Shown: positions 1-64,000 of the stretch, in pieces
Position numbering within the stretch: position 1 is the first letter of the stretch
Layout: the number at the start of each line of letters is the position of its first letter
Assembly: GCA_026129685.1 (NCBI GenBank)
Contig: JAHCHO010000003.1
Location: forward strand, 235,256-299,255
Direction of reading: 5' to 3'
DNA length: 64,000 nucleotides
Origin: Fimbriimonadaceae bacterium
GTDB lineage: Bacteria; Armatimonadota; Fimbriimonadia; Fimbriimonadales; Fimbriimonadaceae
Notes under the pieces: generated by a model
The model's database searches: none
What the model was told of the DNA's origin: nothing
Seen by the model: only the letters and a program-made list of their open reading frames with translations
Position numbers and translations under genes: made by a program

Positions 1-462
1 ATGAGCAAGCTGGGGTGTTCCGACGCCATCAACCTCGACGGCGGCGGCAGCACCACCCTCAACGTCCTCGGCCTCACCCTCAACCGTCCGAGCGACGGTC
101 AGGAGCGTCCCGTCGCGAGCGCCGTCGTGTTTCTCGGTCCCAAGCCCGAACCGGAAACCGCCGCTCTCGCGCTGCCGGTGCCCGCGAAGCTCACGATCGG
201 TGAAACGGCCGAACTCGCCGTCCGGGCCGAGAACGGCGCGCCGATCCCCAACGCCGAGGTTCTCTGGTGGGCGCGCGGCGCGGGATGGATCGATCAAGGC
301 GGAACCCTCCGGACGCACGCCGCCGGGACCGTCTGGGTCCGCGCCCTCGTCCGGGGCCGCACGCTCTCCGGCGAGACGGTCGTCCTGGCGAAGCCGGCGC
401 CGAAGCCCCCGCCCAAGCGCCCGGCAAGAAAGGTCCGGCCCCGGCACAAGGCTCGCCGCTGA
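1..462 (+). CDS. phosphodiester glycosidase family protein (DUF2233/NAGPA-like), C-terminal fragment; 5' end lies outside the window
   Basis: The frame is open from the window edge to the stop at 460-462. 'SDAINLDGGGSTTL' matches the conserved motif of this fold. The tail is Pro/Lys/Arg-rich. Confidence 0.6.
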   Translation: MSKLGCSDAINLDGGGSTTLNVLGLTLNRPSDGQERPVASAVVFLGPKPEPETAALALPVPAKLTIGETAELAVRAENGAPIPNAEVLWWARGAGWIDQGGTLRTHAAGTVWVRALVRGRTLSGETVVLAKPAPKPPPKRPARKVRPRHKARR

Positions 463-467
463 GACGC

Positions 468-1046
468 CTAACCGCCGCTTCGGACTTCCACCCAAGCGTC
501 GCGAAGACCAAGCTCGTCCAGACGCCTTTCCACGTACGGAAGATTGAGGCTCGCCCCCTGCACGGACAGGAGCCCGGCGATATCGCGGCGCTGGCGTTCG
601 CTGACCCGTCGCCCCATCTCGTACCAACGGCACTTCGCGATGAGGACGTACTCCGGGGAGGCAAAGGGCACGACCAAGCCGGGAGCGACCTCGATCGGAC
701 AAATCCGATCGAACTCCGCTCTTTCGTACGGCAGCGTCGCCACAAAACAGTCGAACTTGAGCGCCGTCGGCTCGAACATCACCTGGACCGACCGCACCGG
801 TTCGCCCGAACCAAGAGCCGCCCGGAGTTCGCTCTCGCTGCACGCGTAGTCCCCCGAAGCCGCCTCGAGAAAGGCGTGGAAGTTCGCCGCGTCGATATCG
901 AGCACCATGTCCACATCGTTCGTGAACCGCGGCTCTCCCCAGGCGCTGGAGGCGACCGATCCCGTGACGAAGTGTCGAATCCCCGCCTCGCCGAGGCGCC
1001 CGCACCATGCGTGCAGAACCTCGGCGTCAGCGGGCACGGTTCGCAC
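468..1046 (-). CDS. nucleotidyltransferase-fold protein (Pol-beta superfamily; MNT/AbiEii/DUF6036-like)
   Basis: 192-aa ORF. 'VTGSVASSAWGEPRFTNDVDMVLDID' fits the G-S ... D-x-D minimal nucleotidyltransferase signature. This is a family-level call only. Confidence 0.6.
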   Translation of the reverse strand: MRTVPADAEVLHAWCGRLGEAGIRHFVTGSVASSAWGEPRFTNDVDMVLDIDAANFHAFLEAASGDYACSESELRAALGSGEPVRSVQVMFEPTALKFDCFVATLPYERAEFDRICPIEVAPGLVVPFASPEYVLIAKCRWYEMGRRVSERQRRDIAGLLSVQGASLNLPYVERRLDELGLRDAWVEVRSGG

Positions 1047-1263
1047 CCTCGCGCAGGTCGGCCGCGAACCGTCGCATCGCGAACACCCGCGCCACCCGTT
1101 CCGCCGGCGTCATCGTCCGCAACCGCGCGATGTACCGACGGTACGCCTCCGGATGCGTGTCCGCCGGCTCGCGCCCGGGGACCGGGCGATCGCTTTCGAC
1201 TTCATGGGAGTCCGGCACAAACCCACGATACCCCCCGACGCCTCGACCCGCCGGCGACCTCAC
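1027..1263 (-). CDS. small hypothetical protein overlapping the start of the nucleotidyltransferase gene (possible cognate partner)
   Basis: 78-aa ORF whose 3' end overlaps the downstream gene by 20 nt. The C-terminal half 'HPEAYRRYIARLRTMTPAERVARVFAMRRFAADL' looks helical and protein-like. The N-terminal half is R/G-rich and may not be translated. Confidence 0.3.
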   Translation of the reverse strand: MRSPAGRGVGGYRGFVPDSHEVESDRPVPGREPADTHPEAYRRYIARLRTMTPAERVARVFAMRRFAADLREGANRAR

Positions 1264-1308
1264 GCGAACCCAAAACCTGAACGGAAGGAAAAAAGTGAAG
1301 AAACCCCC

Positions 1309-1337
1309 TTGACGCCGTGCGCCGGCCCTGCTATAGT
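1309..1337 (+). promoter_or_regulatory. sigma70-type promoter for the PEP-CTERM gene
   Basis: TTGACG (1309-1314), an exact 17-nt spacer, then TATAGT (1332-1337). It lies in an otherwise GC-rich intergenic region. GGAG sits 9 nt before the GTG start at 1435. Confidence 0.55.
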
Positions 1338-1434
1338 TTCGTCACGAGCGAAGCACCGACATCGTCCTGAAGGACGGGCGGATGCGTAGCCGAGGGTCCG
1401 GGCCAAAGACGGACGCCAACCTGGAGTAGTAACC

Positions 1435-2415
1435 GTGAAACTGAATAAGTCGTTAGCCTTTGCGCTTGCGTCCGTCATGGGCGCGATCGTTCCTCTCACC
1501 GCTCAAGCTCAGCTTTTCTCCGACAACTTCGACGGCGGCACGTCGGCCTCGAACTGGAACACCTACCTGAGCGCCGCCGACGGTCAGTTCAACTTCGCCT
1601 ACGACTACAGCACGTACAACGGCACCGCCGGCGTCAACACGATCCCGATCCCGACCGCCCCCCGCTCGACCGGCGGCACCACCATCGGCCTCCGCATGGC
1701 GATCAACGACACCGCCGCCGCGCGGCAGACGATGAGCGCCTTCCCCAAGCTCCAGAGCTTCAGTGGGAACTACAAGCTTCGCTTCGACATGTGGGTGAAC
1801 TACCCCGGAACCGCCGGTGGAACCGGAACCGGCGTCGCGGGCTCGACCGAAACGGCGGCGTTCGGCATCAACATGCCGTCCGAGCAGGCGGTCGGTGCAA
1901 CCGGCGCGTCCGGGCAGTCCGCCCCTGCCAACAGCGTCTGGTTCGCCGTCAACGGAGAAGGTGGTGCCAGCGCGACCTCGACCACCCTCCGAGACTACAA
2001 CTCGTTCCTCGGCGGCACCCTGCAGTTTGGTGACGCGGGCGGTTTCGCCGCCACCGGCACCGGCCGAGAGGATCACGCGAACGCGTACTACCAGACCCTG
2101 TTCCCGCAGAACATCAGCTACCAGACCGCCGGCGCGCCCGGCAAGCAATGGGTCACCGTGGACATCGAGCAAATCGGTAGCACGACGACGTGGTCGATGA
2201 ACGGCACGCTGATCGCCACCCGCACCGGCACGCCGATCACCGCCGGCAACGTCTTCCTCGGCTACTTCGACCACTTCAACGGCGTATCGACCCCGGCCGT
2301 CGACTCCTTCGTGATCTACGACAACGTCGAGGTCGTTCCCGAGCCGGCCAGCATGTCCGCCCTCGCCCTCGGTTTCGGCGCGCTCTTCCTGAAGCGCCGT
2401 CGCCGCAACGCCTAA
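1435..2415 (+). CDS. secreted PEP-CTERM sorting-domain protein (lectin/glucanase-like body)
   Basis: GTG start. Signal peptide 'MKLNKSLAFALASVMGAIVPLTAQA'. C-terminus 'VPEPASMSALALGFGALFLKRRRRNA' has the PEP motif, a TM helix and an Arg cluster. Confidence 0.85.
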   Translation: MKLNKSLAFALASVMGAIVPLTAQAQLFSDNFDGGTSASNWNTYLSAADGQFNFAYDYSTYNGTAGVNTIPIPTAPRSTGGTTIGLRMAINDTAAARQTMSAFPKLQSFSGNYKLRFDMWVNYPGTAGGTGTGVAGSTETAAFGINMPSEQAVGATGASGQSAPANSVWFAVNGEGGASATSTTLRDYNSFLGGTLQFGDAGGFAATGTGREDHANAYYQTLFPQNISYQTAGAPGKQWVTVDIEQIGSTTTWSMNGTLIATRTGTPITAGNVFLGYFDHFNGVSTPAVDSFVIYDNVEVVPEPASMSALALGFGALFLKRRRRNA

Positions 2416-2524
2416 ACGATTTCGGGCCCTCCCGTACCAACCACACAACAAAGCAACTAAACAAACAAACGAGACACAGAGAAGGTTTTAGGACAGCGAC
2501 AACACGGTAAATACTCCTATCATC

Positions 2525-2563
2525 GCGCCTTTCCGATCGGTTCGGAAAGGCGCTCTTTTCTTT
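2525..2563 (+). terminator. intrinsic (rho-independent) terminator
   Basis: Perfect 12-bp stem GCGCCTTTCCGA/TCGGAAAGGCGC with a 5-nt loop TCGGT, followed by TCTTTTCTTT. Confidence 0.75.
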
Positions 2564-2571
2564 GAGGACCC

Positions 2572-3816
2572 ATGACCCTCGACCACGCCCGACGACTCGA
2601 TGCCGCCGACCCCCTGGCCTCCTTCCGGACCCGGTTCCTGTTGCCAGAAGGCCTCACCTACCTCGACGGCAATTCGTTAGGTCCTCTTACGATATCGGGT
2701 CGCGATGCGCTTGCGGCGGCTACCGAACGCTGGTCGCGACGCCTGATCGGAGGCTGGAACGAGGACTGGATCGCGATGGCGTCTCGCGTCGCCGCGCGCC
2801 TTGCCCCCCTCCTTGGTGCCTTGGAGGAAGAGGTGCTGATCGGTTCCGACACCTCCACCAACCTCTTCCGATTGGCCCACGCCGCCGCCGAGATCGCGCC
2901 GGACCGAACCGACATCGTGACCGACGACCTCAACTTTCCCTCGGACCGGTACGTGTTGGAGGGGATCGCCAAGGGTTTGGGAAGGCGGGTTCAAGTCGTT
3001 CGATCCACAGACGGCATCCACGCCGACGAGGGGGCGATCATGGGCGAGATCACCGACCGAACATCATTCGTTTGCCTAAGTATGGTCGCCTACCGAACGG
3101 GATACCTGTACGATGTCCCGACCATCACCGATCACGCCCACCGGCACGGGGCCCTCGTCCTCTGGGACCTCAGCCATGCCGCCGGCGTCGTCCCGATCCA
3201 CCTCGACGCGTGGAAGGTGGACCTGGCGGTGGGATGCACCTACAAGTACCTGAACGGTGGCCCCGGCGCACCGGCCTACCTCTATGTGCGTCGAGACTTG
3301 CAGGGCCGACTCCGCAATCCCGTCCAGGGTTGGTTTGGGCACGCCGATCCCTTCTCCATGGTCGAGGACTACGCGCCAAGTCCAGGTGTCCGGCGGTTTT
3401 CCTCCGGCACCCCTCCCATCTTGTCCCTTGCCCCCGTCGATGGTGGCGTCCAACCTACCGTCGAGGCCGGCGTCGCACGAGTACGCGAGAAGTCCGTCGC
3501 CCTGACCATCGCCTTTGTCGAGGAAGTCGAGCGAATCCTCGTCTCCCTTGGCTTCTCGATCCAGAGTCCTTGCGACCCGGCGCGTCGTGGGTCGCACGTC
3601 TCCCTCGGCCACCCGTACGCCCTGGCCGTCAGTCGCTGTCTCGTCGCCGAACGCGCCGTCGTCCCCGACTTTCGCCCACCGAACGTCCTTCGCTTTGGGT
3701 TCGCCCCCCTCTACAACCGTTTCGAGGACATGGTCCGCGCCATCGAGCAAACTGCCGAGGTCGTGCGAACCGGTGCGTACGAGCCGTACCTCGCGGCGCG
3801 ACCCTTCGTCCCCTGA
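2572..3816 (+). CDS. kynU: kynureninase
   Basis: 414 aa. 'FLLPEGLTYLDGNSLGPL' N-terminus and 'CTYKYLNGGPGAPAYLYV' PLP-lysine region are typical of kynureninases. Confidence 0.9.
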   Translation: MTLDHARRLDAADPLASFRTRFLLPEGLTYLDGNSLGPLTISGRDALAAATERWSRRLIGGWNEDWIAMASRVAARLAPLLGALEEEVLIGSDTSTNLFRLAHAAAEIAPDRTDIVTDDLNFPSDRYVLEGIAKGLGRRVQVVRSTDGIHADEGAIMGEITDRTSFVCLSMVAYRTGYLYDVPTITDHAHRHGALVLWDLSHAAGVVPIHLDAWKVDLAVGCTYKYLNGGPGAPAYLYVRRDLQGRLRNPVQGWFGHADPFSMVEDYAPSPGVRRFSSGTPPILSLAPVDGGVQPTVEAGVARVREKSVALTIAFVEEVERILVSLGFSIQSPCDPARRGSHVSLGHPYALAVSRCLVAERAVVPDFRPPNVLRFGFAPLYNRFEDMVRAIEQTAEVVRTGAYEPYLAARPFVP

Positions 3817-3860
3817 TCCGCCGCCGAAGTATCCTGACCCGACGTAAGGAACACACAGAG

Positions 3861-4334
3861 ATGCCGATCCAACCCGGAACCCCCGCCCCCGATTTCACCC
3901 TCAAGACCAAGGGCCCCGAGGGCCTGCGCGACGTGAGACTCAGCGACGAGCTCGGCAAGCGCAACGTCGTCCTCCTATTCTTCCCCGCCGCCTTCACCGG
4001 GGTTTGTACCCAGGAGATGTGCGACGCCACCCAGTTCGGCGAGTTCCAGAAGGATGGCACCGTCGTCTATGGCATCAGTGCGGACACGCCCTGGGCACAA
4101 GAGCACTGGGCCAAGTTGCACGATATCGGGGTGACCCTCCTGAGCGACTATCGCCGCGAGGTCGCCAGGGCCTACGACTGCGTTTGGCCCGACCTCGCCG
4201 GACTTGGTCCGTCCGCCGCGCGCGCGTCCTTCGTCGTGGATCGGGAGGGGGTCGTCCGCTACGCCGAGCAGACTCCGGCCCCGAGCGACTCCCCGAACTT
4301 CGAAGCGATCCGCGCCGCCCTTGCCTCGCTCTGA
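3861..4334 (+). CDS. peroxiredoxin (AhpC/TSA family)
   Basis: 157 aa from the internal ATG at 3861 of the long 2562-4334 ORF. 'VVLLFFPAAFTGVCTQE' is the peroxidatic-Cys motif. Confidence 0.9.
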   Translation: MPIQPGTPAPDFTLKTKGPEGLRDVRLSDELGKRNVVLLFFPAAFTGVCTQEMCDATQFGEFQKDGTVVYGISADTPWAQEHWAKLHDIGVTLLSDYRREVARAYDCVWPDLAGLGPSAARASFVVDREGVVRYAEQTPAPSDSPNFEAIRAALASL

Positions 4335-4343
4335 ACGGAGAGG

Positions 4344-4769
4344 CTACTCGGAAACGACCTCGGCGCTGCCGAGGCACGGCTCTGCCTTGATGGTGCCGTT
4401 CTTGTCATGGGCCGTGGACGCCGCCGGCGGCGTCTGCGGCCGATACGTCTCGCACGCCTCGCCCGTCGAGGCAAGCCGGTAGGCGAGGAAGGCCCCCGCC
4501 GACGCCGCCAGACACAGGGCGAGCGCCCACTTCGCGCGCATCACCGTCCGTGCGTAGGGTGCCTCTCGCGAAAGCGGCGCTCCTCGAACCGCATCGCCGA
4601 ACCGAGCGGAGAGGCTCGCGACCGCCTCCAAGCGTTCCCGAAGGCGCGGATCGAACACCGCCCGCACCGCCAGACACGCCTTGCGCCAGCCTCCGAGTTC
4701 GCCCGCCGCGAACAGGAACACGTCCTCTTCCGAGCGGCGGCGCCAGGAAACCAAGCGATCGTCGATCAT
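4344..4769 (-). CDS. putative membrane anti-sigma factor
   Basis: The ATG at 4769 overlaps the sigma gene stop (ATGA). Single TM helix 'WALALCLAASAGAFLAYRL'. The position downstream of an ECF sigma gene supports the call. Confidence 0.55.
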   Translation of the reverse strand: MIDDRLVSWRRRSEEDVFLFAAGELGGWRKACLAVRAVFDPRLRERLEAVASLSARFGDAVRGAPLSREAPYARTVMRAKWALALCLAASAGAFLAYRLASTGEACETYRPQTPPAASTAHDKNGTIKAEPCLGSAEVVSE

Positions 4770-5359
4770 CGCGCCGCCTCCTGGACCTCTTGTTCGCGCA
4801 GCATCCGCTCGAGGTTGGAGAGTCCACGGTAGAACTGGTACTTCACCGTGTTCAGGTTCCGGTCGAGGGCGGACGCCACCTCGCGAAGGTTCATCTCCGA
4901 AGCGTAATAGAGGTCGAGCACTTCCCGTTGCTCTTCGCTCAGCCGCGTCATCAGCGCCCGCAGGTTCTCGGCGGTGTGAAGGCGTCCCGCGTGTTCCTGG
5001 GCGTCCGTCGCGACGATTCGCTCGTCGAGTTCCGCCATCATCGGCTCGCGACGCGCCGACCGACAGTAGTCGCGATACTTGTTGAAGCAAATGGCGTATA
5101 GCCAGGTTCGGAAACGGCTCCCGTGCCGGAACCGTGGCAGGGCGGACCAGGCCGCGATCCAGACGTCCTGCAACACGTCGTCCAACTGCGCCTCCGGCAC
5201 CCGCCCCGAGAGGAACATCCGCATCCCCGGGGCGTGGATTCCGCGCAACCGGTCGAACGATGCCCGCGAGCCCTGCGAGGCCTCGCGCACGAGCCGGTCC
5301 TCGATGTCGAGGGCGCCCGCGCGGTCCGCGCGCAGTTTCGAGGCCTGGGGATAGCTCAC
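4766..5359 (-). CDS. RNA polymerase ECF-type sigma factor
   Basis: 197 aa. Region 2 'DVLQDVWIAAWSALPRFRHGSRFRTWLYAICFNKYRDY' and region 4 'LSEEQREVLDLYYASEMNLREVASALDRNLNTVKYQFYRG'. Confidence 0.9.
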   Translation of the reverse strand: MSYPQASKLRADRAGALDIEDRLVREASQGSRASFDRLRGIHAPGMRMFLSGRVPEAQLDDVLQDVWIAAWSALPRFRHGSRFRTWLYAICFNKYRDYCRSARREPMMAELDERIVATDAQEHAGRLHTAENLRALMTRLSEEQREVLDLYYASEMNLREVASALDRNLNTVKYQFYRGLSNLERMLREQEVQEAAR

Positions 5360-5492
5360 GACGTTAACTTGCGAAATGACGACTCACCTACCCGACTGCG
5401 TTTTGGTCGCGAAAAGTTCCAGCAAAAGTTTGCCGGCCGGAATGCCGTCGACCCGCGAACCGGTCTTGGCCCTCGGCCCGTCCTTTACTCCG

Positions 5493-6713
5493 ATGGCGAC
5501 CGCGCCCCCGCTTCTGCGATCGGCCCGTCCGTCCGTTCGTTCGGGCCGGGTGCGCGTCGCCGGCGCCCCCCGCGTTCCCTTTGGGGCGGCCGTGGTCAGC
5601 CTGTTTTCCGGCGCCGGCGGGCTTGACCTTGGCTTTGAACAAGCTGGGTTCGAAACGCTCGTATGCGTCGAGCACGACCGCCATTGCCGCCGCACCCTCG
5701 CCGCCAACCGTCCGCAGTGGCGGCTCATCGAAGGGGACGATCCGACGAATCCGGGGGATGTTCGTCGCGTCCGCCCGGAAGCGATCCTCACGACGATCGG
5801 CCGGCGCAGGGGCGAGGTGGACGTGGTGATCGGCGGCCCGCCCTGCCAATCGTTCTCCAACTTGGGACGAAAGCTCGGCGCCCAGGACCCCGCGAACGGG
5901 GACCTTTTCGTACACTACGCGCGGCTGATAGACGGCCTGTTGCCCCGCGCGTTCGTCTTCGAGAACGTCGAGGGACTGACGCAAACGCGCCACGACGACG
6001 TCCGCGCCCATCTCCACTCGCGCTTTCGCGCCCTTGGCTACCGGCTCGCCGAAGGCATGCTTGTCGCGGCCGACTACGGCGACCCTCAGTTGCGCCGACG
6101 CTTCGTCATCGTCGGTATGCAAGGCGTGGACGATGTCGGCCTGCCCGAGCCCGTCTACTTCGCCGACCCGGAGTCCCACGCGAGCTTCTTCGCCGACCAT
6201 TCCGATCCGCTCCCCTTCCGCCCCTACCGCACGCTTGGCGAGGCCCTCTCCGAACCACTGCCGCACGGGCGAGAGGACGACCTCCGGATGGGGGTGACGG
6301 ACGAGGTTCGCGCGCGAATGCGCTGGATCGGACCCGGCGAGAACTTTCGCGTCCTGCCCGACGCGCTGCGTCCGGCCTGCTGGCGAACCGGTCGCCACCA
6401 AGGGGCCGACACCTTCGGCCGCCTCCGCGCCGACCGCCCCTCCGTCGCCGTCCGCACCAGCGCCTACAACCCGTCGAAGGGGCGCTACATCCACCCCACC
6501 GAGGACCGGGGCCTCTCCACCCTTGAGATGGCCCGCCTTCAGAGCTTTCCCGACGAGTGGCGCTTCGTCTGCGACGGACGCCCCACCTTGGTCGGCATCG
6601 GCCGCATGATCGGCAACGCCGTCCCCGTCCGGCTTGCCCACGCCATCGCCCTCGCCGTTCGCGTCCAGCTTCGCGAGCAACCGAACGCGCCTCGCCGATG
6701 CGAGCCGCCATAG
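5493..6713 (+). CDS. dcm: DNA (cytosine-5)-methyltransferase; start uncertain (ORF opens at 5376; ATG at 5442/5493 or a later GTG possible)
   Basis: Motif I 'FSGAGGLDLGF', motif IV 'GGPPCQSFS', motif VI 'ENVEGL', and motifs IX/X 'LSTLEMARLQSFPDEW ... IGNAVPV'. Confidence 0.85.
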   Translation: MATAPPLLRSARPSVRSGRVRVAGAPRVPFGAAVVSLFSGAGGLDLGFEQAGFETLVCVEHDRHCRRTLAANRPQWRLIEGDDPTNPGDVRRVRPEAILTTIGRRRGEVDVVIGGPPCQSFSNLGRKLGAQDPANGDLFVHYARLIDGLLPRAFVFENVEGLTQTRHDDVRAHLHSRFRALGYRLAEGMLVAADYGDPQLRRRFVIVGMQGVDDVGLPEPVYFADPESHASFFADHSDPLPFRPYRTLGEALSEPLPHGREDDLRMGVTDEVRARMRWIGPGENFRVLPDALRPACWRTGRHQGADTFGRLRADRPSVAVRTSAYNPSKGRYIHPTEDRGLSTLEMARLQSFPDEWRFVCDGRPTLVGIGRMIGNAVPVRLAHAIALAVRVQLREQPNAPRRCEPP

Positions 6714-6717
6714 CCCG

Positions 6718-7626
6718 TCACTTAGCGATTCCGCCGCGGCCCGCCTTGCCGGTCAGCGACCGCTCTAGATCGCTCATCGTCACAAATCGGAACCCCCGAG
6801 CCTTGGCGTACCGCAGGACCTGTGGCAGAACGTCGAGCGTCTGTCGGATGCCGTCATGGAGGAGGACGATGCCGCCGTTCGACAGCCTGGCGAGCGTCTT
6901 GCGCTCGATGGCGTTGTCTCCCGGGCTCGCATAGTCGCCCGGGTCGTCCGTCCAAAGCACGGTAAGGAGGCCCACTTTGGTCGCCGCCCGTACCACGGTG
7001 GCGTCGTAATCTCCGCCGGGCGGCCGGCAGTAACGCATCTCCTTGCCGATAAGCGCTCGGACCAGGTCGTTGTTCGCCCGGTACTCCGTTTCGATGTCGA
7101 GTTCCGGAATCTTCGTCAGCGTGACGTGGCTGTACGTATGGTTGCCGACCTCCATACCCGCCTTGTCGATGGCGTCGAGGAGCCTCGGGTGCTGCTTCAC
7201 CATCTTCCCCACCACGAAGAAAGTGGCTTTGACGTCAGCCTGCTTGAGAATCGCGAGCAACCGCTCGGTCAAGACCGGATGGGGCCCGTCGTCGAACGTC
7301 AGCGCCAGAATCTTTTCGCGGGGGTTACCCCGCGAGATCTTGGGCAACGCCTGGCCGCGCCGCTTCTCGCGAGCATCCTGTCCGACCAGTTCCTCCGTCG
7401 ACCGGTAGACCTCCTGCAAGGCTCGTTGCCAATAGGGATCGGTCTTCTGCATCGAGGCGGGATTCACGCCCCGCTTGGGCGCGACGCGCCGCGCCGTTTG
7501 CGAGTCGCCGCCTGGGTGGCGCTCCGCGCGGCGAGCGAATTGCGGAGTAACGCACCCCATCGCCACCACCATCGCGGACACGACCGCCAGCCAGGCCACG
7601 CTCGAGCGAGGCCGAGTCCTCTTCAT
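6718..7626 (-). CDS. polysaccharide deacetylase (NodB homology domain), probable lipoprotein
   Basis: 'LTFDDGPHP', 'VGNHTYSH' and 'LLHD' NodB motifs. N-terminus has 'VVAMGC' after a hydrophobic stretch. Confidence 0.85.
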   Translation of the reverse strand: MKRTRPRSSVAWLAVVSAMVVAMGCVTPQFARRAERHPGGDSQTARRVAPKRGVNPASMQKTDPYWQRALQEVYRSTEELVGQDAREKRRGQALPKISRGNPREKILALTFDDGPHPVLTERLLAILKQADVKATFFVVGKMVKQHPRLLDAIDKAGMEVGNHTYSHVTLTKIPELDIETEYRANNDLVRALIGKEMRYCRPPGGDYDATVVRAATKVGLLTVLWTDDPGDYASPGDNAIERKTLARLSNGGIVLLHDGIRQTLDVLPQVLRYAKARGFRFVTMSDLERSLTGKAGRGGIAK

Positions 7627-7700
7627 GCGACAACCCCTAGGGTTCCATTCATCGACCGTGACCCGTTACACGCTTAACCCCGAGTGGGTCCAAGCCCACG

Positions 7701-8678
7701 CTAGATTCGAGCCGGCCGAACCGCCCGATCCGTCGCCGCACTCTCCTGCGCCGCCAAAGCGATTGAAACCGCCATCGCGCCCTCGTACGCCGGCACGGGA
7801 ACCGGAGAACCCCCTTGCACGGCGTCCACGAAGGCGCTCAGTTCCAGGTAGTACGGGTCGTCCGTCTCGAAGAGCGGGCTCTCCGCCGACGACCCTCCCG
7901 CCAAGTGCGTTCGTAACGAGGGGTGCGCCCGGCTGTCGTACTCGATCATTCCCTCCGACCCGCACACCTCGTACGTCGTCCGAAACCCGCTCGGATCCAT
8001 CCACGTCGCCTCGACGTGCGCCACCGCCCCGCCCTCGAACGAAAGCGTCGTGAGCGCGTAGTCCGGCCCACCCGAAAGGTCCTTCGCCCGCAAGGACCGA
8101 GCGTACAGGTGCGTCACCTCGCCCAAGGTCCAGCGTAGCCAGTCGAAGTCGTGGATCGCCAAGTCCAACAACACGCCCCCTGAGCGAGCGTGGTCCATGA
8201 ACCAGTTGTCCGCGCCCTTGATCGGGGGCGGCCCGCCTCGACGAGTGCGCGCCGCCGCCGGCGTCCCCACGCCTCCGCCCTTCACGTGACGATGCCCCGC
8301 CGCGAACTCCGGGAAATACCGCACCACCTGCGCCGCCCCGAACGGGACATTCGCCTTCGTCGCCGCCTCCAGAAGCCCGACCGACTCCTCGAGCGTCCGC
8401 GCCAGCGGCTTCTCCATGATCAGCGCTCGACCCGCCGAAAGAACCTTCTGCCCGTACGCCGCGTGCAAGTCCGTCGGCAGGCACACGTCCACCACGTCGC
8501 ACTTCGAGATCAGGTCGTCCGATCCCGTCGTGTTGATCGCCCCGTACTCCTCGGCCAACCGCGCCGCCCGGTCCGTTTGGCGATCGTGGACGTAGAGCTG
8601 GACGTTCGCCATCTTGGCGTACTGTCGGGCGTGGACCTGGCCCATGCCTCCGTTTCCGAGAATGCCGACGCGAATCAT
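7701..8678 (-). CDS. Gfo/Idh/MocA family oxidoreductase
   Basis: The internal ATG at 8678 gives 'MIRVGILGNGGMGQVHARQY', a Rossmann N-terminus. The upstream part of the 7701-8837 ORF is not protein-like. Confidence 0.85.
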   Translation of the reverse strand: MIRVGILGNGGMGQVHARQYAKMANVQLYVHDRQTDRAARLAEEYGAINTTGSDDLISKCDVVDVCLPTDLHAAYGQKVLSAGRALIMEKPLARTLEESVGLLEAATKANVPFGAAQVVRYFPEFAAGHRHVKGGGVGTPAAARTRRGGPPPIKGADNWFMDHARSGGVLLDLAIHDFDWLRWTLGEVTHLYARSLRAKDLSGGPDYALTTLSFEGGAVAHVEATWMDPSGFRTTYEVCGSEGMIEYDSRAHPSLRTHLAGGSSAESPLFETDDPYYLELSAFVDAVQGGSPVPVPAYEGAMAVSIALAAQESAATDRAVRPARI

Positions 8679-8960
8679 GCCGCACCCTGTTTCGCGAACC
8701 GCCGCCCGGTTCCTTCGACGATGCGACCAAAGCCCGAGCCGCGGGCAAGAAGACCCACCTTCCCCCAACGCCGACCGATATGCTCTGCTCGTCTTCGGCG
8801 CGTAATGCCCAGTCGCCTCGACCCAGGCTCGAACCAACCCTCCGCGACTCAGCGTCGTTCTCGCGAAGGTCTTCTCCGACGAAGCAGGTATCCTTTGGCG
8901 TCGCGTTTTGACGCGATCTGGGTTGTCATGGCTCGTATCACCACGCGCAAGGAAGCCCGT

Positions 8961-11900
8961 ATGAGAGTGAGACTCAACATGATGTTGCTTCGGAACGCCT
9001 TCCGCAGAACGACCCGGGCGCCTTTCGGTAAGGCGTTCGGTCTGTTACTGACCCTCTTCGCGACCCTCTTTCCCGGGGTCGCACTCGCGTCCGGCGGCGA
9101 AAACGTCGCCCTCGAGTTCACCTCGTCCGACCTGATCTACCTTTGGGTATCCCTCGGGTTCGGCTTGGTCGCCCTCCTCGCGGGCGTGTTCCTCATCAAG
9201 TCGGTCTTGGCCCAATCGCCAGGTTCCGCGAAGATGCAGGAGGTCGGCCAAGCGATCAAGGAAGGCGCGCTCGCCTACCTGCGACGCCAAGTCCGGACGA
9301 TGATCCCCTTCGTCCTGGTCCTCGCCGTCGGCCTGTGGGCGATGTACAACCCGCAGTACGGAAGCACGACCGCCCTCTTCGTGGCGCTCTCCTTCGTGGG
9401 CGGCGTCGCCGCCTCCTACATCGCGGGCTACGTCGGCATGATCATGGCCGTCAACGGCAACATGCGGACGGCGCACGCCTCCCTCACCAGCTTCAAGAGG
9501 GCGCTCGAAGTCGCCTTCCGAAGCGGCGGCGTCGCCGGCATGATCACCGTCGGCATGGGCCTGATCGGCGCGACCATCATCTTCCTCGGCGCCCGAGGCG
9601 AGGCCATGAAGCTCCTCGTCGGCTTCGGCTTTGGTGGCTCGCTCGCCGCGCTCTTCATGCGCGTCGGCGGCGGCATCTTCACGAAGGCCGCCGACGTCGG
9701 AGCCGACCTGGTCGGCAAGGTCGAGGCCGGAATCCCCGAGGACGACCCCCGGAACCCCGCCACCATCGCCGACAACGTTGGCGACAACGTCGGCGACTGC
9801 GCCGGCATGGCCGCCGACATCTTCGAGTCCTACGAGGTCACCCTCGTCGCCGCGATCGTGCTCGGCGCCGCCACCGCCTCGATCTTCGACACCGCGACCT
9901 GGATGAAGCTCATCCTCTTCGCGCTGATGGCCCGCGGCGTCGGCATCGTGGCCTCCATCCTTGGCATCCTCTCCGTGCGCGGCACCGACGACGTCAACGT
10001 GGACGCCCTCAAGCCCATCCGCAAAGGCTTCGCCTTCTCCGCGATCGTCGCCCTGATCGGGACCGCCGGCATCGCCTGGTTCATGATGGGCGGCAAAGGC
10101 GATCCCATCAAGACGACCCAGCTCAAGTCCACCGACGAGTATCGGGCGGAGGAGATCAAGCAGGTCCAGAGCGTCCGCGACCAGATCGCCAAGGACAAGA
10201 AGCTCAAGGATTGGGAGGTCGCCCTCAAGGACGTCAGCGACGACTCTCGCGTCAAAACCCTCTTCCCCGACGAGCAGATTCGCCAGCAGGTGGTCTCGAC
10301 CGCGCTCTTCACCGAACTTGACAAGCTGCCGATCCCGGAGACCTTGAAGGGCTATCAGCCCCTCGACTTCACCAAGACCGGTGGTGTCCTCGACTACGCG
10401 ATCAACAACCCGAACGCCGAGCAGTTCAACCCCGCCGACAAGGTTTCCATCAAGGACGCCTTCGGAGGGACGGGCAAGGACCTGTTCGTGTTTCGCCTCG
10501 AGATCAGCCCCAAACCCGCCGCGGGCCAGACCCCTCCTGCGGGCCAGAAGCCCGAGACCCGCTGGTACGGTCCCGTCAGCGTGGCCGCCAAGGACAAGCT
10601 CATCAAGCAGGCCACCGGCATCGAGGTCAAGGAACTTGCCAAGGTCCCCGTCGCGCTCTACGCGAACCACGACGGCGACCTCGTCGCCGTCGCCGAACCG
10701 GACCTCAAGGAGCCGCACCGCGTCATCCCGATGATGCCGCTCTCCTACTATCCGATGAGCCCCGCCGACTACAAGAAGGCGGAAGAGGCCTCCCAGAAGG
10801 ACCCGGCGAAGCCCCTGCCGCGCCCGGCCGAGATCAAACTCGCCGTCGCGACCCACAACGTGGTGCCGTGGTACCTGTTCTTCATCGCCATCGCTTTCGG
10901 CGTGCTCATGGCCTTCGCCATCGAATCGCTCACCGACTACTACGTCTCGACCCATAAGAAGCCCGTTCAGGAGGTCGCCGCCGTCGCCACCGCCGGCCCC
11001 GCCCCCATGATCATCCAGGGCTTCGCCTACGGCCTCGAATCCAGCGTGATCTCGGTCTTCGCGATCGTCATCGCCCTGCTCGTGCCCCTGGCCATCTTTG
11101 CTCCCGCCCTCTACGGCGGATACCTGCTGAGCTTCTACGGGGTCGCCCTCGTCGGGCTCGGCCTCCTGACCACCACCGGCTACATCCTCGCGATGGACAC
11201 CTTCGGCCCGATCTCGGACAACGCCCAAGGCGTCTACGAGATGTCTGGCGAAGGCCACGACAACGAATACGGCATGAAGGGCGTCCAGCGCCTCGACGCC
11301 GCCGGCAACACGACGAAAGCGCTGACGAAGGGCTTCGCCATCGCGACCGCCGTCGTCGCCGCCGTCGCGCTGTTCCACTCGTACGTCGAAGCCGCCCGGC
11401 TCGTCACCGTCGGCATGCCGATCGAGGTGCCCGAGATCTTCCTCGGCCTTCTGATCGGTGGCGCGGCCCCCTACCTGTTCTCCGCCTTCTCGATCAACGC
11501 GGTCGGTCGCGCCGCCTTCGAACTCATCTACGAAGTGCGCAGCCAGTTCCGCAACGATCCGGGAATCATGGCGGGCACCAGCAAACCGAACTACGGTCGC
11601 TGTGTGGCCATCGTGACGGCGGCGGCGCAGAAGGAACTCCTCGGCCCCGGCGTCCTCGCGATCGCCCTCCCCGCCCTCGTCGGCTTCGGCTTCGCCATCG
11701 GCAAGCCGCCCACCGAGATCGGCGGCAACCTCTACAACCTCACTGGCGCCCAGGCGCTCGGTGGGTTCCTCGCCGGCGCGATCGTCAGCGGTCAGCTCAT
11801 GGCCGTCCTCCTCGCCAACTCGGGCGGCATGTGGGACAACGCCAAGAAGCTCATCGAAGACGGTCTCCACGGTGGCAAGGGGACGGAAGCCCACAAGGCC

Positions 11901-12239
11901 GGCGTCGTCTGCGACACCGTCGGCGATCCGTTCAAGGACACCGCCGGGCCCGCCCTCAACCCGCTCATCAAGGTCATGAACCTGGTGGCGCTGTTGCTGG
12001 CGCCGGTGGTCATCCTTCCGCTTGCTCAGAACACGCTGATCATCATCGCCCTCGTCGCCGCCGCCGCCCTGACCTTCTCGTTCTGGTGGTCCAAGCGTGG
12101 CTCGATGGGATCGGCGATGACCGCGGCCACCGCGGCGAACGCGGCCGCCGCGATCGCCGCCCCGGCTCCCGGTCCGACCGTGGCTCCCAAGCCGAAGAAG
12201 ACCATCACCGTGGACGACGAACCGACCGACAAGAACTGA
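8961..12239 (+). CDS. hppA: membrane-bound proton-translocating pyrophosphatase (K+-independent type), unusually long (1092 aa)
   Basis: 'GGGIFTKAADVGADLVGKVE', 'DNVGDNVGDCAGMAADIFESY' and 'DTVGDPFKDTAGPALNPLIKV'. 'GNTTKA' carries the Lys of the K+-independent subgroup. The ATG at 8961 is preceded by AAGGAAG; an ATG at 8928 is also possible. Confidence 0.9.
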   Translation: MRVRLNMMLLRNAFRRTTRAPFGKAFGLLLTLFATLFPGVALASGGENVALEFTSSDLIYLWVSLGFGLVALLAGVFLIKSVLAQSPGSAKMQEVGQAIKEGALAYLRRQVRTMIPFVLVLAVGLWAMYNPQYGSTTALFVALSFVGGVAASYIAGYVGMIMAVNGNMRTAHASLTSFKRALEVAFRSGGVAGMITVGMGLIGATIIFLGARGEAMKLLVGFGFGGSLAALFMRVGGGIFTKAADVGADLVGKVEAGIPEDDPRNPATIADNVGDNVGDCAGMAADIFESYEVTLVAAIVLGAATASIFDTATWMKLILFALMARGVGIVASILGILSVRGTDDVNVDALKPIRKGFAFSAIVALIGTAGIAWFMMGGKGDPIKTTQLKSTDEYRAEEIKQVQSVRDQIAKDKKLKDWEVALKDVSDDSRVKTLFPDEQIRQQVVSTALFTELDKLPIPETLKGYQPLDFTKTGGVLDYAINNPNAEQFNPADKVSIKDAFGGTGKDLFVFRLEISPKPAAGQTPPAGQKPETRWYGPVSVAAKDKLIKQATGIEVKELAKVPVALYANHDGDLVAVAEPDLKEPHRVIPMMPLSYYPMSPADYKKAEEASQKDPAKPLPRPAEIKLAVATHNVVPWYLFFIAIAFGVLMAFAIESLTDYYVSTHKKPVQEVAAVATAGPAPMIIQGFAYGLESSVISVFAIVIALLVPLAIFAPALYGGYLLSFYGVALVGLGLLTTTGYILAMDTFGPISDNAQGVYEMSGEGHDNEYGMKGVQRLDAAGNTTKALTKGFAIATAVVAAVALFHSYVEAARLVTVGMPIEVPEIFLGLLIGGAAPYLFSAFSINAVGRAAFELIYEVRSQFRNDPGIMAGTSKPNYGRCVAIVTAAAQKELLGPGVLAIALPALVGFGFAIGKPPTEIGGNLYNLTGAQALGGFLAGAIVSGQLMAVLLANSGGMWDNAKKLIEDGLHGGKGTEAHKAGVVCDTVGDPFKDTAGPALNPLIKVMNLVALLLAPVVILPLAQNTLIIIALVAAAALTFSFWWSKRGSMGSAMTAATAANAAAAIAAPAPGPTVAPKPKKTITVDDEPTDKN

Positions 12240-12270
12240 TCGTTGCCCCGGCGCGATCCCTGACCCAGAC

Positions 12271-12294
12271 GGCCCCGACCACCCGGTCGGGGCC
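12271..12294. terminator. GC hairpin between convergent hppA and the antiporter gene (possible bidirectional terminator)
   Basis: Perfect 10-bp stem GGCCCCGACC/GGTCGGGGCC with loop ACCC. The downstream U-tract is weak (GTCGCTTCT). Confidence 0.5.
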
Positions 12295-12350
12295 GTCGCT
12301 TCTCCGCTCCCATTAGTCCGGGAACGGCTTCGCCACCGACCCATCGTCGC

Positions 12351-14135
12351 CTAAATTGGCAGACCTTCGCGAGGACCTCGTCGCTCCTCCGAAAGCCGGG
12401 CGATCTCGTTCATCTCGGATGCGCGCAGATCTTCGATCGTGCCCTCGAGGCGCCCGGGCGGTCGACCGTGGGACTCGAGAGCGAAGTGCGCCAGTTGAAG
12501 GGCAAGTTCGAGTTCGGCCGACACCACACGCTCGGCGCCGACGCTATGAGCCGCGACCGCTTCCGCCAGGTCGTGCGTTCGAACGCTCACCACGAGCCCC
12601 GGATTGGTCTCGCGCGCACTCGCGACGACGCTCGACGTAGCCGCGCTTGCGGGTACGGCGAGCACCAGTTGCCGCGCGGTCATCACGTCGGCGTGCCGCA
12701 GAATCTCGGGCCTCGTCGCATCGCCGAAAACGGTGCGATGGCCCTCCCGACGTGCCGCATGGCATGCCTCGGAATCCGCATCCACGACGACGAAGGGAAT
12801 GAGCTCGCCGACGAGAGCTTTCGTCACCGTTCTGCCGACTCCGCCATAGCCGACGACGATCACGTGGTTCGACATGGGCGAGTCGGCCCAAACGGGTTCT
12901 GCGGCCGATCCGCCCCGAGGCGCGATCAGCCGGGCCGTCAGGCGCTTGGCCGACAGAAGGCGTTCGATCGGCCCAATGCACCGAAAGGCGGCTGGGTTGA
13001 GCGTGATCGAAGCGATCGCCGTCGCCACAACGATGCTGAGGGCCTCCGTTGGCAGAATCCCAAGGTGGATTCCTAGGGCCACGAGAACGAAAGAGAACTC
13101 GCCGATCTGAGCAAGGCTGGCCGAAATCGTCAGCGCCGTGGCCGCCGTTTGCTTGAACAGAACCACGATCAGAAAAGCCGCGACGGACTTTCCAACGAGC
13201 ACGACCCCAAGCGCCGCAACCAGGTGCAACGGGTGCGTCGTCAGCACGGCCGGGTTGAACAGCATCCCGATCGCGACGAAAAACAGCACCGTGAAAGCGT
13301 CTTGGACCGGCCGCGTTTCGGCGCCTGCGTGATAGGCCAGGTCCGACTCGCTTAGAACCACGCCTGCGAAGAAAGCGCCGAGCGCCGGCGAGACGCCGAA
13401 CAGGGCCGAAGAGCCGAAGGCGATTCCAAGCGCCGTCGCCAACACGCCGATCGTGAACAGCTCCTTGGATCGACTCCTTGCCACTCGGCCCAAGACCTTG
13501 GGGATAAGCTTCTTGCCCACCACGAGCATGAGGGCCGCGAAGACGGCCACCTTGGCGAACGTCGCCAACAACGTCATAGCGGCTTCCCCTGCCCCGGGCG
13601 AATGGCCGCCGTCCTGGGGTAGTGCGAACACCGGGAGCGCCACGAGGGCGGCCACGGTGACCAGGTCTTCCACGATCAGCCAGCCCACGGCGATCCTGCC
13701 GTTCACCGAATCGAGTTCGCCACGCTCGCTCAACGCACGCAGGAGAACGACCGTGCTCGCGACCGAGAGGCACAGCCCGAATACGAGACCTGCCGCCAAG
13801 CCCCAACCCCAGAGATGGGAAAGGAAGGCACCAAGCAGGGTCGCCACCGCGATCTGCACCAACGCGCCCGGTATCGCGATCGCCCGAACCGAGAGCAGGT
13901 CGCGGATCGAAAAGTGCAACCCGACCCCGAACATGAGCAGGCTCACCCCGATTTCCGAAAGCTGGCTCGCAAGACTCTTGTCCGCGACGAACCCGGGCGT
14001 GAAAGGCCCGATCGCGAGGCCCGCCGCAAGGTAGCCGACCAGCAACGGCAGTTTGAGCCGGGCCGCGAGCAATCCTAACGCAAACGCCAAGCCCAAGCCC
14101 GCCGCGATCATGCTGATCAGTTGGGTCTCGTGCAT
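12351..14135 (-). CDS. CPA2-family monovalent cation:proton antiporter with C-terminal RCK/TrkA-N domain (YbaL/KefB-like)
   Basis: 594 aa. Multi-TM N-terminus 'LLVGYLAAGLAIGPFTPGF'. C-terminal 'VIVVGYGGVGRTV' is a Rossmann-type RCK motif. Confidence 0.9.
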   Translation of the reverse strand: MHETQLISMIAAGLGLAFALGLLAARLKLPLLVGYLAAGLAIGPFTPGFVADKSLASQLSEIGVSLLMFGVGLHFSIRDLLSVRAIAIPGALVQIAVATLLGAFLSHLWGWGLAAGLVFGLCLSVASTVVLLRALSERGELDSVNGRIAVGWLIVEDLVTVAALVALPVFALPQDGGHSPGAGEAAMTLLATFAKVAVFAALMLVVGKKLIPKVLGRVARSRSKELFTIGVLATALGIAFGSSALFGVSPALGAFFAGVVLSESDLAYHAGAETRPVQDAFTVLFFVAIGMLFNPAVLTTHPLHLVAALGVVLVGKSVAAFLIVVLFKQTAATALTISASLAQIGEFSFVLVALGIHLGILPTEALSIVVATAIASITLNPAAFRCIGPIERLLSAKRLTARLIAPRGGSAAEPVWADSPMSNHVIVVGYGGVGRTVTKALVGELIPFVVVDADSEACHAARREGHRTVFGDATRPEILRHADVMTARQLVLAVPASAATSSVVASARETNPGLVVSVRTHDLAEAVAAHSVGAERVVSAELELALQLAHFALESHGRPPGRLEGTIEDLRASEMNEIARLSEERRGPREGLPI

Positions 14136-14249
14136 CGAGGGAGGTTACCCCCCTGCCGACGAGCCAGACCGACGGCCGGTCGTGGGTAACCGCAGCCCGC
14201 ACGAAGTCCGATCCGGCGTCCAAGGGTTACACGATCGGACCGAGTTCTC

Positions 14250-15437
14250 CTACCTTCCCCGCAGCCCTGCGACCCGCTCCCACAGCCACAGCGCGCACCC
14301 AAGCTTGGTCTGCCGGCCGCTTGCCTCCAGCACCCCCGGGGCCAGGAGCGTCAATGCGTTGTCGGGCGCCTCGAACCCCACGCCCAAACCGCTCACATCG
14401 TTGACCGCGATGGCGTCGAGCCCCTTTTCCGCGAGTTTTCGCCGCGCGTGTTCGAGGCCTTCGTCCGGTTCGGCGGCGAACCCAACGAACACGGGCCTTG
14501 GTAAGGTCGCGGCTCTGGAAAGCGAGGCGAGCACGTCCGGGTTTCGAACCATGCGTAGGTCAAGGGTCTCCCCCGACCGCCGAATCTTGCCCGAAACGGG
14601 GGACTCCGGCCGATAATCCGCGACCGCCGCCGCGCCGACCACGTAGTCCGCACCGGCGAGCAACGGGAGGCACGCCGCCAGCATCTCGACCGCCGTCCGC
14701 ACCCGTACCACGCGCGCCTCGAGGGGGTACGCGACCGACGCCGGCCCACTCACCACCGTCACGTCGGCCCCCATGAGCAGCGCCGCCCGCGCCAGGGCCG
14801 CCCCCATTCTGCCGCTGGAGCGGTTCCCCACGAACCGAACGTCGTCCAAGGGTTCGTGCGTCGGCCCGGACGTGATCAACACCCGCGTGCCCGCCAGCGC
14901 CCGCGACCGTCGCAGGACGGTCATCGTCGCCGACACGATCTCCTCGATCGGCGCCAGCTTCCCTTGCCCCGTGTCCCCGCAAGCCACCTCGCCCGAGGCC
15001 GGCTCGACGACCAGCGCCGCCCTTCCGCGCAACACCGTCAGCGCCGCCTGGGTCGACTCGTCCGCGTACATCTTGGGGTTCATCGCGGGCGCGACCACGA
15101 GCGGTGCCCGGGAGGCGATCGCCAACGTCGTCAGCATGTCTTCCCCAAGGCCGTGGGCCAGCTTCGCCAAGGTGTTCGCGGTCGCCGGCGCGACCACGAT
15201 GGCGTCCGCCTCCTTGGCCCATTCGATGTGCGCCATCCGCCCCCGCTCCGGTTCGTCGAACGCGTCCTGCAAGCACGGCTGGCCTGTCAAGGACTCAAAG
15301 AGCACGGGCGTTACGAAGCGCTGCGCCGCGTCGGTGAGGCAAACCCGCACCGTGCAGCCTTGCCGCATCAATTCTCTCGCCAAGTCCGCCGCCCGGTACG
15401 CCGCGATGCTTCCGCTCACTCCGAGGACCACGTTCAT
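14250..15437 (-). CDS. coaBC: bifunctional phosphopantothenoylcysteine decarboxylase / phosphopantothenate-cysteine ligase
   Basis: The internal ATG at 15437 gives 'MNVVLGVSGSIAAYRAADLARELMRQG' (flavoprotein domain). CoaB half 'ITSGPTHEPLDDVRFVGNRSSGRMG'. The start overlaps the gmk stop by 4 nt. Confidence 0.9.
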   Translation of the reverse strand: MNVVLGVSGSIAAYRAADLARELMRQGCTVRVCLTDAAQRFVTPVLFESLTGQPCLQDAFDEPERGRMAHIEWAKEADAIVVAPATANTLAKLAHGLGEDMLTTLAIASRAPLVVAPAMNPKMYADESTQAALTVLRGRAALVVEPASGEVACGDTGQGKLAPIEEIVSATMTVLRRSRALAGTRVLITSGPTHEPLDDVRFVGNRSSGRMGAALARAALLMGADVTVVSGPASVAYPLEARVVRVRTAVEMLAACLPLLAGADYVVGAAAVADYRPESPVSGKIRRSGETLDLRMVRNPDVLASLSRAATLPRPVFVGFAAEPDEGLEHARRKLAEKGLDAIAVNDVSGLGVGFEAPDNALTLLAPGVLEASGRQTKLGCALWLWERVAGLRGR

Positions 15438-15979
15438 TCTAGAATCGCCTCCAGGCGGTCCACGCACCGTTCCACATCGTCGTTCACGACCCGGTGCCGG
15501 TAGCGCTTCCCCACCTCGATCTCGTCGCGCGCGTTCTGAAGCCGAACCTGGATCGCCTCCGCGTTGTCCGAACCTCGCGCCCGGATCCGCCGTTCCAACT
15601 CCGCCATCGAGGGTGGCATCAGGAAGATCGAGACCGCGTCCGGGCGCTTTTCCATCGCCGTCAGCGCCCCCTGAACGTCGATCTTCAGGATGGCGACCAA
15701 CCCTTCCGAGAGCATGCGTTCCAGCGATTCGAGCGGCGTTGCGTAGAGGTTGCCATGGACCTCCTTCCACTCGAGAAAAGCCCCCGACTCGGCGAGCGCC
15801 ATGAACCGTTCGCGCGATACGAAGGTGTAGTCCACTCCGTCGGTTTCGCCGGGGCGCGGCGCTCGCGTCGTCGTCGCCACCACCCGCCGGACCCGTGGGT
15901 TACGAGCGGTCCAGGCCGCGAGCACCGTGTCCTTCCCGACCCCGCTCGGACCGCTCAGGATCACGATCCGACCCGTCAT
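15434..15979 (-). CDS. gmk: guanylate kinase
   Basis: 181 aa from the ATG at 15979. P-loop 'LSGPSGVGKDT', and 'TTRAPRPGETDGVDYTFV'. Confidence 0.92.
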   Translation of the reverse strand: MTGRIVILSGPSGVGKDTVLAAWTARNPRVRRVVATTTRAPRPGETDGVDYTFVSRERFMALAESGAFLEWKEVHGNLYATPLESLERMLSEGLVAILKIDVQGALTAMEKRPDAVSIFLMPPSMAELERRIRARGSDNAEAIQVRLQNARDEIEVGKRYRHRVVNDDVERCVDRLEAILE

Positions 15980-17286
15980 CGGTTCAGCAACCCCAGCGCC
16001 AACGCGCCCGCCTTCATCGGGTCGTGCCGAACCGTGTCCGATTCGCTGATCAGGTCGCCCGTCACCACCTTGAACCCCATCGCCCGAATCCGGTCGATGT
16101 CCGGGTCCACCATAACCTGGCCGCTCGACGCGTACTTCTGTTCCATGTCCGGGTTCGGCGCCGCGATGTTCACGAGGACGCAATCGAAGATTCGGTGCTC
16201 GACGTTCAACTGGATCGTTCGCACGTGCTCGCTCGCCGAGAAGTCGTCGCTTTCCCCCCTTTGCGTCATCACGTTGCACACGTACACCTTCACCGCGTCC
16301 GAGTCCCGTAGCGCCTCGGCGATCCCCGGCACGAGCAGGTTCGGGATCACGCTCGTGTACACGCTTCCCGGGCCGATACAGATCAGGTCGGCGTTCTTGA
16401 TCGCTTCCAGAGCCTCCGGATGCGGCGCACAGTCGGGCGGTTCGAGATACACCCGCCGAATGGACTTGCGGGACTCCACGATCTTGGTCTCCCCGCACAC
16501 CTGCGAACCGTCGTCGAAGATCGCGCACAACCCGACGTGCGAAAGGGTCGACGGCACCACCCGCCCACGGATCGCCAAGACCTCCGAGGCAATGTGAATC
16601 GCCTTCTCGAAATCGCCCGCCGCCTGGTCGACCAGTCCCGCCAGAAACAGGTTTCCCAGCGAGTGCCCGCTCAACGAACCGCTCTCCGCCGTGAAGCGGT
16701 GCTGGAAGAGCGTCGTCATCGACGTCTCCGCGTCGGAGAGGGCCACCAGGCAGTTCCGGATGTCGCCCGGCGGGATCATCCCCTTTTCCTGCACCAACTT
16801 GCCGCTCGAACCGCCGTCGTCCGTCACCGTCACGATCGCCGTGATGTTCGAGGTGTGGTGCTTCAGACCGCGCAACAGCGTGCTCAGTCCCGTGCCCCCG
16901 CCGAGCGCCACCACCCGCGGCCCGTGGGCCAGCTGCTGCCGCCGGAAGTAGAGGTCCGCCATCTTGGAGCCCACGTCCGGGTTGATCGTCTTGACCACGT
17001 GCAGGATGCTCGCGCGAATCCCAAGGTAGAACAGGTACGCGCCGAGCAACAGCAGCCCACCGCCCAAGAAGTGCCGCGCCACGTCCACCCCGTCCGCCGG
17101 CACCACCCACTGAAGCGGACCGTCCGCCATCCGTGAGATCGCGTCCAGCAACGGCAGGATCACGATCCGAAAGCTCAGCGCCGTCCCCACGACGAACAGC
17201 AAGAAGCCCACCACCGCCGTGGCGAGAGCGTTTCGGAAGCCGGCCGCCGGGGCCAGCAAGCGCCGTAGCCGGTGCCGGTTAATCAT
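15976..17286 (-). CDS. YvcK/CofD-family gluconeogenesis-factor-like protein with an N-terminal membrane extension
   Basis: 'VVALGGGTGLSTLLRGLK' and 'VTVTDDGGSSGKL' are family motifs. About 110 aa of N-terminus carries two hydrophobic helices. Confidence 0.85.
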   Translation of the reverse strand: MINRHRLRRLLAPAAGFRNALATAVVGFLLFVVGTALSFRIVILPLLDAISRMADGPLQWVVPADGVDVARHFLGGGLLLLGAYLFYLGIRASILHVVKTINPDVGSKMADLYFRRQQLAHGPRVVALGGGTGLSTLLRGLKHHTSNITAIVTVTDDGGSSGKLVQEKGMIPPGDIRNCLVALSDAETSMTTLFQHRFTAESGSLSGHSLGNLFLAGLVDQAAGDFEKAIHIASEVLAIRGRVVPSTLSHVGLCAIFDDGSQVCGETKIVESRKSIRRVYLEPPDCAPHPEALEAIKNADLICIGPGSVYTSVIPNLLVPGIAEALRDSDAVKVYVCNVMTQRGESDDFSASEHVRTIQLNVEHRIFDCVLVNIAAPNPDMEQKYASSGQVMVDPDIDRIRAMGFKVVTGDLISESDTVRHDPMKAGALALGLLNR

Positions 17287-17677
17287 CGTCGTCGCGCGCG
17301 GCGGGCACGATCGAGCGGAACAGGCCGTTGACGACCGTGATCAGCAGGCTCCCCACGAGCGCCGCCGGAAACCCGTCCACCCGGATGCCGAGATCCAATT
17401 GCCGCCACACCTGTGCCGCCACCAAGAGCACCACCGCGTTGATGATCAGCGAGAACAATCCGAACGTCAGGCAGTTCAGAGGCACCGTCAGAAGCTTCAG
17501 CAACGACCCGATCGTCGCGTTCAGGAACGCCAGCACCGCCGCCCCGATCATCAGCGTCAGGAAGTCCGGCAGGTTGCGCACGCGCGCCTCGAAACCCAGG
17601 TTCAGCAGTTGCGTGATCGCGCTCGCGATCACGATCGCGACCGTAAACAGCACCCACCGCACGAGCAATCTGGACAT
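17279..17677 (-). CDS. DUF360 / phage holin family 4_2 (YvlD-like) membrane protein
   Basis: The ATG at 17677 gives a 132-aa protein with four hydrophobic helices ('LKLLTVPLNCLTFGLFSLIINAVVLLVAA'). It overlaps the yvcK-like start by 8 nt. Confidence 0.7.
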   Translation of the reverse strand: MSRLLVRWVLFTVAIVIASAITQLLNLGFEARVRNLPDFLTLMIGAAVLAFLNATIGSLLKLLTVPLNCLTFGLFSLIINAVVLLVAAQVWRQLDLGIRVDGFPAALVGSLLITVVNGLFRSIVPAARDDDD

Positions 17678-17807
17678 CGGCCCGCCGAAGGGTACCGCAT
17701 CCGACCAACCGCCTCTCCCACCCCCCGGCGGGAAGGCCAAAACCGAGGGAGCCGTGCCCGGCGAACGCCCTGGGGGACCGAAGCGACGATGCGCCCGATC
17801 CGAGCCC

Positions 17808-19106
17808 TCAATCCGGCGACGAACCGCCGCCTCGGAACAACTCGAGGGGTGAGCGGAAACCGGCCGCCCTCATCGACAGCCCGAAGTACACAAGGTACAT
17901 CAGCGAATAACCGGCCATGAACAGCGCCACCGATTCGAGCGGCTTCCCGATCGTCCGCCCCAAGTTCAGCGTCGTCAGGTTGACCAATAGAAGCCCCACC
18001 TGCCACATCAGGTCCCAGTGCTGCTTCTCCGCCACGTACAGCGTGCTCGCCAAGGGGCTGACGGTGAAGGCTAGGAACACGTAAGGCGTTAGCACCTGCG
18101 CCATGAGCCCCGCTTCGCGCCAAGTCGATCCGAAAACGAAAGCGAACAACGGAGCGCCGAACAAACCGACGATCAAAAAAGGCGTCAGCGAGATAAGCGT
18201 CAGACGGCGAAACGTCGACTTGAAAGCCGTGCGGCAGTGGCCGTGCGCCCGAATCTCCTCGCTTGCCCGCTGCTTGTACACGTCCGAAAACGCTTGCGAT
18301 ACGATCGAACTCGGGCTCGCCAAGATGCGTTGCGTAAACGAGTAAGACCCCGCGATCGCCGGACCGAAGAAGGCGGTCAACAAGAAAACCGGCATCTGCG
18401 AACTCAGATTGTTGACCGTGTCCGCGGGCACCGAGAAAGCCGGAAAGCGCGCGTACCGTTTGGCGAGCGCCTTCAGCCGAGCGACCGTGACGTACTTGCG
18501 CATCCCGCCGTCCTCGGCCGCCGCCTGCCACGCCATCACGCAACCCGCCGCGATGTTCCCGACCGCCGTGCCGAGGGCGAGACCGGTATCGACCTTCGCC
18601 GCCCCGAACCCCAGCATCCCCGCCACCGATACCCCGGAACGCGACATCCGAGCGCGAGCGAGACGCCCGTACTTCTTGCTCCGGTTGAACCAGTAGTTGA
18701 AGGCCTGAAACGTCCCGAGACCGAACAGCGAGAACGGCACCAGCCAGAGGACGTGCGCGAGTCGAGGGTTCCCCAACATCCGCGAGATCGGCCCCGCCAA
18801 AGGCACCAGCACCGCGAACGCCAGCACGCACACCGTGAGCGTGATCGCCAGAACCACCCCCACCAAACTCGCCCCGTCCGCGTCGTCCTCGGGCAACAGA
18901 ATCGCCAATTCGTACTTGCCCGTCGCGAGCGGCGACAGCACCATCGAGATGGCCATGAACAGCCCCAGAACGTTGAAATCTTCCCGCGAGTACTGCCGAG
19001 AGAGAATCGGCGACGCGAGAATCGGCAACAGCTGCGCCACGCCCGTCCCCGTCACCAGGGTCAGCACGTGCCGAGCGAACTGCGACTTAGGCAGAAAGCG
19101 GCGCAT
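17808..19106 (-). CDS. wzx: oligosaccharide flippase (Wzx / MOP superfamily polysaccharide biosynthesis protein)
   Basis: 432-aa polytopic membrane protein. The N-terminus 'VTGTGVAQLLPILASPILSRQYSREDFNVLGLF' is typical of Wzx-like flippases. Confidence 0.8.
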   Translation of the reverse strand: MRRFLPKSQFARHVLTLVTGTGVAQLLPILASPILSRQYSREDFNVLGLFMAISMVLSPLATGKYELAILLPEDDADGASLVGVVLAITLTVCVLAFAVLVPLAGPISRMLGNPRLAHVLWLVPFSLFGLGTFQAFNYWFNRSKKYGRLARARMSRSGVSVAGMLGFGAAKVDTGLALGTAVGNIAAGCVMAWQAAAEDGGMRKYVTVARLKALAKRYARFPAFSVPADTVNNLSSQMPVFLLTAFFGPAIAGSYSFTQRILASPSSIVSQAFSDVYKQRASEEIRAHGHCRTAFKSTFRRLTLISLTPFLIVGLFGAPLFAFVFGSTWREAGLMAQVLTPYVFLAFTVSPLASTLYVAEKQHWDLMWQVGLLLVNLTTLNLGRTIGKPLESVALFMAGYSLMYLVYFGLSMRAAGFRSPLELFRGGGSSPD

Positions 19107-19136
19107 CGTCCAAGAGCGATCGCGAGGCGACCGAGC

Positions 19137-20369
19137 CTAAGCTTGCGGCCTCCGCGTCTTGGACTGCGACCGAATCATCCGGTACCACCAAGTCGTCTCG
19201 TACGAGGGGTAGTCGTGAATCGACTTGGGCGGACGCCTCATGATCTCGTCGAACTCTTCCTCCGTGATCCCGAGTTTCTTGATCGTGAACAGCCGATCCT
19301 GCTCCTTCTTCTCCTTCGGGTAGAAGTCGTGCTCCAACTCGGCAAGAGCGTCCTCCCGGCTGAGTTGGCCGCTGACGATCAGGGCGGACAGATGCCCCCG
19401 ACGCTTGTCGAACCCGAACTTTTCGATCAGGATGTACTGCTGAAAGAAGCGGGTGTAAATCGACTCGCCGTGCTTCTGGCCGTACTCTCTCCAACCGTAG
19501 TGCTCGATCATGAAGCGCTTGGCCGCTTCCTTGTCGTAGTCCAGCCAATCGAGAAGCGGCTGGCGATAGATCTTGTTCAGGCGCGTCGTATAGACGTCGT
19601 CCCAAAACGAGTAGTGGGGAAAGGTCTTGAGCGGGACCGAGCCGAAGATGCGCTGGACGCTCTTGATGTACTTCCAGTCCTTGTGTCCCTGAGACCAAAG
19701 AAGCGGCACCATCCCCTCGCTCTGCGCGTTGACCCCCGTCAGGATGTACTTCAGTCCGAACTTCTTGGCCATCTTCACCATCAGCGCCAGAATCGCGTGG
19801 TCCGATGGAATCTCCGCGTCCGGGGTGGAGGCCTTCAGGAACGACAGCTGAAGATCGCGGAACTCCTCCCAATCGAGCACTTCCGTGTGCAGGTCGATCT
19901 TGAGGAGGTCCAGCATGTTCCGGATGTTGTGCACCGCTTCCACGGTGTTCCAACCGTTGTCCAAGTGAACGGCGAGGGGATTGAGCCCCAGTTTCTCCTT
20001 GACCGCATACGCCGTATAGCTCGAATCGACCCCTCCGCTGACGCCGATGATGCAGTCGTAATCCCTACCCTTCGCACTGGCCTTCACGCGATCGACCAGC
20101 GAAGACAGCGCGCGCTCCGCCTCCGCCCCGGCCTTGATCCTCATCGCCAGAATCTTCTTCTGTTGGTGGCAGTGGTTGCAGACGCCCTTATCGTCGAACC
20201 GAATGCCCGGATCGCTCGTGTCCATCACGCACTGCGAGCACATCTGGTAAGGACGGTCATTATAGAACGGACTGGTCCGTGGCAGCGGCCAATGGTTCTG
20301 CGCCCGAAAATGGTCGGGCGAGGCGTGCGTCTCGTGAAGGCTCGGTTCCTTGATCATTGCTTGCGTCAC
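19137..20369 (-). CDS. N-acetyl sugar amidotransferase (WbpG/PseA-like, PP-loop ATP pyrophosphatase fold)
   Basis: Zn-ribbon 'CSQCVMDTS ... CNHCH' followed by the PP-loop 'IIGVSGGVDSSY'. It is linked to HisH/HisF paralogues. Confidence 0.85.
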   Translation of the reverse strand: MTQAMIKEPSLHETHASPDHFRAQNHWPLPRTSPFYNDRPYQMCSQCVMDTSDPGIRFDDKGVCNHCHQQKKILAMRIKAGAEAERALSSLVDRVKASAKGRDYDCIIGVSGGVDSSYTAYAVKEKLGLNPLAVHLDNGWNTVEAVHNIRNMLDLLKIDLHTEVLDWEEFRDLQLSFLKASTPDAEIPSDHAILALMVKMAKKFGLKYILTGVNAQSEGMVPLLWSQGHKDWKYIKSVQRIFGSVPLKTFPHYSFWDDVYTTRLNKIYRQPLLDWLDYDKEAAKRFMIEHYGWREYGQKHGESIYTRFFQQYILIEKFGFDKRRGHLSALIVSGQLSREDALAELEHDFYPKEKKEQDRLFTIKKLGITEEEFDEIMRRPPKSIHDYPSYETTWWYRMIRSQSKTRRPQA

Positions 20370-21133
20370 TATTCGCCGAAAACGCGGCGTCGTTCGGCCA
20401 ACGGCGGAAAACTAATGAGAACGGCGCGATGCTTGCCGTGAAACACGAAGAGGCTCCCCGCCGCCACCGCCGAAGCGCCCCCCTCCTTCACCGCCCGACC
20501 CAGATCCTCCACGCTTCCCGCGCCGCCGCAGGCCACCACCGGCACCGAAACCGCGTCGCTCACCGAACGCACCAGCTGCAGGTCGTAACCGCCCATCGTT
20601 CCGTCGCGGTCGATCGAGTTGACGATGATCTCGCCCGCCCCCTTCGCCTGAAGTTCTTTGGCGAAGGATACCGGATCGCGCTTCGTGCCCTTCGTTCCCC
20701 CGTGGGTGAAGACCTCGTACTTGCCGAACAGGTTCCGCTTCACGTCGAGACACGCGACGACGCTCTGGCTCCCGAAGTCGTCCGCCGCCCGCGAAAGAAA
20801 ATCCGGGTCCTGGTGCGCGTGCGAGCAGACCACCACCTTCTCGACCCCGAGCTGCAGGAGCCGCCGCGCGTCTTCCAGGTTGTTCACCCCGCCGCCGTAA
20901 CCCAGCGGCATGAACGCCTCCGAAACGATCTCTTGGATCAGGTCGAAACGCGGCCGCGCCCCCTGCTTCGTCGCCTCGATGTCGAGCAACACCAACTCGT
21001 CCACCTCGAGGTCGTTGAACAGCTTCACCGCGTTGCGAGGGTCGCCCACGTACTTCGGCTCCTTGAACTTGACCGTCTTGACGAGGCCAAGGCCCTTGAG
21101 CAGGAGGCACGGAATGACGCGGGTCGGGATCAT
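20369..21133 (-). CDS. imidazole glycerol phosphate synthase cyclase-subunit paralogue (HisF2/WbuZ-like)
   Basis: 'RVIPCLLLKGLGLVKTVKF' and 'GAGEIIVNSIDRDGTMGGYDL ... PVVACGGAG'. Confidence 0.9.
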   Translation of the reverse strand: MIPTRVIPCLLLKGLGLVKTVKFKEPKYVGDPRNAVKLFNDLEVDELVLLDIEATKQGARPRFDLIQEIVSEAFMPLGYGGGVNNLEDARRLLQLGVEKVVVCSHAHQDPDFLSRAADDFGSQSVVACLDVKRNLFGKYEVFTHGGTKGTKRDPVSFAKELQAKGAGEIIVNSIDRDGTMGGYDLQLVRSVSDAVSVPVVACGGAGSVEDLGRAVKEGGASAVAAGSLFVFHGKHRAVLISFPPLAERRRVFGE

Positions 21134-21748
21134 CTAGTAGTTCTCGACGAAATTGCGCAGCAGCTTCAGCCCAAACCGGTGGCTCTTCTCCGGATGAAAC
21201 TGGGTCCCGACGATGTTGTCGCGGCCGACCGACGAGTGGAACTCCGTGCCGTAGGTCGTGGTCGCGTACACGTTCCTATCGTCCGCGCAACGCACATGGT
21301 ACGTGTGCACGAAGTAAAAGCGCGTGTCGTCAAAACGGTCTCGGAAGATCGGCGGTTCCCCCCGCACCGAAACCGTGTTCCACCCCATGTGCGGCAACTT
21401 CAGCGGCGTCGGACCGTCGTTGGCGAACCGCACCGAATCGGCCTCGATCCACCCGAGCCCCGGCCGAACGCCCTCCTCGCTCCCTCGGCAGAACAGCTGC
21501 ATGCCGAGGCAGATGCCCAAGATCGGAACCCCGTCCCGCAACACCCGCTCGTTCAGCGGACCGACCAAACCCCGCTCCTCGAGGTTCTGCATCGCCCGGT
21601 CGAACGCCCCCACCCCCGGCAGGATCAGCTTCTCCGCCGATCGCACGTCCGCCGGATCGGACGTGATCGTGGACTCCGCCCCGATCCGCAACAGCATGTT
21701 GCGGATCGAGCCCAGATTGCCCATTCCGTAATCGACGATCGTGACCAT
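21134..21748 (-). CDS. glutamine amidotransferase subunit paralogue (HisH2/WbuY-like)
   Basis: 'IVDYGMGNLGSIRNML', nucleophile elbow 'ILGICLGMQL', and 'GTQFHPEKS'. Confidence 0.9.
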   Translation of the reverse strand: MVTIVDYGMGNLGSIRNMLLRIGAESTITSDPADVRSAEKLILPGVGAFDRAMQNLEERGLVGPLNERVLRDGVPILGICLGMQLFCRGSEEGVRPGLGWIEADSVRFANDGPTPLKLPHMGWNTVSVRGEPPIFRDRFDDTRFYFVHTYHVRCADDRNVYATTTYGTEFHSSVGRDNIVGTQFHPEKSHRFGLKLLRNFVENY

Positions 21749-21872
21749 GGTTCGAGCCTAAAGGACTCTAACCACAATAATGACCGATCGGAATCGAACA
21801 GGTGCCGAGCAACGCCCGAAAAACCGGTGGATCGCGACCGATTTGCGGCGAGGAAGCCCCTCCCGCCTTCCG

Positions 21873-22826
21873 CTAGTTGGCGTGCGCCTCGTCGATCGCC
21901 GCCCGCAGGTTCGTCCACGGCGTGTCCCCCGGGACCGTGCACTCCGCTCCCAGCATGAATCGACGCGACCGGTTCGCCAGCCCTGCCCGCGCCGCCGCCC
22001 GCGCCTCCGCCTCCGTCCCCCGGGAGAGCGCGCCCAGCCGGTCCAGGCCTCCGAAAAACGGCCGCCCCCCCATCGCGTCGGATACCTCCTGCGGCGTCCA
22101 GCGACGGCCTCCCATGTCCAGCGCGGCGCTCACCATCTGCCCCGGATAGCCCTCAAAGAACCCCAAGTCTCGGTACTCCCCGTACTCCGAACGATGGTAG
22201 TCGCACACGTGCAGGATGCTGAAGGGGCACCGCGCCGCGAACGACCCCATCACCGCCAGATCGAACGGCTTGACGTGGGCCTCGAACGTCTCCGGCGAGG
22301 CGAACCGACCCTCCTCCGCCCCCTGGGTCGAGGCGTAGAAGCCGTCCGCCCCCGCCGCCACGCAGGCGTCCACGAAACCCATCAGGCACTCCGCCGCGAT
22401 CTCGATGCCCGCCCGCGCCGAAGTCGGCTCCTCGTCCAGGTGACGACGCAGAACGTCTCGTCCCCCCAGGTTGCCCGCGCACATGAAGGGCGAGTACAGC
22501 GTCACCACCACGAGCGCCTCCTTCCCCAGCGCCTCGACCAACGCCCGCACGACCTCCACCTGCGGCCCGAAGACCTCCTCCCCGAAGCGCGGCGCGCGCC
22601 GCCAGTCGTCTGGCGAGCGCGGGTCGAAGCGGGGGAACGGCAACTCCAACTGCACCTTGACCAAATCCATTCCCGTGAACTCGAAGAACTCCCGGTGCTT
22701 CGCCACCGCCGCCGCCCCGGCGTGGCAGTCCGGTGGAAAGTGAAGGAAGAATGCCGCCGGCGTCTCCGCTTGTTCGCCGATCGGGTCCAGAAGGCTGAGA
22801 ACGCGTTCGCGTCGGGAAAGGGCCAT
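21873..22826 (-). CDS. uroporphyrinogen decarboxylase (URO-D)-like family protein
   Basis: 317 aa with TIM-barrel-like alternation. 'LVVVTLYSPFMCAGNL' and 'FSILHVCD' resemble URO-D/MtaA-type proteins. This is a family-level call from pattern only. Confidence 0.65.
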   Translation of the reverse strand: MALSRRERVLSLLDPIGEQAETPAAFFLHFPPDCHAGAAAVAKHREFFEFTGMDLVKVQLELPFPRFDPRSPDDWRRAPRFGEEVFGPQVEVVRALVEALGKEALVVVTLYSPFMCAGNLGGRDVLRRHLDEEPTSARAGIEIAAECLMGFVDACVAAGADGFYASTQGAEEGRFASPETFEAHVKPFDLAVMGSFAARCPFSILHVCDYHRSEYGEYRDLGFFEGYPGQMVSAALDMGGRRWTPQEVSDAMGGRPFFGGLDRLGALSRGTEAEARAAARAGLANRSRRFMLGAECTVPGDTPWTNLRAAIDEAHAN

Positions 22827-23171
22827 GGCGACAGTCTACGTCCCGACCCATAGCGTCGGACCAACCGGTCCCACGCCGCCGGTCGGTCCCCGCGTCCCGG
22901 GCCCTTCCGTTCCCCTCCTCGTCTCCGGCTCCCCAGAAAGCCCACCGTCCGTTCGTTCCACAGTTGCGCGCGATTCCGTCAGTTCCGCCTCGTCGGCCCT
23001 CTCTTTGGATACCCGACGCACCCCGACGCCCGTCTACTGGCGGTTTGCGAGAAAACGCGCTAGAATGCACCCGATCCGCCCCTTGACAACCGAAAATCGG
23101 TCGTTTTGAGAATATTCTGTGGCGACCCCCCCGAAAAGCGGCGACCTAGACGGCTACCGGTGGCCTTAAAC

Positions 23172-23226
23172 GGCACGTCGAATCTGGCGACCCCCCCCGG
23201 TAACCCGGCTAATCGACGCCGTTTTT
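23172..23226 (+). terminator. stem-loop followed by a T5 tract inside the CRISPR-upstream region
   Basis: GGC(AC)GTCGA at 23172-23181 pairs with TCGACGCC at 23213-23220 and encloses an inner CCGG-TAAC-CCGG hairpin. GTTTTT follows at 23221-23226. A T5 run is conspicuous in this GC-rich DNA. Confidence 0.35.
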
Positions 23227-23352
23227 AGGGGATAGCGCCCCGGTCGCGGGTTCGAACGGGTCGTCCCGCCAAAAAGGCCCCGGGGGGTGTGCCATCGCTG
23301 TTTCTACGGACAGGTGGACAAACTCGAGCCTCGAAAACGCGATCCCAAACCC

Positions 23353-23381
23353 TTGCCAAACGAGGGTTTTCGTGCTATGAT
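23353..23381 (+). promoter_or_regulatory. sigma70-type promoter in the CRISPR leader
   Basis: TTGCCA (23353-23358), an exact 17-nt spacer, then TATGAT (23376-23381). The predicted start is about 10 nt before the first repeat (23399). Confidence 0.5.
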
Positions 23382-23398
23382 GGTCTTCGAAGGGCAGG

Positions 23399-24204
23399 GT
23401 TGCAACCCCCCCTCACCCCGCAAGGGGATTGAAACCCCAGACCGTCGCGACGGTGGTGGTCGAGGTGTCGGGTTGCAACCCCCCCTCACCCCGCAAGGGG
23501 ATTGAAACACTTCTCGGCTGATGCCGCAGAAGCCCGGGATCTCGGGTTGCAACCCCCCCTCACCCCGCAAGGGGATTGAAACTCGAAGTCGGCGCGGTTC
23601 GAGGAGTCCTTTCCGAAAAGGAGCCAGTTGCAACCCCCCCTCACCCCGCAAGGGGATTGAAACCTCCTGTTGGAACCGGCGCCACTCGCCGTAGCTCCTC
23701 AGGTTGCAACCCCCCCTCACCCCGCAAGGGGATTGAAACAGCGCGGCGCCCGGTTGATCCTGGCGGCCAGCTCGCGTTGCAACCCCCCCTCACCCCGCAA
23801 GGGGATTGAAACCCAATACAGTTTCTCGCTGTGATTACTACCCGACTACTTGCCTAGTTGCAACCCCCCCTCACCCCGCAAGGGGATTGAAACGAGTTCG
23901 CGCTGGCATCGAAGGCGACGGTCGAGCGCACGGCCCGGGTTGCAACCCCCCCTCACCCCGCAAGGGGATTGAAACGTAGTAGAGGCGGTACCAATGACCG
24001 CCTACGTACCGCAAGTTGCAACCCCCCCTCACCCCGCAAGGGGATTGAAACCATCTCTTCCGGTTCGCGCATTTCTCCCTGCGCGACGGGTTGCAACCCC
24101 CCCTCACCCCGCAAGGGGATTGAAACCTCCCGACTCGGCCCTCGCCGCAGACGACCCCCCACAACCCGTTGCACCCCCCCCTCACCCCGCAAGGCGGAGG
24201 GAGC
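23399..24204 (+). CRISPR. CRISPR array: 10 identical 37-nt repeats plus a degenerate terminal repeat, 10 spacers
   Basis: GTTGCAACCCCCCCTCACCCCGCAAGGGGATTGAAAC occurs identically at 23399, 23472, 23546, 23627, 23703, 23776, 23857, 23939, 24015 and 24090. A degenerate copy sits at 24168 (A7 to C, 3' third diverged). The spacers are 36, 37, 44, 39, 36, 44, 45, 39, 38 and 41 nt, and all are different. The degenerate repeat at the right end and the promoter at the left end set the orientation as +. Confidence 0.96.
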
Positions 24205-24240
24205 GCCGGGAACCCGAACGGCCCCGGCGCCCCCTCCGCC
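24193..24240 (+). terminator. long GC hairpin abutting the last (degenerate) repeat; candidate array terminator
   Basis: GGCGGAGGGAGCGCCGGG (24193-24210) pairs with CCCGGCGCCCCCTCCGCC (24223-24240). That is 18 bp with one A-C mismatch and a 12-nt loop. There is no clear U-tract. Confidence 0.4.
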
Positions 24241-24690
24241 ATGGGTGTTGGGTCGGACGACCGATGGATCGGTGACTCGAACGCGCCCGCTCTCCGGTTG
24301 CGGCCGTTCGCGTCGCCCAAGGCACCGGGAGTCGGCTTCGGTGTGGGTAACCCGGCGCAACTTGGCGTCCGGCCGGTCGCACCCCGGTCCCCGGTTGACC
24401 CTTACCCCCCGACCGCGCCAACCGGGACATGGCGCGCCCGATATCGCCTTCCGAGACCGGAGGAGCGCACCGAAAGTCGCGCGCGGGGCCGAATGATCCT
24501 TCGATGATCTTCCGGCGTTTTGGACCGGACCCGGGCCGACCTCAGGTTCAGAGTTTTCGTCACGGTTCCGGCGCGTTTCCGTCACGCCCCGTGATCGTCG
24601 GCCGCGACATCGTCTTCGTGCTCGAACCCCGGGCCGCGCGAGGCGCGTCTTCCCCGCGCCTCGGTATCCTCTCCAGGCAACCTCCGACCC

Positions 24691-25305
24691 ATGTCCTCGG
24701 TGACGCCACCCCCCCGCGAAGCGTCCGATAACTCGATGACCGTTGCGGTCGCCGAACCTCATCGCATGCACTACGACGACGACCTCGCCCTCGTCGAGCG
24801 ATATCTGGCGGGCGACGAAACCGCCTTCGGCACCCTCTACGGCAAGTACTACGAGCGCGTCTACGCCATCGCCAAGGGCGTCCTCCTCGACCGTGAGGAC
24901 GCCGCCGACGCCGCCCAGGAGATCTTCACCCTCGTCGTCCGGCACCTCCACCGCTTCGACCGCCGCTCCCGCTTCAGCACCTGGCTCTTCCGCATCGCCG
25001 TCAACCGCAGCATCCAGTACGGACGCAAGACCAAGCACAAGGCCAGGAACGTCGAGCTGAACGAGGCGATGGCGGTCGCCGAAGAGCAGAAGATCGAGAT
25101 CGCCGACCCCCTCATCCAGGCCGCCCTCGCCAAGCTCAAACCCAACGACCGCGCCCTGATCACCCTCTTCTACTGGGAGGAACTCAGCCTCCAGGAAATC
25201 GCCGAAAGCCTCGGCTGCAACGTGAACGCCGCCAAGACCCGCCTCTACCGCGCCCGCGAGCGGTTCCGCGAAGTCTACGAGGAGCTGGGGGTCGATGAAC
25301 CCTAA
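24691..25305 (+). CDS. RNA polymerase ECF-type sigma factor (start may be an internal Met)
   Basis: 'LVERYLAGDETAFGTLYGKYYERVYAIAKGVL', 'FSTWLFRIAVNRSIQY' and 'LITLFYWEELSLQEIAESLGCNVNAAKTRLYRARERF'. Confidence 0.9.
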   Translation: MSSVTPPPREASDNSMTVAVAEPHRMHYDDDLALVERYLAGDETAFGTLYGKYYERVYAIAKGVLLDREDAADAAQEIFTLVVRHLHRFDRRSRFSTWLFRIAVNRSIQYGRKTKHKARNVELNEAMAVAEEQKIEIADPLIQAALAKLKPNDRALITLFYWEELSLQEIAESLGCNVNAAKTRLYRARERFREVYEELGVDEP

Positions 25306-26110
25306 GCCGCCCATCGCCCTCGACGGCCTCATGTGGGCCATCGCCGAATCGCAGGACCGCCAAGGTCTGGCCGAGTTCCTGGCCAAGTACCCCGAGCACC
25401 GGGCCGAGATGGGTAAGCGGTTCGCAATGGTGGCTTCCCTGAAGGGTTCCAGTCCCTTGCGCGAGCACGTCCCCGTCGTCCCGCCCTTCCGCCGGCGCGA
25501 GATGGGTCCCACCCTCTCCCAACGCCGCCTCGTCGCCGCCGTAGCCGTCGCGGGCGTGTTCGCCCTCGGCTACGCCTCCTTCGAGGTCGCGCGCGTTCTC
25601 GCCAAACCCGCCGACGTTGTCCGCGTCGATCCCGTGCCGACCGAACCGCCCCCGAGTCCGACCCCGAACGTCGTCTACGTTCCCCCCAAGAACGTGGCGC
25701 CCGACCCCCACGGCGCGGGTCCCCTCCCCGGCGGGACGGCCGCGAGCCCCGACATCCGCTCGATCGACCTCGCCGACGTGCGCCTCCTCGACGCCGTGCG
25801 CCTGATCGCCGACGCCACCGGCTACGACGTGGAGATCGCCCCCGGGTTCCGCAACGTCCGCCTTCTGAAGGTGGCCTACACCGGGGTCACCGGCCTCGCC
25901 ATGCTCCGGGACCTCGGTTCGCGCGTGGGCTTTACCGTGTTCGAACAGGAACGGCGGAAACTGCTCCTCGTTCCCGCCCGGGACCCGAACGCCACCGAGC
26001 CCGCCCCCGTCGGCGATGTGGTCACCGAAAAAGAGAACGCCACCGGCGACTCGGCCAAGCCGAAGTCGCCCGTGGCGGACGGCGATCCGCCCCTGAAGGA
26101 GCGGACCTGA
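25295..26110 (+). CDS. putative single-pass anti-sigma factor with an STN/secretin-N-like C-terminal module
   Basis: It overlaps the sigma gene by 11 nt. TM helix 'LVAAVAVAGVFALGYASF', a Pro-rich linker, then 'IDLADVRLLDAVRLIADATGYDVEIAPGF ... VTGLAMLRDLGSRVGFTVFEQ'. Confidence 0.5.
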   Translation: MNPKPPIALDGLMWAIAESQDRQGLAEFLAKYPEHRAEMGKRFAMVASLKGSSPLREHVPVVPPFRRREMGPTLSQRRLVAAVAVAGVFALGYASFEVARVLAKPADVVRVDPVPTEPPPSPTPNVVYVPPKNVAPDPHGAGPLPGGTAASPDIRSIDLADVRLLDAVRLIADATGYDVEIAPGFRNVRLLKVAYTGVTGLAMLRDLGSRVGFTVFEQERRKLLLVPARDPNATEPAPVGDVVTEKENATGDSAKPKSPVADGDPPLKERT

Positions 26111-26117
26111 GCGCGCC

Positions 26118-27281
26118 TTAGCGGCGGCGGCGCGTCGATCGGAAGACGCGAGGATGGCTCGGCGCCGGCCGGGACATCGGCGAGCGAGGCGAGAGCGGCA
26201 ACGTCGAGGCCAGCAGCTTTTCGATGTCGCGCACGTCGCCGTGCTGCTCCGGCGTCGAGAGGGTGATCGCCCGACCCGAAGCGCCCGCCCGGCCCGTCCG
26301 GCCGATCCGGTGAACGTAGTCCTCCGGGTTCTCCGGAACGTCGTAGTTGATCACCACCGTGATCTCCTTGACGTCGATGCCGCGAGCGGCAATGTCGGTG
26401 GCGACCAGCACCCGGTACTCGCCGGTCTTGAAACCGTGAAGAGCGTCCCGCCGCTGGGCGAGGGTGCGATCCGAGTGCAGTTCGGCGGCGGAGTGGCCGA
26501 AGCCCCGCACCGCGCGCGCCAGCTTCCGCGCCCCGTGGCGCGTCCGGGCGAAGACGAGGACGGTGCCGCTGTGCTCGTCCAGCAGGTCGCCGAGCATCGC
26601 CGGCTTGTCCTCCTGGCTGAGCACGAGCAGTTCCTGCTCGATCAAATCGGGAGACGATCCCGCCCGAGCGACCTCGACCCACTCCGGATCGCGCAGGTAA
26701 CGAGCCGCCAACTGGGCGATGTCGTCCGGCATTGTGGCCGAAAAGAGCATCGTTTGCCGGTCCGTCGGGGTCTGGTCCAGAATTCGCGCGATGGCGGGGG
26801 CGAAGCCCATGTCGAGCATGCGGTCCGCCTCGTCGAGCACGACGATCGAGACGCGCCGAAGATCGCACGAACGGCGGTTGAGATGGTCCTCGAGCCGTCC
26901 GGGGGTCGCGACGATGACGCTCGGCCGGTTCTGCAGTTGCCGAATCTGGCGCTCCATCGGCGCCCCGCCGATCAGCAGAGCGCTCTTGAGGCCGAGGCTG
27001 AACAGGGTCTCCTGAATCTGGAGGGCGAGTTCCCGCGTCGGCGCCAGCACGAGACCGACCTGGCCGGGGGCCAGTCGCTCGAGCATCGGAAGCCCGAAGG
27101 CGAGGGTCTTGCCCGTGCCCGTCTGGGCCAGGCCGATGAGATCGCGCCCGCGCATCGCGAACGGAATCGCTTCGCTCTGGATGGGGGTTGGGGTGACGAA
27201 ACCGAGGCGATCGAGGGTTCGAACGGTGCTCGGCGTAAGGGCGAGGGCGCGAAAGCCCTCCTGGTTGTGCGTGTCGGACAT
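26118..27281 (-). CDS. DEAD-box ATP-dependent RNA helicase
   Basis: ATG at 27281. Q-motif 'GFVTPTPIQ', 'AQTGTGKT', 'DEAD', 'SAT' and 'HRIGRTGRAG'. The C-terminal tail is basic. Confidence 0.92.
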   Translation of the reverse strand: MSDTHNQEGFRALALTPSTVRTLDRLGFVTPTPIQSEAIPFAMRGRDLIGLAQTGTGKTLAFGLPMLERLAPGQVGLVLAPTRELALQIQETLFSLGLKSALLIGGAPMERQIRQLQNRPSVIVATPGRLEDHLNRRSCDLRRVSIVVLDEADRMLDMGFAPAIARILDQTPTDRQTMLFSATMPDDIAQLAARYLRDPEWVEVARAGSSPDLIEQELLVLSQEDKPAMLGDLLDEHSGTVLVFARTRHGARKLARAVRGFGHSAAELHSDRTLAQRRDALHGFKTGEYRVLVATDIAARGIDVKEITVVINYDVPENPEDYVHRIGRTGRAGASGRAITLSTPEQHGDVRDIEKLLASTLPLSPRSPMSRPAPSHPRVFRSTRRRR

Positions 27282-27419
27282 AAAAAGAGCCCGAGCCAAA
27301 CCGAGTGGCTCGAGCGCAAAGAGTATGGCACATTCCCGCGATCCCTCGCGGGCGAGACCCCCTGGGCCACCGGACCCAGCCCGCAGGGAACCCGATCGAC
27401 CTCGCCGAACCCCGCTCCC

Positions 27420-28475
27420 ATGTGGAAAGTGGACTGGGACCTCGCCCGCGACCGCTTCGTCGCCTGGTGGTCCGGCACGGGTTGTGCCCTGCACGTCACC
27501 GCGATCAAAGACGAGCCGTGGGACGACGTTCCCGAGCCGGCACCACCCGCGACCCTCGAGCAGCGTTGGCTGGAGCCGGCGCACCGCCTCGCCGTCGCCG
27601 AGGACTGGATGTCCCGCACCTACTACGGCGGCACGGCTTTTCCCTATTTCGACACCGAGATTGGCCCCGGTTCGCTCGGCCTGCTCCTCGGAGGCATCGG
27701 GCGTCTCGCTCCCACGACCGTCTGGTACGAGCCGACGATCCATGACCCTGACCTCGACGAGCCCCTCCGACTCGACCGAAGCGGAGAGTGGTGGAAACGC
27801 CACTGGGACCTCATCGAACTCGGCATGGCCCGCGCGAACGGGCGTTACCTCGTCGGCGTCCCCGACCTCATCGAGAACGTGGACACCCTCGCCCAGCTCC
27901 GCGACCCCCAGACCTTGCTGATGGACCTGGTGGAGCGTCCGGACTGGGTCGAGCGGCGGTTGGACGAGATCAACCAAGCCTTCTTCGAGGTGATGGGGGA
28001 GATGTACCAAGCCGTCCGGGACCCCTGGGACGGCCAAGCCTTCGCCGCCTTCCAGATCTGGGGGCCCGGCAAGACCGCCAAAGTCCAGTGCGACGCCGCC
28101 GCGATGATCTCCCCGGCGATGTTCGACCGGTTCGTCGTCCCTCGCCTCGCGGAGCAATGCGCCTGGCTCGACTACAGCATGTTCCACCTGGACGGCACCC
28201 AGGCGTTCCCGCATCTTGACTCGCTTCTCGCCATCCCCGACCTGAAGGCGATCGAATGGACCCCCCAAACGGGCCTGCCCACCGGCGGCGACCCTTGCTG
28301 GTACGACCTCTACCGCCGAATCAAAGCGGGCGGCAAAGCCGTCCAGGCCATCGGTGTGCGCTCCGAAGAAGTCCTCCCCCTCCTTGACGCGGTCGGCCCC
28401 GAAGGAATGTTCGTTATGACGTGGGCCGAATCCGAGGCCGAGGCCCGCGACCTCGTCCGCCGGGTCTACGGTTGA
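27420..28475 (+). CDS. hypothetical protein, URO-D-like TIM-barrel family (tentative)
   Basis: 351 aa from the ATG at 27420 inside the long 26154-28475 ORF. 'ISPAMFDRFVVPRLAEQCAWLDYSMFHLDG ... LKAIEW' resembles the C-terminal half of URO-D-like enzymes. Confidence 0.6.
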   Translation: MWKVDWDLARDRFVAWWSGTGCALHVTAIKDEPWDDVPEPAPPATLEQRWLEPAHRLAVAEDWMSRTYYGGTAFPYFDTEIGPGSLGLLLGGIGRLAPTTVWYEPTIHDPDLDEPLRLDRSGEWWKRHWDLIELGMARANGRYLVGVPDLIENVDTLAQLRDPQTLLMDLVERPDWVERRLDEINQAFFEVMGEMYQAVRDPWDGQAFAAFQIWGPGKTAKVQCDAAAMISPAMFDRFVVPRLAEQCAWLDYSMFHLDGTQAFPHLDSLLAIPDLKAIEWTPQTGLPTGGDPCWYDLYRRIKAGGKAVQAIGVRSEEVLPLLDAVGPEGMFVMTWAESEAEARDLVRRVYG

Positions 28476-28530
28476 GGATCGGGTACAAAGCGGGAGCGGA
28501 CCGACGACGCTCCGGCTCCGAGCGTCCCCC

Positions 28531-29511
28531 ATGAACCGAGTCGACGTCACCGTGATCGGCGGAGGCCCCGTCGGCCTCTTCGCCGCCTTCTACGCCGGAT
28601 TGCGCGGCATGTCCGTCCGCATCGTGGACAGCCTCCCGGAACTCGGCGGCCAGTTGACCGCCCTCTACCCGGAGAAGTACGTCTACGACATGCCCGGGTT
28701 CCCCAAGGTCCTCGCCCGCGACCTCGCCCGCGACATGATCGAGCAGGGCACCCAGTTCGGCCCCGAGACGGTCCTGGGCGACACCGCCACCGCCCTCACC
28801 CAAGACGACGAGGGCTGGACCCTCGCCACCGCCAAAGGCGCCTCCTGCCCGACCCGCACCGTCATCATTGCCGCCGGCGTCGGCGCGTTCCAGCCGACCA
28901 AGATCGGAGTCGCGCGCGAGGACGAGTTCGTGGACCGAGGGGTCTACTATGGCGTGCGCCACCGCGACCTGTTCGCGGGCAAGAACCTCATCGTCGTCGG
29001 CGGAGGGGACAGTGCGATGGACTGGTGCCTGAGCCTTGAGCCGATCGCGCGCTCCGTCACCCTCGTCCACCGTCGCGACCAGTTCCGCGCCCACGAGGAC
29101 ACCGTGGAAAAGGTCAAGCGCAGTTCCGTCGCCATGCGCCTCTGGTGCGAGGTCAAGGAACTCCTGGGCGAGAACTCGATCACCGGCGTGGTCGTCGAGA
29201 ACAACCAGACCAACGAGCGCGAGACCCTCCCCGCCGACGCGGTGGTCGTCAACATCGGCTTCAAGTCATCCCTCGGCCCGATGCTCCAGTGGGGCCTCGA
29301 GATCGTCAAGAACCAGATCGTTACCGACGCCCTCTATCGCACCAATCTGCCGGGCGTGTTCGCCGTCGGTGACGTCTGCTCCTTCGACGGCAAGTTGAAG
29401 CTGATCGCCACCGGGGTCGGCGAAGCCGCGACCGCCGTGTGCCTCGCCAAGACCCTCCTTGACCCCGCCGCCAAGATGTTCCCTGGCCACAGTTCGGACC
29501 GCGACCATTGA
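28531..29511 (+). CDS. ferredoxin-NADP(+) reductase, thioredoxin-reductase-like type (YumC-like)
   Basis: 'VTVIGGGPVGLFAAFYAGLRGMS', 'GGQLTALYPEKYVYDMPGFP' and 'VVGGGDSAMDW'. Confidence 0.9.
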   Translation: MNRVDVTVIGGGPVGLFAAFYAGLRGMSVRIVDSLPELGGQLTALYPEKYVYDMPGFPKVLARDLARDMIEQGTQFGPETVLGDTATALTQDDEGWTLATAKGASCPTRTVIIAAGVGAFQPTKIGVAREDEFVDRGVYYGVRHRDLFAGKNLIVVGGGDSAMDWCLSLEPIARSVTLVHRRDQFRAHEDTVEKVKRSSVAMRLWCEVKELLGENSITGVVVENNQTNERETLPADAVVVNIGFKSSLGPMLQWGLEIVKNQIVTDALYRTNLPGVFAVGDVCSFDGKLKLIATGVGEAATAVCLAKTLLDPAAKMFPGHSSDRDH

Positions 29512-29719
29512 CCGCCCGATCGTCACTAGAGCAAAGGACCCAAATCGGCGACCCGCACCCGGTCCATCAAAACCACGCGATCCCCGGTCCCAGACTGAAC
29601 TCAAATACTCCACGAAACCGTCAGGATTCGTAAATCCACGATTTCGTCAAGAATCGGCGGGACTCCGCAGAATCGTCAAACCGGACAAATCTGGGTCGGA
29701 TTAACTTCGGATCCAGGCC

Positions 29720-30553
29720 ATGATCAACGCACACCCACGGCGGGACCGACGAACCGCCTTCACCCTGATCGAACTCCTCGTCGTGATCGCCATCATCGCG
29801 ATCCTCGCCGCCATCCTTTTCCCCGTTTTCGCCCAGGCCAAGATCGCCGCCAAGAAGACCTCGAGCTTGAGCAACATGCGCCAGGTCGGCACGGCCATGC
29901 TCATGTATCTCGGGGACTACGACGACGTCACCCCCGCGCTGTACTACTACGACGCCAACAACCTCGCGATCCCCTCGACCCAAGGCTTCTACTACTGGCC
30001 CGTCCTGCTGCTCCCCTACACCAAGAGCGAGAGCATCTTCCTCTGCCCCGCCGACACCGCCGACGACCCGGTCCTTGCCGACTCCCAGGGCCGGGGCCGT
30101 TTTGATCCCGCCAACGAACTCCACTACTACCTGATGGGCGCGAACCCGAGTTACGGCTACAACTACCGCTACCTCAACACGCAGATCATGAGCCTTGACC
30201 CGAACGGGTCGAACCCCACCCCGTTCTACTACGTCGGCAAGGCCGCCACCAGCCTCGAGAGCACGACCCGAACCGTGTTTATGGGGGAGGCGACGATGAA
30301 GGACAAAGCCCGCCCCGGGGGCGGAACCATCACCACGACTATCGGCTACTCGCGCATCGAGCCGCCGTCACGCTGGGTCGGGACCCTGCCGGACGCTCGC
30401 GCCATCGGCCAGCTCTGGCCCCGCTTCAGCAAGGACGTCGTGAACGTGCTTTGGCTCGACGGCCACGTCAAGTCCACCGGCCTCAAAGCCCTCAAAGTGG
30501 ACGATCCCGACCCCGCCATCATGGATCGCTTCTGGAACGGAACCGGCAACTGA
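29720..30553 (+). CDS. prepilin-type N-terminal cleavage/methylation domain protein with DUF1559 (H-X9-DG) body
   Basis: 'AFTLIELLVVIAIIAILAAILFPVFAQAK' and a C-terminal 'VNVLWLDGHVKS'. Confidence 0.85.
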   Translation: MINAHPRRDRRTAFTLIELLVVIAIIAILAAILFPVFAQAKIAAKKTSSLSNMRQVGTAMLMYLGDYDDVTPALYYYDANNLAIPSTQGFYYWPVLLLPYTKSESIFLCPADTADDPVLADSQGRGRFDPANELHYYLMGANPSYGYNYRYLNTQIMSLDPNGSNPTPFYYVGKAATSLESTTRTVFMGEATMKDKARPGGGTITTTIGYSRIEPPSRWVGTLPDARAIGQLWPRFSKDVVNVLWLDGHVKSTGLKALKVDDPDPAIMDRFWNGTGN

Positions 30554-30574
30554 GCCCGCACCGTGATCTTCTCC

Positions 30575-30602
30575 GTGGGCCGCCCAAACTTGGGCGGCCC
30601 AC
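30575..30602 (+). terminator. GC-rich palindromic hairpin after the pseudopilin gene
   Basis: GTGGGCCGCCCAA-AC-TTGGGCGGCCCAC is a 28-nt near-perfect palindrome. There is no U-tract. Confidence 0.4.
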
Positions 30603-30650
30603 GTCCCGATGGCCCCGTCGGAAACCGCCCGCAACGGCTAGACTGGCGGC

Positions 30651-32627
30651 ATGATCGACGCCCTGCTCGCCATCGCCGTCGCTTCCGCCGCCCCGGTCGA
30701 TTGGTTCGGACCCGCGACCGTCGAGTTCCGCCTCGAGACCAAGGGCAACCCCTTCGATCCCGCCGAGAACGACGTCCGCGTCCGGTTCGCGGGTCCCAAC
30801 GGCGCCGTCGAAAACCGGATGGCGTTCTACGATGGCGAGGGACGCTGGAAGGCCGTCTTGGTCGCCAACCGGAAGGGGCGCTACGTCCCCTCCGTTCAGG
30901 TCAACGGCCATCCCGCCGACGTGCGCCCGGCGGCCCTCGACCTCGCCGAAAGGTTGCCCCTGGGCTTCGTCCGACGCCATCCCGACCACGTGAACCGCTT
31001 TCGCTACGACGACGGGTCCCCCTACTGGCCGGTCGGCCACAACCTCGGCTGGCAAGGACCTGGTACCTCGATGGCCGACCAGATCGCGATGATCGGCAAG
31101 AACGGCGGCAACTGGACCCGGATCTGGGCATGCCATTGGGACGGCAAGAACCCCTGGTGGCCGCAGGACGACGCCCACGCCGACCTCTCCCAGCTTTGGT
31201 TCCCCGCGATCCACAAGTGGGACGCTCTCGTCGCCGCCTGCGAGAAGGCGCGCGTTCCCATGCAGCTCGTCCTCTTCCACCACGGCGCCTTCAGTTCGAC
31301 GGTGAACGCGAACTGGCCCGACCACCCCTGGAATGCCAAGAACGGGGGCTTCCTGAAGTCGGCCACCGAGTTCTTCACCGATGCCGAAGCGAAGCGCCGC
31401 GCCAAGATGTGGCTCCGCTACGCGGTCGCCCGCTGGGGCCACTCCCCCGGCATCCTCGCTTGGGAGTTGTTCAACGAGGTCGAGTGGGTGGACGCCCGCT
31501 ACGCCAACAAGTGGGACACGATCGCGGACTGGCACGCCGAGATGGCCCGTTACTTACGCTCCCTCGACCCCTATCGCCACCTGATCACCTCCAGTTCCGC
31601 GATGGATCAGAAGGCGCTATGGGCCGAAATGGACTACGGCCAGCCCCACACCTATCCGGTCAGCGTGACCAACGCCGTCGCGGGCGAGCCACCCCTTCCC
31701 GGCAAGCCCTTCTTCTTCGGCGAGTTCGGCGGCGGCGGCGGGAGCGACTTTGGTGCCAAGGAGCGCCTCGTCGTTCGCGACGGCCTCTATGCCAGCCTCC
31801 TCGCCAACCACGCCGGCGCCGCTCAGTACTGGTTCTGGGACCGGATGGAGCGCGCCAAGCTCTACCCCGAGTACGAACGCTTCGCCCGCGTCCTCTCGCT
31901 CGCCGACCCCTACGAGCACCCCGACGCGAAGCCCGTAGAACTCACCGTCGAAACCGCCCACCGGGCTCCTCTGATCGTCAGTCCCGGCCGAGGCTGGGCA
32001 CCGTCCGAGGTCTCGCGCCTCGACCTGCCCCAGGACGCCAACATCCAGAAGCTTGGCCGGCTTGCCGGCTACTTCCAGTACCACCGGGGCGGGAACGGCG
32101 CGATGTTCCCGGAACCCCTCACCGTGGCCTTCGAAGCGGCCAAGCCCGGCGAGGCCAAACTGCACGTCACCATGGTCGCCCGCCAGGGCGCCTCCCTCAA
32201 GGTCCGCCTCAACGGCAAGGAAGTCGCGACCAAGACCTTCGCGGGGGGCTCCGACGATCGCAACGTCAACGAGACCGTCGTCGTCGCCTTCCCGAAGGGC
32301 CGCAACGAACTCGTCTTCGAGAACTCCGGCCCCGACTGGTTCGTCTTCGATCGCATCGAGGTGGACGGACTCGCTCCCCAGGTCCGTGCGATGGCTTCCG
32401 GAGAGGACGAGTGGCTCGTCGCCCGCCTGCGCGGGCGGGCCGACGACGCCAAGATCCGACTCGCGAACCCACGGCTCAAGCCCGGCAACTACCTTACGTA
32501 TCTGGTGGACCTCGAGACCGGCAAGGAACGCAAGTTCTGGACCAAGCGAGCCAAGGCGGGCGATCCGATTCTCGTCGAGTCCACCGAAGCCGACGTCCTG
32601 CTGATCCTTCGCCGTGGCGAGGAGTAG
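30651..32627 (+). CDS. secreted glycoside hydrolase (DUF5060 N-domain + GH5-like catalytic barrel)
   Basis: The N-terminus 'FRLETKGNPFDPAENDVRVRF' is DUF5060-like. 'ILAWELFNEVEW' carries the N-E acid/base motif of clan GH-A. The alternative frame 30563-32635 is Arg/Pro-rich junk. Confidence 0.7.
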   Translation: MIDALLAIAVASAAPVDWFGPATVEFRLETKGNPFDPAENDVRVRFAGPNGAVENRMAFYDGEGRWKAVLVANRKGRYVPSVQVNGHPADVRPAALDLAERLPLGFVRRHPDHVNRFRYDDGSPYWPVGHNLGWQGPGTSMADQIAMIGKNGGNWTRIWACHWDGKNPWWPQDDAHADLSQLWFPAIHKWDALVAACEKARVPMQLVLFHHGAFSSTVNANWPDHPWNAKNGGFLKSATEFFTDAEAKRRAKMWLRYAVARWGHSPGILAWELFNEVEWVDARYANKWDTIADWHAEMARYLRSLDPYRHLITSSSAMDQKALWAEMDYGQPHTYPVSVTNAVAGEPPLPGKPFFFGEFGGGGGSDFGAKERLVVRDGLYASLLANHAGAAQYWFWDRMERAKLYPEYERFARVLSLADPYEHPDAKPVELTVETAHRAPLIVSPGRGWAPSEVSRLDLPQDANIQKLGRLAGYFQYHRGGNGAMFPEPLTVAFEAAKPGEAKLHVTMVARQGASLKVRLNGKEVATKTFAGGSDDRNVNETVVVAFPKGRNELVFENSGPDWFVFDRIEVDGLAPQVRAMASGEDEWLVARLRGRADDAKIRLANPRLKPGNYLTYLVDLETGKERKFWTKRAKAGDPILVESTEADVLLILRRGEE

Positions 32628-32642
32628 TCGCATAATGCGGCT

Positions 32643-33380
32643 ATGAGCTGGCGCGTTGCTCTGATCGGAGGCACCGGGGTCGGCGCCCTCCTCCAGGCGG
32701 GGGCGACCACCGTCGTGCACGTTCCCACCCGGTACGGCCTTCTGCGCGCGCGCGTCCTTCCGATCGGCGACCACGAGGCCCTCCTCGTGAACCGGCACGG
32801 CGTCGGCCACCGCTTCCCACCTCATCGGGTGAACTACCATGCCATCGTGCAGGGCCTGAAGAACGTGGGGGTCGAGTACTGCTTCGCCAGCGCCGCCGTC
32901 GGCAGCCTCCGCGCCGACTGGCCTTCCCAGACCCTCGCCATCTGCGGCGACTTTCTGGACTTCTCCGGGCGTAACCCCACGCTCCACGACCGACGGGTCA
33001 AGCACGTGGATTTCACCCACCCCTTCGGTGCGAACGCCAACAAACTCCTCGTCACCGCCGCCAACGAACTCGACCTCGACCACCACCGGGGCGCCGTGTA
33101 CGTCTGCATGAACGGCCCCCGCTACGAGTCCCCCCACGAGGTCCGCGCCCTCCGCAAGGCCGGCGGAGACGTCGTCGGCATGACCGCCGCCACCGAGGCC
33201 ATCCTCTGCCGCGAAGCCGGCATCGAGTACGCCTGCGCCGCTTACGTCACCAATCTCGGCACCGGCCTCGCCGACCGCACCCTCACCCACGACGAGGTCA
33301 CCGAAGTGATGTCCCGGGGTGGTAAACGGCTCGAGAGGCTCCTCCGACGCGCCGCCGAACTCGCCCTCGCCGACGCATGA
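32643..33380 (+). CDS. mtnP: S-methyl-5'-thioadenosine phosphorylase family (PNP/MTAP) protein
   Basis: 'ALIGGTGV', 'LVNRHGVGHRFPPHRVNYHAIVQGLKNVGV', 'AAVGSL' and 'GPRYESPHEVRALRKAGGDVVGMTAATE'. Confidence 0.85.
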   Translation: MSWRVALIGGTGVGALLQAGATTVVHVPTRYGLLRARVLPIGDHEALLVNRHGVGHRFPPHRVNYHAIVQGLKNVGVEYCFASAAVGSLRADWPSQTLAICGDFLDFSGRNPTLHDRRVKHVDFTHPFGANANKLLVTAANELDLDHHRGAVYVCMNGPRYESPHEVRALRKAGGDVVGMTAATEAILCREAGIEYACAAYVTNLGTGLADRTLTHDEVTEVMSRGGKRLERLLRRAAELALADA

Positions 33381-34252
33381 GCCTGTCTCGCCGCAACCTC
33401 GCCGTCCTGCTCGCCCTCACGCCCGGCGTCGGGGGCAAGACCGTCGTGCGCGTTCTCGCCCGCAACGATCTGCTCTCCCGAACGCCCGACGACTTCCTTG
33501 CGCTCTCCGAGGAAACTCTGCGCGAGGAGTACCGCCTCAACGCCAAGGCCGCGCGCGCCCTCGCCGGCTCGACCCCCGCCTCCGTTCAGGAGATTCGCGA
33601 CACCGAACGCCGGATGGACGAACTGGGGGTGACCCTCGTCACCGCCGCCGACGCCCACTTCCCGTCCCGCATCGAGGCGATGGACCCCGACCCGCCCGGA
33701 ATCCTCTTCCTCTACGGCAACCGCCGACTCCTCGACGCGGCCACCTTCTGCGTCCTCAGCAGCCGAAACACTTCTCTCGCCGGCCTGGACGAGATCGAAC
33801 GCCTCGTCGAAGAAGGGGTTCTGCGCTCCGAAGTGCCCGTCTGCGGCCACGACACCCCCGAGTACCAACGCGCCGCCGTCGTCCCGCTGCGGTGGGGCGC
33901 CCCCCGGATTCTCGTCCTCGATCGCGGGCTGTTTCAGGCTCTCGGCCCCGACCTGCGCCAGGAGCCCTTCCGCGCCGCCCGCCTTTGGCGTTACGAGTTC
34001 GATCCCCGAACCGACCTTGTGGTCAGCCCCTTCCGACCCGGAGCACGTTTCGTCGGCATCAACAACAAGGTGAGGGACCGCCTGATCGCCTCCCTCTCCG
34101 ACCGGATCGATGGGGTCGAACTCAGCGACGGCGGCAACATGGAGGCCCTCGCCCGGCTCGCCCTCAAAGCCGGCCGTCCCGTGCGCGTCTGTGACCGCAG
34201 CCTCAACTACCGCGAACTCGCCCGCGCCGGCGCGGCTGTCCTAAAGAGCTGA
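33377..34252 (+). CDS. DprA/Smf-like (SLOG-fold) protein, divergent
   Basis: ATGA overlap with the MTAP gene. HhH-like 'LLALTPGVGGKTVVRVLAR', 'GVTLVTAADAHFPSRI', and 'INNKVRDRLIASLSD ... ALARLALKAGRPVRV' parallel DprA landmarks. The usual G-x-A-x-G-I-D motif is degenerate. Confidence 0.6.
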   Translation: MSLSRRNLAVLLALTPGVGGKTVVRVLARNDLLSRTPDDFLALSEETLREEYRLNAKAARALAGSTPASVQEIRDTERRMDELGVTLVTAADAHFPSRIEAMDPDPPGILFLYGNRRLLDAATFCVLSSRNTSLAGLDEIERLVEEGVLRSEVPVCGHDTPEYQRAAVVPLRWGAPRILVLDRGLFQALGPDLRQEPFRAARLWRYEFDPRTDLVVSPFRPGARFVGINNKVRDRLIASLSDRIDGVELSDGGNMEALARLALKAGRPVRVCDRSLNYRELARAGAAVLKS

Positions 34253-34487
34253 ACCGGACACCGTCCCTTACCGCGACGCTGCGCGCGATTTCGTCCGGTC
34301 CGCCTCGCCGGCCCGCTCCTCGACATCCCAGACGCTCGTCTGCTGCCGGCTTTCGCGGATACGCACCAAAAAGCGCCCCCTGACAGACGACAATCGGTCG
34401 CCTGAGAAAAATCAGAATTCACCCCCCTGCCCGTGAGCCGGTTCAACGATACCGCTTCGATGAGGATGGCGCCCCGGCCGCATCGTG

Positions 34488-34517
34488 GCCCGCGCGAATC
34501 CAGCGATTCGCGCGGGC
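34488..34517 (-). terminator. 13-bp perfect hairpin just downstream of the ice-binding-like gene
   Basis: GCCCGCGCGAATC-CAGC-GATTCGCGCGGGC lies 25 nt after the stop at 34542. There is no U-tract. Confidence 0.4.
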
Positions 34518-34541
34518 TCCGACCCCCCTTGACTACCGGCG

Positions 34542-36554
34542 TTAGTCGCCGCGAACGGGACGTCGCGTCACCGTATTGCTCGCCAGGGTGACCGCCCCCG
34601 TCTTCGTCAGCAGAGTGCCGTCCAGCCGCGCCCCGGTGTTCACCGTGATCGACACTTCGGCAAGGATGACGCCCTTGAACACCGAGTTGACTCCGAGCGT
34701 CGCCGACGTGCCCACCGACCAGTACACGTTCGTCGCCTTGGTTCCGCCGGCCAGCACCACCTGCGTGCCCGTGGACGTCGTCAGCGTGCTGCCCATCTGG
34801 AAGATGAACACCGCGTCCGAGTCGCCCTGCGCGTCGAGCGTCACGTTCCCCGCCGTCAGCATCACCGATGTCGAGTTCTTGTACAGCCCCGGCGTGAACG
34901 TCAGTCCGGAGAGGTTGCCGGGCAGCGTCGCCGCACCCAGCCGACTCGATGCCTCGAGCTGACCCGTGAGCAGGTCGCTCTTCGCCTTGGCCGCCACCGC
35001 GTTGCCGGCCTGGATGCTGCCGTTGACCCGTCCTGGAGGGAAGCCGACCACCGCCGAGCCGGGGCTAAGGCCCAGGTCGCCGTTGATCACCGTCGGTCCC
35101 GCGTTTGTGACCGTCGAGCCCGCCAAGACCGCGTAGGTCGAGGCCGCCCCGAGGTCGATCGTGCCCTGAGCGCGCTGGACGCCGGTCCGGAAAGTCCAGA
35201 CCTTCCGAACGGCCAGCGAGTTGCCCGTCGAGTCCTTCGCCCCGGTCCCGATGTTCGCCGTGTACAAGGTGTCCGGCGATAGGTCTCGCAAGGGCCTGAA
35301 GGTGGCGATCCGGTTGCTCGTGTCGTAGGTCACGGTGCCCGAAATCCCTTCGACGGTGAACGTCGAAGTGTTCAGGGTGTCGGCGCGCATCGGCTCGCTG
35401 AACGTCGCGTTGATGCTTCGGTTGAGGAACACGTTCGTCGCGCCGTCCGACGGATTCGTCGAGGTCACCGTCGGCGCCGTGCCGTCGACGATCCCCGCCG
35501 TCGTGAAGTTCCAGACCTTCGCGGCTTCGATCACGTTCCCGGAAGTGTCCTTGACTCCGGTCGACAGGATCGCCGTGTAGACGGTGTTGGCCGTGAGCGA
35601 GGCGTCCGGGTCGAGAACGGCCACCCGACTCGCGTAGGAGATCGTCGCCGGGATCGCGCCGCCGCCCGCCTTCTTGAGGGTGAACGTGGCCGAACTGATC
35701 GTCGCCGCGTCCATCTCCTCGCTGAACGTTGCCGTTATGTTTTTGTTGGTGGCGACGCCAACCGCACCCGCCGTCGGGTCGGTCGCCGTCACTCTCGGGA
35801 AAGTCGTGTCCGCGTTGGTGCCCGTCGTGAACGTCCAGACATGGTCGCTCGCTAGCGGGTTGTCCGATAGATCCTGGATTCCCGTCGTAAGGGTAGCGGT
35901 ATAGGTGGTGCTCGCCGACAGAGGACGGTTGGGGCTGAACGCCACAACGTTGTCGAGCACCGTCAGGTTGCCCGACTGGGCGCCCCCCGGACCGATCAGA
36001 CGAAACGTGGAGGCGTTGATCGAGGCGACGGCGACCGTCTCGCTAAAGTGAACCACCAGACTCTTGTTCGTCGCGACCCCCGTCGCCGCGCCGACCGGGT
36101 CCGTCGAGGTTACGGTGGGGGCGACCGTGTCGGGCGCGTCGCCCGTCTTGAACGTCCACGAGTAGTTCTGATGCATCGGCGTACCCGCGCGGTCGCGCAC
36201 CGCGGTCGTGATGGTGGCGGTGACCGAAGTTCGGACCGGGATCACCGAGTTCAGACTCAGCGTGGCCGTCCGGTCCACCACGCTCAAGGTTCCGGCGAGC
36301 GGCCCGCCCGGGCCCGTCGCCCGAAACGTGTCGCTCGTGAACGTCGCCGGGTCCATCGGCACGCTGAAGGTCGCCACGATCCGCTTGGCCGTGGGCGTGG
36401 AAAGGTCGCCGCTTCGGGGCGTCACCGAGGTGACGGACGGAGGCGTCGGGCGGGCGCCGGTGCCATCGTCGCCCCCTCCGTTGCCCCCGCATCCCGAGAT
36501 GAGCGCGCCGGACACGATGATCGCGAGCGCGCCAATAGTGATTCGTTTGTTCAT
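34542..36554 (-). CDS. surface lipoprotein: 4 tandem Ig-like (SbsA_Ig/Big_5-type) repeats + C-terminal ice-binding-like DUF3494 domain
   Basis: Lipobox 'GALISGC'. There are four units of about 100 aa, each starting 'P-x-VTS(T/V)(D/N/T)P' and ending 'W(T/N)F(K/T/R)T(G/A)'. The C-terminus 'AASTYAVLAGSTVTNAGPTVINGDLGLSPGSAVVGFPPG ... AVFIFQMGSTLTTSTGTQVVL ... NVYWSVGTSATLG' is a close pattern match to DUF3494 ice-binding proteins. Confidence 0.85.
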   Translation of the reverse strand: MNKRITIGALAIIVSGALISGCGGNGGGDDGTGARPTPPSVTSVTPRSGDLSTPTAKRIVATFSVPMDPATFTSDTFRATGPGGPLAGTLSVVDRTATLSLNSVIPVRTSVTATITTAVRDRAGTPMHQNYSWTFKTGDAPDTVAPTVTSTDPVGAATGVATNKSLVVHFSETVAVASINASTFRLIGPGGAQSGNLTVLDNVVAFSPNRPLSASTTYTATLTTGIQDLSDNPLASDHVWTFTTGTNADTTFPRVTATDPTAGAVGVATNKNITATFSEEMDAATISSATFTLKKAGGGAIPATISYASRVAVLDPDASLTANTVYTAILSTGVKDTSGNVIEAAKVWNFTTAGIVDGTAPTVTSTNPSDGATNVFLNRSINATFSEPMRADTLNTSTFTVEGISGTVTYDTSNRIATFRPLRDLSPDTLYTANIGTGAKDSTGNSLAVRKVWTFRTGVQRAQGTIDLGAASTYAVLAGSTVTNAGPTVINGDLGLSPGSAVVGFPPGRVNGSIQAGNAVAAKAKSDLLTGQLEASSRLGAATLPGNLSGLTFTPGLYKNSTSVMLTAGNVTLDAQGDSDAVFIFQMGSTLTTSTGTQVVLAGGTKATNVYWSVGTSATLGVNSVFKGVILAEVSITVNTGARLDGTLLTKTGAVTLASNTVTRRPVRGD

Positions 36555-36760
36555 GCCTGTCTCCGATCCTGCCGCCGAGGCGGCAAGGCGAAACCCGGGT
36601 TCCTCCTCGGATCGCCGAGATGGGGAACCGGACCCGCTAGATCCGTAGAGTCAGTATGAGTACCGCCGCACCGGCCTGCAAAGTCCGGTTATTGCTGTCG
36701 TCGTTTCCAATGACGCGAATCCTAAGACAGAACGCGCCTATGTCGAATCATTGGCTTCAC

Positions 36761-40518
<3,758 letters not shown>

Positions 40519-40884
40519 TCACTCCAGCCTGGAGAGACCGATCGCGTAGGCAAGAGCGACGTCCATCCGGGCGATCTCGGCCCTATCGAGTCTGCCAAGC
40601 CTTCCGCCGACCCTCCGCACCGAGACCGTCCGGACTTGGTTCAGCATCACTTTCGACGGTTGGCTCAAACCCGTTTCGGCCGAATCTAGCAGCGTCTCGA
40701 ACGGATACACCCTTTCCAGCTTGCGGATCGTTATCGCGGCCACCGTGATTACCGGGCTGAGGGCATTGTAGATCGTCGGACTCAGGACGACGGCAGGCCT
40801 TCGACCGCCTTGTTCGGAGCCGACGACCGGGTCGAAGTCCACCCATACAACGTCTCCTCGAGCCCATTTCGGCTCAGGACGCAC
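40519..40884 (-). CDS. mazF: type II toxin, PemK/MazF family endoribonuclease
   Basis: 'RGDVVWVDFDPVVGSEQGGRRPAVVLS' and 'VITVAAITIRKLERVYPFE'. Confidence 0.88.
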   Translation of the reverse strand: MRPEPKWARGDVVWVDFDPVVGSEQGGRRPAVVLSPTIYNALSPVITVAAITIRKLERVYPFETLLDSAETGLSQPSKVMLNQVRTVSVRRVGGRLGRLDRAEIARMDVALAYAIGLSRLE

Positions 40885-41161
40885 GCGTCCACACCTCGTC
40901 TTCGATTGGATTCCAGGCCTCGGATTCCTCCGTCCAGATCTCGGCCATGTCCTCGCACATGGCGACGATGTCCGCGCGAAGCTTGGCGAGCCGGTCTTCT
41001 TCGAGTTTGCGCGCGATCAGTTCCTCGAGCACCCGACTCCGATCACCGGACGGAACCGCCGACTCGAACTCCTGGACCAGCGATCCCGACAGCGCGTAGG
41101 TCCGTTTGGTTTTTCGCGCAATCGCCATACGATAATTATGGCGAATAGGCACGATGGCCAA
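40874..41161 (-). CDS. cognate antitoxin (RHH/MazE-like); start at 41161 or the internal ATG at 41128
   Basis: Small acidic ORF overlapping mazF by 11 nt. 'KRTYALSGSLVQEFESAV' is a beta-strand/helix N-terminus typical of ribbon-helix-helix antitoxins. Confidence 0.6.
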   Translation of the reverse strand: MAIVPIRHNYRMAIARKTKRTYALSGSLVQEFESAVPSGDRSRVLEELIARKLEEDRLAKLRADIVAMCEDMAEIWTEESEAWNPIEDEVWTRAS

Positions 41162-41265
41162 GAGCGGTCCCTAAAGGAGCGCACATCTTGACGTCAATAC
41201 GGAAGTCTGGCGCGTCCCGACATTTGATCCAGCGAACCGTCGTTGCGCTGGGGTTTGCTACCCTA

Positions 41266-41360
41266 TGGCGGGAATGTGTGGGAATCGAACCCACCAGACG
41301 CCCGAAGACGTCTCTCACGGTTTTGAAGACCGGGCGGGACACCAGCCCCGATCCACTCCC
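41266..41360 (-). tRNA. selC: tRNA-Sec (anticodon UCA), CCA encoded
   Basis: Minus-strand 95-mer GGGAGTGGATCGGGGCTGGTGTCCCGCCCGGTCTTCAAAACCGTGAGAGACGTCTTCGGGCGTCTGGTGGGTTCGATTCCCACACATTCCCGCCA. The 8-position acceptor has 7 pairs plus G-A. The D-stem is 6 bp (CGGGGC/GTCCCG) with a 4-nt loop. The anticodon loop is CUUCAAA. The variable arm is 7 bp with a TTCG loop. The T-stem is 5 bp with loop TTCGATT. The discriminator is G. Confidence 0.85.
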
Positions 41361-41374
41361 GAACGCATTATGCG

Positions 41375-42628
41375 TCAACCCCGCGAGGCGAGCACGTTCC
41401 GCTCGTATGACCGGACCTCTTCCAGCCAGTCTGCCCCGACGGGAACGTCCTCCCTTCGGCAGAACTCGTCCCAGACCGCACCGAACGGGAGCGTCTTCGT
41501 CTCTTCGAGCAGCGCCAGCCGCGCGGTATGGTCGCCGGCCTCTTCCGCCGAGCGCAGCCGCCCGATGGGTTCGAGAAGCGCCGCGAGGAGGCACTTCTGC
41601 GCGTTGCGCGTCCCGATGACCCACGCGGCGATGCGGTTGATGCTGGCGTCGAAGAAGTCGAGTCCGATCGCCGTCCGACCCAGGAACTCTCCTCGTACGA
41701 CCTCCTCGAGCAGCGCCCGCGTGGCGTCGTCGAAGAGCACCACGTGGTCCGAGTCCCACCGAACGCCCCGGCTCACGTGGAGGAGCACCCCCGGCACGTA
41801 CCGTTGCACCGCCGAGATTTTGTCCGCCACCGACTCGGTCGGATGGAAGTGCCCGGCGTCGAGGCACAGCCACTTGCCCCGGCTGGCGGCGTAGCCCAGG
41901 TAGAACTCGTGCGACCCAACGGTGTACGACTCGGCTCCGATCCCGAAGAGCTTGCTTTCCACCGCGTCCGCGTTCCACTCGGGGCTGACGGGTTCGGCGA
42001 AGATGGCGTCGAGCGAGGCCTCGAGTCGGTCCCGGGGTGCCTTGCGGTCGACCGGCGTGTCCTTGTAGGCGTCCGGAATCCAGACGTTCGTCACGGTTCG
42101 CTTGCCGAGCCGTCGGCCCGCCTCGGCGGCGATCCTCCGACACGCGATCCCGTGGCGAACCCAGAAGCCTCGAACCGCCGGGTCGCGATGGCTCAACGTA
42201 AACCCGTCGTCCGCGAGCGGATGGGAGAAGAAGGTGGGGTTGAAGTCGAAGCCGAGGCCCCGCTCTTGGCACCACCGCACCCAAGAGTCGAAGTGCTCGA
42301 AGCCCAACTCGTCTCGCTCCACCGTCTTCCCGCCCGTATCCGCGTAGCTCGCGTGCAGGTTCAGACGGTGCCGGCCCGGGATGAGCGAGAGGGCCTTCTC
42401 CATGTCGGCGCGCAGTTCGGCGATGGTCCTGGCCTTGCCGGGGTAGTTGCCCGTCGCCTGAAGCCCGCCACCAAGCGTCGGGTCCGGTCGGTCGAAACCG
42501 CCGACGTCGTCTCCCTGCCAGCAGTGAATCGAGATCGGGGTCGCCGCCAAGGTCGCCAGCGCCGACTCGGCGTCCACCCCCCACTCAGCGTATTGCGATG
42601 CGGCAAGATCGAATGCGTTCGAACCCAC
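41375..42628 (-). CDS. rhaA: L-rhamnose isomerase
   Basis: 417 aa. '[14 protein letters not shown]', 'LNLHASYA' and 'WIPDAYKD' track E. coli RhaA along its whole length (recalled, not aligned). Confidence 0.9.
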
Positions 42629-42711
42629 GCGACTTCGATTCGCCGTCGGGCGAGACGAACCTTCCGGATTGCCGCCTTACCGCGCCTACCTTGGGTGCGC
42701 GGCGTCCCGTG

Positions 42712-43902
42712 TCAGCGCTGGGCTTGCGCTAGGATCGGGTCGAGCGCGTCCGCCATTCGGTGCATGTCTTCGGTCGACAGCGTCGGATGGGTCAACACCG
42801 TGAGCGCCTCGCCCCAGATTCTTCGCGCGACCGGAAGCGGTTCGGCGGGCGTCAGGCCGGCCGAACGCAACGCCCCTTCCCGGTAGATCTCGCCGCACGA
42901 ACCCGAGAAGATCGGCACTCCCCGGGCCTCCGCCTCCACCAGGATTCGGTCCCGATCCCACCCGTCCCGCAACGCCTCGTTCCGCACGTAGAAGTAGTAC
43001 CGGTAGGCCGCGTGCTCGACATGCTTCGGAGGCACCGGAACCCTCAGGCACGACCAACGCGATAGGCGCTCGATCAGCACCGAGGCGTTCGCCCATCGCT
43101 GGGTTCGCCACGCGGGCATGCGCCGCAACTGAATCCTCCCCAACTCGCTCTGCATTTCCGTGAGGCGCCAGTTCGTTCCGACGCTCTCGTGCAGCCATCG
43201 GTACCCCGGCGGGTGCTTCGCGTGGTACATCCGGTCGTAGTCCTTGCCATGGTCCTTGAACGACCACATTCGCCGCCACGCCTCCTCGTCGTCGGTCGTG
43301 ACCATGCCGCCCTCCCCGCCGGTCGTCATGATCTTGTCCTGACAGAACGACCAGGCGTTCGCCTGGCCGAACGTCCCCACCGATCGGCCGCGATAGGTCG
43401 CCCCGTGCGCTTGGGCGCAGTCCTCGATCACCTTGAGGCCCTCGGCTCCGGCGAGATCGAGGATGGCGTCCATCTCGCACGGCCAACCGCCGATGTGGAC
43501 GGGCAGGAGCGCCTTGGTCTTCGGCGTGATCGCCGCCGCAAGGGTCTCGGCGGTTACGTTGCCGGAATCGGGGTCCACGTCCGCAAAGACGGGCCGAACG
43601 CCTTGGAGCCAGCAACTCGTCGCGGTCGCCAAGAAGGTGCGCGGGCTGGTGACGATCTCGTCCCCCGGTTGTATTCCGAGGCCGATCAAGCACAGTTCGA
43701 TGGCGACGCTACCGTTGGCGAGGGCGATCGCCCGCTTCGACCCCGCCCACTCGGCGAACTCTCGCTCGAACGCCTTGCCGCGCTCGCCGGTGTGGTAGTT
43801 CACCCTTCCTGTGCGCAACACCTCCGCCACCGCCGCCACCTGCTCATCGTCGAAATCGGGCCATGGAGCGAAGCGCAACTTTTCGGGGGAGGCATGAATC
43901 AC
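42712..43902 (-). CDS. DegT/DnrJ/EryC1/StrS family sugar aminotransferase
   Basis: 'FEREFAEWAGSKRAIALANGSVAIELCL' and 'GDEIVTSPRTFLATA' match the family pattern. 396 aa. Confidence 0.9.
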   Translation of the reverse strand: MIHASPEKLRFAPWPDFDDEQVAAVAEVLRTGRVNYHTGERGKAFEREFAEWAGSKRAIALANGSVAIELCLIGLGIQPGDEIVTSPRTFLATATSCWLQGVRPVFADVDPDSGNVTAETLAAAITPKTKALLPVHIGGWPCEMDAILDLAGAEGLKVIEDCAQAHGATYRGRSVGTFGQANAWSFCQDKIMTTGGEGGMVTTDDEEAWRRMWSFKDHGKDYDRMYHAKHPPGYRWLHESVGTNWRLTEMQSELGRIQLRRMPAWRTQRWANASVLIERLSRWSCLRVPVPPKHVEHAAYRYYFYVRNEALRDGWDRDRILVEAEARGVPIFSGSCGEIYREGALRSAGLTPAEPLPVARRIWGEALTVLTHPTLSTEDMHRMADALDPILAQAQR

Positions 43903-44010
43903 GCGCCCTAGGATACTTGACGAGACGCTCCCGCTTCGCCCAGGACGTCTCGGAACGCGCGCGAGGCGGCGCGAACCCGCGCCGCCTTGCCTGTCCTCAA
44001 GAGACGGTCC

Positions 44011-44793
44011 TTAGCGGGATCGCTTGCGCCGTCGCGACGCCAGCAGAGCGCCGAACCCCGCCACCAAGCCGATCAGGCTCGCCGGCTCGGGTACGACCGC
44101 CCCGTTGATGCCGATCGCCCACTTGGTCCCGACCGCTGCGCCCAGCGCGTCCGGCAAGGTTCGCCAGTTGGCGGTGATCCCAAATCCCTCGCCCGCGTTT
44201 CGAATCCAGTCCTCCTGGGCCTCGAGCGTGCCGGCGGACGCGGTGAACGCCTGTCCGAACGTGCCGTTGTCCGCCATTCCGGTCAGCGAGAACACGTAAT
44301 CGCCGGCGGCAAGGCCCTGCAACTGCGGGATCGCGGTCGTGTCGGCCATCATCCGGAACTTCTGATTGCCGTCTATGCCTTGGTCGAGCACCACGCTCAC
44401 GAGGCCCGAGTACACCACGGGTGCGCCTGTGTTCGTCGCCAGGGCGGGGTCAACGCTTGCGCTCGGCGACCCGAACTCCTGACGACTCACGTTGAGCACC
44501 GCCGTATTCACATTGCCGTACCACGTGTTGGGCGAACCACCCGCGATCAGGTAAATCTGGACGTTCGACACGTCCCACACCGCCGTGGTCGTCACCATCG
44601 AACCCATGCCGGTCGAAAATGTCGGGAAGTCACCAAAAACCTGGTTGACGTAACCGAGAGTCGCTTGCTCCTGCCTCAGGAACAGGTTGCCTTCGAGAAC
44701 TTGCGCGTCGGCGACGGTCGAAACCGTCATGGATGCGCCGACCAAGCCGATGGCCAGGTACAGACCGGCCCCGACAGGATGTCGTGCGAACAT
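44011..44793 (-). CDS. secreted PEP-CTERM sorting-domain protein
   Basis: The ATG at 44793 gives the signal peptide 'MFARHPVGAGLYLAIGLVGASMTVSTVADA'. C-terminus 'VPEPASLIGLVAGFGALLASRRRKRSR'. Confidence 0.8.
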   Translation of the reverse strand: MFARHPVGAGLYLAIGLVGASMTVSTVADAQVLEGNLFLRQEQATLGYVNQVFGDFPTFSTGMGSMVTTTAVWDVSNVQIYLIAGGSPNTWYGNVNTAVLNVSRQEFGSPSASVDPALATNTGAPVVYSGLVSVVLDQGIDGNQKFRMMADTTAIPQLQGLAAGDYVFSLTGMADNGTFGQAFTASAGTLEAQEDWIRNAGEGFGITANWRTLPDALGAAVGTKWAIGINGAVVPEPASLIGLVAGFGALLASRRRKRSR

Positions 44794-45029
44794 TGCTATC
44801 ACTCCTGCGGGCTGACCGAGCGCTTTTTGACCCCGATTGGTCGCGCTTCTCGTATCGCTGAACCCGCATTTACATCCTAAGGCTCGTAGGCGAGGCAACG
44901 GGACCTTCTACCCACATGGATTGCATTCCTGACGCCGAAGTAGGTACTGGCTAACTGGTCGAACAAGACGAGGGAGGGCGGACACGACCCCTGTCCAACA
45001 CCCGGGCCAGTGGGTTCCCAAGACCTCGC

Positions 45030-46316
45030 CTACCCGCTTACCGGAACGGTCAGCGCGTGTTGGGGCGTTCGGATGGTCCGGCGAGACAGGATCGGCAACG
45101 TCAGCAAAGAGACCGCCATCATGTTCCCCCGCGTGTCGCCATACGAGCCCGAGACCGATGCGGCGACCGCGAACGAGACCAGGATAGCCGTCAGGTAGGT
45201 CGATTCGACCGAGAACAGCGCGGCGAGAGAGAGCCCGCGCAAGAGCAGAATCAGGATCGCCCCCGCCAAAGTCACCGCGATCAGGCCCCCCTCGTACAGC
45301 AGTTCCATCCAGATGTTGTGGGGGTGATCGTTGACCTGGCCGCTCAGACTGAGCTGAGCGCCGTACGCTCCTATCCCGTGGCCCTCCATTGGGTGGCGAT
45401 CCCAGTGCGCCATGACCTGACCCCAGTGGCGCACCCGCTCGTTGGCCGACACGTTGGCCCGACCCTCCGCCCCTGAGAGCAACGTTTGCAGTCGTTCCAC
45501 CGCGCGGAAGTCGACGCTGTCCATCCGTTGGGCCAGCAGAGGCGACAGAATCACGATACCGATCAGCGCCTGAATCCAAGCCGGACTCAGGCTCAACCGT
45601 CCGAAACGAAGTCGAGGACGATGCACCGCCACCAAGATCGCAAGTCCGAGCAAACCGCCGATCAGGCTCTGACGGCTGTTGTTCAGCGCCAAGGCGACCA
45701 ACGTCGCACCGAAAGGAGCGAGATACACGAACGAAGGCATTCCGATCAGTCGTTCGCCTCGAAAAAACCGGTGCGCGCAGACCAGAGTCGCGAACGCAAG
45801 AACGGACCCGAGCGTCAGGTAGCTGCCCGCCTGCTGAAGGTAGGCGGTCTTGAGCGCGTAGCTGGCGCCGAGCGATGCGCCCTTGATCACGACGAACACC
45901 GCGTAAAGCCCGAACAGGGCCATCACGTTCGAGAAGCGTCGAATCGCAAGCGGGTCGGTCGAGAAGAGCAACACGCCGACGACGAAGGACGCCCAGACCA
46001 GCACCGTCCCCACCATCTTCGCGGTGTTTGGGAGGGGCGCCCAGATCGTCGACAGGAGGAGGTAGGCCGTGAGCAGGCCCGAGACGCCGATCGCTTCCAG
46101 CCCTGGCATGGACACCTTCACGGCGCCGCGCGCGACGCGAACCGAGAACCCGACCAGGAGAACCGCCGCTCCCACGACCGTCAGGTCGATCGGGATCGAT
46201 GAGAACAGTGGTTGCCGCTTGAGCGTCGCCGCGAACAGGAAGAGCGCATAGAACCCCTCTAGGGACCAGATGGTCTCCCAGACCTTCCTCGCCACCCGAC
46301 CCGCCCAGCTCAACAC
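45030..46316 (-). CDS. O-antigen ligase/polymerase family membrane protein (Wzy_C domain)
   Basis: Polytopic 428-aa protein with the signature 'HPHNIWMELLYEGGLIAV'. Confidence 0.75.
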   Translation of the reverse strand: MLSWAGRVARKVWETIWSLEGFYALFLFAATLKRQPLFSSIPIDLTVVGAAVLLVGFSVRVARGAVKVSMPGLEAIGVSGLLTAYLLLSTIWAPLPNTAKMVGTVLVWASFVVGVLLFSTDPLAIRRFSNVMALFGLYAVFVVIKGASLGASYALKTAYLQQAGSYLTLGSVLAFATLVCAHRFFRGERLIGMPSFVYLAPFGATLVALALNNSRQSLIGGLLGLAILVAVHRPRLRFGRLSLSPAWIQALIGIVILSPLLAQRMDSVDFRAVERLQTLLSGAEGRANVSANERVRHWGQVMAHWDRHPMEGHGIGAYGAQLSLSGQVNDHPHNIWMELLYEGGLIAVTLAGAILILLLRGLSLAALFSVESTYLTAILVSFAVAASVSGSYGDTRGNMMAVSLLTLPILSRRTIRTPQHALTVPVSG

Positions 46317-46326
46317 GTCGCTGTAC

Positions 46327-47577
46327 CTAGGCTCGCCCGGGGCGACTCCGAAGAACGATCGCGAACGCGGCGAGCAGGCCCAGGACCAGCGCGGCCAAAC
46401 CGGCCGTCCTCACGTAGCGCTTGTTCGTGGGGCGATCGAACAGATAGGGGTCGTCGAGCACCGACCAACGAACGCGATCCACTTCCGCCCGAACCTTCGC
46501 CTTCTCGTACTGAAGCCGAAGCTCCTGTAGCACCGCGCCCAGGGTTTCGACCTCGCGCGCCCTCCGCGTGAGTTCGATCGCCTCTTCCGGCGCGTTCTTG
46601 TACGTCTCCTCGATCTGCGCGATCTGCCACTCCAAGACGACGATCTGGGCTTGGAACGAGGCCACCCCCGCGTCGATGCCCTCCCGCACGCTCATCAGGT
46701 AATCCTGCACCTCGCGCTGAAGTCGGCTCTTGGTCTCCGCCACCTCCTTCTTGAGCCGAACCACCTCCGGGTCGAGCGGCCCTTTCGAGATCTCGAGCAC
46801 CCGCAGTTGGTGTTCGGTTTCCCCAAGCTTCTGACGCCAGACCTGCGCGGTCGGGACGGCATTCGGAAGCTCGGCCTGGTCGGCGGTGATGTTGGCCCGC
46901 TGCTGGGCTTGTGCGAGCTGCCGCTTCGCCGTCCCCAACTGCATCTCCAAATCTTTCTTTTGACGGAAGTAGAGCGCGACCGAGGACAGATCGTTGGCGG
47001 CGATCGGCGCCTTCATCGTCCGTTGGTACTCGGCCAACGCGGCTTCGGCCCGGGCCAGTTCCCCGTCCTTCTGCTTGATCGCCGCCTCGATGTTGTTGGC
47101 CTCCTGGCGCGCCGACGTGAACGCCACCTTCTTCTGGAGGTCCGACAGCGTGTTCCGCGCCGACTCGATCACCTTCAACGCGAGCTTGGAGTCCCGGTCT
47201 TCCCAAGAGATCGCCACTTGCGCGCGCGGCCCATCGGTCTCCAGAATCAGGCCTTCCTCCAGGTCCTTCTTTTCGATGCCGGTCGCCTTGGAGATCTCGG
47301 ATAGGCTCGAGTTGCTGAGCACGACCCCCTTCAAGATCAGTTGGGGATCGGGCGCACCGGGCAGGATCGATGCCGCCGACAGAGCGGCGGTGGCGTCGTT
47401 CTCCGTGATCGTCAACAACGACATCTGGGCGCGATAGATCGGAGGCGACAGCAACACGAACAACGCGCCCCCTCCTCCGCCCACGACGACGGCCAGTAAG
47501 AGCGCCCTCCAACTCCGGCCCAGGACGGCCAAGGTGGAGCGCAGGTCGATCTCGGTTTCGCGGGTCGGGGTGGTCAC
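46327..47577 (-). CDS. polysaccharide chain-length determinant / GumC-Wzz (PCP) family protein
   Basis: N-terminal TM 'ALLLAVVVGGGGGALFVLL' followed by 'PIYRAQMSL', a long coiled-coil periplasmic region, and a C-terminal TM 'AALVLGLLAAFAIVL'. Confidence 0.75.
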   Translation of the reverse strand: MTTPTRETEIDLRSTLAVLGRSWRALLLAVVVGGGGGALFVLLSPPIYRAQMSLLTITENDATAALSAASILPGAPDPQLILKGVVLSNSSLSEISKATGIEKKDLEEGLILETDGPRAQVAISWEDRDSKLALKVIESARNTLSDLQKKVAFTSARQEANNIEAAIKQKDGELARAEAALAEYQRTMKAPIAANDLSSVALYFRQKKDLEMQLGTAKRQLAQAQQRANITADQAELPNAVPTAQVWRQKLGETEHQLRVLEISKGPLDPEVVRLKKEVAETKSRLQREVQDYLMSVREGIDAGVASFQAQIVVLEWQIAQIEETYKNAPEEAIELTRRAREVETLGAVLQELRLQYEKAKVRAEVDRVRWSVLDDPYLFDRPTNKRYVRTAGLAALVLGLLAAFAIVLRSRPGRA

Positions 47578-47670
47578 GGCGGGTTCCAGGCAATAGTAGC
47601 ATACGGCCCCGGACGCCGACCCCCTCTGGCTCGACCGAGACCAATCGGTCGAGCTCGGCGGGCCGGGACG

Positions 47671-49431
47671 CTAGCCTGGGCTCTTGGCAGGAGCCTTGTC
47701 CTTGTCCGTGGGCGGCGCCTTGGTGCCGGACGATTTCTTCGCCTCGTCGAGGAGCTTCTGCTGTTCGGCCTCGTCCGCCTTCTTGGCGGCGTCCCGCTCC
47801 TTCTGGGCCTGCTCCTCCATCTTCCGGAGTTCGGCGGATTCCTTCTCGGCGGCGGCCTTGTCGGTCACCCAGCGCTCGAGTTGCTCGTCCACCAGCTTCG
47901 CGGTCTCTTCGTCGATCTGCTTCTTCTCGCGCAACTGCGCGAGTTTGGTCAGCATCGCCCCGTGGTTGGACTTGCCCAGGTCCGAGGTGTCCATGTTGGC
48001 GCGGGCCGCCTCCAGCAACGTCTGCCCCGCGTTCTCCTTATCGCCCGCGTCCACGTACATGTCCACGACCTGCAGTTGCAGACCCGGCTTGTCGTCGTAC
48101 TGGGGGATGGCCTTGGCGTACTCGATTCGCTTCGCCGACAGGGCTTTCTTCTCCTCGGCGGTGGCCTGGGCGTACTCCGATTCGAACATCACGAACCGAA
48201 CGAGCTTCGCCGCGTTCGACCCGACCGGGTCCTTTTCGATCGCCGTCTCGGCGTCCGCGAGCAGTTCTTTCTGACGTTCCTTGAGCTTCGCGGCGTCACC
48301 AGCCACCGAGGGGTCCGAAGACAGCCGCTGAAAGTCGAAGACGACCTTGTATCCCGCGCTCTTCCAGACGACTCGGTCCTGCTTGCGCATCTCCTCGATC
48401 GCTTTTTGCACCTCGCGAATCACGCGGCTCTGCTTGGCCTGCTGGATCAGTTGCGTCTTGTTCTTGTCCCAGTCCTTCGGAAGTTGGCGCTTGACGTCCA
48501 CGACCTTGTAGATCGCGACGCCGCCGAACTCGTCCAGCACCCCGCTCACGTCGCCCTTCTTGAGCGCCGCGAGGGGCACCAGCCGAGGATCGCCGAGAAG
48601 CATCGCCGTCCCGTATTTCAGTTCGTTCTTACTGACCCGCTCCTTCGGCGTGGTCGGCGCGTCGTTCGAGTACTTGTCCATCGCCTGCTCGAAAGTCGTG
48701 CCGCCCTTGATCTCCGCCAGGATCTTTTCGGCCTCGGCCTTGAGGTCCTTGCCCTTGTTGGAGGCCTCGCTCAGGTACACGCGCTTCAGCGTGAACTCGT
48801 CGTAGTCCTTCAGGACTTCCTCTTCCGTCAGGTTCAGGCGCTTGGTCTCGGCGGCGGCGATCATCGCTTGCGCCGTCTGGAGGACCGCGCTCGTTCGCTT
48901 CGTCGGATCGGCTAGGGTCTGTCGGATCAGGTCCTCGTTGCGCTTCCGCAAGTCCTCGAACGAGGTGAAACCGGGCTGGTCCTTCTTCAGCGCCTCCGTG
49001 TACTGCGCGTCCGTCGCGTCCGCCTTGATCTTTCCGGCCTTCACTAAACGCTCCCGCTCCGACTTGACGAGGTCGTCGATCTGTCCGTTGTAGAAGGCCA
49101 CGATCGCATCGTCCGTCAACGCGATGCCCTTCTGTTTCGCGAGTTCGACCTGCAACCCCCCGTCGATCAGTTGCTGAAGCGCACCCCCGAGCAACGAAAC
49201 CTCAAGGAACGGCGGCAACTCCATCGAGGCTCCGAACTGCCGTTGCTGGTTCTCGACCAACTCCGCCACCTGCCGCGCGTCGATGCTGACCTCGCCGACC
49301 GTCGCGACGACGGTGTCCACCGCGTCGGGGTTCTTGCCCCCCCGGTTGCACTGGCTGGCGTTGAAGATGCCCATCGCCATCACCACCGCGAGGGCGCCGC
49401 CGACCGCGAGGCCGCAGCCGGACTTTTCCAT
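47671..49431 (-). CDS. membrane-anchored periplasmic chaperone / parvulin-type peptidyl-prolyl isomerase (PpiD/SurA-like)
   Basis: The ATG at 49431 gives an N-terminal anchor 'GLAVGGALAVVMAMGIF'. SurA-N-like 'ATVGEVSIDARQV'. Parvulin-like 'AEKILAEIKGGTTFEQAMDKYSND ... KKGDVSGVLDEFGGVAIYKV'. The tail is Lys/Glu-rich. Confidence 0.75.
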   Translation of the reverse strand: MEKSGCGLAVGGALAVVMAMGIFNASQCNRGGKNPDAVDTVVATVGEVSIDARQVAELVENQQRQFGASMELPPFLEVSLLGGALQQLIDGGLQVELAKQKGIALTDDAIVAFYNGQIDDLVKSERERLVKAGKIKADATDAQYTEALKKDQPGFTSFEDLRKRNEDLIRQTLADPTKRTSAVLQTAQAMIAAAETKRLNLTEEEVLKDYDEFTLKRVYLSEASNKGKDLKAEAEKILAEIKGGTTFEQAMDKYSNDAPTTPKERVSKNELKYGTAMLLGDPRLVPLAALKKGDVSGVLDEFGGVAIYKVVDVKRQLPKDWDKNKTQLIQQAKQSRVIREVQKAIEEMRKQDRVVWKSAGYKVVFDFQRLSSDPSVAGDAAKLKERQKELLADAETAIEKDPVGSNAAKLVRFVMFESEYAQATAEEKKALSAKRIEYAKAIPQYDDKPGLQLQVVDMYVDAGDKENAGQTLLEAARANMDTSDLGKSNHGAMLTKLAQLREKKQIDEETAKLVDEQLERWVTDKAAAEKESAELRKMEEQAQKERDAAKKADEAEQQKLLDEAKKSSGTKAPPTDKDKAPAKSPG

Positions 49432-49611
49432 AAAGGTACGAACGTTGTGGATCGACAAAACGGGTTTCTCCGCGGCCCGAGTGCCGGCCGCTATCCTGAT
49501 AACGTCTTTCCGAGCATGAACGCTCCGACGGACGCCGGACTTCGGCGCACGGTGCGCCAAAAGCCGGAGAAGTATGGCACGTCCCGCCGTCCTCGACCCC
49601 GCCCGAGTGAC

Positions 49612-50361
49612 TCAACGCGAGGAGGAGAACACCCCCAGGCGCCCCACCGTCACGAACCCAAAGCGGCGGTACCAGCCCGCCAATCGGTCGTCGCACTGCA
49701 ACGTGACCCGTTCTCCCCGCGCTCGGGCGGCCGCAAGCACCCACCGCACGATTTCCGAGCCGAGCCCCTGACCCCGTTCTTCGAGCCGCACACAGAGATT
49801 GTAGAGGCCGAGGGCTCCCGGCGTTTCGGTCAACAGTACCGCTCCGAACGGACGCTCGCAGTCCGGGGTCCCGTAGAGCCGCATGGTCGAGGCGTCTGCG
49901 GTCGAGCGCGCGATCCCCTCGCGCATCGTCTCCTGGTACCTGCCAAAAAACTGATCCGCCATGAACCGCGCGACGCGAGTCCGATCCTCCGGGGTTTCGG
50001 TTTCCAGAAGGACGAGCCGCCCTTGGTCGCCCAAGACCCGTCCGGGCGCCACCATCACCTCCAGAACGTGCACGCACCGAAGCCCGGTCTTCCGTAGGCG
50101 ACGCTCGACCGGGCCGTGGCCCGGCATCGGCACATACAAGTTCAGATAAGGCCGATCCGCGGCCAAACGCGCCAACCGTCCCGCGTCCGTGACCTCCGTA
50201 CGGTCGAGCAAGGCAAAGTTACAGATCGGGTGCGCAAGGTCCCCCTGAGCGACGACGACGTCGCCCTCTCGCTGGATCGACGTGCCGGGCGTCGCCTCGG
50301 CGAGGGCGACGTAGGTCTCACTCAGGTTGTCGAGCGCAAGCGAGAAGTCGTCCACCGTCAA
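49612..50361 (-). CDS. GNAT family N-acetyltransferase (start TTG 50361 or GTG 50355)
   Basis: The C-terminus 'LYNLCVRLEERGQGLGSEIVRWVLAAARARGERVTLQC ... WYRRFGF' is the acetyl-CoA binding motif A. Confidence 0.7.
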   Translation of the reverse strand: MTVDDFSLALDNLSETYVALAEATPGTSIQREGDVVVAQGDLAHPICNFALLDRTEVTDAGRLARLAADRPYLNLYVPMPGHGPVERRLRKTGLRCVHVLEVMVAPGRVLGDQGRLVLLETETPEDRTRVARFMADQFFGRYQETMREGIARSTADASTMRLYGTPDCERPFGAVLLTETPGALGLYNLCVRLEERGQGLGSEIVRWVLAAARARGERVTLQCDDRLAGWYRRFGFVTVGRLGVFSSSR

Positions 50362-51578
50362 AGGACCGTGCTCCAGAACACCCCGAAGCCCGTGCGCCGA
50401 GTCGTGAACGTAACCCCAACGGCAAAGGAGCGGTCGAGCCGTCGGCCGACGAACAGCTGGCCGCCGCGCGGGGTTACCAGAACGGTCGCCGTCGCGTCCC
50501 CCCGCGCGTTCGAGCGCCACACGTCCGCCCCCGCCGCGATCTGGACCCCCGTCTGCGGGTTGAGCGTCACCCCGAGCCGCACCGTCGGCGCCAGAAAAGA
50601 CCGGGGGGCCGCGAACGCCTCGCCGGCGAACTTGGCGCGAAAGAAGTCGGCCATCGCCCGGAAGATCGGACGTTGCACGAACACCCCCCCGTAGTGCCCG
50701 GTGTCGAGCCAGACCGTGTAGGGCGAGGGAAGCGCCTCGATCAGCCGCTGGGTGTTGCCGGCCGGCACCACGAGGTCGTAGCGCGCGCCTACCACGAAAG
50801 CGTCCCCGGATTCCGAGCGCCGCAAATGGGTCAGCGGCTCGATCGGCCGTAGCGCCTCTCGCAGGCTGTCCTCCGTCACGCGCCGGCGCCGCAGTTCCTT
50901 GCGCGTCTGTACCACCAGCGGGCTGCGCCAGAGAATCCCCGCGAGGTCCACTCCACCGAGCAAGAAGCCACCGTACCGCACGCGCTCCTCGACGCCGTAT
51001 ACGAGCGCCGCCACGATCGCCCCGAGACTGGTGCCGAACACTCCCAACCGGGTGGCGTCCAACTCCGGTCGGGTGCCGATCCAGTCCACCGCCCGCCGAA
51101 CGTCCAACGTCGCCTGGGTCATGGTCTCCACCATCGCCTGTGGGTCGGGTCGGATCGCCAAACTGCCGCTCGTCACGTTGCTCGGCGAACGCTGGAGATG
51201 ATAGGGCAAATCGATCATGAGCGCCGCGATTCCCCGCGCGGCCAATTCGTCCGCCAGGGCCCGTTCGATTTCGAGATTCGCCGCTCCCCAGTAGTGCAGC
51301 ACGATCACGACCGGAAAAGGACCCTCGCCGTCCGGCCGCACCAGCCGCCCGTGAACCGTGTTGTTGATCGCCAAGGCCGTCCGAACCGGACTCGGATACT
51401 CCAGCGCATACTCGCCGATCGCTCCGCGCCTTTCCACGAGTTTCGGGGGACCGAACTCCACCGCCGGCGGCCGCTGCGCGACGGACGGCAGACCGTCCGC
51501 ATCCGCCTGGCCAAACGCCGAGGTAGGCTCAAACGCCGTTACGGCCACGGCAAACGCCATGAACGCTTTTCTCGCCAC
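50358..51578 (-). CDS. secreted alpha/beta hydrolase (dienelactone hydrolase/S9-like); start GTG 51578 or ATG 51560
   Basis: 'PVVIVLHYWG' and the nucleophile elbow 'GVFGTSLGA'. Signal peptide 'ARKAFMAFAVAVTAFEPTSAFG'. The C-terminal ~110 aa is beta-rich and of unknown function. Confidence 0.75.
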   Translation of the reverse strand: MARKAFMAFAVAVTAFEPTSAFGQADADGLPSVAQRPPAVEFGPPKLVERRGAIGEYALEYPSPVRTALAINNTVHGRLVRPDGEGPFPVVIVLHYWGAANLEIERALADELAARGIAALMIDLPYHLQRSPSNVTSGSLAIRPDPQAMVETMTQATLDVRRAVDWIGTRPELDATRLGVFGTSLGAIVAALVYGVEERVRYGGFLLGGVDLAGILWRSPLVVQTRKELRRRRVTEDSLREALRPIEPLTHLRRSESGDAFVVGARYDLVVPAGNTQRLIEALPSPYTVWLDTGHYGGVFVQRPIFRAMADFFRAKFAGEAFAAPRSFLAPTVRLGVTLNPQTGVQIAAGADVWRSNARGDATATVLVTPRGGQLFVGRRLDRSFAVGVTFTTRRTGFGVFWSTVL

Positions 51579-53544
51579 CCTCGCGATTCTCGTCGCCCCC
51601 CAAGCGGCACCGCTCGACACCGACTTCGAGGCGGTCCTCGGCAAAGCCGGGCTTTCGACGCGCACGGCACGGTTCGACGAAAGCGTGCTGCGCCTGTTCC
51701 GCCAAGGGGAATTCACGTCTCCCCTATACGACGCCTTGAGCGAGAATCCTTGGCGCGCGCCGTTCATCACCGACGTCTACCGCCGACAGATCTTCGCCGC
51801 GACGGGCAAGCCGAACGAAGGCGTCGCCCTCGCCGGCCAGTGGATCGGCGCGGGAACCCGCCGCACGCTGGTCGCCGACCCGATCCAGGCTGCGGTCGGG
51901 CGCGCGGGGCAACCCGACGCCCTTAAGACCATCCTCGAGCGGCTCAAAGCCGACGGCGTCCTGCAAGGCGACGTTCCCAACCTCCGCACCGTCCCTGCCG
52001 AGGTCCAGCAGGCGGCCGCCCTCGTGCTTGCCGTCACCCGCGACGTGCTCGACTTCCGCCGAGCCGCCTTTTCGGCCCTTCCCGACCTGGAATCGCACTA
52101 CCGCAAGGTCGCCCAAGGCGGCGAACCCGCCTCCGCCGTCGAGTTCGACGAAGCCCTCCGCCGGATGCGAGCGGTCGACCTTCGCTACCTCGGCGCGGGC
52201 GCGCACGACCTGCTGATGGCCGTCCAGAGCGCTCGGGTTTACCTGGACAAAACCCTCGCGACCGAAACGTACGATCTGACGATGGAGACGGTCTGGGGCA
52301 AGATTCGGCTCAGCGGCGGTCGCAACGACGTCTACGACGCCGGGCCCTACCTGTTGATCGTGGACACCGGCGGCGACGACCGTTACGTGAACGCCCCCGC
52401 GAACCTCAGTAGCGCCAACTGGGCCAGCGTCGTCCTGGACACCCACGGCAAGGACGCCTACCTGAGCGACCCCGCCCTCGCGCAGACCCCCGTCGCCAAG
52501 TGGGACGGACGTCGAAACGGACGCCAAACCCCCGGCCCGGCGGGCGCTCTCTTCGGGTACGCGTTTCTGCTGGACGCGGAGGGCGACGATCTTTATCGGA
52601 CCCACCGCCCCGGGCTCGCGTCGGGACGTTTCGGGGTGGCCGCTCTGCTCGACCAAGCGGGCAACGACGTGTACGAAGGGTACGCGGACGGACTCGGTTT
52701 CGGCCAGTTCGGGATCGGCCTCCTTGAAGACCTGAAAGGCGACGACGCCTACGAGGGGTTCTCGCAGGTGGAAGGTTGCGGCCAAACCGGAGGCGCGGGC
52801 CTGCTCATCGATCGATCGGGGAACGACAGGTACGTCGCGAACGACTCCGTGATCGACTTCGCCTCGCCGCAAAGCGCCGAGCACAACGTGAGCATGTCGC
52901 AGGGGGCCGGCAACGGGCTTCGCGCCGACTACACCCACGGCCACAGTTTGAGCGGCGGCGTCGGATTGCTCTGCGACGTGGCGGGCGACGACACCTACGT
53001 CTGCGGCGTCTTCGGGCAAGGCGTGGGCTACTGGAAGGCCGTCGGCATGCTCTGGGACGGCGCGGGAAAAGACGCGTACCTTGGGCAGTGGTACGTGCAG
53101 GGCGCGTCCGCGCACTTCGCCTTGGGCTATCTCGAAGACGAGGGAGACTCCGGCGATACGTACACCGCCATGATGAATATGGCCCAGGGAGCGGGTCACG
53201 ATTTTGGGTGGGGAATGCTGTTGGATCGCGGGGGCGACGACGCCTACCGGGCGCCAAACCTGAGCCTCGGCGCGGGGAACGCGAACGGTCTCGGCGTTTT
53301 CGTGGACTTCGCGGGAGACGACAAGTACGACTCCAAGGGCACCACCCTCGGGATGGGCGCGGCGGCGGTCAAGAACAGTCTGCGCTCGCGAGCCTTGACC
53401 CTCGGCGTGTTCATGGATTTGGGGGGGCAGGACGTCTACCCCGAGTTTGCTACCTGGGCCAAGAACGCGACGAGCGCGGTGAACTGGACCGATCGCATGC
53501 TCGTTCCCGAGGAGAGTCAACTCGGCGTCTTCTACGACCGGTAG
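51559..53544 (+). CDS. secreted repeat protein of unknown function (13 'G-x-D-x-Y' solenoid-like repeats)
   Basis: The ATG at 51559 gives the hydrophobic N-terminus 'MNAFLATLAILVAPQAAP'. The C-terminal two thirds contain GRNDVY, GGDDRY, HGKDAY, EGDDLY, AGNDVY, KGDDAY, SGNDRY, AGDDTY, AGKDAY, SGDTY, GGDDAY, AGDDKY and GGQDVY. Confidence 0.7.
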   Translation: MNAFLATLAILVAPQAAPLDTDFEAVLGKAGLSTRTARFDESVLRLFRQGEFTSPLYDALSENPWRAPFITDVYRRQIFAATGKPNEGVALAGQWIGAGTRRTLVADPIQAAVGRAGQPDALKTILERLKADGVLQGDVPNLRTVPAEVQQAAALVLAVTRDVLDFRRAAFSALPDLESHYRKVAQGGEPASAVEFDEALRRMRAVDLRYLGAGAHDLLMAVQSARVYLDKTLATETYDLTMETVWGKIRLSGGRNDVYDAGPYLLIVDTGGDDRYVNAPANLSSANWASVVLDTHGKDAYLSDPALAQTPVAKWDGRRNGRQTPGPAGALFGYAFLLDAEGDDLYRTHRPGLASGRFGVAALLDQAGNDVYEGYADGLGFGQFGIGLLEDLKGDDAYEGFSQVEGCGQTGGAGLLIDRSGNDRYVANDSVIDFASPQSAEHNVSMSQGAGNGLRADYTHGHSLSGGVGLLCDVAGDDTYVCGVFGQGVGYWKAVGMLWDGAGKDAYLGQWYVQGASAHFALGYLEDEGDSGDTYTAMMNMAQGAGHDFGWGMLLDRGGDDAYRAPNLSLGAGNANGLGVFVDFAGDDKYDSKGTTLGMGAAAVKNSLRSRALTLGVFMDLGGQDVYPEFATWAKNATSAVNWTDRMLVPEESQLGVFYDR

Positions 53545-53610
53545 CTCCTTCGTAATGGGCCTTTGTGCCCCCCCCTTGACGCGGAGACACCGACGTCGTA
53601 ACGTGGAGTC

Positions 53611-53865
53611 GTGTGGCGAGCGCGGCGAGTCGGTTACTGGGCGTTGGCGCTGGGGGCTTCGGTCCTCTGCCCGGCGGACGTGGTGCAGGAATCCACCTAT
53701 GGGAACGCCGGTTTTCGCGTCAAGATAGCGGGCGTGAACCAGGGGCAAGAGGTGACGGGAACCAACGTCAACTTCTCGGCGGTTCTGGAGTCGTACATTC
53801 CGCCGAACCCGCCGCCGCCCTTGCCAATCCGAGGTACAGGCCGCAGACCTCCCCCGATGGAATAA
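53611..53865 (+). CDS. small hypothetical secreted protein (may be the 5' part of a disrupted gene)
   Basis: The GTG-initiated 84-aa ORF has a signal-like 'RRVGYWALALGASVLCPA'. The GGAG is only 3 nt from the start, and a second ORF in another frame follows. Confidence 0.25.
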   Translation: MWRARRVGYWALALGASVLCPADVVQESTYGNAGFRVKIAGVNQGQEVTGTNVNFSAVLESYIPPNPPPPLPIRGTGRRPPPME

Positions 53866-53959
53866 CGTTCATGAATATGGACATGGCTCTCGGCGCAGGG
53901 AGCGACCCGTCCTTGCGGCTGTTCAACGTCTACGCGGAGAACGAACAGAAACTCACCCT

Positions 53960-55144
53960 TTGGAGAGATCAATGGTATTGCTTGCCGCCCTGACCCTTAC
54001 GCCCGCCATGCTACTAGGGCAAACCCAGGTATCGGTCCACGAGGCCGCCGCTCGTGAGTTCCTTGACGACCTCGTGGCCGCCAGGTTGCTGCCGCACGCC
54101 GCTGACCTCCGTCTGAACCACATCGTCGAGCCCTGGTCAGCACTCGCCCCACACCACTTTGTGCGCCTTGGCAACGGATCGCTCTACTACTCCGTTGCGG
54201 TCGGTGCGGGCGTGTCGCCTCAAATCACCTGTTTTGGGCTGCTGTCGAGCGGCTATGACGGCTTCGAACCCGGGCCGTACGCCAATCCGGATGACGCCCA
54301 TGTCCTCGAGGCGGCCAACGTATTGCATCGGCTGTCAAGGACGCTAGGGGACTCGGCCTTCACAAAGCGTAACTCCTGGTCCAACGAGGAGCGGACCTCC
54401 CACGCCGTCTTTCGGCTCCTTCACGGCGCCATCGTTGGCTCGGGCGGGAGCGACGGCGGGTTGCTTGAACTCGACCGGAGAACAGGCTATCTGCTGAGCT
54501 GGAGCGTTTCGCCGACGTACGCGCCGCCACCCGACCTCCGTCCGCGGGTTCCCCTTGATCAGGCGTTCGCCTCCGTGGCGCAGGCGTTGTTCGCACGGCC
54601 CGGGCTCCTCGCGAACGGCCGAATCATCGCCCTTCCCCAGGACGACCCGAGTCTCTATCGTCCCAAGGTCTGCCTCCCCACTAAGCAGGGCACGCCCCTG
54701 TCCGAGCGCCACGAGGCGCTGAAGAACCAAGGACAGAGCGTCCTTGTGTGGCACCTGCACGTCTACGAAGCGACGCCCGGCGGGGAACGGCTGTTCTCGA
54801 ATCACTGGGTCGGGATGGTGGACGCGATCACGGGCGAAGTGATCTCCGTTGGCCGCATCTCCTCGGGCGGCGGCGGGGCGGGCGGACCGTCCCTCCCTCG
54901 CCTCGATCTCCTACGCTTGAAGGCCGGCATGGTCGAGGTGGGAGGCCGACGTACCCAGACCCCGGCGTTCGGGCTGACCCCCACCGACGATTCGGCGCAG
55001 AATAGGCCCTCCATCGCCTTCCGGTACGCGGGCGCGAACGTCGCCTTCAGCGGGGAGTGGGACGTCGGCACGGTCGTGACCATCGGCGAACAACGGTACC
55101 GCCCCTCGAAGTCCTTCCTGACCGCCCTCCGAACCCTCCGATAG
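53960..55144 (+). CDS. hypothetical secreted protein
   Basis: 'MVLLAALTLTPAMLLGQ' is signal-like. The composition is protein-like over 394 aa. I recognise no family. Confidence 0.6.
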   Translation: MERSMVLLAALTLTPAMLLGQTQVSVHEAAAREFLDDLVAARLLPHAADLRLNHIVEPWSALAPHHFVRLGNGSLYYSVAVGAGVSPQITCFGLLSSGYDGFEPGPYANPDDAHVLEAANVLHRLSRTLGDSAFTKRNSWSNEERTSHAVFRLLHGAIVGSGGSDGGLLELDRRTGYLLSWSVSPTYAPPPDLRPRVPLDQAFASVAQALFARPGLLANGRIIALPQDDPSLYRPKVCLPTKQGTPLSERHEALKNQGQSVLVWHLHVYEATPGGERLFSNHWVGMVDAITGEVISVGRISSGGGGAGGPSLPRLDLLRLKAGMVEVGGRRTQTPAFGLTPTDDSAQNRPSIAFRYAGANVAFSGEWDVGTVVTIGEQRYRPSKSFLTALRTLR

Positions 55145-55177
55145 CGGCTCCGGTTCGCCGCCCGTCACAATGGAGGC

Positions 55178-56602
55178 GTGGCCACGAATCGGCGCACCAA
55201 GATCGTCTGCACCCTCGGCCCGGCGGTGGACGCCCCGATTCTCCTCGCCGCCCTTGTGCGCGAGGGGATGAACGTCGCGCGCCTCAACTGCTCCCACGGC
55301 GACTGGGAGACCCGGCGCCGCTGGGTCGAGCGCATCCGGACTCTCAGCAACGGTCCCGCCCCGGTCGGAATCCTGGTGGACCTCCAGGGGCCCAAGTTCC
55401 GCATCGGAGTGGTCGAGGGTGGACGAATCGCCGTTCGCCCGGGAGAGATTCTACGCATCGGCGTCGGTCCTGGCGTCGGGATTCCGATCGAGCAACCCGA
55501 GATTCTCGGCTGCCTCGAGCGCAACCGACGCTTGCTCTTGGGCGACGGCAACGTGTCTCTCAAGGTGCTGGACGGCGAGGGCACCGCTTTCCGCGCGCGG
55601 GCTCAGAGTGGGGGCGTCGTCACGTCTCGTCAGGGGGTCACGGTCGTCGGCAAGGTTTTCGACGTTCCCGCCCTCACCCCAAAGGACTACGAGGACGCGC
55701 GCGAGGCCTGCCGTTTGGGGGTCGACTTCCTGGCCCTCAGTTACGTCAAGGGTCCCGACGACGTCCTCGCCCTGCGCCGCTTCGTCGCCGACCTCGACCC
55801 CAAGGTGAAGATCGTCGCCAAGATCGAAACGCGGCAGGCGGTCAAACGGATCGACGAGATCATCGCCGTCTCGGACGTGCTGATGGTCGCGCGGGGCGAC
55901 ATGGGCCTGCAGATGGAGATCGAGGAGGTCCCCGCCGCCCAGAAGCGGATCATCGCCCGTTGCGCCGTCTTCGGCAAGCCCGTCATCACCGCGACCCAGA
56001 TGCTGGAGAGCATGGTCGCCTCCCCCCGCCCAACCCGCGCCGAAGCCTCCGATGTCGCCAACGCAATCCTGGACGGCACCGATGCGGTGATGCTCAGCGG
56101 CGAGACGGCGGCAGGCGAGTACCCCATCGAGGCGTTACGGGCGATGGCGCGCATCGCGGAGCGGACCGACGCCACTTTCGACAACGACCCCTTGCTCCGC
56201 GACTTCGAACGGCGGGCCCGGCTCAAGGCGGTCTCGCACACCGAGGCGGTCGCCCATGCCGTCGCCGAACTCGCCGACCTCATCGAACCCGCCGCCATCC
56301 TAACCACCACGACCTCGGGCCAGACCGCACGCTTGGTCAGTAAGTTTCGCCCCGCCGTTCCGATCCTTTGCGCCACCTGGGACTCCCGCACCGAACGCCA
56401 GATGTCGGTCGTCTGGGGCGTCGAGGCCGTCTCCATCGACCTTCCGCGCACCACCGACGAGATCGTCGCGAGCGCGACCGCACGATTCCTGTGCGACAAA
56501 CGTCTGAAGGAGGGGGATACACTCGTGTTGACGGCGGGCGTCCCGGCGGGAACCCCCGGCAACACGAATCTGATTCTCACGCATACGGTCCCAAAACCAT
56601 GA
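55178..56602 (+). CDS. pyk: pyruvate kinase
   Basis: 'TKIVCTLGPA', 'MNVARLNCSHG', 'MVARGDMGLQMEIEEVP' and 'VITATQMLESM'. Confidence 0.95.
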   Translation: MATNRRTKIVCTLGPAVDAPILLAALVREGMNVARLNCSHGDWETRRRWVERIRTLSNGPAPVGILVDLQGPKFRIGVVEGGRIAVRPGEILRIGVGPGVGIPIEQPEILGCLERNRRLLLGDGNVSLKVLDGEGTAFRARAQSGGVVTSRQGVTVVGKVFDVPALTPKDYEDAREACRLGVDFLALSYVKGPDDVLALRRFVADLDPKVKIVAKIETRQAVKRIDEIIAVSDVLMVARGDMGLQMEIEEVPAAQKRIIARCAVFGKPVITATQMLESMVASPRPTRAEASDVANAILDGTDAVMLSGETAAGEYPIEALRAMARIAERTDATFDNDPLLRDFERRARLKAVSHTEAVAHAVAELADLIEPAAILTTTTSGQTARLVSKFRPAVPILCATWDSRTERQMSVVWGVEAVSIDLPRTTDEIVASATARFLCDKRLKEGDTLVLTAGVPAGTPGNTNLILTHTVPKP

Positions 56603-56868
56603 AAGCACGGATGCTGATCACCGGTTTGGTCGTCCTCGCGGCCGTTGGCACGGGCGCGCTCCTCAGTCGCGAGCCTTGGCGGCTCTATCGCGAGCAACAG
56701 GCGAAGACCGACCAAAGCCTTCGCGCCATGCGCGCCGCCGAGGACAAGAGCGCCAACCTGACGCGCCAGAAGGCACACGCCGACAGCCCCCTCGGACGCG
56801 AAGAACTCGCCCGCAAGATGGGCTTCCGCAAGCCCGGCGAGGCTCTCGTGGACGCGGGCGAACGATGA
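56599..56868 (+). CDS. small single-pass membrane protein, FtsB/DivIC (septum formation initiator)-like
   Basis: ATGA overlap with the pyk stop. TM 'MLITGLVVLAAVGTGALL' is followed by a short coiled-coil-like segment. Confidence 0.45.
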   Translation: MKARMLITGLVVLAAVGTGALLSREPWRLYREQQAKTDQSLRAMRAAEDKSANLTRQKAHADSPLGREELARKMGFRKPGEALVDAGER

Positions 56869-57560
56869 TCCTCGCCGCCCTCGGGCTCTGCCTTGTCGCC
56901 CAGGCCGCCCCGCGCGAGCGGCTGGCCCCGCGCGTCGAGGCCAACCTCGTCTGGGGCGGCGAACTGCGTTTGGAGTACACCGATCCTGCCACCAAGTTCT
57001 CCGAGGTCGTCCGCGAGACCCTCGACTGGAAGGTGATCGCGTCCGACAAAGCCGGTTGGCGCGTGCGTTTGACCCGCTCGCTCCTCGAGACGATCTCCGA
57101 CGGCGTGAGAATCCCTGCCCTCAAGGGCGAGAAGCCGACGGTGGTCGAGTGGACCCTCCTCCCGAGCGGCGCCTTCGAGGCTCGGCCGAGCGCCGTGGAA
57201 CCCGCCGACGTCCTCCGCGTCGATCGCCTTCTCTCCGTCGGCCTTCCGAACCGTGACCTTTCCAAGGGAGACCGCTGGACGATCCGGCACGCCCGCTTCG
57301 GTCAGGACCTGCTTCCCGAGGCGCGGGTGGATTGGCGCTACGACGGCCTCGAAACGACCGAGAACCGGACCTTGGCCCGCCTGAGTTTCGGCTTTGCCGA
57401 AACGGGCGCGAGCCGCCCCATCACCGCCAACGGCCTCGCCTGGGTGGATCTTCGCGACGGCCTCCCAAACCGCATCGAGGCGACGGCGGAAAACGCGCGC
57501 CTTCCCGGCGGCGAAGACGCTGCCCTGACGCTGAGGTTGGAGTACCGCCGTACCAAGTAG
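56865..57560 (+). CDS. hypothetical secreted protein
   Basis: ATGA overlap with the preceding gene. Signal peptide 'MILAALGLCLVAQAAP'. 231 aa, with no family recognised. Confidence 0.55.
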   Translation: MILAALGLCLVAQAAPRERLAPRVEANLVWGGELRLEYTDPATKFSEVVRETLDWKVIASDKAGWRVRLTRSLLETISDGVRIPALKGEKPTVVEWTLLPSGAFEARPSAVEPADVLRVDRLLSVGLPNRDLSKGDRWTIRHARFGQDLLPEARVDWRYDGLETTENRTLARLSFGFAETGASRPITANGLAWVDLRDGLPNRIEATAENARLPGGEDAALTLRLEYRRTK

Positions 57561-57564
57561 TCGC

Positions 57565-57771
57565 CTATTCCGGGATGTCCCGGGGATCGACCGCGCCGGC
57601 AGACTGAGTCTCTTCCTGAATCTGGTTGAAGATCTCCTTCCGGTGAACCGCCACGTTCCTTGGCGCGCGGATTCCGAGCCGCACCTGTTCGCCACGAACC
57701 TCGAGGATCACGACCTCGATTTCGTCGCCGATGATGATGCTTTGGTGCACCTTTCGCGTCAGAACCAGCAT
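57565..57771 (-). CDS. csrA: carbon storage regulator CsrA
   Basis: '[47 protein letters not shown]'. Confidence 0.93.
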
Positions 57772-57815
57772 TTCCGCACCGCCTTCCGTGGCCTTGGCGC
57801 TTTCAGGATTCTACG

Positions 57816-58280
57816 TCATGCGGCTTGAGCGGCCGCGACCTCGCTTCCTGGGGTCGCCTTCTGGAACACCCGGTGCCGAATAGTATACGCAGACTCGTCG
57901 AGCGTTACCTGCTTTGCCGTCCGCGTCCGTAGATTCACGAGGATCGGCGCGAACAAGTTGAGCACCATCCCGTCCGGACGCCCCGGCGGGATGTTCGCCG
58001 TCGTGAGCACGAGACAGGTCCCCTCCTCGTCCAGCCCCATCTCCTTGACGAGGTTCTCCGGCACGTCCGGCGCGTAGTCCTCGACGTAGCTCCAAGGGTC
58101 GCACGTGAGAAACGCCACCGTGGGTTCGTCCAGCGACTGCAACCAGCGAAAGGCGCTCCCGGGCTTGTGCTCGATCACCAGGAATCGCCGCAGATTCGGG
58201 AACCCGAGCAGTCCCTTGCCGAAGGTGATCGGATCACCCGGCTCGTAGTCGATCTCGCCGAAACGCGTGGTTACCGTCAT
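57816..58280 (-). CDS. fliW: flagellar assembly factor FliW
   Basis: 'ITFGKGLLGFPNLRRFLVIE' and 'FRWLQSLDEPTVAFLTCDPW'. It lies directly upstream of csrA. Confidence 0.92.
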   Translation of the reverse strand: MTVTTRFGEIDYEPGDPITFGKGLLGFPNLRRFLVIEHKPGSAFRWLQSLDEPTVAFLTCDPWSYVEDYAPDVPENLVKEMGLDEEGTCLVLTTANIPPGRPDGMVLNLFAPILVNLRTRTAKQVTLDESAYTIRHRVFQKATPGSEVAAAQAA

Positions 58281-58288
58281 CGTTTCCC

Positions 58289-59173
58289 CTAACCCGTCAG
58301 AAAGTCCATCAGCCCCATCGTCAGCGTTCGGCTCGTCACTTGAAGCGCCGCCGTGTAGGCGAGTTCTGCCGCCTGGTAGTCGGTGATCGCCTGGCTCAGG
58401 TCCACGTCCTCCCCGTCCGAGATCGCCTTCGTGAAGTCGTCGATCCGCCGTTGGTGGTTCGCCGACATCGCCTCGAGGTTCTGAATCCGCGACCCAACCT
58501 CGCCCCGCACCTGCGTGATCCGCCGCATCTGGGATTGCGCCGCCGCGACCCCCTCCTCCCCCAACTTCGTGGCGTCGCCGCTGCGCAACGCGTCCTCGAT
58601 CGTTTTGAGGGCCGCGAACGCCTCGCCGAACAGGCTTTCGCCGGGAACGTTCGCCGCGATCGTCTCGCCCGCCTCCGCCTCGACGAGCACTTGCCCGCCG
58701 TCGCCGTGATAGACGGGCGCGCCATCGTTCAGGGAGAAGGGCTTGGTATCGGTCGCCCTGCCCGCGAACAAGAACTGACCGTTCGCTCCTTTCGAGTTCG
58801 CCACGTCGAGAAGCCGTTTGCGCAAGCCCTCGACCTCGGACACCATGCCGTCCCGCGAGGTCTGGTCGGCCGTGCCGTTCGAGCCCTTCACCGCCAGTTC
58901 GTAGGCCCGCCGCAGGATCGCGTTGGCCTCGTCCAGGGCCGAGTCGGTCCGTTTGAGGTCACGGTTCGCCCCTTCGATGTTCGCCATGTACCGCTCGGCG
59001 CTGGAGACCGCTTTGCGAAGCGTAAGGCCCCGGCCCGCCGTCGCGGCGTCGTCGCTCATAGTGGCGACGCGCTTCCCCGAGGTCACCCGCGACTGGGCCT
59101 CGAACAGCGAGGTCTGCGTTCGCGAGATGCGATCGTTCTGAACCCCGAATTGATAGCCGGTGGATATTCTCAC
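58289..59173 (-). CDS. flgL: flagellar hook-associated protein 3 (FlgL)
   Basis: Flagellin-like N-terminus 'MRISTGYQFGVQNDRISRTQTSLFEAQSRVTSGKRV' and C-terminus 'AYTAALQVTSRTLTMGLMDFL'. Confidence 0.85.
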   Translation of the reverse strand: MRISTGYQFGVQNDRISRTQTSLFEAQSRVTSGKRVATMSDDAATAGRGLTLRKAVSSAERYMANIEGANRDLKRTDSALDEANAILRRAYELAVKGSNGTADQTSRDGMVSEVEGLRKRLLDVANSKGANGQFLFAGRATDTKPFSLNDGAPVYHGDGGQVLVEAEAGETIAANVPGESLFGEAFAALKTIEDALRSGDATKLGEEGVAAAQSQMRRITQVRGEVGSRIQNLEAMSANHQRRIDDFTKAISDGEDVDLSQAITDYQAAELAYTAALQVTSRTLTMGLMDFLTG

Positions 59174-59180
59174 GCCTCGG

Positions 59181-60545
59181 TTACCTCAACAAACCTAGTA
59201 AATCTTCGGTCATCCGGTCGAATTGGGAGAGGGTCCGCGCGGCCGCTTGGTAGCTCCTTTGGAGCTGCAGCATATTGGCCATCTCCTCATCGAGCGAAAC
59301 TCCGCTGATCGACTGCTTCTGCGCGTCGATCTGGTCCAGAACCGCCCGGCGCGTTTCGAGTTCGTCGCCCGCCGAAGCCGTCTCCGCACCGATTCGGGTC
59401 GCCACGCTTGTGTAAAACGCCTCGATCGTCCGTCCGCCCAGCCCGGGCAGGGGCAGATCTCGCAACCCCGCGATCGCCCGCGCGAGATCGCCGTCGCCCG
59501 CCACTCCGCTGGTTCCCGCCGCGATCCGGTTCGGATCGGCCGCGACCTCCGATGCGAGGTTGAAGTCGGCCGCGCTTGTGCCCGAGAACAGGTCGAGGCC
59601 CGTTGAACCGTCCGGAGCGACCCCGGTCCGATGAAGGGTGTTCACTTGGTCGCGGATCGCATCCGCCACCGCATCGAGGTCGGCCCGGTACCGCCGGACG
59701 CCTTGGAGCGCCTCCAGCGTTCCGCCGATGCGACCGCCCGTCACGCGAACCTGGTTCGCACCGGAGCCAAAAGTGCCCGTCGCGGCGTCGAAGGCTGTCG
59801 GGATCCCGTGCGCTCCGCCTTCGTCCACCAAGGCGAACCCACCGATGAAGACCCGCATTCCGCCCGTCTCGGTCCGTACCGCCTCCGCGTTGACAAGCCC
59901 GCTCAGCTCCTCAAACGCCGAATCGCGCAGGTCGAGAAGGTCGTTCGGCGACGCGCCCGCGGCGGTCTTCTCCGCGATCTGGTCGTTGAGCGAGGCGATC
60001 GTCGCCGACAAGTCGTTCACCCGCGCCGCGTAAGCGTTCGTCTGGGAGACGAGTTGCGCGTCCACGCTCGAAGAGTCGCCCGCCGCCCCCCGAACCCTCT
60101 GGGCGAGCAGTTTCGCCGCCTGCTGCGCCTCGACCCGCGCCGCCGGATCGCTCGGGTTCGAGGATAGACCCGAAAACGCGTCGAAGAAACGGTTGAGCGC
60201 CGCCGAGACCCCGTTGTTGCCCGGCTCGTTCAGCACGCCCTCCAACTGCTGAAGGCCCGCCGCGAGGCTGTTCATCCGTCCGAAGTCGGCGCTCGCACCC
60301 GCCCGCCGCCCGTCCAGGAAGAGGTCCCGAATCCGGTTGACCGACGTGATCGTGACGCCGCTCCCCAAGGACTGGAGTCCACGCGCGAAGAAGGTCGTCG
60401 GGTCCTCGGTCCCGAAATCCACCGTCTGCCGCGTGTAGTTGCGGTTGTTGACGTTGGCGATGTTGTGGCCCGTCACGTCCAGCGCCCGCTGGATGTTCCT
60501 CAAGGCGCTGTTGGCGATTCCGATTCCGTGAAAGCTGCCCGGCAT
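59181..60545 (-). CDS. flgK: flagellar hook-associated protein 1 (FlgK)
   Basis: 'GIGIANSALRNIQRALDVTGHNIANVNNRNYTRQ' and C-terminal 'SGVSLDEEMANMLQLQRSYQAAAR'. Confidence 0.9.
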   Translation of the reverse strand: MPGSFHGIGIANSALRNIQRALDVTGHNIANVNNRNYTRQTVDFGTEDPTTFFARGLQSLGSGVTITSVNRIRDLFLDGRRAGASADFGRMNSLAAGLQQLEGVLNEPGNNGVSAALNRFFDAFSGLSSNPSDPAARVEAQQAAKLLAQRVRGAAGDSSSVDAQLVSQTNAYAARVNDLSATIASLNDQIAEKTAAGASPNDLLDLRDSAFEELSGLVNAEAVRTETGGMRVFIGGFALVDEGGAHGIPTAFDAATGTFGSGANQVRVTGGRIGGTLEALQGVRRYRADLDAVADAIRDQVNTLHRTGVAPDGSTGLDLFSGTSAADFNLASEVAADPNRIAAGTSGVAGDGDLARAIAGLRDLPLPGLGGRTIEAFYTSVATRIGAETASAGDELETRRAVLDQIDAQKQSISGVSLDEEMANMLQLQRSYQAAARTLSQFDRMTEDLLGLLR

Positions 60546-60555
60546 GGTGCGTCTC

Positions 60556-61029
60556 CTAAGCCGCCTGGTCCATCAGGACGCTGGACGTCGCCGATCCGCC
60601 CCGGTACGGTCCCTTCGGTTCGACCGCCGCCTTCGCGATCAGGGTCAGGGTCCCGTTGATGTAGGTCAACTCGTTTTCGATGAGCGCGCGGTTCTTGCGC
60701 ATCAGCCGCTGAACCTCGCGCGAAGCGACGATGATCCGATTCGCGAGCGCCTGCAGTTGAGATCCCTCGTCCTTTCCCAGCGCCGCCGTCATCTCGCGCA
60801 GGGTCGCCGCCGTGCCAAGGTCCCGGCACAGCTTCTGCGCACAGGCGAGGGCCCGATCGTCCAGGTCCTGCATCCGGGTCAGCATCGTGTCCAGGTTCGG
60901 CTGAACCCGCTCCATCCGCACCGGGTCGCGCAGGGTCAGAGCGACCGTCTGTTCGTGGAGCGAACGGGTGACACGCTCCGAACATGCCAGCCAGTCCCAC
61001 CACAGCGCCTGAAGTTCGCGCGATTTCAT
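60556..61029 (-). CDS. flgN: FlgN-like flagellar export chaperone
   Basis: 157-aa helical protein immediately upstream of flgK. The call rests mainly on position and composition. Confidence 0.55.
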   Translation of the reverse strand: MKSRELQALWWDWLACSERVTRSLHEQTVALTLRDPVRMERVQPNLDTMLTRMQDLDDRALACAQKLCRDLGTAATLREMTAALGKDEGSQLQALANRIIVASREVQRLMRKNRALIENELTYINGTLTLIAKAAVEPKGPYRGGSATSSVLMDQAA

Positions 61030-61370
61030 CCTATGTTCGTCTCCTTGTCGGTCTTGCCCGGGCGCGTCCGTCCCGCCAGCAATTCCAGCTCCTCGCCCAA
61101 GACCCGCGGGCCCATCTTCCGCAGCATCACTTGCGAGATGCCGAGGTTCGTCGATTTGCTCAGCTCGTCCGCCACCGCCTGATCGAACAGCGACTCGTAC
61201 TGCGCCCCGCCCAGACCTTTCGAGACCGAAACGCCCATCGACTTGCGCATCGTCGTCATCAGGTCCTTCAGGAACATCGCCTCGACCTGCCGAGCGGACT
61301 CCTTCAGTTTCAGGTAGCGGGGAGCGGCCTGGGCCGCCGCCTCGAGAACGTGGGTGGGGACGAGTCTCAT
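61026..61370 (-). CDS. flgJ: flagellar rod-binding protein (FlgJ N-terminal domain only)
   Basis: 'ARQVEAMFLKDLMTTMRKS ... YESLFDQAVADELSK' is the Rod_binding motif. There is no muramidase domain. Confidence 0.75.
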   Translation of the reverse strand: MRLVPTHVLEAAAQAAPRYLKLKESARQVEAMFLKDLMTTMRKSMGVSVSKGLGGAQYESLFDQAVADELSKSTNLGISQVMLRKMGPRVLGEELELLAGRTRPGKTDKETNIG

Positions 61371-61372
61371 CG

Positions 61373-62557
61373 TTACTGCACCTTGATCCTTGCCTTGAGG
61401 GCGCCGTTGGCGGACAAGGCCTGGAGAATCGCGATCAGATCGCGGGGGGTCACGTCGAGCGCCTGCAACAACCGCGCGAGATCGGCGACCGTCGTGGTCG
61501 GTCCGAGAAGTCCGATCTGCGCTTTCGTCTCTTGCGCTTGCACCGTCGTGACGTCGGTCACCACCGTCTCGCCTTTGGAGAAGGGGGGCGGCTGGCTGAC
61601 GATCGGGTCTTTGTCGATCCGAATCTGCAAACTGCCGTGGGCGATCACCGCCGGCCCGAGCCGCACGTTCCCGCCGAAGGCGATCGTGCCCGTCCGCTCG
61701 TTCACCACCACGACGGCGGCGGTGTCGCTGAACACCCGGATTTCCTCCAGTTCGCTCATCGCCAGCATCTCCGGCACGTCGGTGGGCAAGGACACCTGCA
61801 CCTCGCCGCCGTTCAGCGCTTGCGGCAGGTATCCCGGTCGTTTCTTGGCGATCGCGTCCGCCACCCGCTGTGCGGTCGTGATGTCGAACTGATCGAGTTG
61901 GAGGACGATCTTGCCGTCGAACACCACCTTCGTCGGAACGGTGTTCTCGACCAGCGCCCCGTCCGGCACGATGCCGACGTTCACGTGGTTCTTCTGCGCC
62001 TTGTTCCCGCCGCTCGAAACGTTGAAACCGCCGATCGAGACCGCCCCCTGGGCCACCGCGTACGTCTTCCCGTCCGCCCCCTGGAGTTCCGCTTGCAGCA
62101 GGAACCCGCCCTGGAGGCTCTTCGCGTCGCCGATGGACTGCACCGTTACGTCGATCGCGCTTCCCGGCGTGGCGAACGGGGGAAGTTCCGCCGTCATCGC
62201 GACCGTCGCAACGTTCTTCGGGTTGAGCTTCGAGGGGTCGATCGTCACCCCGAATTGGCGCATCGCGTTGTTCAGCAGGGCGGAGGTGAACGGCGTGCTG
62301 CGCGTGTCGCCCGTCCCCTCGAGTCCCACCACGAGGCCGAACCCCCGCAACTGATTGGGTCGAACCCCCTTGAACCGAGCGATGTCCTTTAGGCGTACCT
62401 CGACCCCGTCCCGCTCGGCGTCGATCGCCGACTGCCGCTGGGCCGCGACCTCCGCGCGCCGGGCGGCGTCCGACGCGTCCGGCTTGGCCTGTTTCGTGGG
62501 CGCGAGCGCGCCGGCGGCGAGTGCGATGGAGACGATGTGGGCGAGAGCTCCGTTCAT
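61373..62557 (-). CDS. flgI: flagellar P-ring protein FlgI
   Basis: 'RLKDIARFKGVRPNQLRGFGLVVGLEGTGD' and 'VARLLQALDVTPRDLIAILQAL'. Confidence 0.93.
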   Translation of the reverse strand: MNGALAHIVSIALAAGALAPTKQAKPDASDAARRAEVAAQRQSAIDAERDGVEVRLKDIARFKGVRPNQLRGFGLVVGLEGTGDTRSTPFTSALLNNAMRQFGVTIDPSKLNPKNVATVAMTAELPPFATPGSAIDVTVQSIGDAKSLQGGFLLQAELQGADGKTYAVAQGAVSIGGFNVSSGGNKAQKNHVNVGIVPDGALVENTVPTKVVFDGKIVLQLDQFDITTAQRVADAIAKKRPGYLPQALNGGEVQVSLPTDVPEMLAMSELEEIRVFSDTAAVVVVNERTGTIAFGGNVRLGPAVIAHGSLQIRIDKDPIVSQPPPFSKGETVVTDVTTVQAQETKAQIGLLGPTTTVADLARLLQALDVTPRDLIAILQALSANGALKARIKVQ

Positions 62558-62564
62558 GGGTTCC

Positions 62565-63167
62565 TCAGAACAGCCAGTCCAAAATGCGGGTCAGGATGCC
62601 TTTGCGCTGCCGGTCGCTGACCGGACCCTTGCCGAAGGCATAGATCTGGGCGTTCGCGATGAGTTCGCTCTTGACCGTGTTGTCGGTTCCGATGTCGTCG
62701 CGGCGAATCAAGCCCGAAAGCCGAAACTCCTGGCTTTCCTTGTTGACGGTGATCGTGCGCTTTCCTTCGATCCGCATCGTCCCGTTCGGGAAGACCTCCG
62801 CCACCGTCGCGGACAGGCGCGTCGTCAGCCGCCCGCTTTGCGTCGTCGAGCCCTGGCCGTTGTTCGTGGACTTGCCGCCCGTGGTCCAGCCCTTCAAGAG
62901 CGACTCGAGCCAAGGACCCATCGCCTTCGCGATAATGTTGTCCTCCTCCTTCGAGGTGACCGTGCTCGCCGCAAAACTGAAGTTGGAGACCTCGCTGATG
63001 AGGATCGTCACGACGTCGCCCACCGCGGCCGCCGTCCGGTCCTTCCAGGGGTTCTTCGCCCCCGCCGTCCACAGGGATCCCGGATTGTCGCCCGAGGACT
63101 GCCCAACGGCGGGCAGGACGGCCAGCGTCAACGCGAGTACCGCGCAGAGGTTCGAGAGTCGTTTCAT
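62565..63167 (-). CDS. flgH: flagellar L-ring protein FlgH
   Basis: ATG at 63167 (ATGA overlap with the flgA stop). 'GSLWTAG', 'VGDVVTILISE', 'NGTMRIEGKRTITVNKESQEFRLSGLIRRDDI'. Confidence 0.9.
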   Translation of the reverse strand: MKRLSNLCAVLALTLAVLPAVGQSSGDNPGSLWTAGAKNPWKDRTAAAVGDVVTILISEVSNFSFAASTVTSKEEDNIIAKAMGPWLESLLKGWTTGGKSTNNGQGSTTQSGRLTTRLSATVAEVFPNGTMRIEGKRTITVNKESQEFRLSGLIRRDDIGTDNTVKSELIANAQIYAFGKGPVSDRQRKGILTRILDWLF

Positions 63168-63904
63168 AGCGTCACCTCGACGACGCCGCGCGCGACCACC
63201 CGCCCACGGTGCGTCTTGCCGGTTTCGAGTCGGACGGTCGCCTCGCCCCCCAGAAGAGCGTCGTGGGTGGCCTTGGCCGCACACGTCACCCTTGCTCCCG
63301 CCGACCTGAGCACCAGTTGGACCGGATCGCCCGACCGCACCCCAATCGCCGCGAGCGCCGGTTCATAGCGCAACGATCGCACTCCGATCCGGTTCGTGCC
63401 GTGCCATACCGCGATCGTCACGGTGTAGGCGAGGCCCGTAACCGCAACCTGCGTCTCCATCCGCAAGTCGCCCGTAGGCGCTTCCAGTTCGGCCGGTGGC
63501 GATTCGAGCAGGAGCGACTCCAAGGGCGCGCCCTGAGAGGCAAGCGCCTTCTTTGCCTCCTCCGTGATCGCGCTCTGGGTCAGCATCTGCGATGTCCGCC
63601 GGACCGTCGCGTAAGAACCCATCTTGATCGTGAGCCGCTTCGGGTCCACCCCGGCCGCCCGTACCTTCTGTTCGATCCCGATGCGAGAGATCGTCGCCCG
63701 CGTTCGGAAGGGCGGCGTGGCAATCAGTTCGACGTCGCGCAACTTGGCGGCAAGCGCCGGATCGCCCTCGATCGTCGCGATCCTTCCCAGCGTGACCGGC
63801 CCGTCGTCGCTCGCGAAGTCGTCCCGAACCGTCACCGTGGCGGTCGCCGAAGGCTTGGGCGCAGGATCGGTGGCGAGAGCGGCCGGCGCGACCGACTTGG
63901 CCAC
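63164..63904 (-). CDS. flgA: flagellar P-ring assembly chaperone FlgA; 5' end uncertain
   Basis: SAF-like 'VTLGRIATIEG' and C-terminal 'GDPVQLVLRSAGARVTCAAKATHDALLGGEATVRLETGKTHRGRVVARGVVEV'. The frame stays open upstream of the GTG at 63904 to the window edge, and no signal peptide is visible. Confidence 0.7.
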   Translation of the reverse strand: MAKSVAPAALATDPAPKPSATATVTVRDDFASDDGPVTLGRIATIEGDPALAAKLRDVELIATPPFRTRATISRIGIEQKVRAAGVDPKRLTIKMGSYATVRRTSQMLTQSAITEEAKKALASQGAPLESLLLESPPAELEAPTGDLRMETQVAVTGLAYTVTIAVWHGTNRIGVRSLRYEPALAAIGVRSGDPVQLVLRSAGARVTCAAKATHDALLGGEATVRLETGKTHRGRVVARGVVEVTL

Positions 63905-64000
63905 CCCCGAAACGACGCGACCCGCACCGCCCTCGCCCGGGTAGGCGAGCGTCGGCCGGTCCTGGAAAGCCCATACGTCCCCCTGGCGGGTCTTGACCGA

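Follow-up and report, generated by a model that had tools for sequence, protein, structure and literature searches.

A CRISPR array remote from cas genes in a Fimbriimonadaceae chromosome, probably a satellite of a Cas6-dependent class 1 system

The array described here lies in a 64-kb stretch of DNA, the whole of which was analysed and is henceforth referred to as the window. Its surroundings consist of a URO-D family gene, a polysaccharide-synthesis cluster and an ECF sigma operon. The features of the locus are as follows, with positions counted from the first nucleotide of the window.

21873..22826, −: left flanking gene, URO-D family protein, 100% identical to MCW5941736.1 / KIS66_05865 (Fimbriimonadaceae MAG)
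22879..24431: lineage-specific module of ~1.55 kb (leader, array and trailer), delimited by blastn against two related lineages
22879..23398, +: non-coding leader preceding repeat 1 (22826–24691 contains no ORF with coding potential)
23353..23381, +: predicted sigma-70-type promoter-like site, TTGCCA-17 nt-TATGAT with a TG extended −10
23399..24204, +: CRISPR array of 10 identical repeats, 10 spacers and 1 degenerate terminal repeat
23399..23435, +: repeat 1 (leader-proximal), 37 nt, 0 mismatches
23436..23471, +: spacer 1, 36 nt
23472..23508, +: repeat 2
23509..23545, +: spacer 2, 37 nt
23546..23582, +: repeat 3
23583..23626, +: spacer 3, 44 nt
23627..23663, +: repeat 4
23664..23702, +: spacer 4, 39 nt
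23703..23739, +: repeat 5
23740..23775, +: spacer 5, 36 nt
23776..23812, +: repeat 6
23813..23856, +: spacer 6, 44 nt, lowest GC (45%) against 66% GC for the window
23857..23893, +: repeat 7
23894..23938, +: spacer 7, 45 nt
23939..23975, +: repeat 8
23976..24014, +: spacer 8, 39 nt
24015..24051, +: repeat 9
24052..24089, +: spacer 9, 38 nt
24090..24126, +: repeat 10
24127..24167, +: spacer 10, 41 nt
24168..24204, +: degenerate terminal repeat, 30/37, 5′ 27 nt nearly intact and 3′ handle decayed
24205..24431, +: trailer, non-coding, lineage-specific
24691..26110, +: right flanking genes, ECF sigma factor and 271-aa partner

The 37-nt repeat, GTTGCAACCCCCCCTCACCCCGCAAGGGGATTGAAAC, is present in 10 exact copies, every one of them on the + strand, and the chance expectation for copies of a 37-mer was 0 in 100 dinucleotide shuffles. 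Start-to-start spacing of the exact repeats is 73–82 nt, and the degenerate eleventh repeat, GTTGCACCCCCCCCTCACCCCGCAAGGCGGAGGGAGC, follows 78 nt beyond repeat 10 with damage mainly in its 3′ handle. The ten spacers all differ from one another and range from 45 to 78% GC. The locus displays the generic features of a CRISPR array: at least three near-identical direct repeats of 23–50 nt, unique spacers of similar length, non-coding DNA, a leader at one end and a decayed repeat at the other. The anatomy given in the initial annotation (ten identical 37-nt repeats, a decayed terminal one and ten unique 36–45-nt spacers) was reproduced exactly in its coordinates.

Long ORFs nominally overlap the array in this 66%-GC DNA, e.g. 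23304–23720 (−) and 23953–25512 (−), as would be the case if the locus were not CRISPR but an intragenic tandem repeat, a REP/MITE cluster or an artefact of assembly. In the codon model the overlapping ORFs show no sign of coding, and the reading as a protein-coding tandem repeat was rejected. Rfam CRISPR-DR families gave no match at gathering thresholds, the best scores being 29.1 bits vs 35 for DR31, 29.1 vs 50 for DR18 and 25.8 vs 39 for DR10; these sub-threshold scores lend the same alternative some support and were also weighed against the Cas6-dependent satellite array proposed below. Nevertheless, all ten repeats match three Rfam 37-nt CRISPR-DR families with E = 0.0009–0.02, all below the gathering score. 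The exact repeats, the unique and size-constrained spacers, the decayed terminal repeat and a 20-nt 3′ module common to at least 117 arrays, some of them beside Cas6/Cas1/Cas2/type III genes, likewise argue for CRISPR, and an origin other than CRISPR is considered extremely improbable.

Three independent features indicate the + orientation: the repeat has ATTGAAAC at its 3′ end, its decayed copy is the rightmost one, and the promoter-like site lies upstream of repeat 1. This predicted near-consensus sigma-70 promoter has 10/12 matches, is separated from repeat 1 by 18 nt and is the sole match in a scan of 22700–24800 (shuffle mean 0.1). No intrinsic terminator was predicted in the trailer. A doublet of GGCGACCCCCCC in the leader was discarded, its frequency being no higher than chance.

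Gene calling by codon usage yielded 55 genes in the window, plus one 40-aa ORF that was left unscanned. Pfam identified no Cas family among the 55 genes, whose Pfam content is limited to housekeeping, cell-envelope, flagellar, sigma-factor, toxin-antitoxin and methyltransferase families. Nine unannotated genes had no match in PADLOC or NCBIfam either, and a tenth gene without a Pfam assignment encodes a WbuX sugar amidotransferase. These searches upheld the earlier statement that the window contains no cas gene: none was found within ~20 kb of the array, nor anywhere in the 23 kb before it and the 39 kb after it. The absence of cas genes from the window was weighed against the satellite interpretation. 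In the PADLOC batch of 55 proteins, a C5 methyltransferase accounts for the matches listed; DUF1559, N_methyl and PEP-CTERM domains also occur among the window proteins. A planctomycetal origin suggested by these domains was rejected, as the left flanking protein is 100% identical to one from the KIS66 Fimbriimonadaceae MAG, to a 478-kb contig of which the window belongs. The ECF sigma and 271-aa genes adjoin the URO-D gene in array-less relatives too and are therefore not linked to the array. A Tn7-like CAST, phage or plasmid mini-array was also sought, and no transposase, TniQ, integrase or phage gene was found beside the array. Since mobile-element genes are lacking from the flanks and CCCCGCAAGGGGATTGAAAC gave 0 matches in IMG/VR, a transposon-, phage- or plasmid-borne array was rejected.

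In each repeat, ATTGAAAC follows the hairpin CCCC-GCAA-GGGG, an architecture of Cas6-processed class 1 repeats that had been correctly recognised in the initial annotation. All 10 repeats finish ...GGGGATTGAAAC, with an 8-nt handle of the form ATTGAAA[C/G]. The hairpin sits in the minimum-free-energy structure, and the fold of a single repeat gains no stability over shuffles (z = −0.43), a value that was weighed against the satellite/Cas6 interpretation. Related repeats were collected with a pattern that fixed the hairpin stem; in Thermus repeat-3 the corresponding stem is CCTC/GAGG, which represents a compensatory pair (PMC12102369).

The 20-nt 3′ module, CCCCGNAAGGGGATTGAAAC (hairpin and handle), was found in at least 117 stretches of GTDB representative genomes, and its hosts among the matches listed include cyanobacteria, Thermus/Meiothermus, Chloroflexota, Clostridia and a Fimbriimonadaceae MAG. 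Recurrent neighbours of these arrays are Cas6, Cas1, Cas2, the type III RAMPs Csx7 and TIGR03986, the III-D protein Csx10, Cas10/Cmr2 and a CARF ring nuclease, with Csm4 and Csm5 as neighbours in Caldilineaceae and Meiothermus. No type I signature protein is present among the annotated recurrent neighbour families. In other genomes, the repeat class is associated with type III and Cas6 genes. Among the matches listed, a recognised Cas cluster is present in only 26 of the 117 8-kb blocks around such arrays, so that placement away from cas genes is the norm for this repeat class, and cas6 adjoins the array in 11 of the 117. The type III-D/Csm-type loci of cyanobacteria, Caldilineaceae and Meiothermus (cas6-cas1-cas2-array with Csx10/Csx7/Cas10 or Csm4/Csm5) share the 3′ hairpin-handle module with the window array; their cas genes adjoin the array, whereas the window array has none in the 23 kb before it or the 39 kb after it. 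The Cas6 repeat module of cyanobacterial/Thermus type (hairpin and AUUGAAAC) reaches the Armatimonadota.

Near-exact copies of GTTGCAACCCCCCCTCACCCCGCAAGGGGATTGAAAC gave 0 matches in GTDB representative genomes, and a near-exact search of metagenomes returned one organism only (JGI 3300002491), whose proteins have Armatimonadetes/Fimbriimonadaceae homologues. The closest repeats found are GTTGCAACGCCCCTCCCCCCGCAAGGGGATTGAAAC of this organism (34/37) and CTTGCAATCGCCCCCACCCCGAAAGGGGATTGAAAC of the Fimbriimonadaceae MAG AS-MESO-3CA.376 (32/37); identity is likewise 32/37 for a cyanobacterial repeat and 26/37 for that of Thermus thermophilus. The last of these had been named as the closest look-alike, a position now taken by the Armatimonadota metagenome, with the Fimbriimonadaceae and cyanobacterial repeats also ahead of it; its sequence, GTTGCAAGGGATTGAGCCCCGTAAGGGGATTGCGAC, had been given correctly (PMC12102369). 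In the JGI 3300002491 organism, five contigs (JGI24187J35170_1000011/26/29/72/348) bear at least five arrays, and the readable flanks of these arrays contain housekeeping genes only, including the full 10 kb on one leader side. Housekeeping genes also occupy the readable flank of the AS-MESO-3CA.376 array (JBDHZD010000036.1). At least one Armatimonadota relative thus carries many dispersed arrays with no cas on readable flanks. Spacers measure 38–49 nt in these relatives and 36–45 nt in the window array. The arrays of both relatives differ from the window array in their 36-nt repeats, their other genomic sites and the lack of common spacers. No significant similarity was detected between the leader of the window array and that of a JGI 3300002491 array, and a promoter noted by eye in the latter was dropped as it failed the promoter scan. 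A Fimbriimonadaceae Cas6 was sought with a profile of five array-adjacent Cas6 proteins, and the named ones among the 120 matches listed are Caldilineaceae-like or Chloroflexi.

The Thermus thermophilus repeat is specific to type III-A/B (PMC12102369). It shares with the window repeat the GTTGCAA 5′ start and a hairpin of 4 bp (CCCC/GGGG) whose four-base loop has the form G..A, followed by an 8-nt ATTG..AC handle; it differs in being 36 nt long, in matching at 26/37 positions and in having the handle ATTGCGAC rather than ATTGAAAC. The two systems also resemble one another in their long variable spacers (34–47 nt in Thermus thermophilus, which has seven dispersed arrays and common Cas6 enzymes). 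Thermus repeat-1 spacers measure 34–47 nt (PMC12102369), and the spacer lengths at the window locus and in its relatives are compatible with Cas6-type class 1 arrays of this kind. The type I-B-specific Thermus repeat-3 likewise carries the ATTGAAAC handle (PMC12102369), and for that reason the handle alone cannot separate type III from type I-B.

A parallel for the genomic arrangement is provided by Anabaena PCC 7120, in which cas-less arrays were shown experimentally to be processed by the remote Cas6 enzymes Alr1482 (III-D) and Alr1566 (I-D) (Reimann et al. 2020, bioRxiv 10.1101/2020.04.14.041012 / RNA Biol 17:1442). There too, stand-alone arrays lie among ordinary chromosomal genes, and the genome combines many dispersed arrays with few cas cassettes. 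Cyanobacterial arrays resemble the window array in the 37-nt repeat length, the identical 20-nt 3′ module and up to 32/37 overall identity. Anabaena belongs to another phylum, whereas the window is Armatimonadota DNA of 66% GC with a C-rich 5′ half of the repeat.

Taken together, the array is probably a satellite ("distant") array of a Cas6-dependent class 1 system, most probably of type III, in a Fimbriimonadaceae chromosome. We infer for the source genome a cas locus, together with transcription, processing and interference. The array is predicted to be transcribed rightwards from the leader promoter as one pre-crRNA. Judging from the repeat class, a Cas6 encoded elsewhere would bind CCCC-GCAA-GGGG and cut at the 3′ base of the hairpin, giving crRNAs with the 8-nt 5′ handle AUUGAAAC. 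A remote type III (Csm/Cmr/III-D-like) effector would take up these crRNAs, with the spacers serving as immune memory, and a remote Cas1-Cas2 would add spacers at the leader end and keep the repeats identical.

Of bacterial CRISPRs, approximately 23% are separated by >20 kb from the nearest cas cluster and 12% reside in genomes without one, distant and orphan arrays together making up ~35%; 75% of distant arrays bear repeats of a subtype encoded in trans (PMC7145637). Since arrays remote from cas genes are common and normally served by Cas proteins encoded elsewhere, the array is real but ordinary. The unusualness implied by the initial annotation does not survive these frequencies and the remote Cas6 processing in Anabaena. 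The value of the locus is mainly one of annotation, as a clean cas-distant array in the poorly studied Armatimonadota.

The spacers were compared with 50,697 phage and 72,556 plasmid records and gave chance-level matches only (E ≥ 0.2). Seven exact-core IMG/VR scans, in which no mismatch was tolerated, returned no spacer match, and no match above chance was obtained against the window itself and the compared related loci. A search for spacer targets had been proposed in the initial annotation, and the phage, plasmid, IMG/VR and window sequences provided nothing above chance. Viruses of Armatimonadota are barely sampled. The lack of targets in the searched sets was weighed against a role in immune memory, and hence against the satellite interpretation.

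This lack would also suit a true orphan or relic, in which the compatible cas locus was lost or never present and the array, having come in alone or been left behind and being perhaps transcribed, is functionless and will decay. Consistent with such an origin, the 64 kb contain no cas gene, 12% of bacterial CRISPRs reside in cas-less genomes, and typed orphans average 10 repeats, the number observed here (PMC7145637), which was likewise weighed against a satellite array; the module is, moreover, missing from two relatives and thus dispensable. On the other hand, the ten repeats (370 nt) contain zero substitutions while the flanking genes diverge by 15–20% from the nearest relatives, an argument of limited reach since perfection could equally mean a young array. 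The near-consensus predicted promoter is kept, and numerous arrays with repeats of this family occur in related Armatimonadota, suggesting that the system is alive in the lineage. Distant arrays also outnumber orphans ~2:1 a priori (PMC7145637). An orphan or relic is accordingly judged unlikely, and a remotely served satellite array is preferred. If the complete genome were without cas, the intact repeats and promoter would make the array a somewhat more interesting orphan. CRISPR-Cas contigs are frequently missing from MAGs as a result of binning.

The presence of the module was compared with two relatives (L123 and L124/L126) whose flanking genes share ~80–85% nucleotide identity with the window and which are without it at the same sigma/URO-D intergenic site. 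By blastn, homology to the window stops near 22878–22923 on the left and restarts on the right at 24432 (L124/L126) or 24643 (L123), and the relatives' intergenic site consists of ~90–180 bp of unrelated DNA with no repeat core. A candidate "solo repeat" remnant, a 22-nt stretch of a relative's intergenic DNA that matches repeat positions 4–23, was rejected because 8/300 shuffles reach such a match, which is marginal after six tests.

The discrete 1.55-kb module, together with the strong predicted promoter and the lack of cas neighbours, is permissive for a non-canonical use as a source of regulatory RNA or of guides for Cas proteins brought by a mobile element. Such a use is regarded as very improbable: the spacers match neither the window nor the host-like sequences compared, the module has no transposon, integrase or phage gene at its flanks, and its anatomy is fully canonical, with nothing that demands such a role. 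It is also highly unlikely that the genome has no compatible cas genes at all and yet keeps a homogeneous, promoter-driven array, acquired as a discrete 1.55-kb leader-array cassette, which would have a Cas-independent role or await Cas from a mobile element. Beside the satellite interpretation, the presence or absence of the module at one intergenic site among relatives provides a small data point on the origin of isolated arrays.

The CRISPR array consisted of ten copies of a 37-nt repeat, GTTGCAACCCCCCCTCACCCCGCAAGGGGATTGAAAC, all on the + strand and without a single mismatch, where shuffled sequences gave an expectation of zero. Its features are listed below together with those of the surrounding module.

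Features of the CRISPR locus
22879-24431: module of ~1.55 kb (leader 520 nt, array 806 nt, trailer 227 nt)
23353-23381, + strand: sigma-70-like site, TTGCCA-17-TATGAT plus a TG extended -10 (10/12 positions match)
23399-24204, + strand: CRISPR array with ten exact repeats, ten spacers and a degenerate eleventh copy
24168-24204, + strand: degenerate terminal repeat (30/37), nearly intact over positions 1-27 and decayed at its 3' end

Repeats were spaced 73-82 nt from start to start. The ten spacers (36, 37, 44, 39, 36, 44, 45, 39, 38 and 41 nt, in order) were mutually distinct, with GC contents of 45%-78% compared to 66% for the window. Tandem Repeats Finder detected just part of the array, as expected because the spacers are unique. 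That the locus is something other than a CRISPR is effectively excluded; its initial annotation was exact in coordinates, repeat number and spacers, including the decayed eleventh copy, and the structural reasoning behind it was sound.

Three independent features agreed on a + strand orientation: the 8-nt 3' end of the repeat, ATTGAAAC, the degenerate copy at the right-hand end of the array, and the sigma-70-like site, which stops 18 nt upstream of repeat 1 and was the single match in 22700-24800 (shuffle mean 0.1). From this predicted promoter in its own leader the array would be transcribed; no intrinsic terminator was predicted. A CCCC-GCAA-GGGG mini-hairpin lies immediately 5' of the 8-nt tail and was included in the minimum-free-energy fold. 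Since the single repeat folded no better than its shuffles (z = -0.43), the hairpin rests on family resemblance and not on thermodynamics. At gathering thresholds the sole Rfam match in the whole window was a tRNA-Sec, while at relaxed thresholds all ten repeats matched the 37-nt families CRISPR-DR31, DR18 and DR10, each below the gathering score. The leader also contains an exact pair of GGCGACCCCCCC (23121-23132 and 23186-23197, 65 nt apart); two copies were found window-wide where 2.7 would be expected when one mismatch is tolerated, and the doublet is therefore probably meaningless.

Raw ORFs of at least 120 aa numbered 183 in the window. Because 66% GC floods such lists with false ORFs, genes were called from codon usage, using a model trained on the window itself, which yielded 55 genes, all of which were scanned, plus a single ORF of 40 aa. 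No Cas family was detected by Pfam in any of the 55 called genes. The matches were to metabolic proteins (kynureninase-like, peroxiredoxin, H+-PPase, CoaBC, guanylate kinase, CofD, thioredoxin-reductase-like, PNP, pyruvate kinase, RhaA and GH2 beta-galactosidase), envelope and polysaccharide proteins (Wzy, Wzz, DegT, flippase and deacetylase), two ECF sigma factors, a C5 DNA methyltransferase, a MazF toxin and a flagellar cluster that includes csrA-fliW. Pfam left ten genes without a match; PADLOC matched none of the ten, and NCBIfam named one, a WbuX sugar amidotransferase, leaving nine without a match there. With the Pfam-less genes thus passed through PADLOC and NCBIfam, the earlier statement that the 64 kb hold no cas gene stands.

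The class of system was approached through the 20-nt 3' module of the repeat (hairpin plus 8-nt handle), CCCCGNAAGGGGATTGAAAC, which was found in at least 117 stretches of GTDB representative genomes. Among the matches listed, hosts were mostly cyanobacteria, along with Thermus, Meiothermus, Deinococcota, Chloroflexota/Caldilineaceae, Clostridia and another Fimbriimonadaceae MAG, and nearly all repeats were 36-37 nt with a GTT or GTC start. Flanking ORFs were clustered and recurrent clusters annotated. Recurrent neighbors across the 117 stretches listed were Cas6 (11), the type III RAMP Csx7 (8), Cas1 (8), the type III RAMP TIGR03986 (7), type III-D Csx10 (6), Cas2 (6), a CARF ring nuclease (5) and Cas10/Cmr2 (4); the non-Cas recurrent clusters were syntenic Microcoleus housekeeping genes. 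Neither Cas3, Cas8 nor type I Cas7 appeared among the annotated recurrent families beside the arrays listed. At GC-rich non-cyanobacterial loci, genes adjoining cas6-cas1-cas2 were identified through searches against PDB sequences as Csm4 in Caldilineaceae and Csm5 in Meiothermus. Thermus repeat-3, which is specific to type I-B, shares the 8-nt handle ATTGAAAC (PMC12102369). A recognized Cas cluster was present in 26 of the 117 8-kb blocks listed, a rough figure and a lower bound on cas adjacency given the fixed 8-kb slices, and it shows that arrays of this class usually sit apart from cas genes. The literature agrees: in Thermus, seven scattered arrays share their Cas6 enzymes (PMC12102369); in Anabaena 7120, ten arrays compare with two cas cassettes, and remote Cas6 enzymes process the cas-less arrays (Reimann et al. 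2020).

The repeat itself had no match in GTDB representative genomes. Given this absence and the sub-threshold Rfam scores, it represents a new sequence variant from an under-sampled phylum, Fimbriimonadaceae being placed within Armatimonadota. The nearest repeat, GTTGCAACGCCCCTCCCCCCGCAAGGGGATTGAAAC (34/37), came from five contigs in a single metagenome (JGI 3300002491), where a gene adjoining one array had homologs annotated as Armatimonadetes or Fimbriimonadaceae. This one Armatimonadota-like organism has at least five separate arrays sharing one 36-nt repeat, with up to 16 repeats visible, and all five reach contig ends, the assembly being broken at each. The readable flanks contained ordinary genes only and no cas genes: four trailer-side flanks of 5-13 kb (including GalT, CTP synthase, Rho, arabinofuranosidase, YjeF and FHA/VWA proteins) and one full 10-kb leader-side flank (including DnaG, RpoD and a carboxyltransferase). 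In a second Fimbriimonadaceae MAG, housekeeping genes, PRPP synthetase and GlmU among them, come after a 23-repeat array (32/37). The layout of the lineage therefore seems, from these contigs, to be one of many scattered arrays, as is also known from Thermus and filamentous cyanobacteria; the relatives' cas loci were not among the readable flanks.

No spacer had a convincing target. Comparison with viral and plasmid records and with the window gave nothing beyond chance level for any spacer: whole-array BLAST against 50,697 phage and 72,556 plasmid records returned chance-level spacer matches only (E >= 0.2), its sole above-chance matches being repeat-to-repeat with Nostoc plasmid arrays; exact-core scans of IMG/VR with seven spacers, and with the repeat module, gave zero matches; and no self-match occurred in the window at up to nine mismatches. 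Spacers likewise matched none of the fetched loci, and none was common to the relatives' arrays. These negatives are weak evidence because sampling of Armatimonadota viruses is poor and no mismatches are tolerated in the IMG/VR scans.

On balance, the array is best read, with some reserve, as a satellite array, served in trans, of a class 1 system that depends on Cas6 and is probably of type III: its transcript would be processed, and then used, by proteins from another part of the genome. The main rival is a true orphan or relic, which seems rather unlikely; in complete genomes distant arrays outnumber orphans by ~2:1 and 75% of distant arrays match a subtype encoded in trans (PMC7145637). 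The perfect repeats, kept promoter and multi-array relatives add a modest further push toward a distant array, even if perfect repeats could equally mean a young one. A non-canonical role is very improbable, and nothing demands such a reading. As a cas-distant, Cas6-type array, it belongs to a well-known and common kind of object; the initial finding was correct, cleanly documented and soundly reasoned, but is an ordinary one.

To the left of the array lies a URO-D family gene, whose product is 100% identical to MCW5941736.1 (KIS66_05865, hypothetical protein, Fimbriimonadaceae bacterium), encoded on a MAG contig of 478,250 bp, and to the right an ECF sigma gene with a 271-aa partner gene. Two related lineages in Logan assemblies carried URO-D homologs 84% and 83% identical in protein, with flanking DNA at ~80-85%, and in both the sigma operon directly adjoins the URO-D gene. 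Because these genes are neighbors in array-less relatives, they are not array accessories. Homology stopped near 22878-22923 and restarted at 24432 (L124/L126, one relative) or 24643 (L123, the other); the relatives' gap held ~90-180 bp of unrelated C-rich DNA in which the repeat core was absent. The ~1.55-kb module is thus present in this genome alone among the three lineages compared, through either an insertion here or a deletion in the relatives. Its borders showed no transposase, integrase or terminal repeats. In place of the module, L123 has an intergenic 22-nt stretch, GCAAGCCCCCCCATCGCCCCGC (2345-2367), resembling repeat positions 4-23 (GCAACCCCCCCTCACCCCGC); its score was reached by 8/300 shuffles, with six such tests run, so the resemblance is marginal and may mark either a solo repeat in decay or a coincidence in C-rich DNA. 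Directly after its URO-D homolog, L123 also carries a restriction-modification pair (3432-5886; a weak RE_AccI match and an N6_Mtase/Eco57I-type gene) that is missing in L124 and in window 21000-22900. The CRISPR module lies on the opposite side of the URO-D gene from that pair, and the neighborhood seems, judging from gene content, to be a variable spot gathering different defense cargo.

Several other loci in the window were characterized. The tRNA-Sec (41266-41360, - strand; Rfam 76 bits, ARAGORN anticodon TCA) is followed directly downstream by a 95-aa ORF (40874-41161, -) that matched no family, and then by the gene for a PemK/MazF toxin (40519-40842, -); the two look like a toxin-antitoxin pair beside the selenocysteine tRNA (40519-41360). 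The C5 cytosine DNA methyltransferase (5550-6713, +; Pfam 4.9e-55; PADLOC type II MTase/DruM-like, 1e-81) is apparently a solitary methylase; no recognizable restriction enzyme adjoins it, its neighbors being an ECF sigma factor and a polysaccharide deacetylase. At 19137-21748 (-), "HisF" and "HisH" genes adjoin the WbuX-type N-acetyl sugar amidotransferase (TIGR03573, 3e-88) and a polysaccharide flippase, and are probably WbuY/WbuZ-like sugar-modification paralogs rather than histidine biosynthesis genes. The H+-translocating pyrophosphatase ORF (8895-12239, +) is 1114 aa as called and matched the 645-position Pfam model in two stretches; the excess length would come from a large insertion, an N-terminal extension or a start codon called too early. 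In a 670-aa protein (34542-36554, -), an ice-binding-like domain (Pfam 1.4e-56) comes after four Big_5 Ig-like domains, which makes it, by its predicted domains, an unusual surface protein. Finally, a flagellar block (57565-64000, -) comprising flgA, flgH, flgI, a rod-binding protein gene, flgN, flgK, flagellin, fliW and csrA indicates that the organism is probably motile, with a CsrA-FliW checkpoint.

Follow-up and report, generated by a model that had tools for sequence, protein, structure and literature searches.

A gene for the selenocysteine tRNA (selC) lies on the minus strand at positions 41266–41360 of the 64-kb stretch of DNA analyzed here (the window), and it is very probably a functional, canonical bacterial selC belonging to an uncultured Armatimonadota bacterium related to the Fimbriimonadales. 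Genes of this kind are already known, and standard tools detect this one; two programs and a manual reading of the cloverleaf agree on a tRNA-Sec gene of 95 nt, its encoded CCA included, as the first-pass annotation of this DNA had proposed. At default settings ARAGORN reported a single tRNA in the window, a tRNA-SeC at 41266–41360 (−) with anticodon tca at position 35, and when all 4227 Rfam families were searched against the complete window at their gathering thresholds, the only hit was to the tRNA-Sec family RF01852 (41270–41360 (−), 76.1 bits, gathering score 47, E 7.4e-14). This match spans model positions 1–91 of 91 and so is not truncated, and RF01852 outscores the other models of the tRNA clan. 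A covariance-model score below the family threshold, together with a genome lacking selA, selB, and selD, had been named in the first-pass annotation as grounds for giving up the assignment; the score obtained exceeds that threshold by 29 bits. The word "hidden", which the same annotation had applied to the gene, was an overstatement, since ARAGORN and Rfam both detect it at default settings. That the prediction is a chance match can be put aside almost entirely: ARAGORN over-predicts tRNA-Sec in some genomes (PMC5330540), but it made only one prediction in these 64 kb, the independent covariance model supports that prediction at the E-value given above, an exact homolog sits at the syntenic site in related bacteria, and all 59 complete matches to a tRNA-Sec search pattern in other genomes were called tRNA-SeC as well.

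The tRNA runs from a mature 5′ G at 41360 to the discriminator G at 41269 and the CCA at 41268–41266, all on the minus strand. Its acceptor stem is built from G1-C91, G2-C90, G3-C89, A4-U88, G5-U87, U6-A86, and G7-C85, followed by G8•A84, and a two-nucleotide linker then leads into a 6-bp D-stem (C11-G26 to C16-G21) with the 4-nt loop UGGU. The anticodon stem has six layers with one mismatch, C28•U44, at the second, and its CUUCAAA loop presents the anticodon UCA (tRNA positions 35–37, 41324–41326 (−), from both ARAGORN and the sequence). A 7-bp extra arm (A48-U65 to C54-G59) is capped by UUCG, and the T-stem consists of five uninterrupted pairs (G67-C83 to G71-C79) closed by the loop UUCGAUU. 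Eight nucleotides separate the T-stem from G92, the discriminator (G73), giving a 13-layer acceptor/T helix of the 8+5 type. The first-pass annotation had listed the anticodon loop, the D-arm of 6 bp and 4 nt, the 7-bp extra arm with its TTCG cap, the 8+5 stack with an innermost G-A pair, and the discriminator G with an encoded CCA, and each is present at the residues given. Folded on its own, the sequence exceeds its shuffled versions in stability by only a modest margin (z = −1.9), as is usual for tRNAs.

Judged against the bacterial tRNA-Sec of which E. coli selC is the prototype, the window gene shares UCA within CUUCAAA, the 8+5 layout, the 6-bp/4-nt D-arm, the long extra arm, G73, and the encoded CCA. 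In the published literature the defining features of tRNA-Sec are G73, a 13-bp acceptor/T stem, and an encoded CCA, which 93% of bacterial tRNA-Sec possess (PMC5330540). The window gene departs from the prototype in three respects: G•A stands in place of a Watson-Crick pair in the eighth acceptor layer, the six-layer anticodon stem has a C•U mismatch at its second layer, and neither selA nor selB adjoins the gene. The first two of these are both common to many other bacterial tRNA-Sec.

The G•A layer was examined in a comparison set of 60 tRNA-Sec loci, retrieved from a species-representative genome collection with a pattern built on the anticodon arm and the T-arm. ARAGORN called a tRNA-SeC at 59 of the 60, the remaining one (L058) being cut by the end of the locus. 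When the sequences were anchored on the T-arm, 8 nt separated the T-stem from a G discriminator and seven standard acceptor pairs were present in nearly all, the few exceptions being loci at which the start called by ARAGORN seems to be shifted. Of the tRNA-Sec retrieved from Armatimonadota, Bacillota, Chloroflexota, SAR324, and Pseudomonadota, the majority have a mismatch such as G•A, A•A, G•G, or C•A in the eighth layer, and none of the 18 distinct Armatimonadota sequences has a standard pair at 8:84. A reading of the G•A layer as the mark of a pseudogene was therefore rejected, because a non-Watson-Crick eighth layer is conserved across Armatimonadota and common elsewhere. By these alignments the 13-layer 8+5 geometry is kept and the non-Watson-Crick innermost layer is a common, conserved variant; by layer count the helix has the 13 layers expected of bacterial tRNA-Sec, and the pairing in its eighth layer is non-canonical. 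In a mostly actinobacterial group of tRNA-Sec (Microthrixaceae, Acidimicrobiales), together with those of Vulcanibacillus and a Myxococcota MAG, the eighth layer is usually Watson-Crick. Two of the Microthrixaceae MAGs, VLC_102 (L020, L024) and HK-STAS-ACTI-7 (L008, L036), each carry tRNA-Sec on two contigs, which could represent two selC copies or redundancy introduced by assembly or binning.

Variant forms of tRNA-Sec and tRNAs that resemble it also bear on the acceptor branch. Published bacterial tRNA-Sec variants with a 12-bp (7/5) acceptor/T stem, of the Cloacimonetes and Epsilonproteobacteria types, lack a residue (PMC5330540), and they resemble the window tRNA in having only seven Watson-Crick or wobble acceptor pairs. 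The window tRNA, however, has eight residues on both strands, which allows its G•A to form a stacked 13th layer, and it is therefore not a 7/5 variant. A second group comprises the selC* tRNA-Cys, with U73, an 8/4 fold, and a bulged A in the T-stem, and the allo-tRNAs, with twelve-pair branches of the 8/4 or 9/3 type (PMC7609411). Were the window gene a tRNA of this group, UGA would be read as Cys, Ser, or another amino acid without SelA or SelB, and known examples do have a long acceptor stem, a long extra arm, and sometimes a UCA anticodon (PMC7609411, PMC5389517). We consider this reading extremely improbable: membership in the group fails because the window tRNA has G73, an intact, uninterrupted 5-bp T-stem, and eight positions between T-stem and G73 in an 8+5 layout, and it further possesses the 6-bp/4-nt D-arm recognized by SelA and clears the Rfam tRNA-Sec threshold by the 29 bits already noted.

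A first line of support for function is conservation. Two lineages of close relatives, represented by Logan contigs (loci L061 and L062–L064), encode RhaA proteins with 86% and 83% amino-acid identity to that of the window, and in both the selC gene is identical at 95 of 95 positions. The neighboring rhaA gene of the window shares only 77–80% of its nucleotides with those of the relatives, and 55–59% at third-codon positions, while the spacer 3′ of selC differs in length and cannot be aligned; at the third-position rate of identity, 95 matches in 95 positions would arise with a probability of about 1e-22. By these comparisons the gene is under strong purifying selection.

Beyond these two lineages, the nearest tRNA-Sec sequences found were those of other Armatimonadota, which are 82–86% identical to the window gene (best 86%) and which include Uphvl-Ar1 (CP021423.1, L057), the MAG MFD02832 (L007), a Fimbriimonadaceae MAG (L026), Chthonomonas, and Armatimonas. 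They have in common with it the GGGAG start of the acceptor, identical anticodon and T arms, and the non-Watson-Crick 8:84 position, and those of a Fimbriimonadales-like group are also 95 nt long. Their extra-arm sequences, in contrast, are unlike that of the window, their D-stems and acceptors differ by compensatory changes, and unrelated genes flank their selC loci in place of the rhaA and mazEF genes found in the window. In an alignment of the window gene with 19 Armatimonadota tRNA-Sec (18 distinct sequences), standard pairs occupy 91.8% of pair cells, compared with 42–61% when the pairing partners are slid. Six pairs show compensatory changes across the phylum; five of these belong to the six-pair D-stem, in which 99.1% of cells are paired, and none of 500 shuffles reached the observed covariation score. 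The anticodon and T arms are uninformative in this respect because the search pattern fixes both, making them invariant by construction. Relative to its nearest Armatimonadota homologs, the window tRNA itself has C11-G26 where they have G-C or G-U and U6-A86 where they have C-G. Purifying selection among close relatives and covariation across the phylum together argue that the gene is functional.

The first-pass annotation had also placed selC 14 nt downstream of rhaA, and this was confirmed, the spacer occupying exactly 41361–41374. The rhaA gene (41375–42628 (−)) encodes a full-length L-rhamnose isomerase (PF06134, E 2.2e-197, 657 bits) and ends in a TGA stop codon at 41375–41377 (−), 14 nt upstream of selC. 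The first gene 3′ of selC, taken from the list of open reading frames, is a mazE-like antitoxin gene (40874–41128 (−), 84 aa from an internal ATG) whose product has no Pfam match, and it is followed by a gene for a MazF/PemK-type toxin (40519–40884 (−), PF02452, E 1.6e-29). An 83–84-aa gene occupies the matching site in L061–L064, immediately before a PemK/MazF gene, and the order in the relatives, on three further contigs from the two lineages, is the same as in the window: DegT-type aminotransferase, rhaA, tRNA-Sec, antitoxin-like gene, PemK/MazF, GH2 beta-galactosidase (lacZ), and maf. The mazE-like/mazF pair adjoining selC spans 40519–41140 (−) in the window, 11380–12008 in L061, and 11290–11918 in L062. 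A genomic island with selC as its integration site was considered and rejected: no integrase was found, nor any att-like copy of the end of the tRNA, a search of the window for the selC 3′ 24-mer at up to three mismatches yielded no second copy and no relevant direct repeat, and gene order is conserved. The position of selC between rhaA and the mazEF module is ancestral and not that of a mobile island.

The window has a G+C content of 61–69%. Its pyruvate kinase has one relative at 87% identity and further hits at 57–66%, and all but one of the named hits are from Fimbriimonadaceae, Fimbriimonas sp., F. ginsengisoli, Fimbriimonadales, or Armatimonadetes. The closest named homologs of RhaA (about 70%), in contrast, belong to Verrucomicrobiota (Terrimicrobiaceae, Opitutaceae, Chthoniobacteraceae), whereas pyruvate kinase and tRNA-Sec both point to Armatimonadota. 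This suggests a different history for rhaA, which may have been acquired by horizontal transfer. The host is concluded to be a divergent Armatimonadota lineage related to the Fimbriimonadales.

Upstream of selC, the hexamer CATAAT (41367–41372 (−)) lies at −12 to −7 relative to the mature tRNA 5′ end and resembles a −10 element, making it a putative promoter element. The segment GCATAATG that precedes selC does not vary among the window, L061, and L062, while the rhaA stop codon and the length of the spacer vary. One hypothesis is that selC is transcribed from its own promoter, with the conserved CATAAT as its −10 box; it is equally possible that selC is co-transcribed with rhaA and then processed. 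A simple consensus scan called neither a full sigma-70 promoter nor an intrinsic terminator beside the gene. Since −12 to −7 is the canonical position of a −10 element, the start predicted from the box coincides with the mature G1, and RNase P processing of the 5′ end would then be unnecessary. Transcription without a 5′ leader is known for vertebrate tRNA-Sec, and we know of no such case for a bacterial selC; that selC in this clade is transcribed in this manner is an idea we hold only tentatively and regard as rather unlikely. At other Armatimonadota selC loci the corresponding box (TATAAT, TACAAT, or TAAAAT) stands 11–12 nt upstream, from which a short leader would be expected. A conserved CCATAAT-N6-ATG arrangement also precedes mazE in the window, L061, and L062, which suggests that the mazE mRNA may be leaderless.

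In the established bacterial pathway, a tRNA with these features would be serylated by SerRS, for which the long extra arm and G73 are identity elements. SelA would then turn Ser-tRNA-Sec into Sec-tRNA-Sec, reading the 6-bp D-stem and the 4-nt D-loop and using selenophosphate supplied by SelD, and SelB would read the 13-layer 8+5 acceptor/T helix and bring the tRNA to UGA codons with a SECIS hairpin downstream. The 13-layer helix of bacterial tRNA-Sec excludes binding of EF-Tu and commits the tRNA to SelB, and this bears on a further alternative, namely that the window gene encodes an opal-suppressor seryl-tRNA that is charged by SerRS, left unconverted, and used for general UGA read-through. 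The SerRS identity elements and the UCA anticodon would suit such a role, but the helix would bar EF-Tu, and with TGA so frequent an ordinary stop codon in the window, rhaA included, general suppression would be costly. This suppressor scenario is accordingly given very little credence, and a tRNA dedicated to selenocysteine remains the preferred reading.

Pfam scans recovered no SelA, SelB, or SelD among approximately 50 ORFs scanned across the 64-kb window, which is part of a 478,250-nt contig. The window is likewise a small sample for selenoproteins: a strict codon-score scan for in-frame TGA codons with coding signal on both sides returned none, and scans based on GC3 and on a relaxed codon score returned only TGAs whose flanking ORFs lie opposite a confidently called gene, such as the TGA at 5386, upstream of a sigma-factor gene. 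None of the three scans thus gave a convincing candidate, and the first-pass annotation had likewise seen none in the window. These absences are what one would see if selC were a relic, an intact tRNA-Sec gene remaining after the loss of selA, selB, and selD from a genome that decodes no selenocysteine. Yet a functionless gene would not remain invariant, as this one has in three lineages whose rhaA genes match at only 55–59% of third-codon positions, and the window sequence carries compensatory changes relative to its nearest Armatimonadota homologs; the presence of tRNA-Sec also tracks that of the Sec machinery, and selA and selD are present in relatives within the phylum. Loss of the machinery behind an intact gene is therefore improbable, if less so than the look-alike and suppressor readings, and a functional selC is favored.

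Of the 19 Armatimonadota loci compared, 18 showed no sel gene beside selC among their fully scanned ORFs (the low-GC L007 had zero called ORFs), so that the absence of such genes from the window is unremarkable. The only locus of the 19 with sel genes beside selC, from a Chthonomonadales MAG (L044), carries selA (TIGR00474, 490 bits), then selD (TIGR00476, 331 bits), and then tRNA-Sec; the cluster, on DATIKM010000033.1, consists of selA, selD (3388–4464 (+)), tRNA-Sec, and tRNA-Thr. The reading frame of this selD extends upstream through an in-frame TGA (MSEPRDERERLKRLTHLVRCAG*ASKLGPAQL) within the N-terminal stretch RLTHLVRCAG*ASKLGP. From the GAGCGCK motif of E. coli SelD, we take the position of this TGA to be the catalytic Cys/Sec site, and because the TGA falls there, the L044 selD is probably itself a selenoprotein gene. 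A hairpin begins 3 nt after the TGA, with a stability not significantly above that of shuffled sequences. Named SelA homologs also come from Chthonomonas calidirosea and from several MAGs of Armatimonadota, while none of the best 120 SelA hits is on a contig of 478,250 nt, the length of the one that holds the window. Two Logan SelA candidates, each on three contigs, were considered as the SelA of the close relatives and were set aside because they come from unrelated samples, and a search of the literature on Armatimonadetes and selenocysteine found nothing relevant.

In the Secmarker survey, the presence of tRNA-Sec correlates well with that of the Sec machinery and selenoproteins (PMC5330540). 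This correlation, the complete conservation of the tRNA in close relatives, the covariation of its stems, and the L044 cluster together lend good support to the view that the host decodes UGA as selenocysteine. We further infer that selC is expressed and, from its identity elements, charged, and that selA, selB, selD, and selenoprotein genes are located elsewhere in this genome.

The finding leaves our knowledge of tRNA-Sec and of Sec decoding unchanged. It marks this Armatimonadota lineage as a likely user of selenocysteine, and its value is practical rather than conceptual, serving as a flag for selenoprotein-aware annotation. Given a bona fide selC, annotation of the full genome should expect genes that are cut or split at in-frame TGA codons, as the selD of the Chthonomonadales relative illustrates. 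Likely bacterial selenoprotein genes include selD itself, formate dehydrogenase genes, and thiol-oxidoreductase-like genes.

Several other features of the window merit mention. An ORF for an H+-pyrophosphatase (8190–12239 (+)) matches PF03030 in two blocks, with approximately residues 326–636 aligned to profile positions 1–298 and residues 891–1270 to positions 298–645, and about 250 residues without a Pfam match lie between them (roughly 10100–10860). H+-PPases in the PDB likewise align in two stretches; no intein domain was detected in the insertion, which could be a lineage-specific addition to a cytoplasmic loop. The first ~300 codons of this ORF also have no Pfam match, and the first ~650 nt overlap a minus-strand gene at 7701–8837, for which reasons this part of the ORF is probably non-coding. 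A C-5 cytosine DNA methyltransferase gene (PF00145, 5376–6713 (+)) adjoins a gene for an ECF-type sigma factor. Finally, a gene at 34542–36554 (−), encoding four Big_5 Ig-like domains and an ice-binding-like domain, sits between a dprA-like gene and the position that maf occupies in the relatives; as the dprA-like gene and maf are adjacent in L061 and L062, this gene was either inserted in the window lineage or lost in the relatives.
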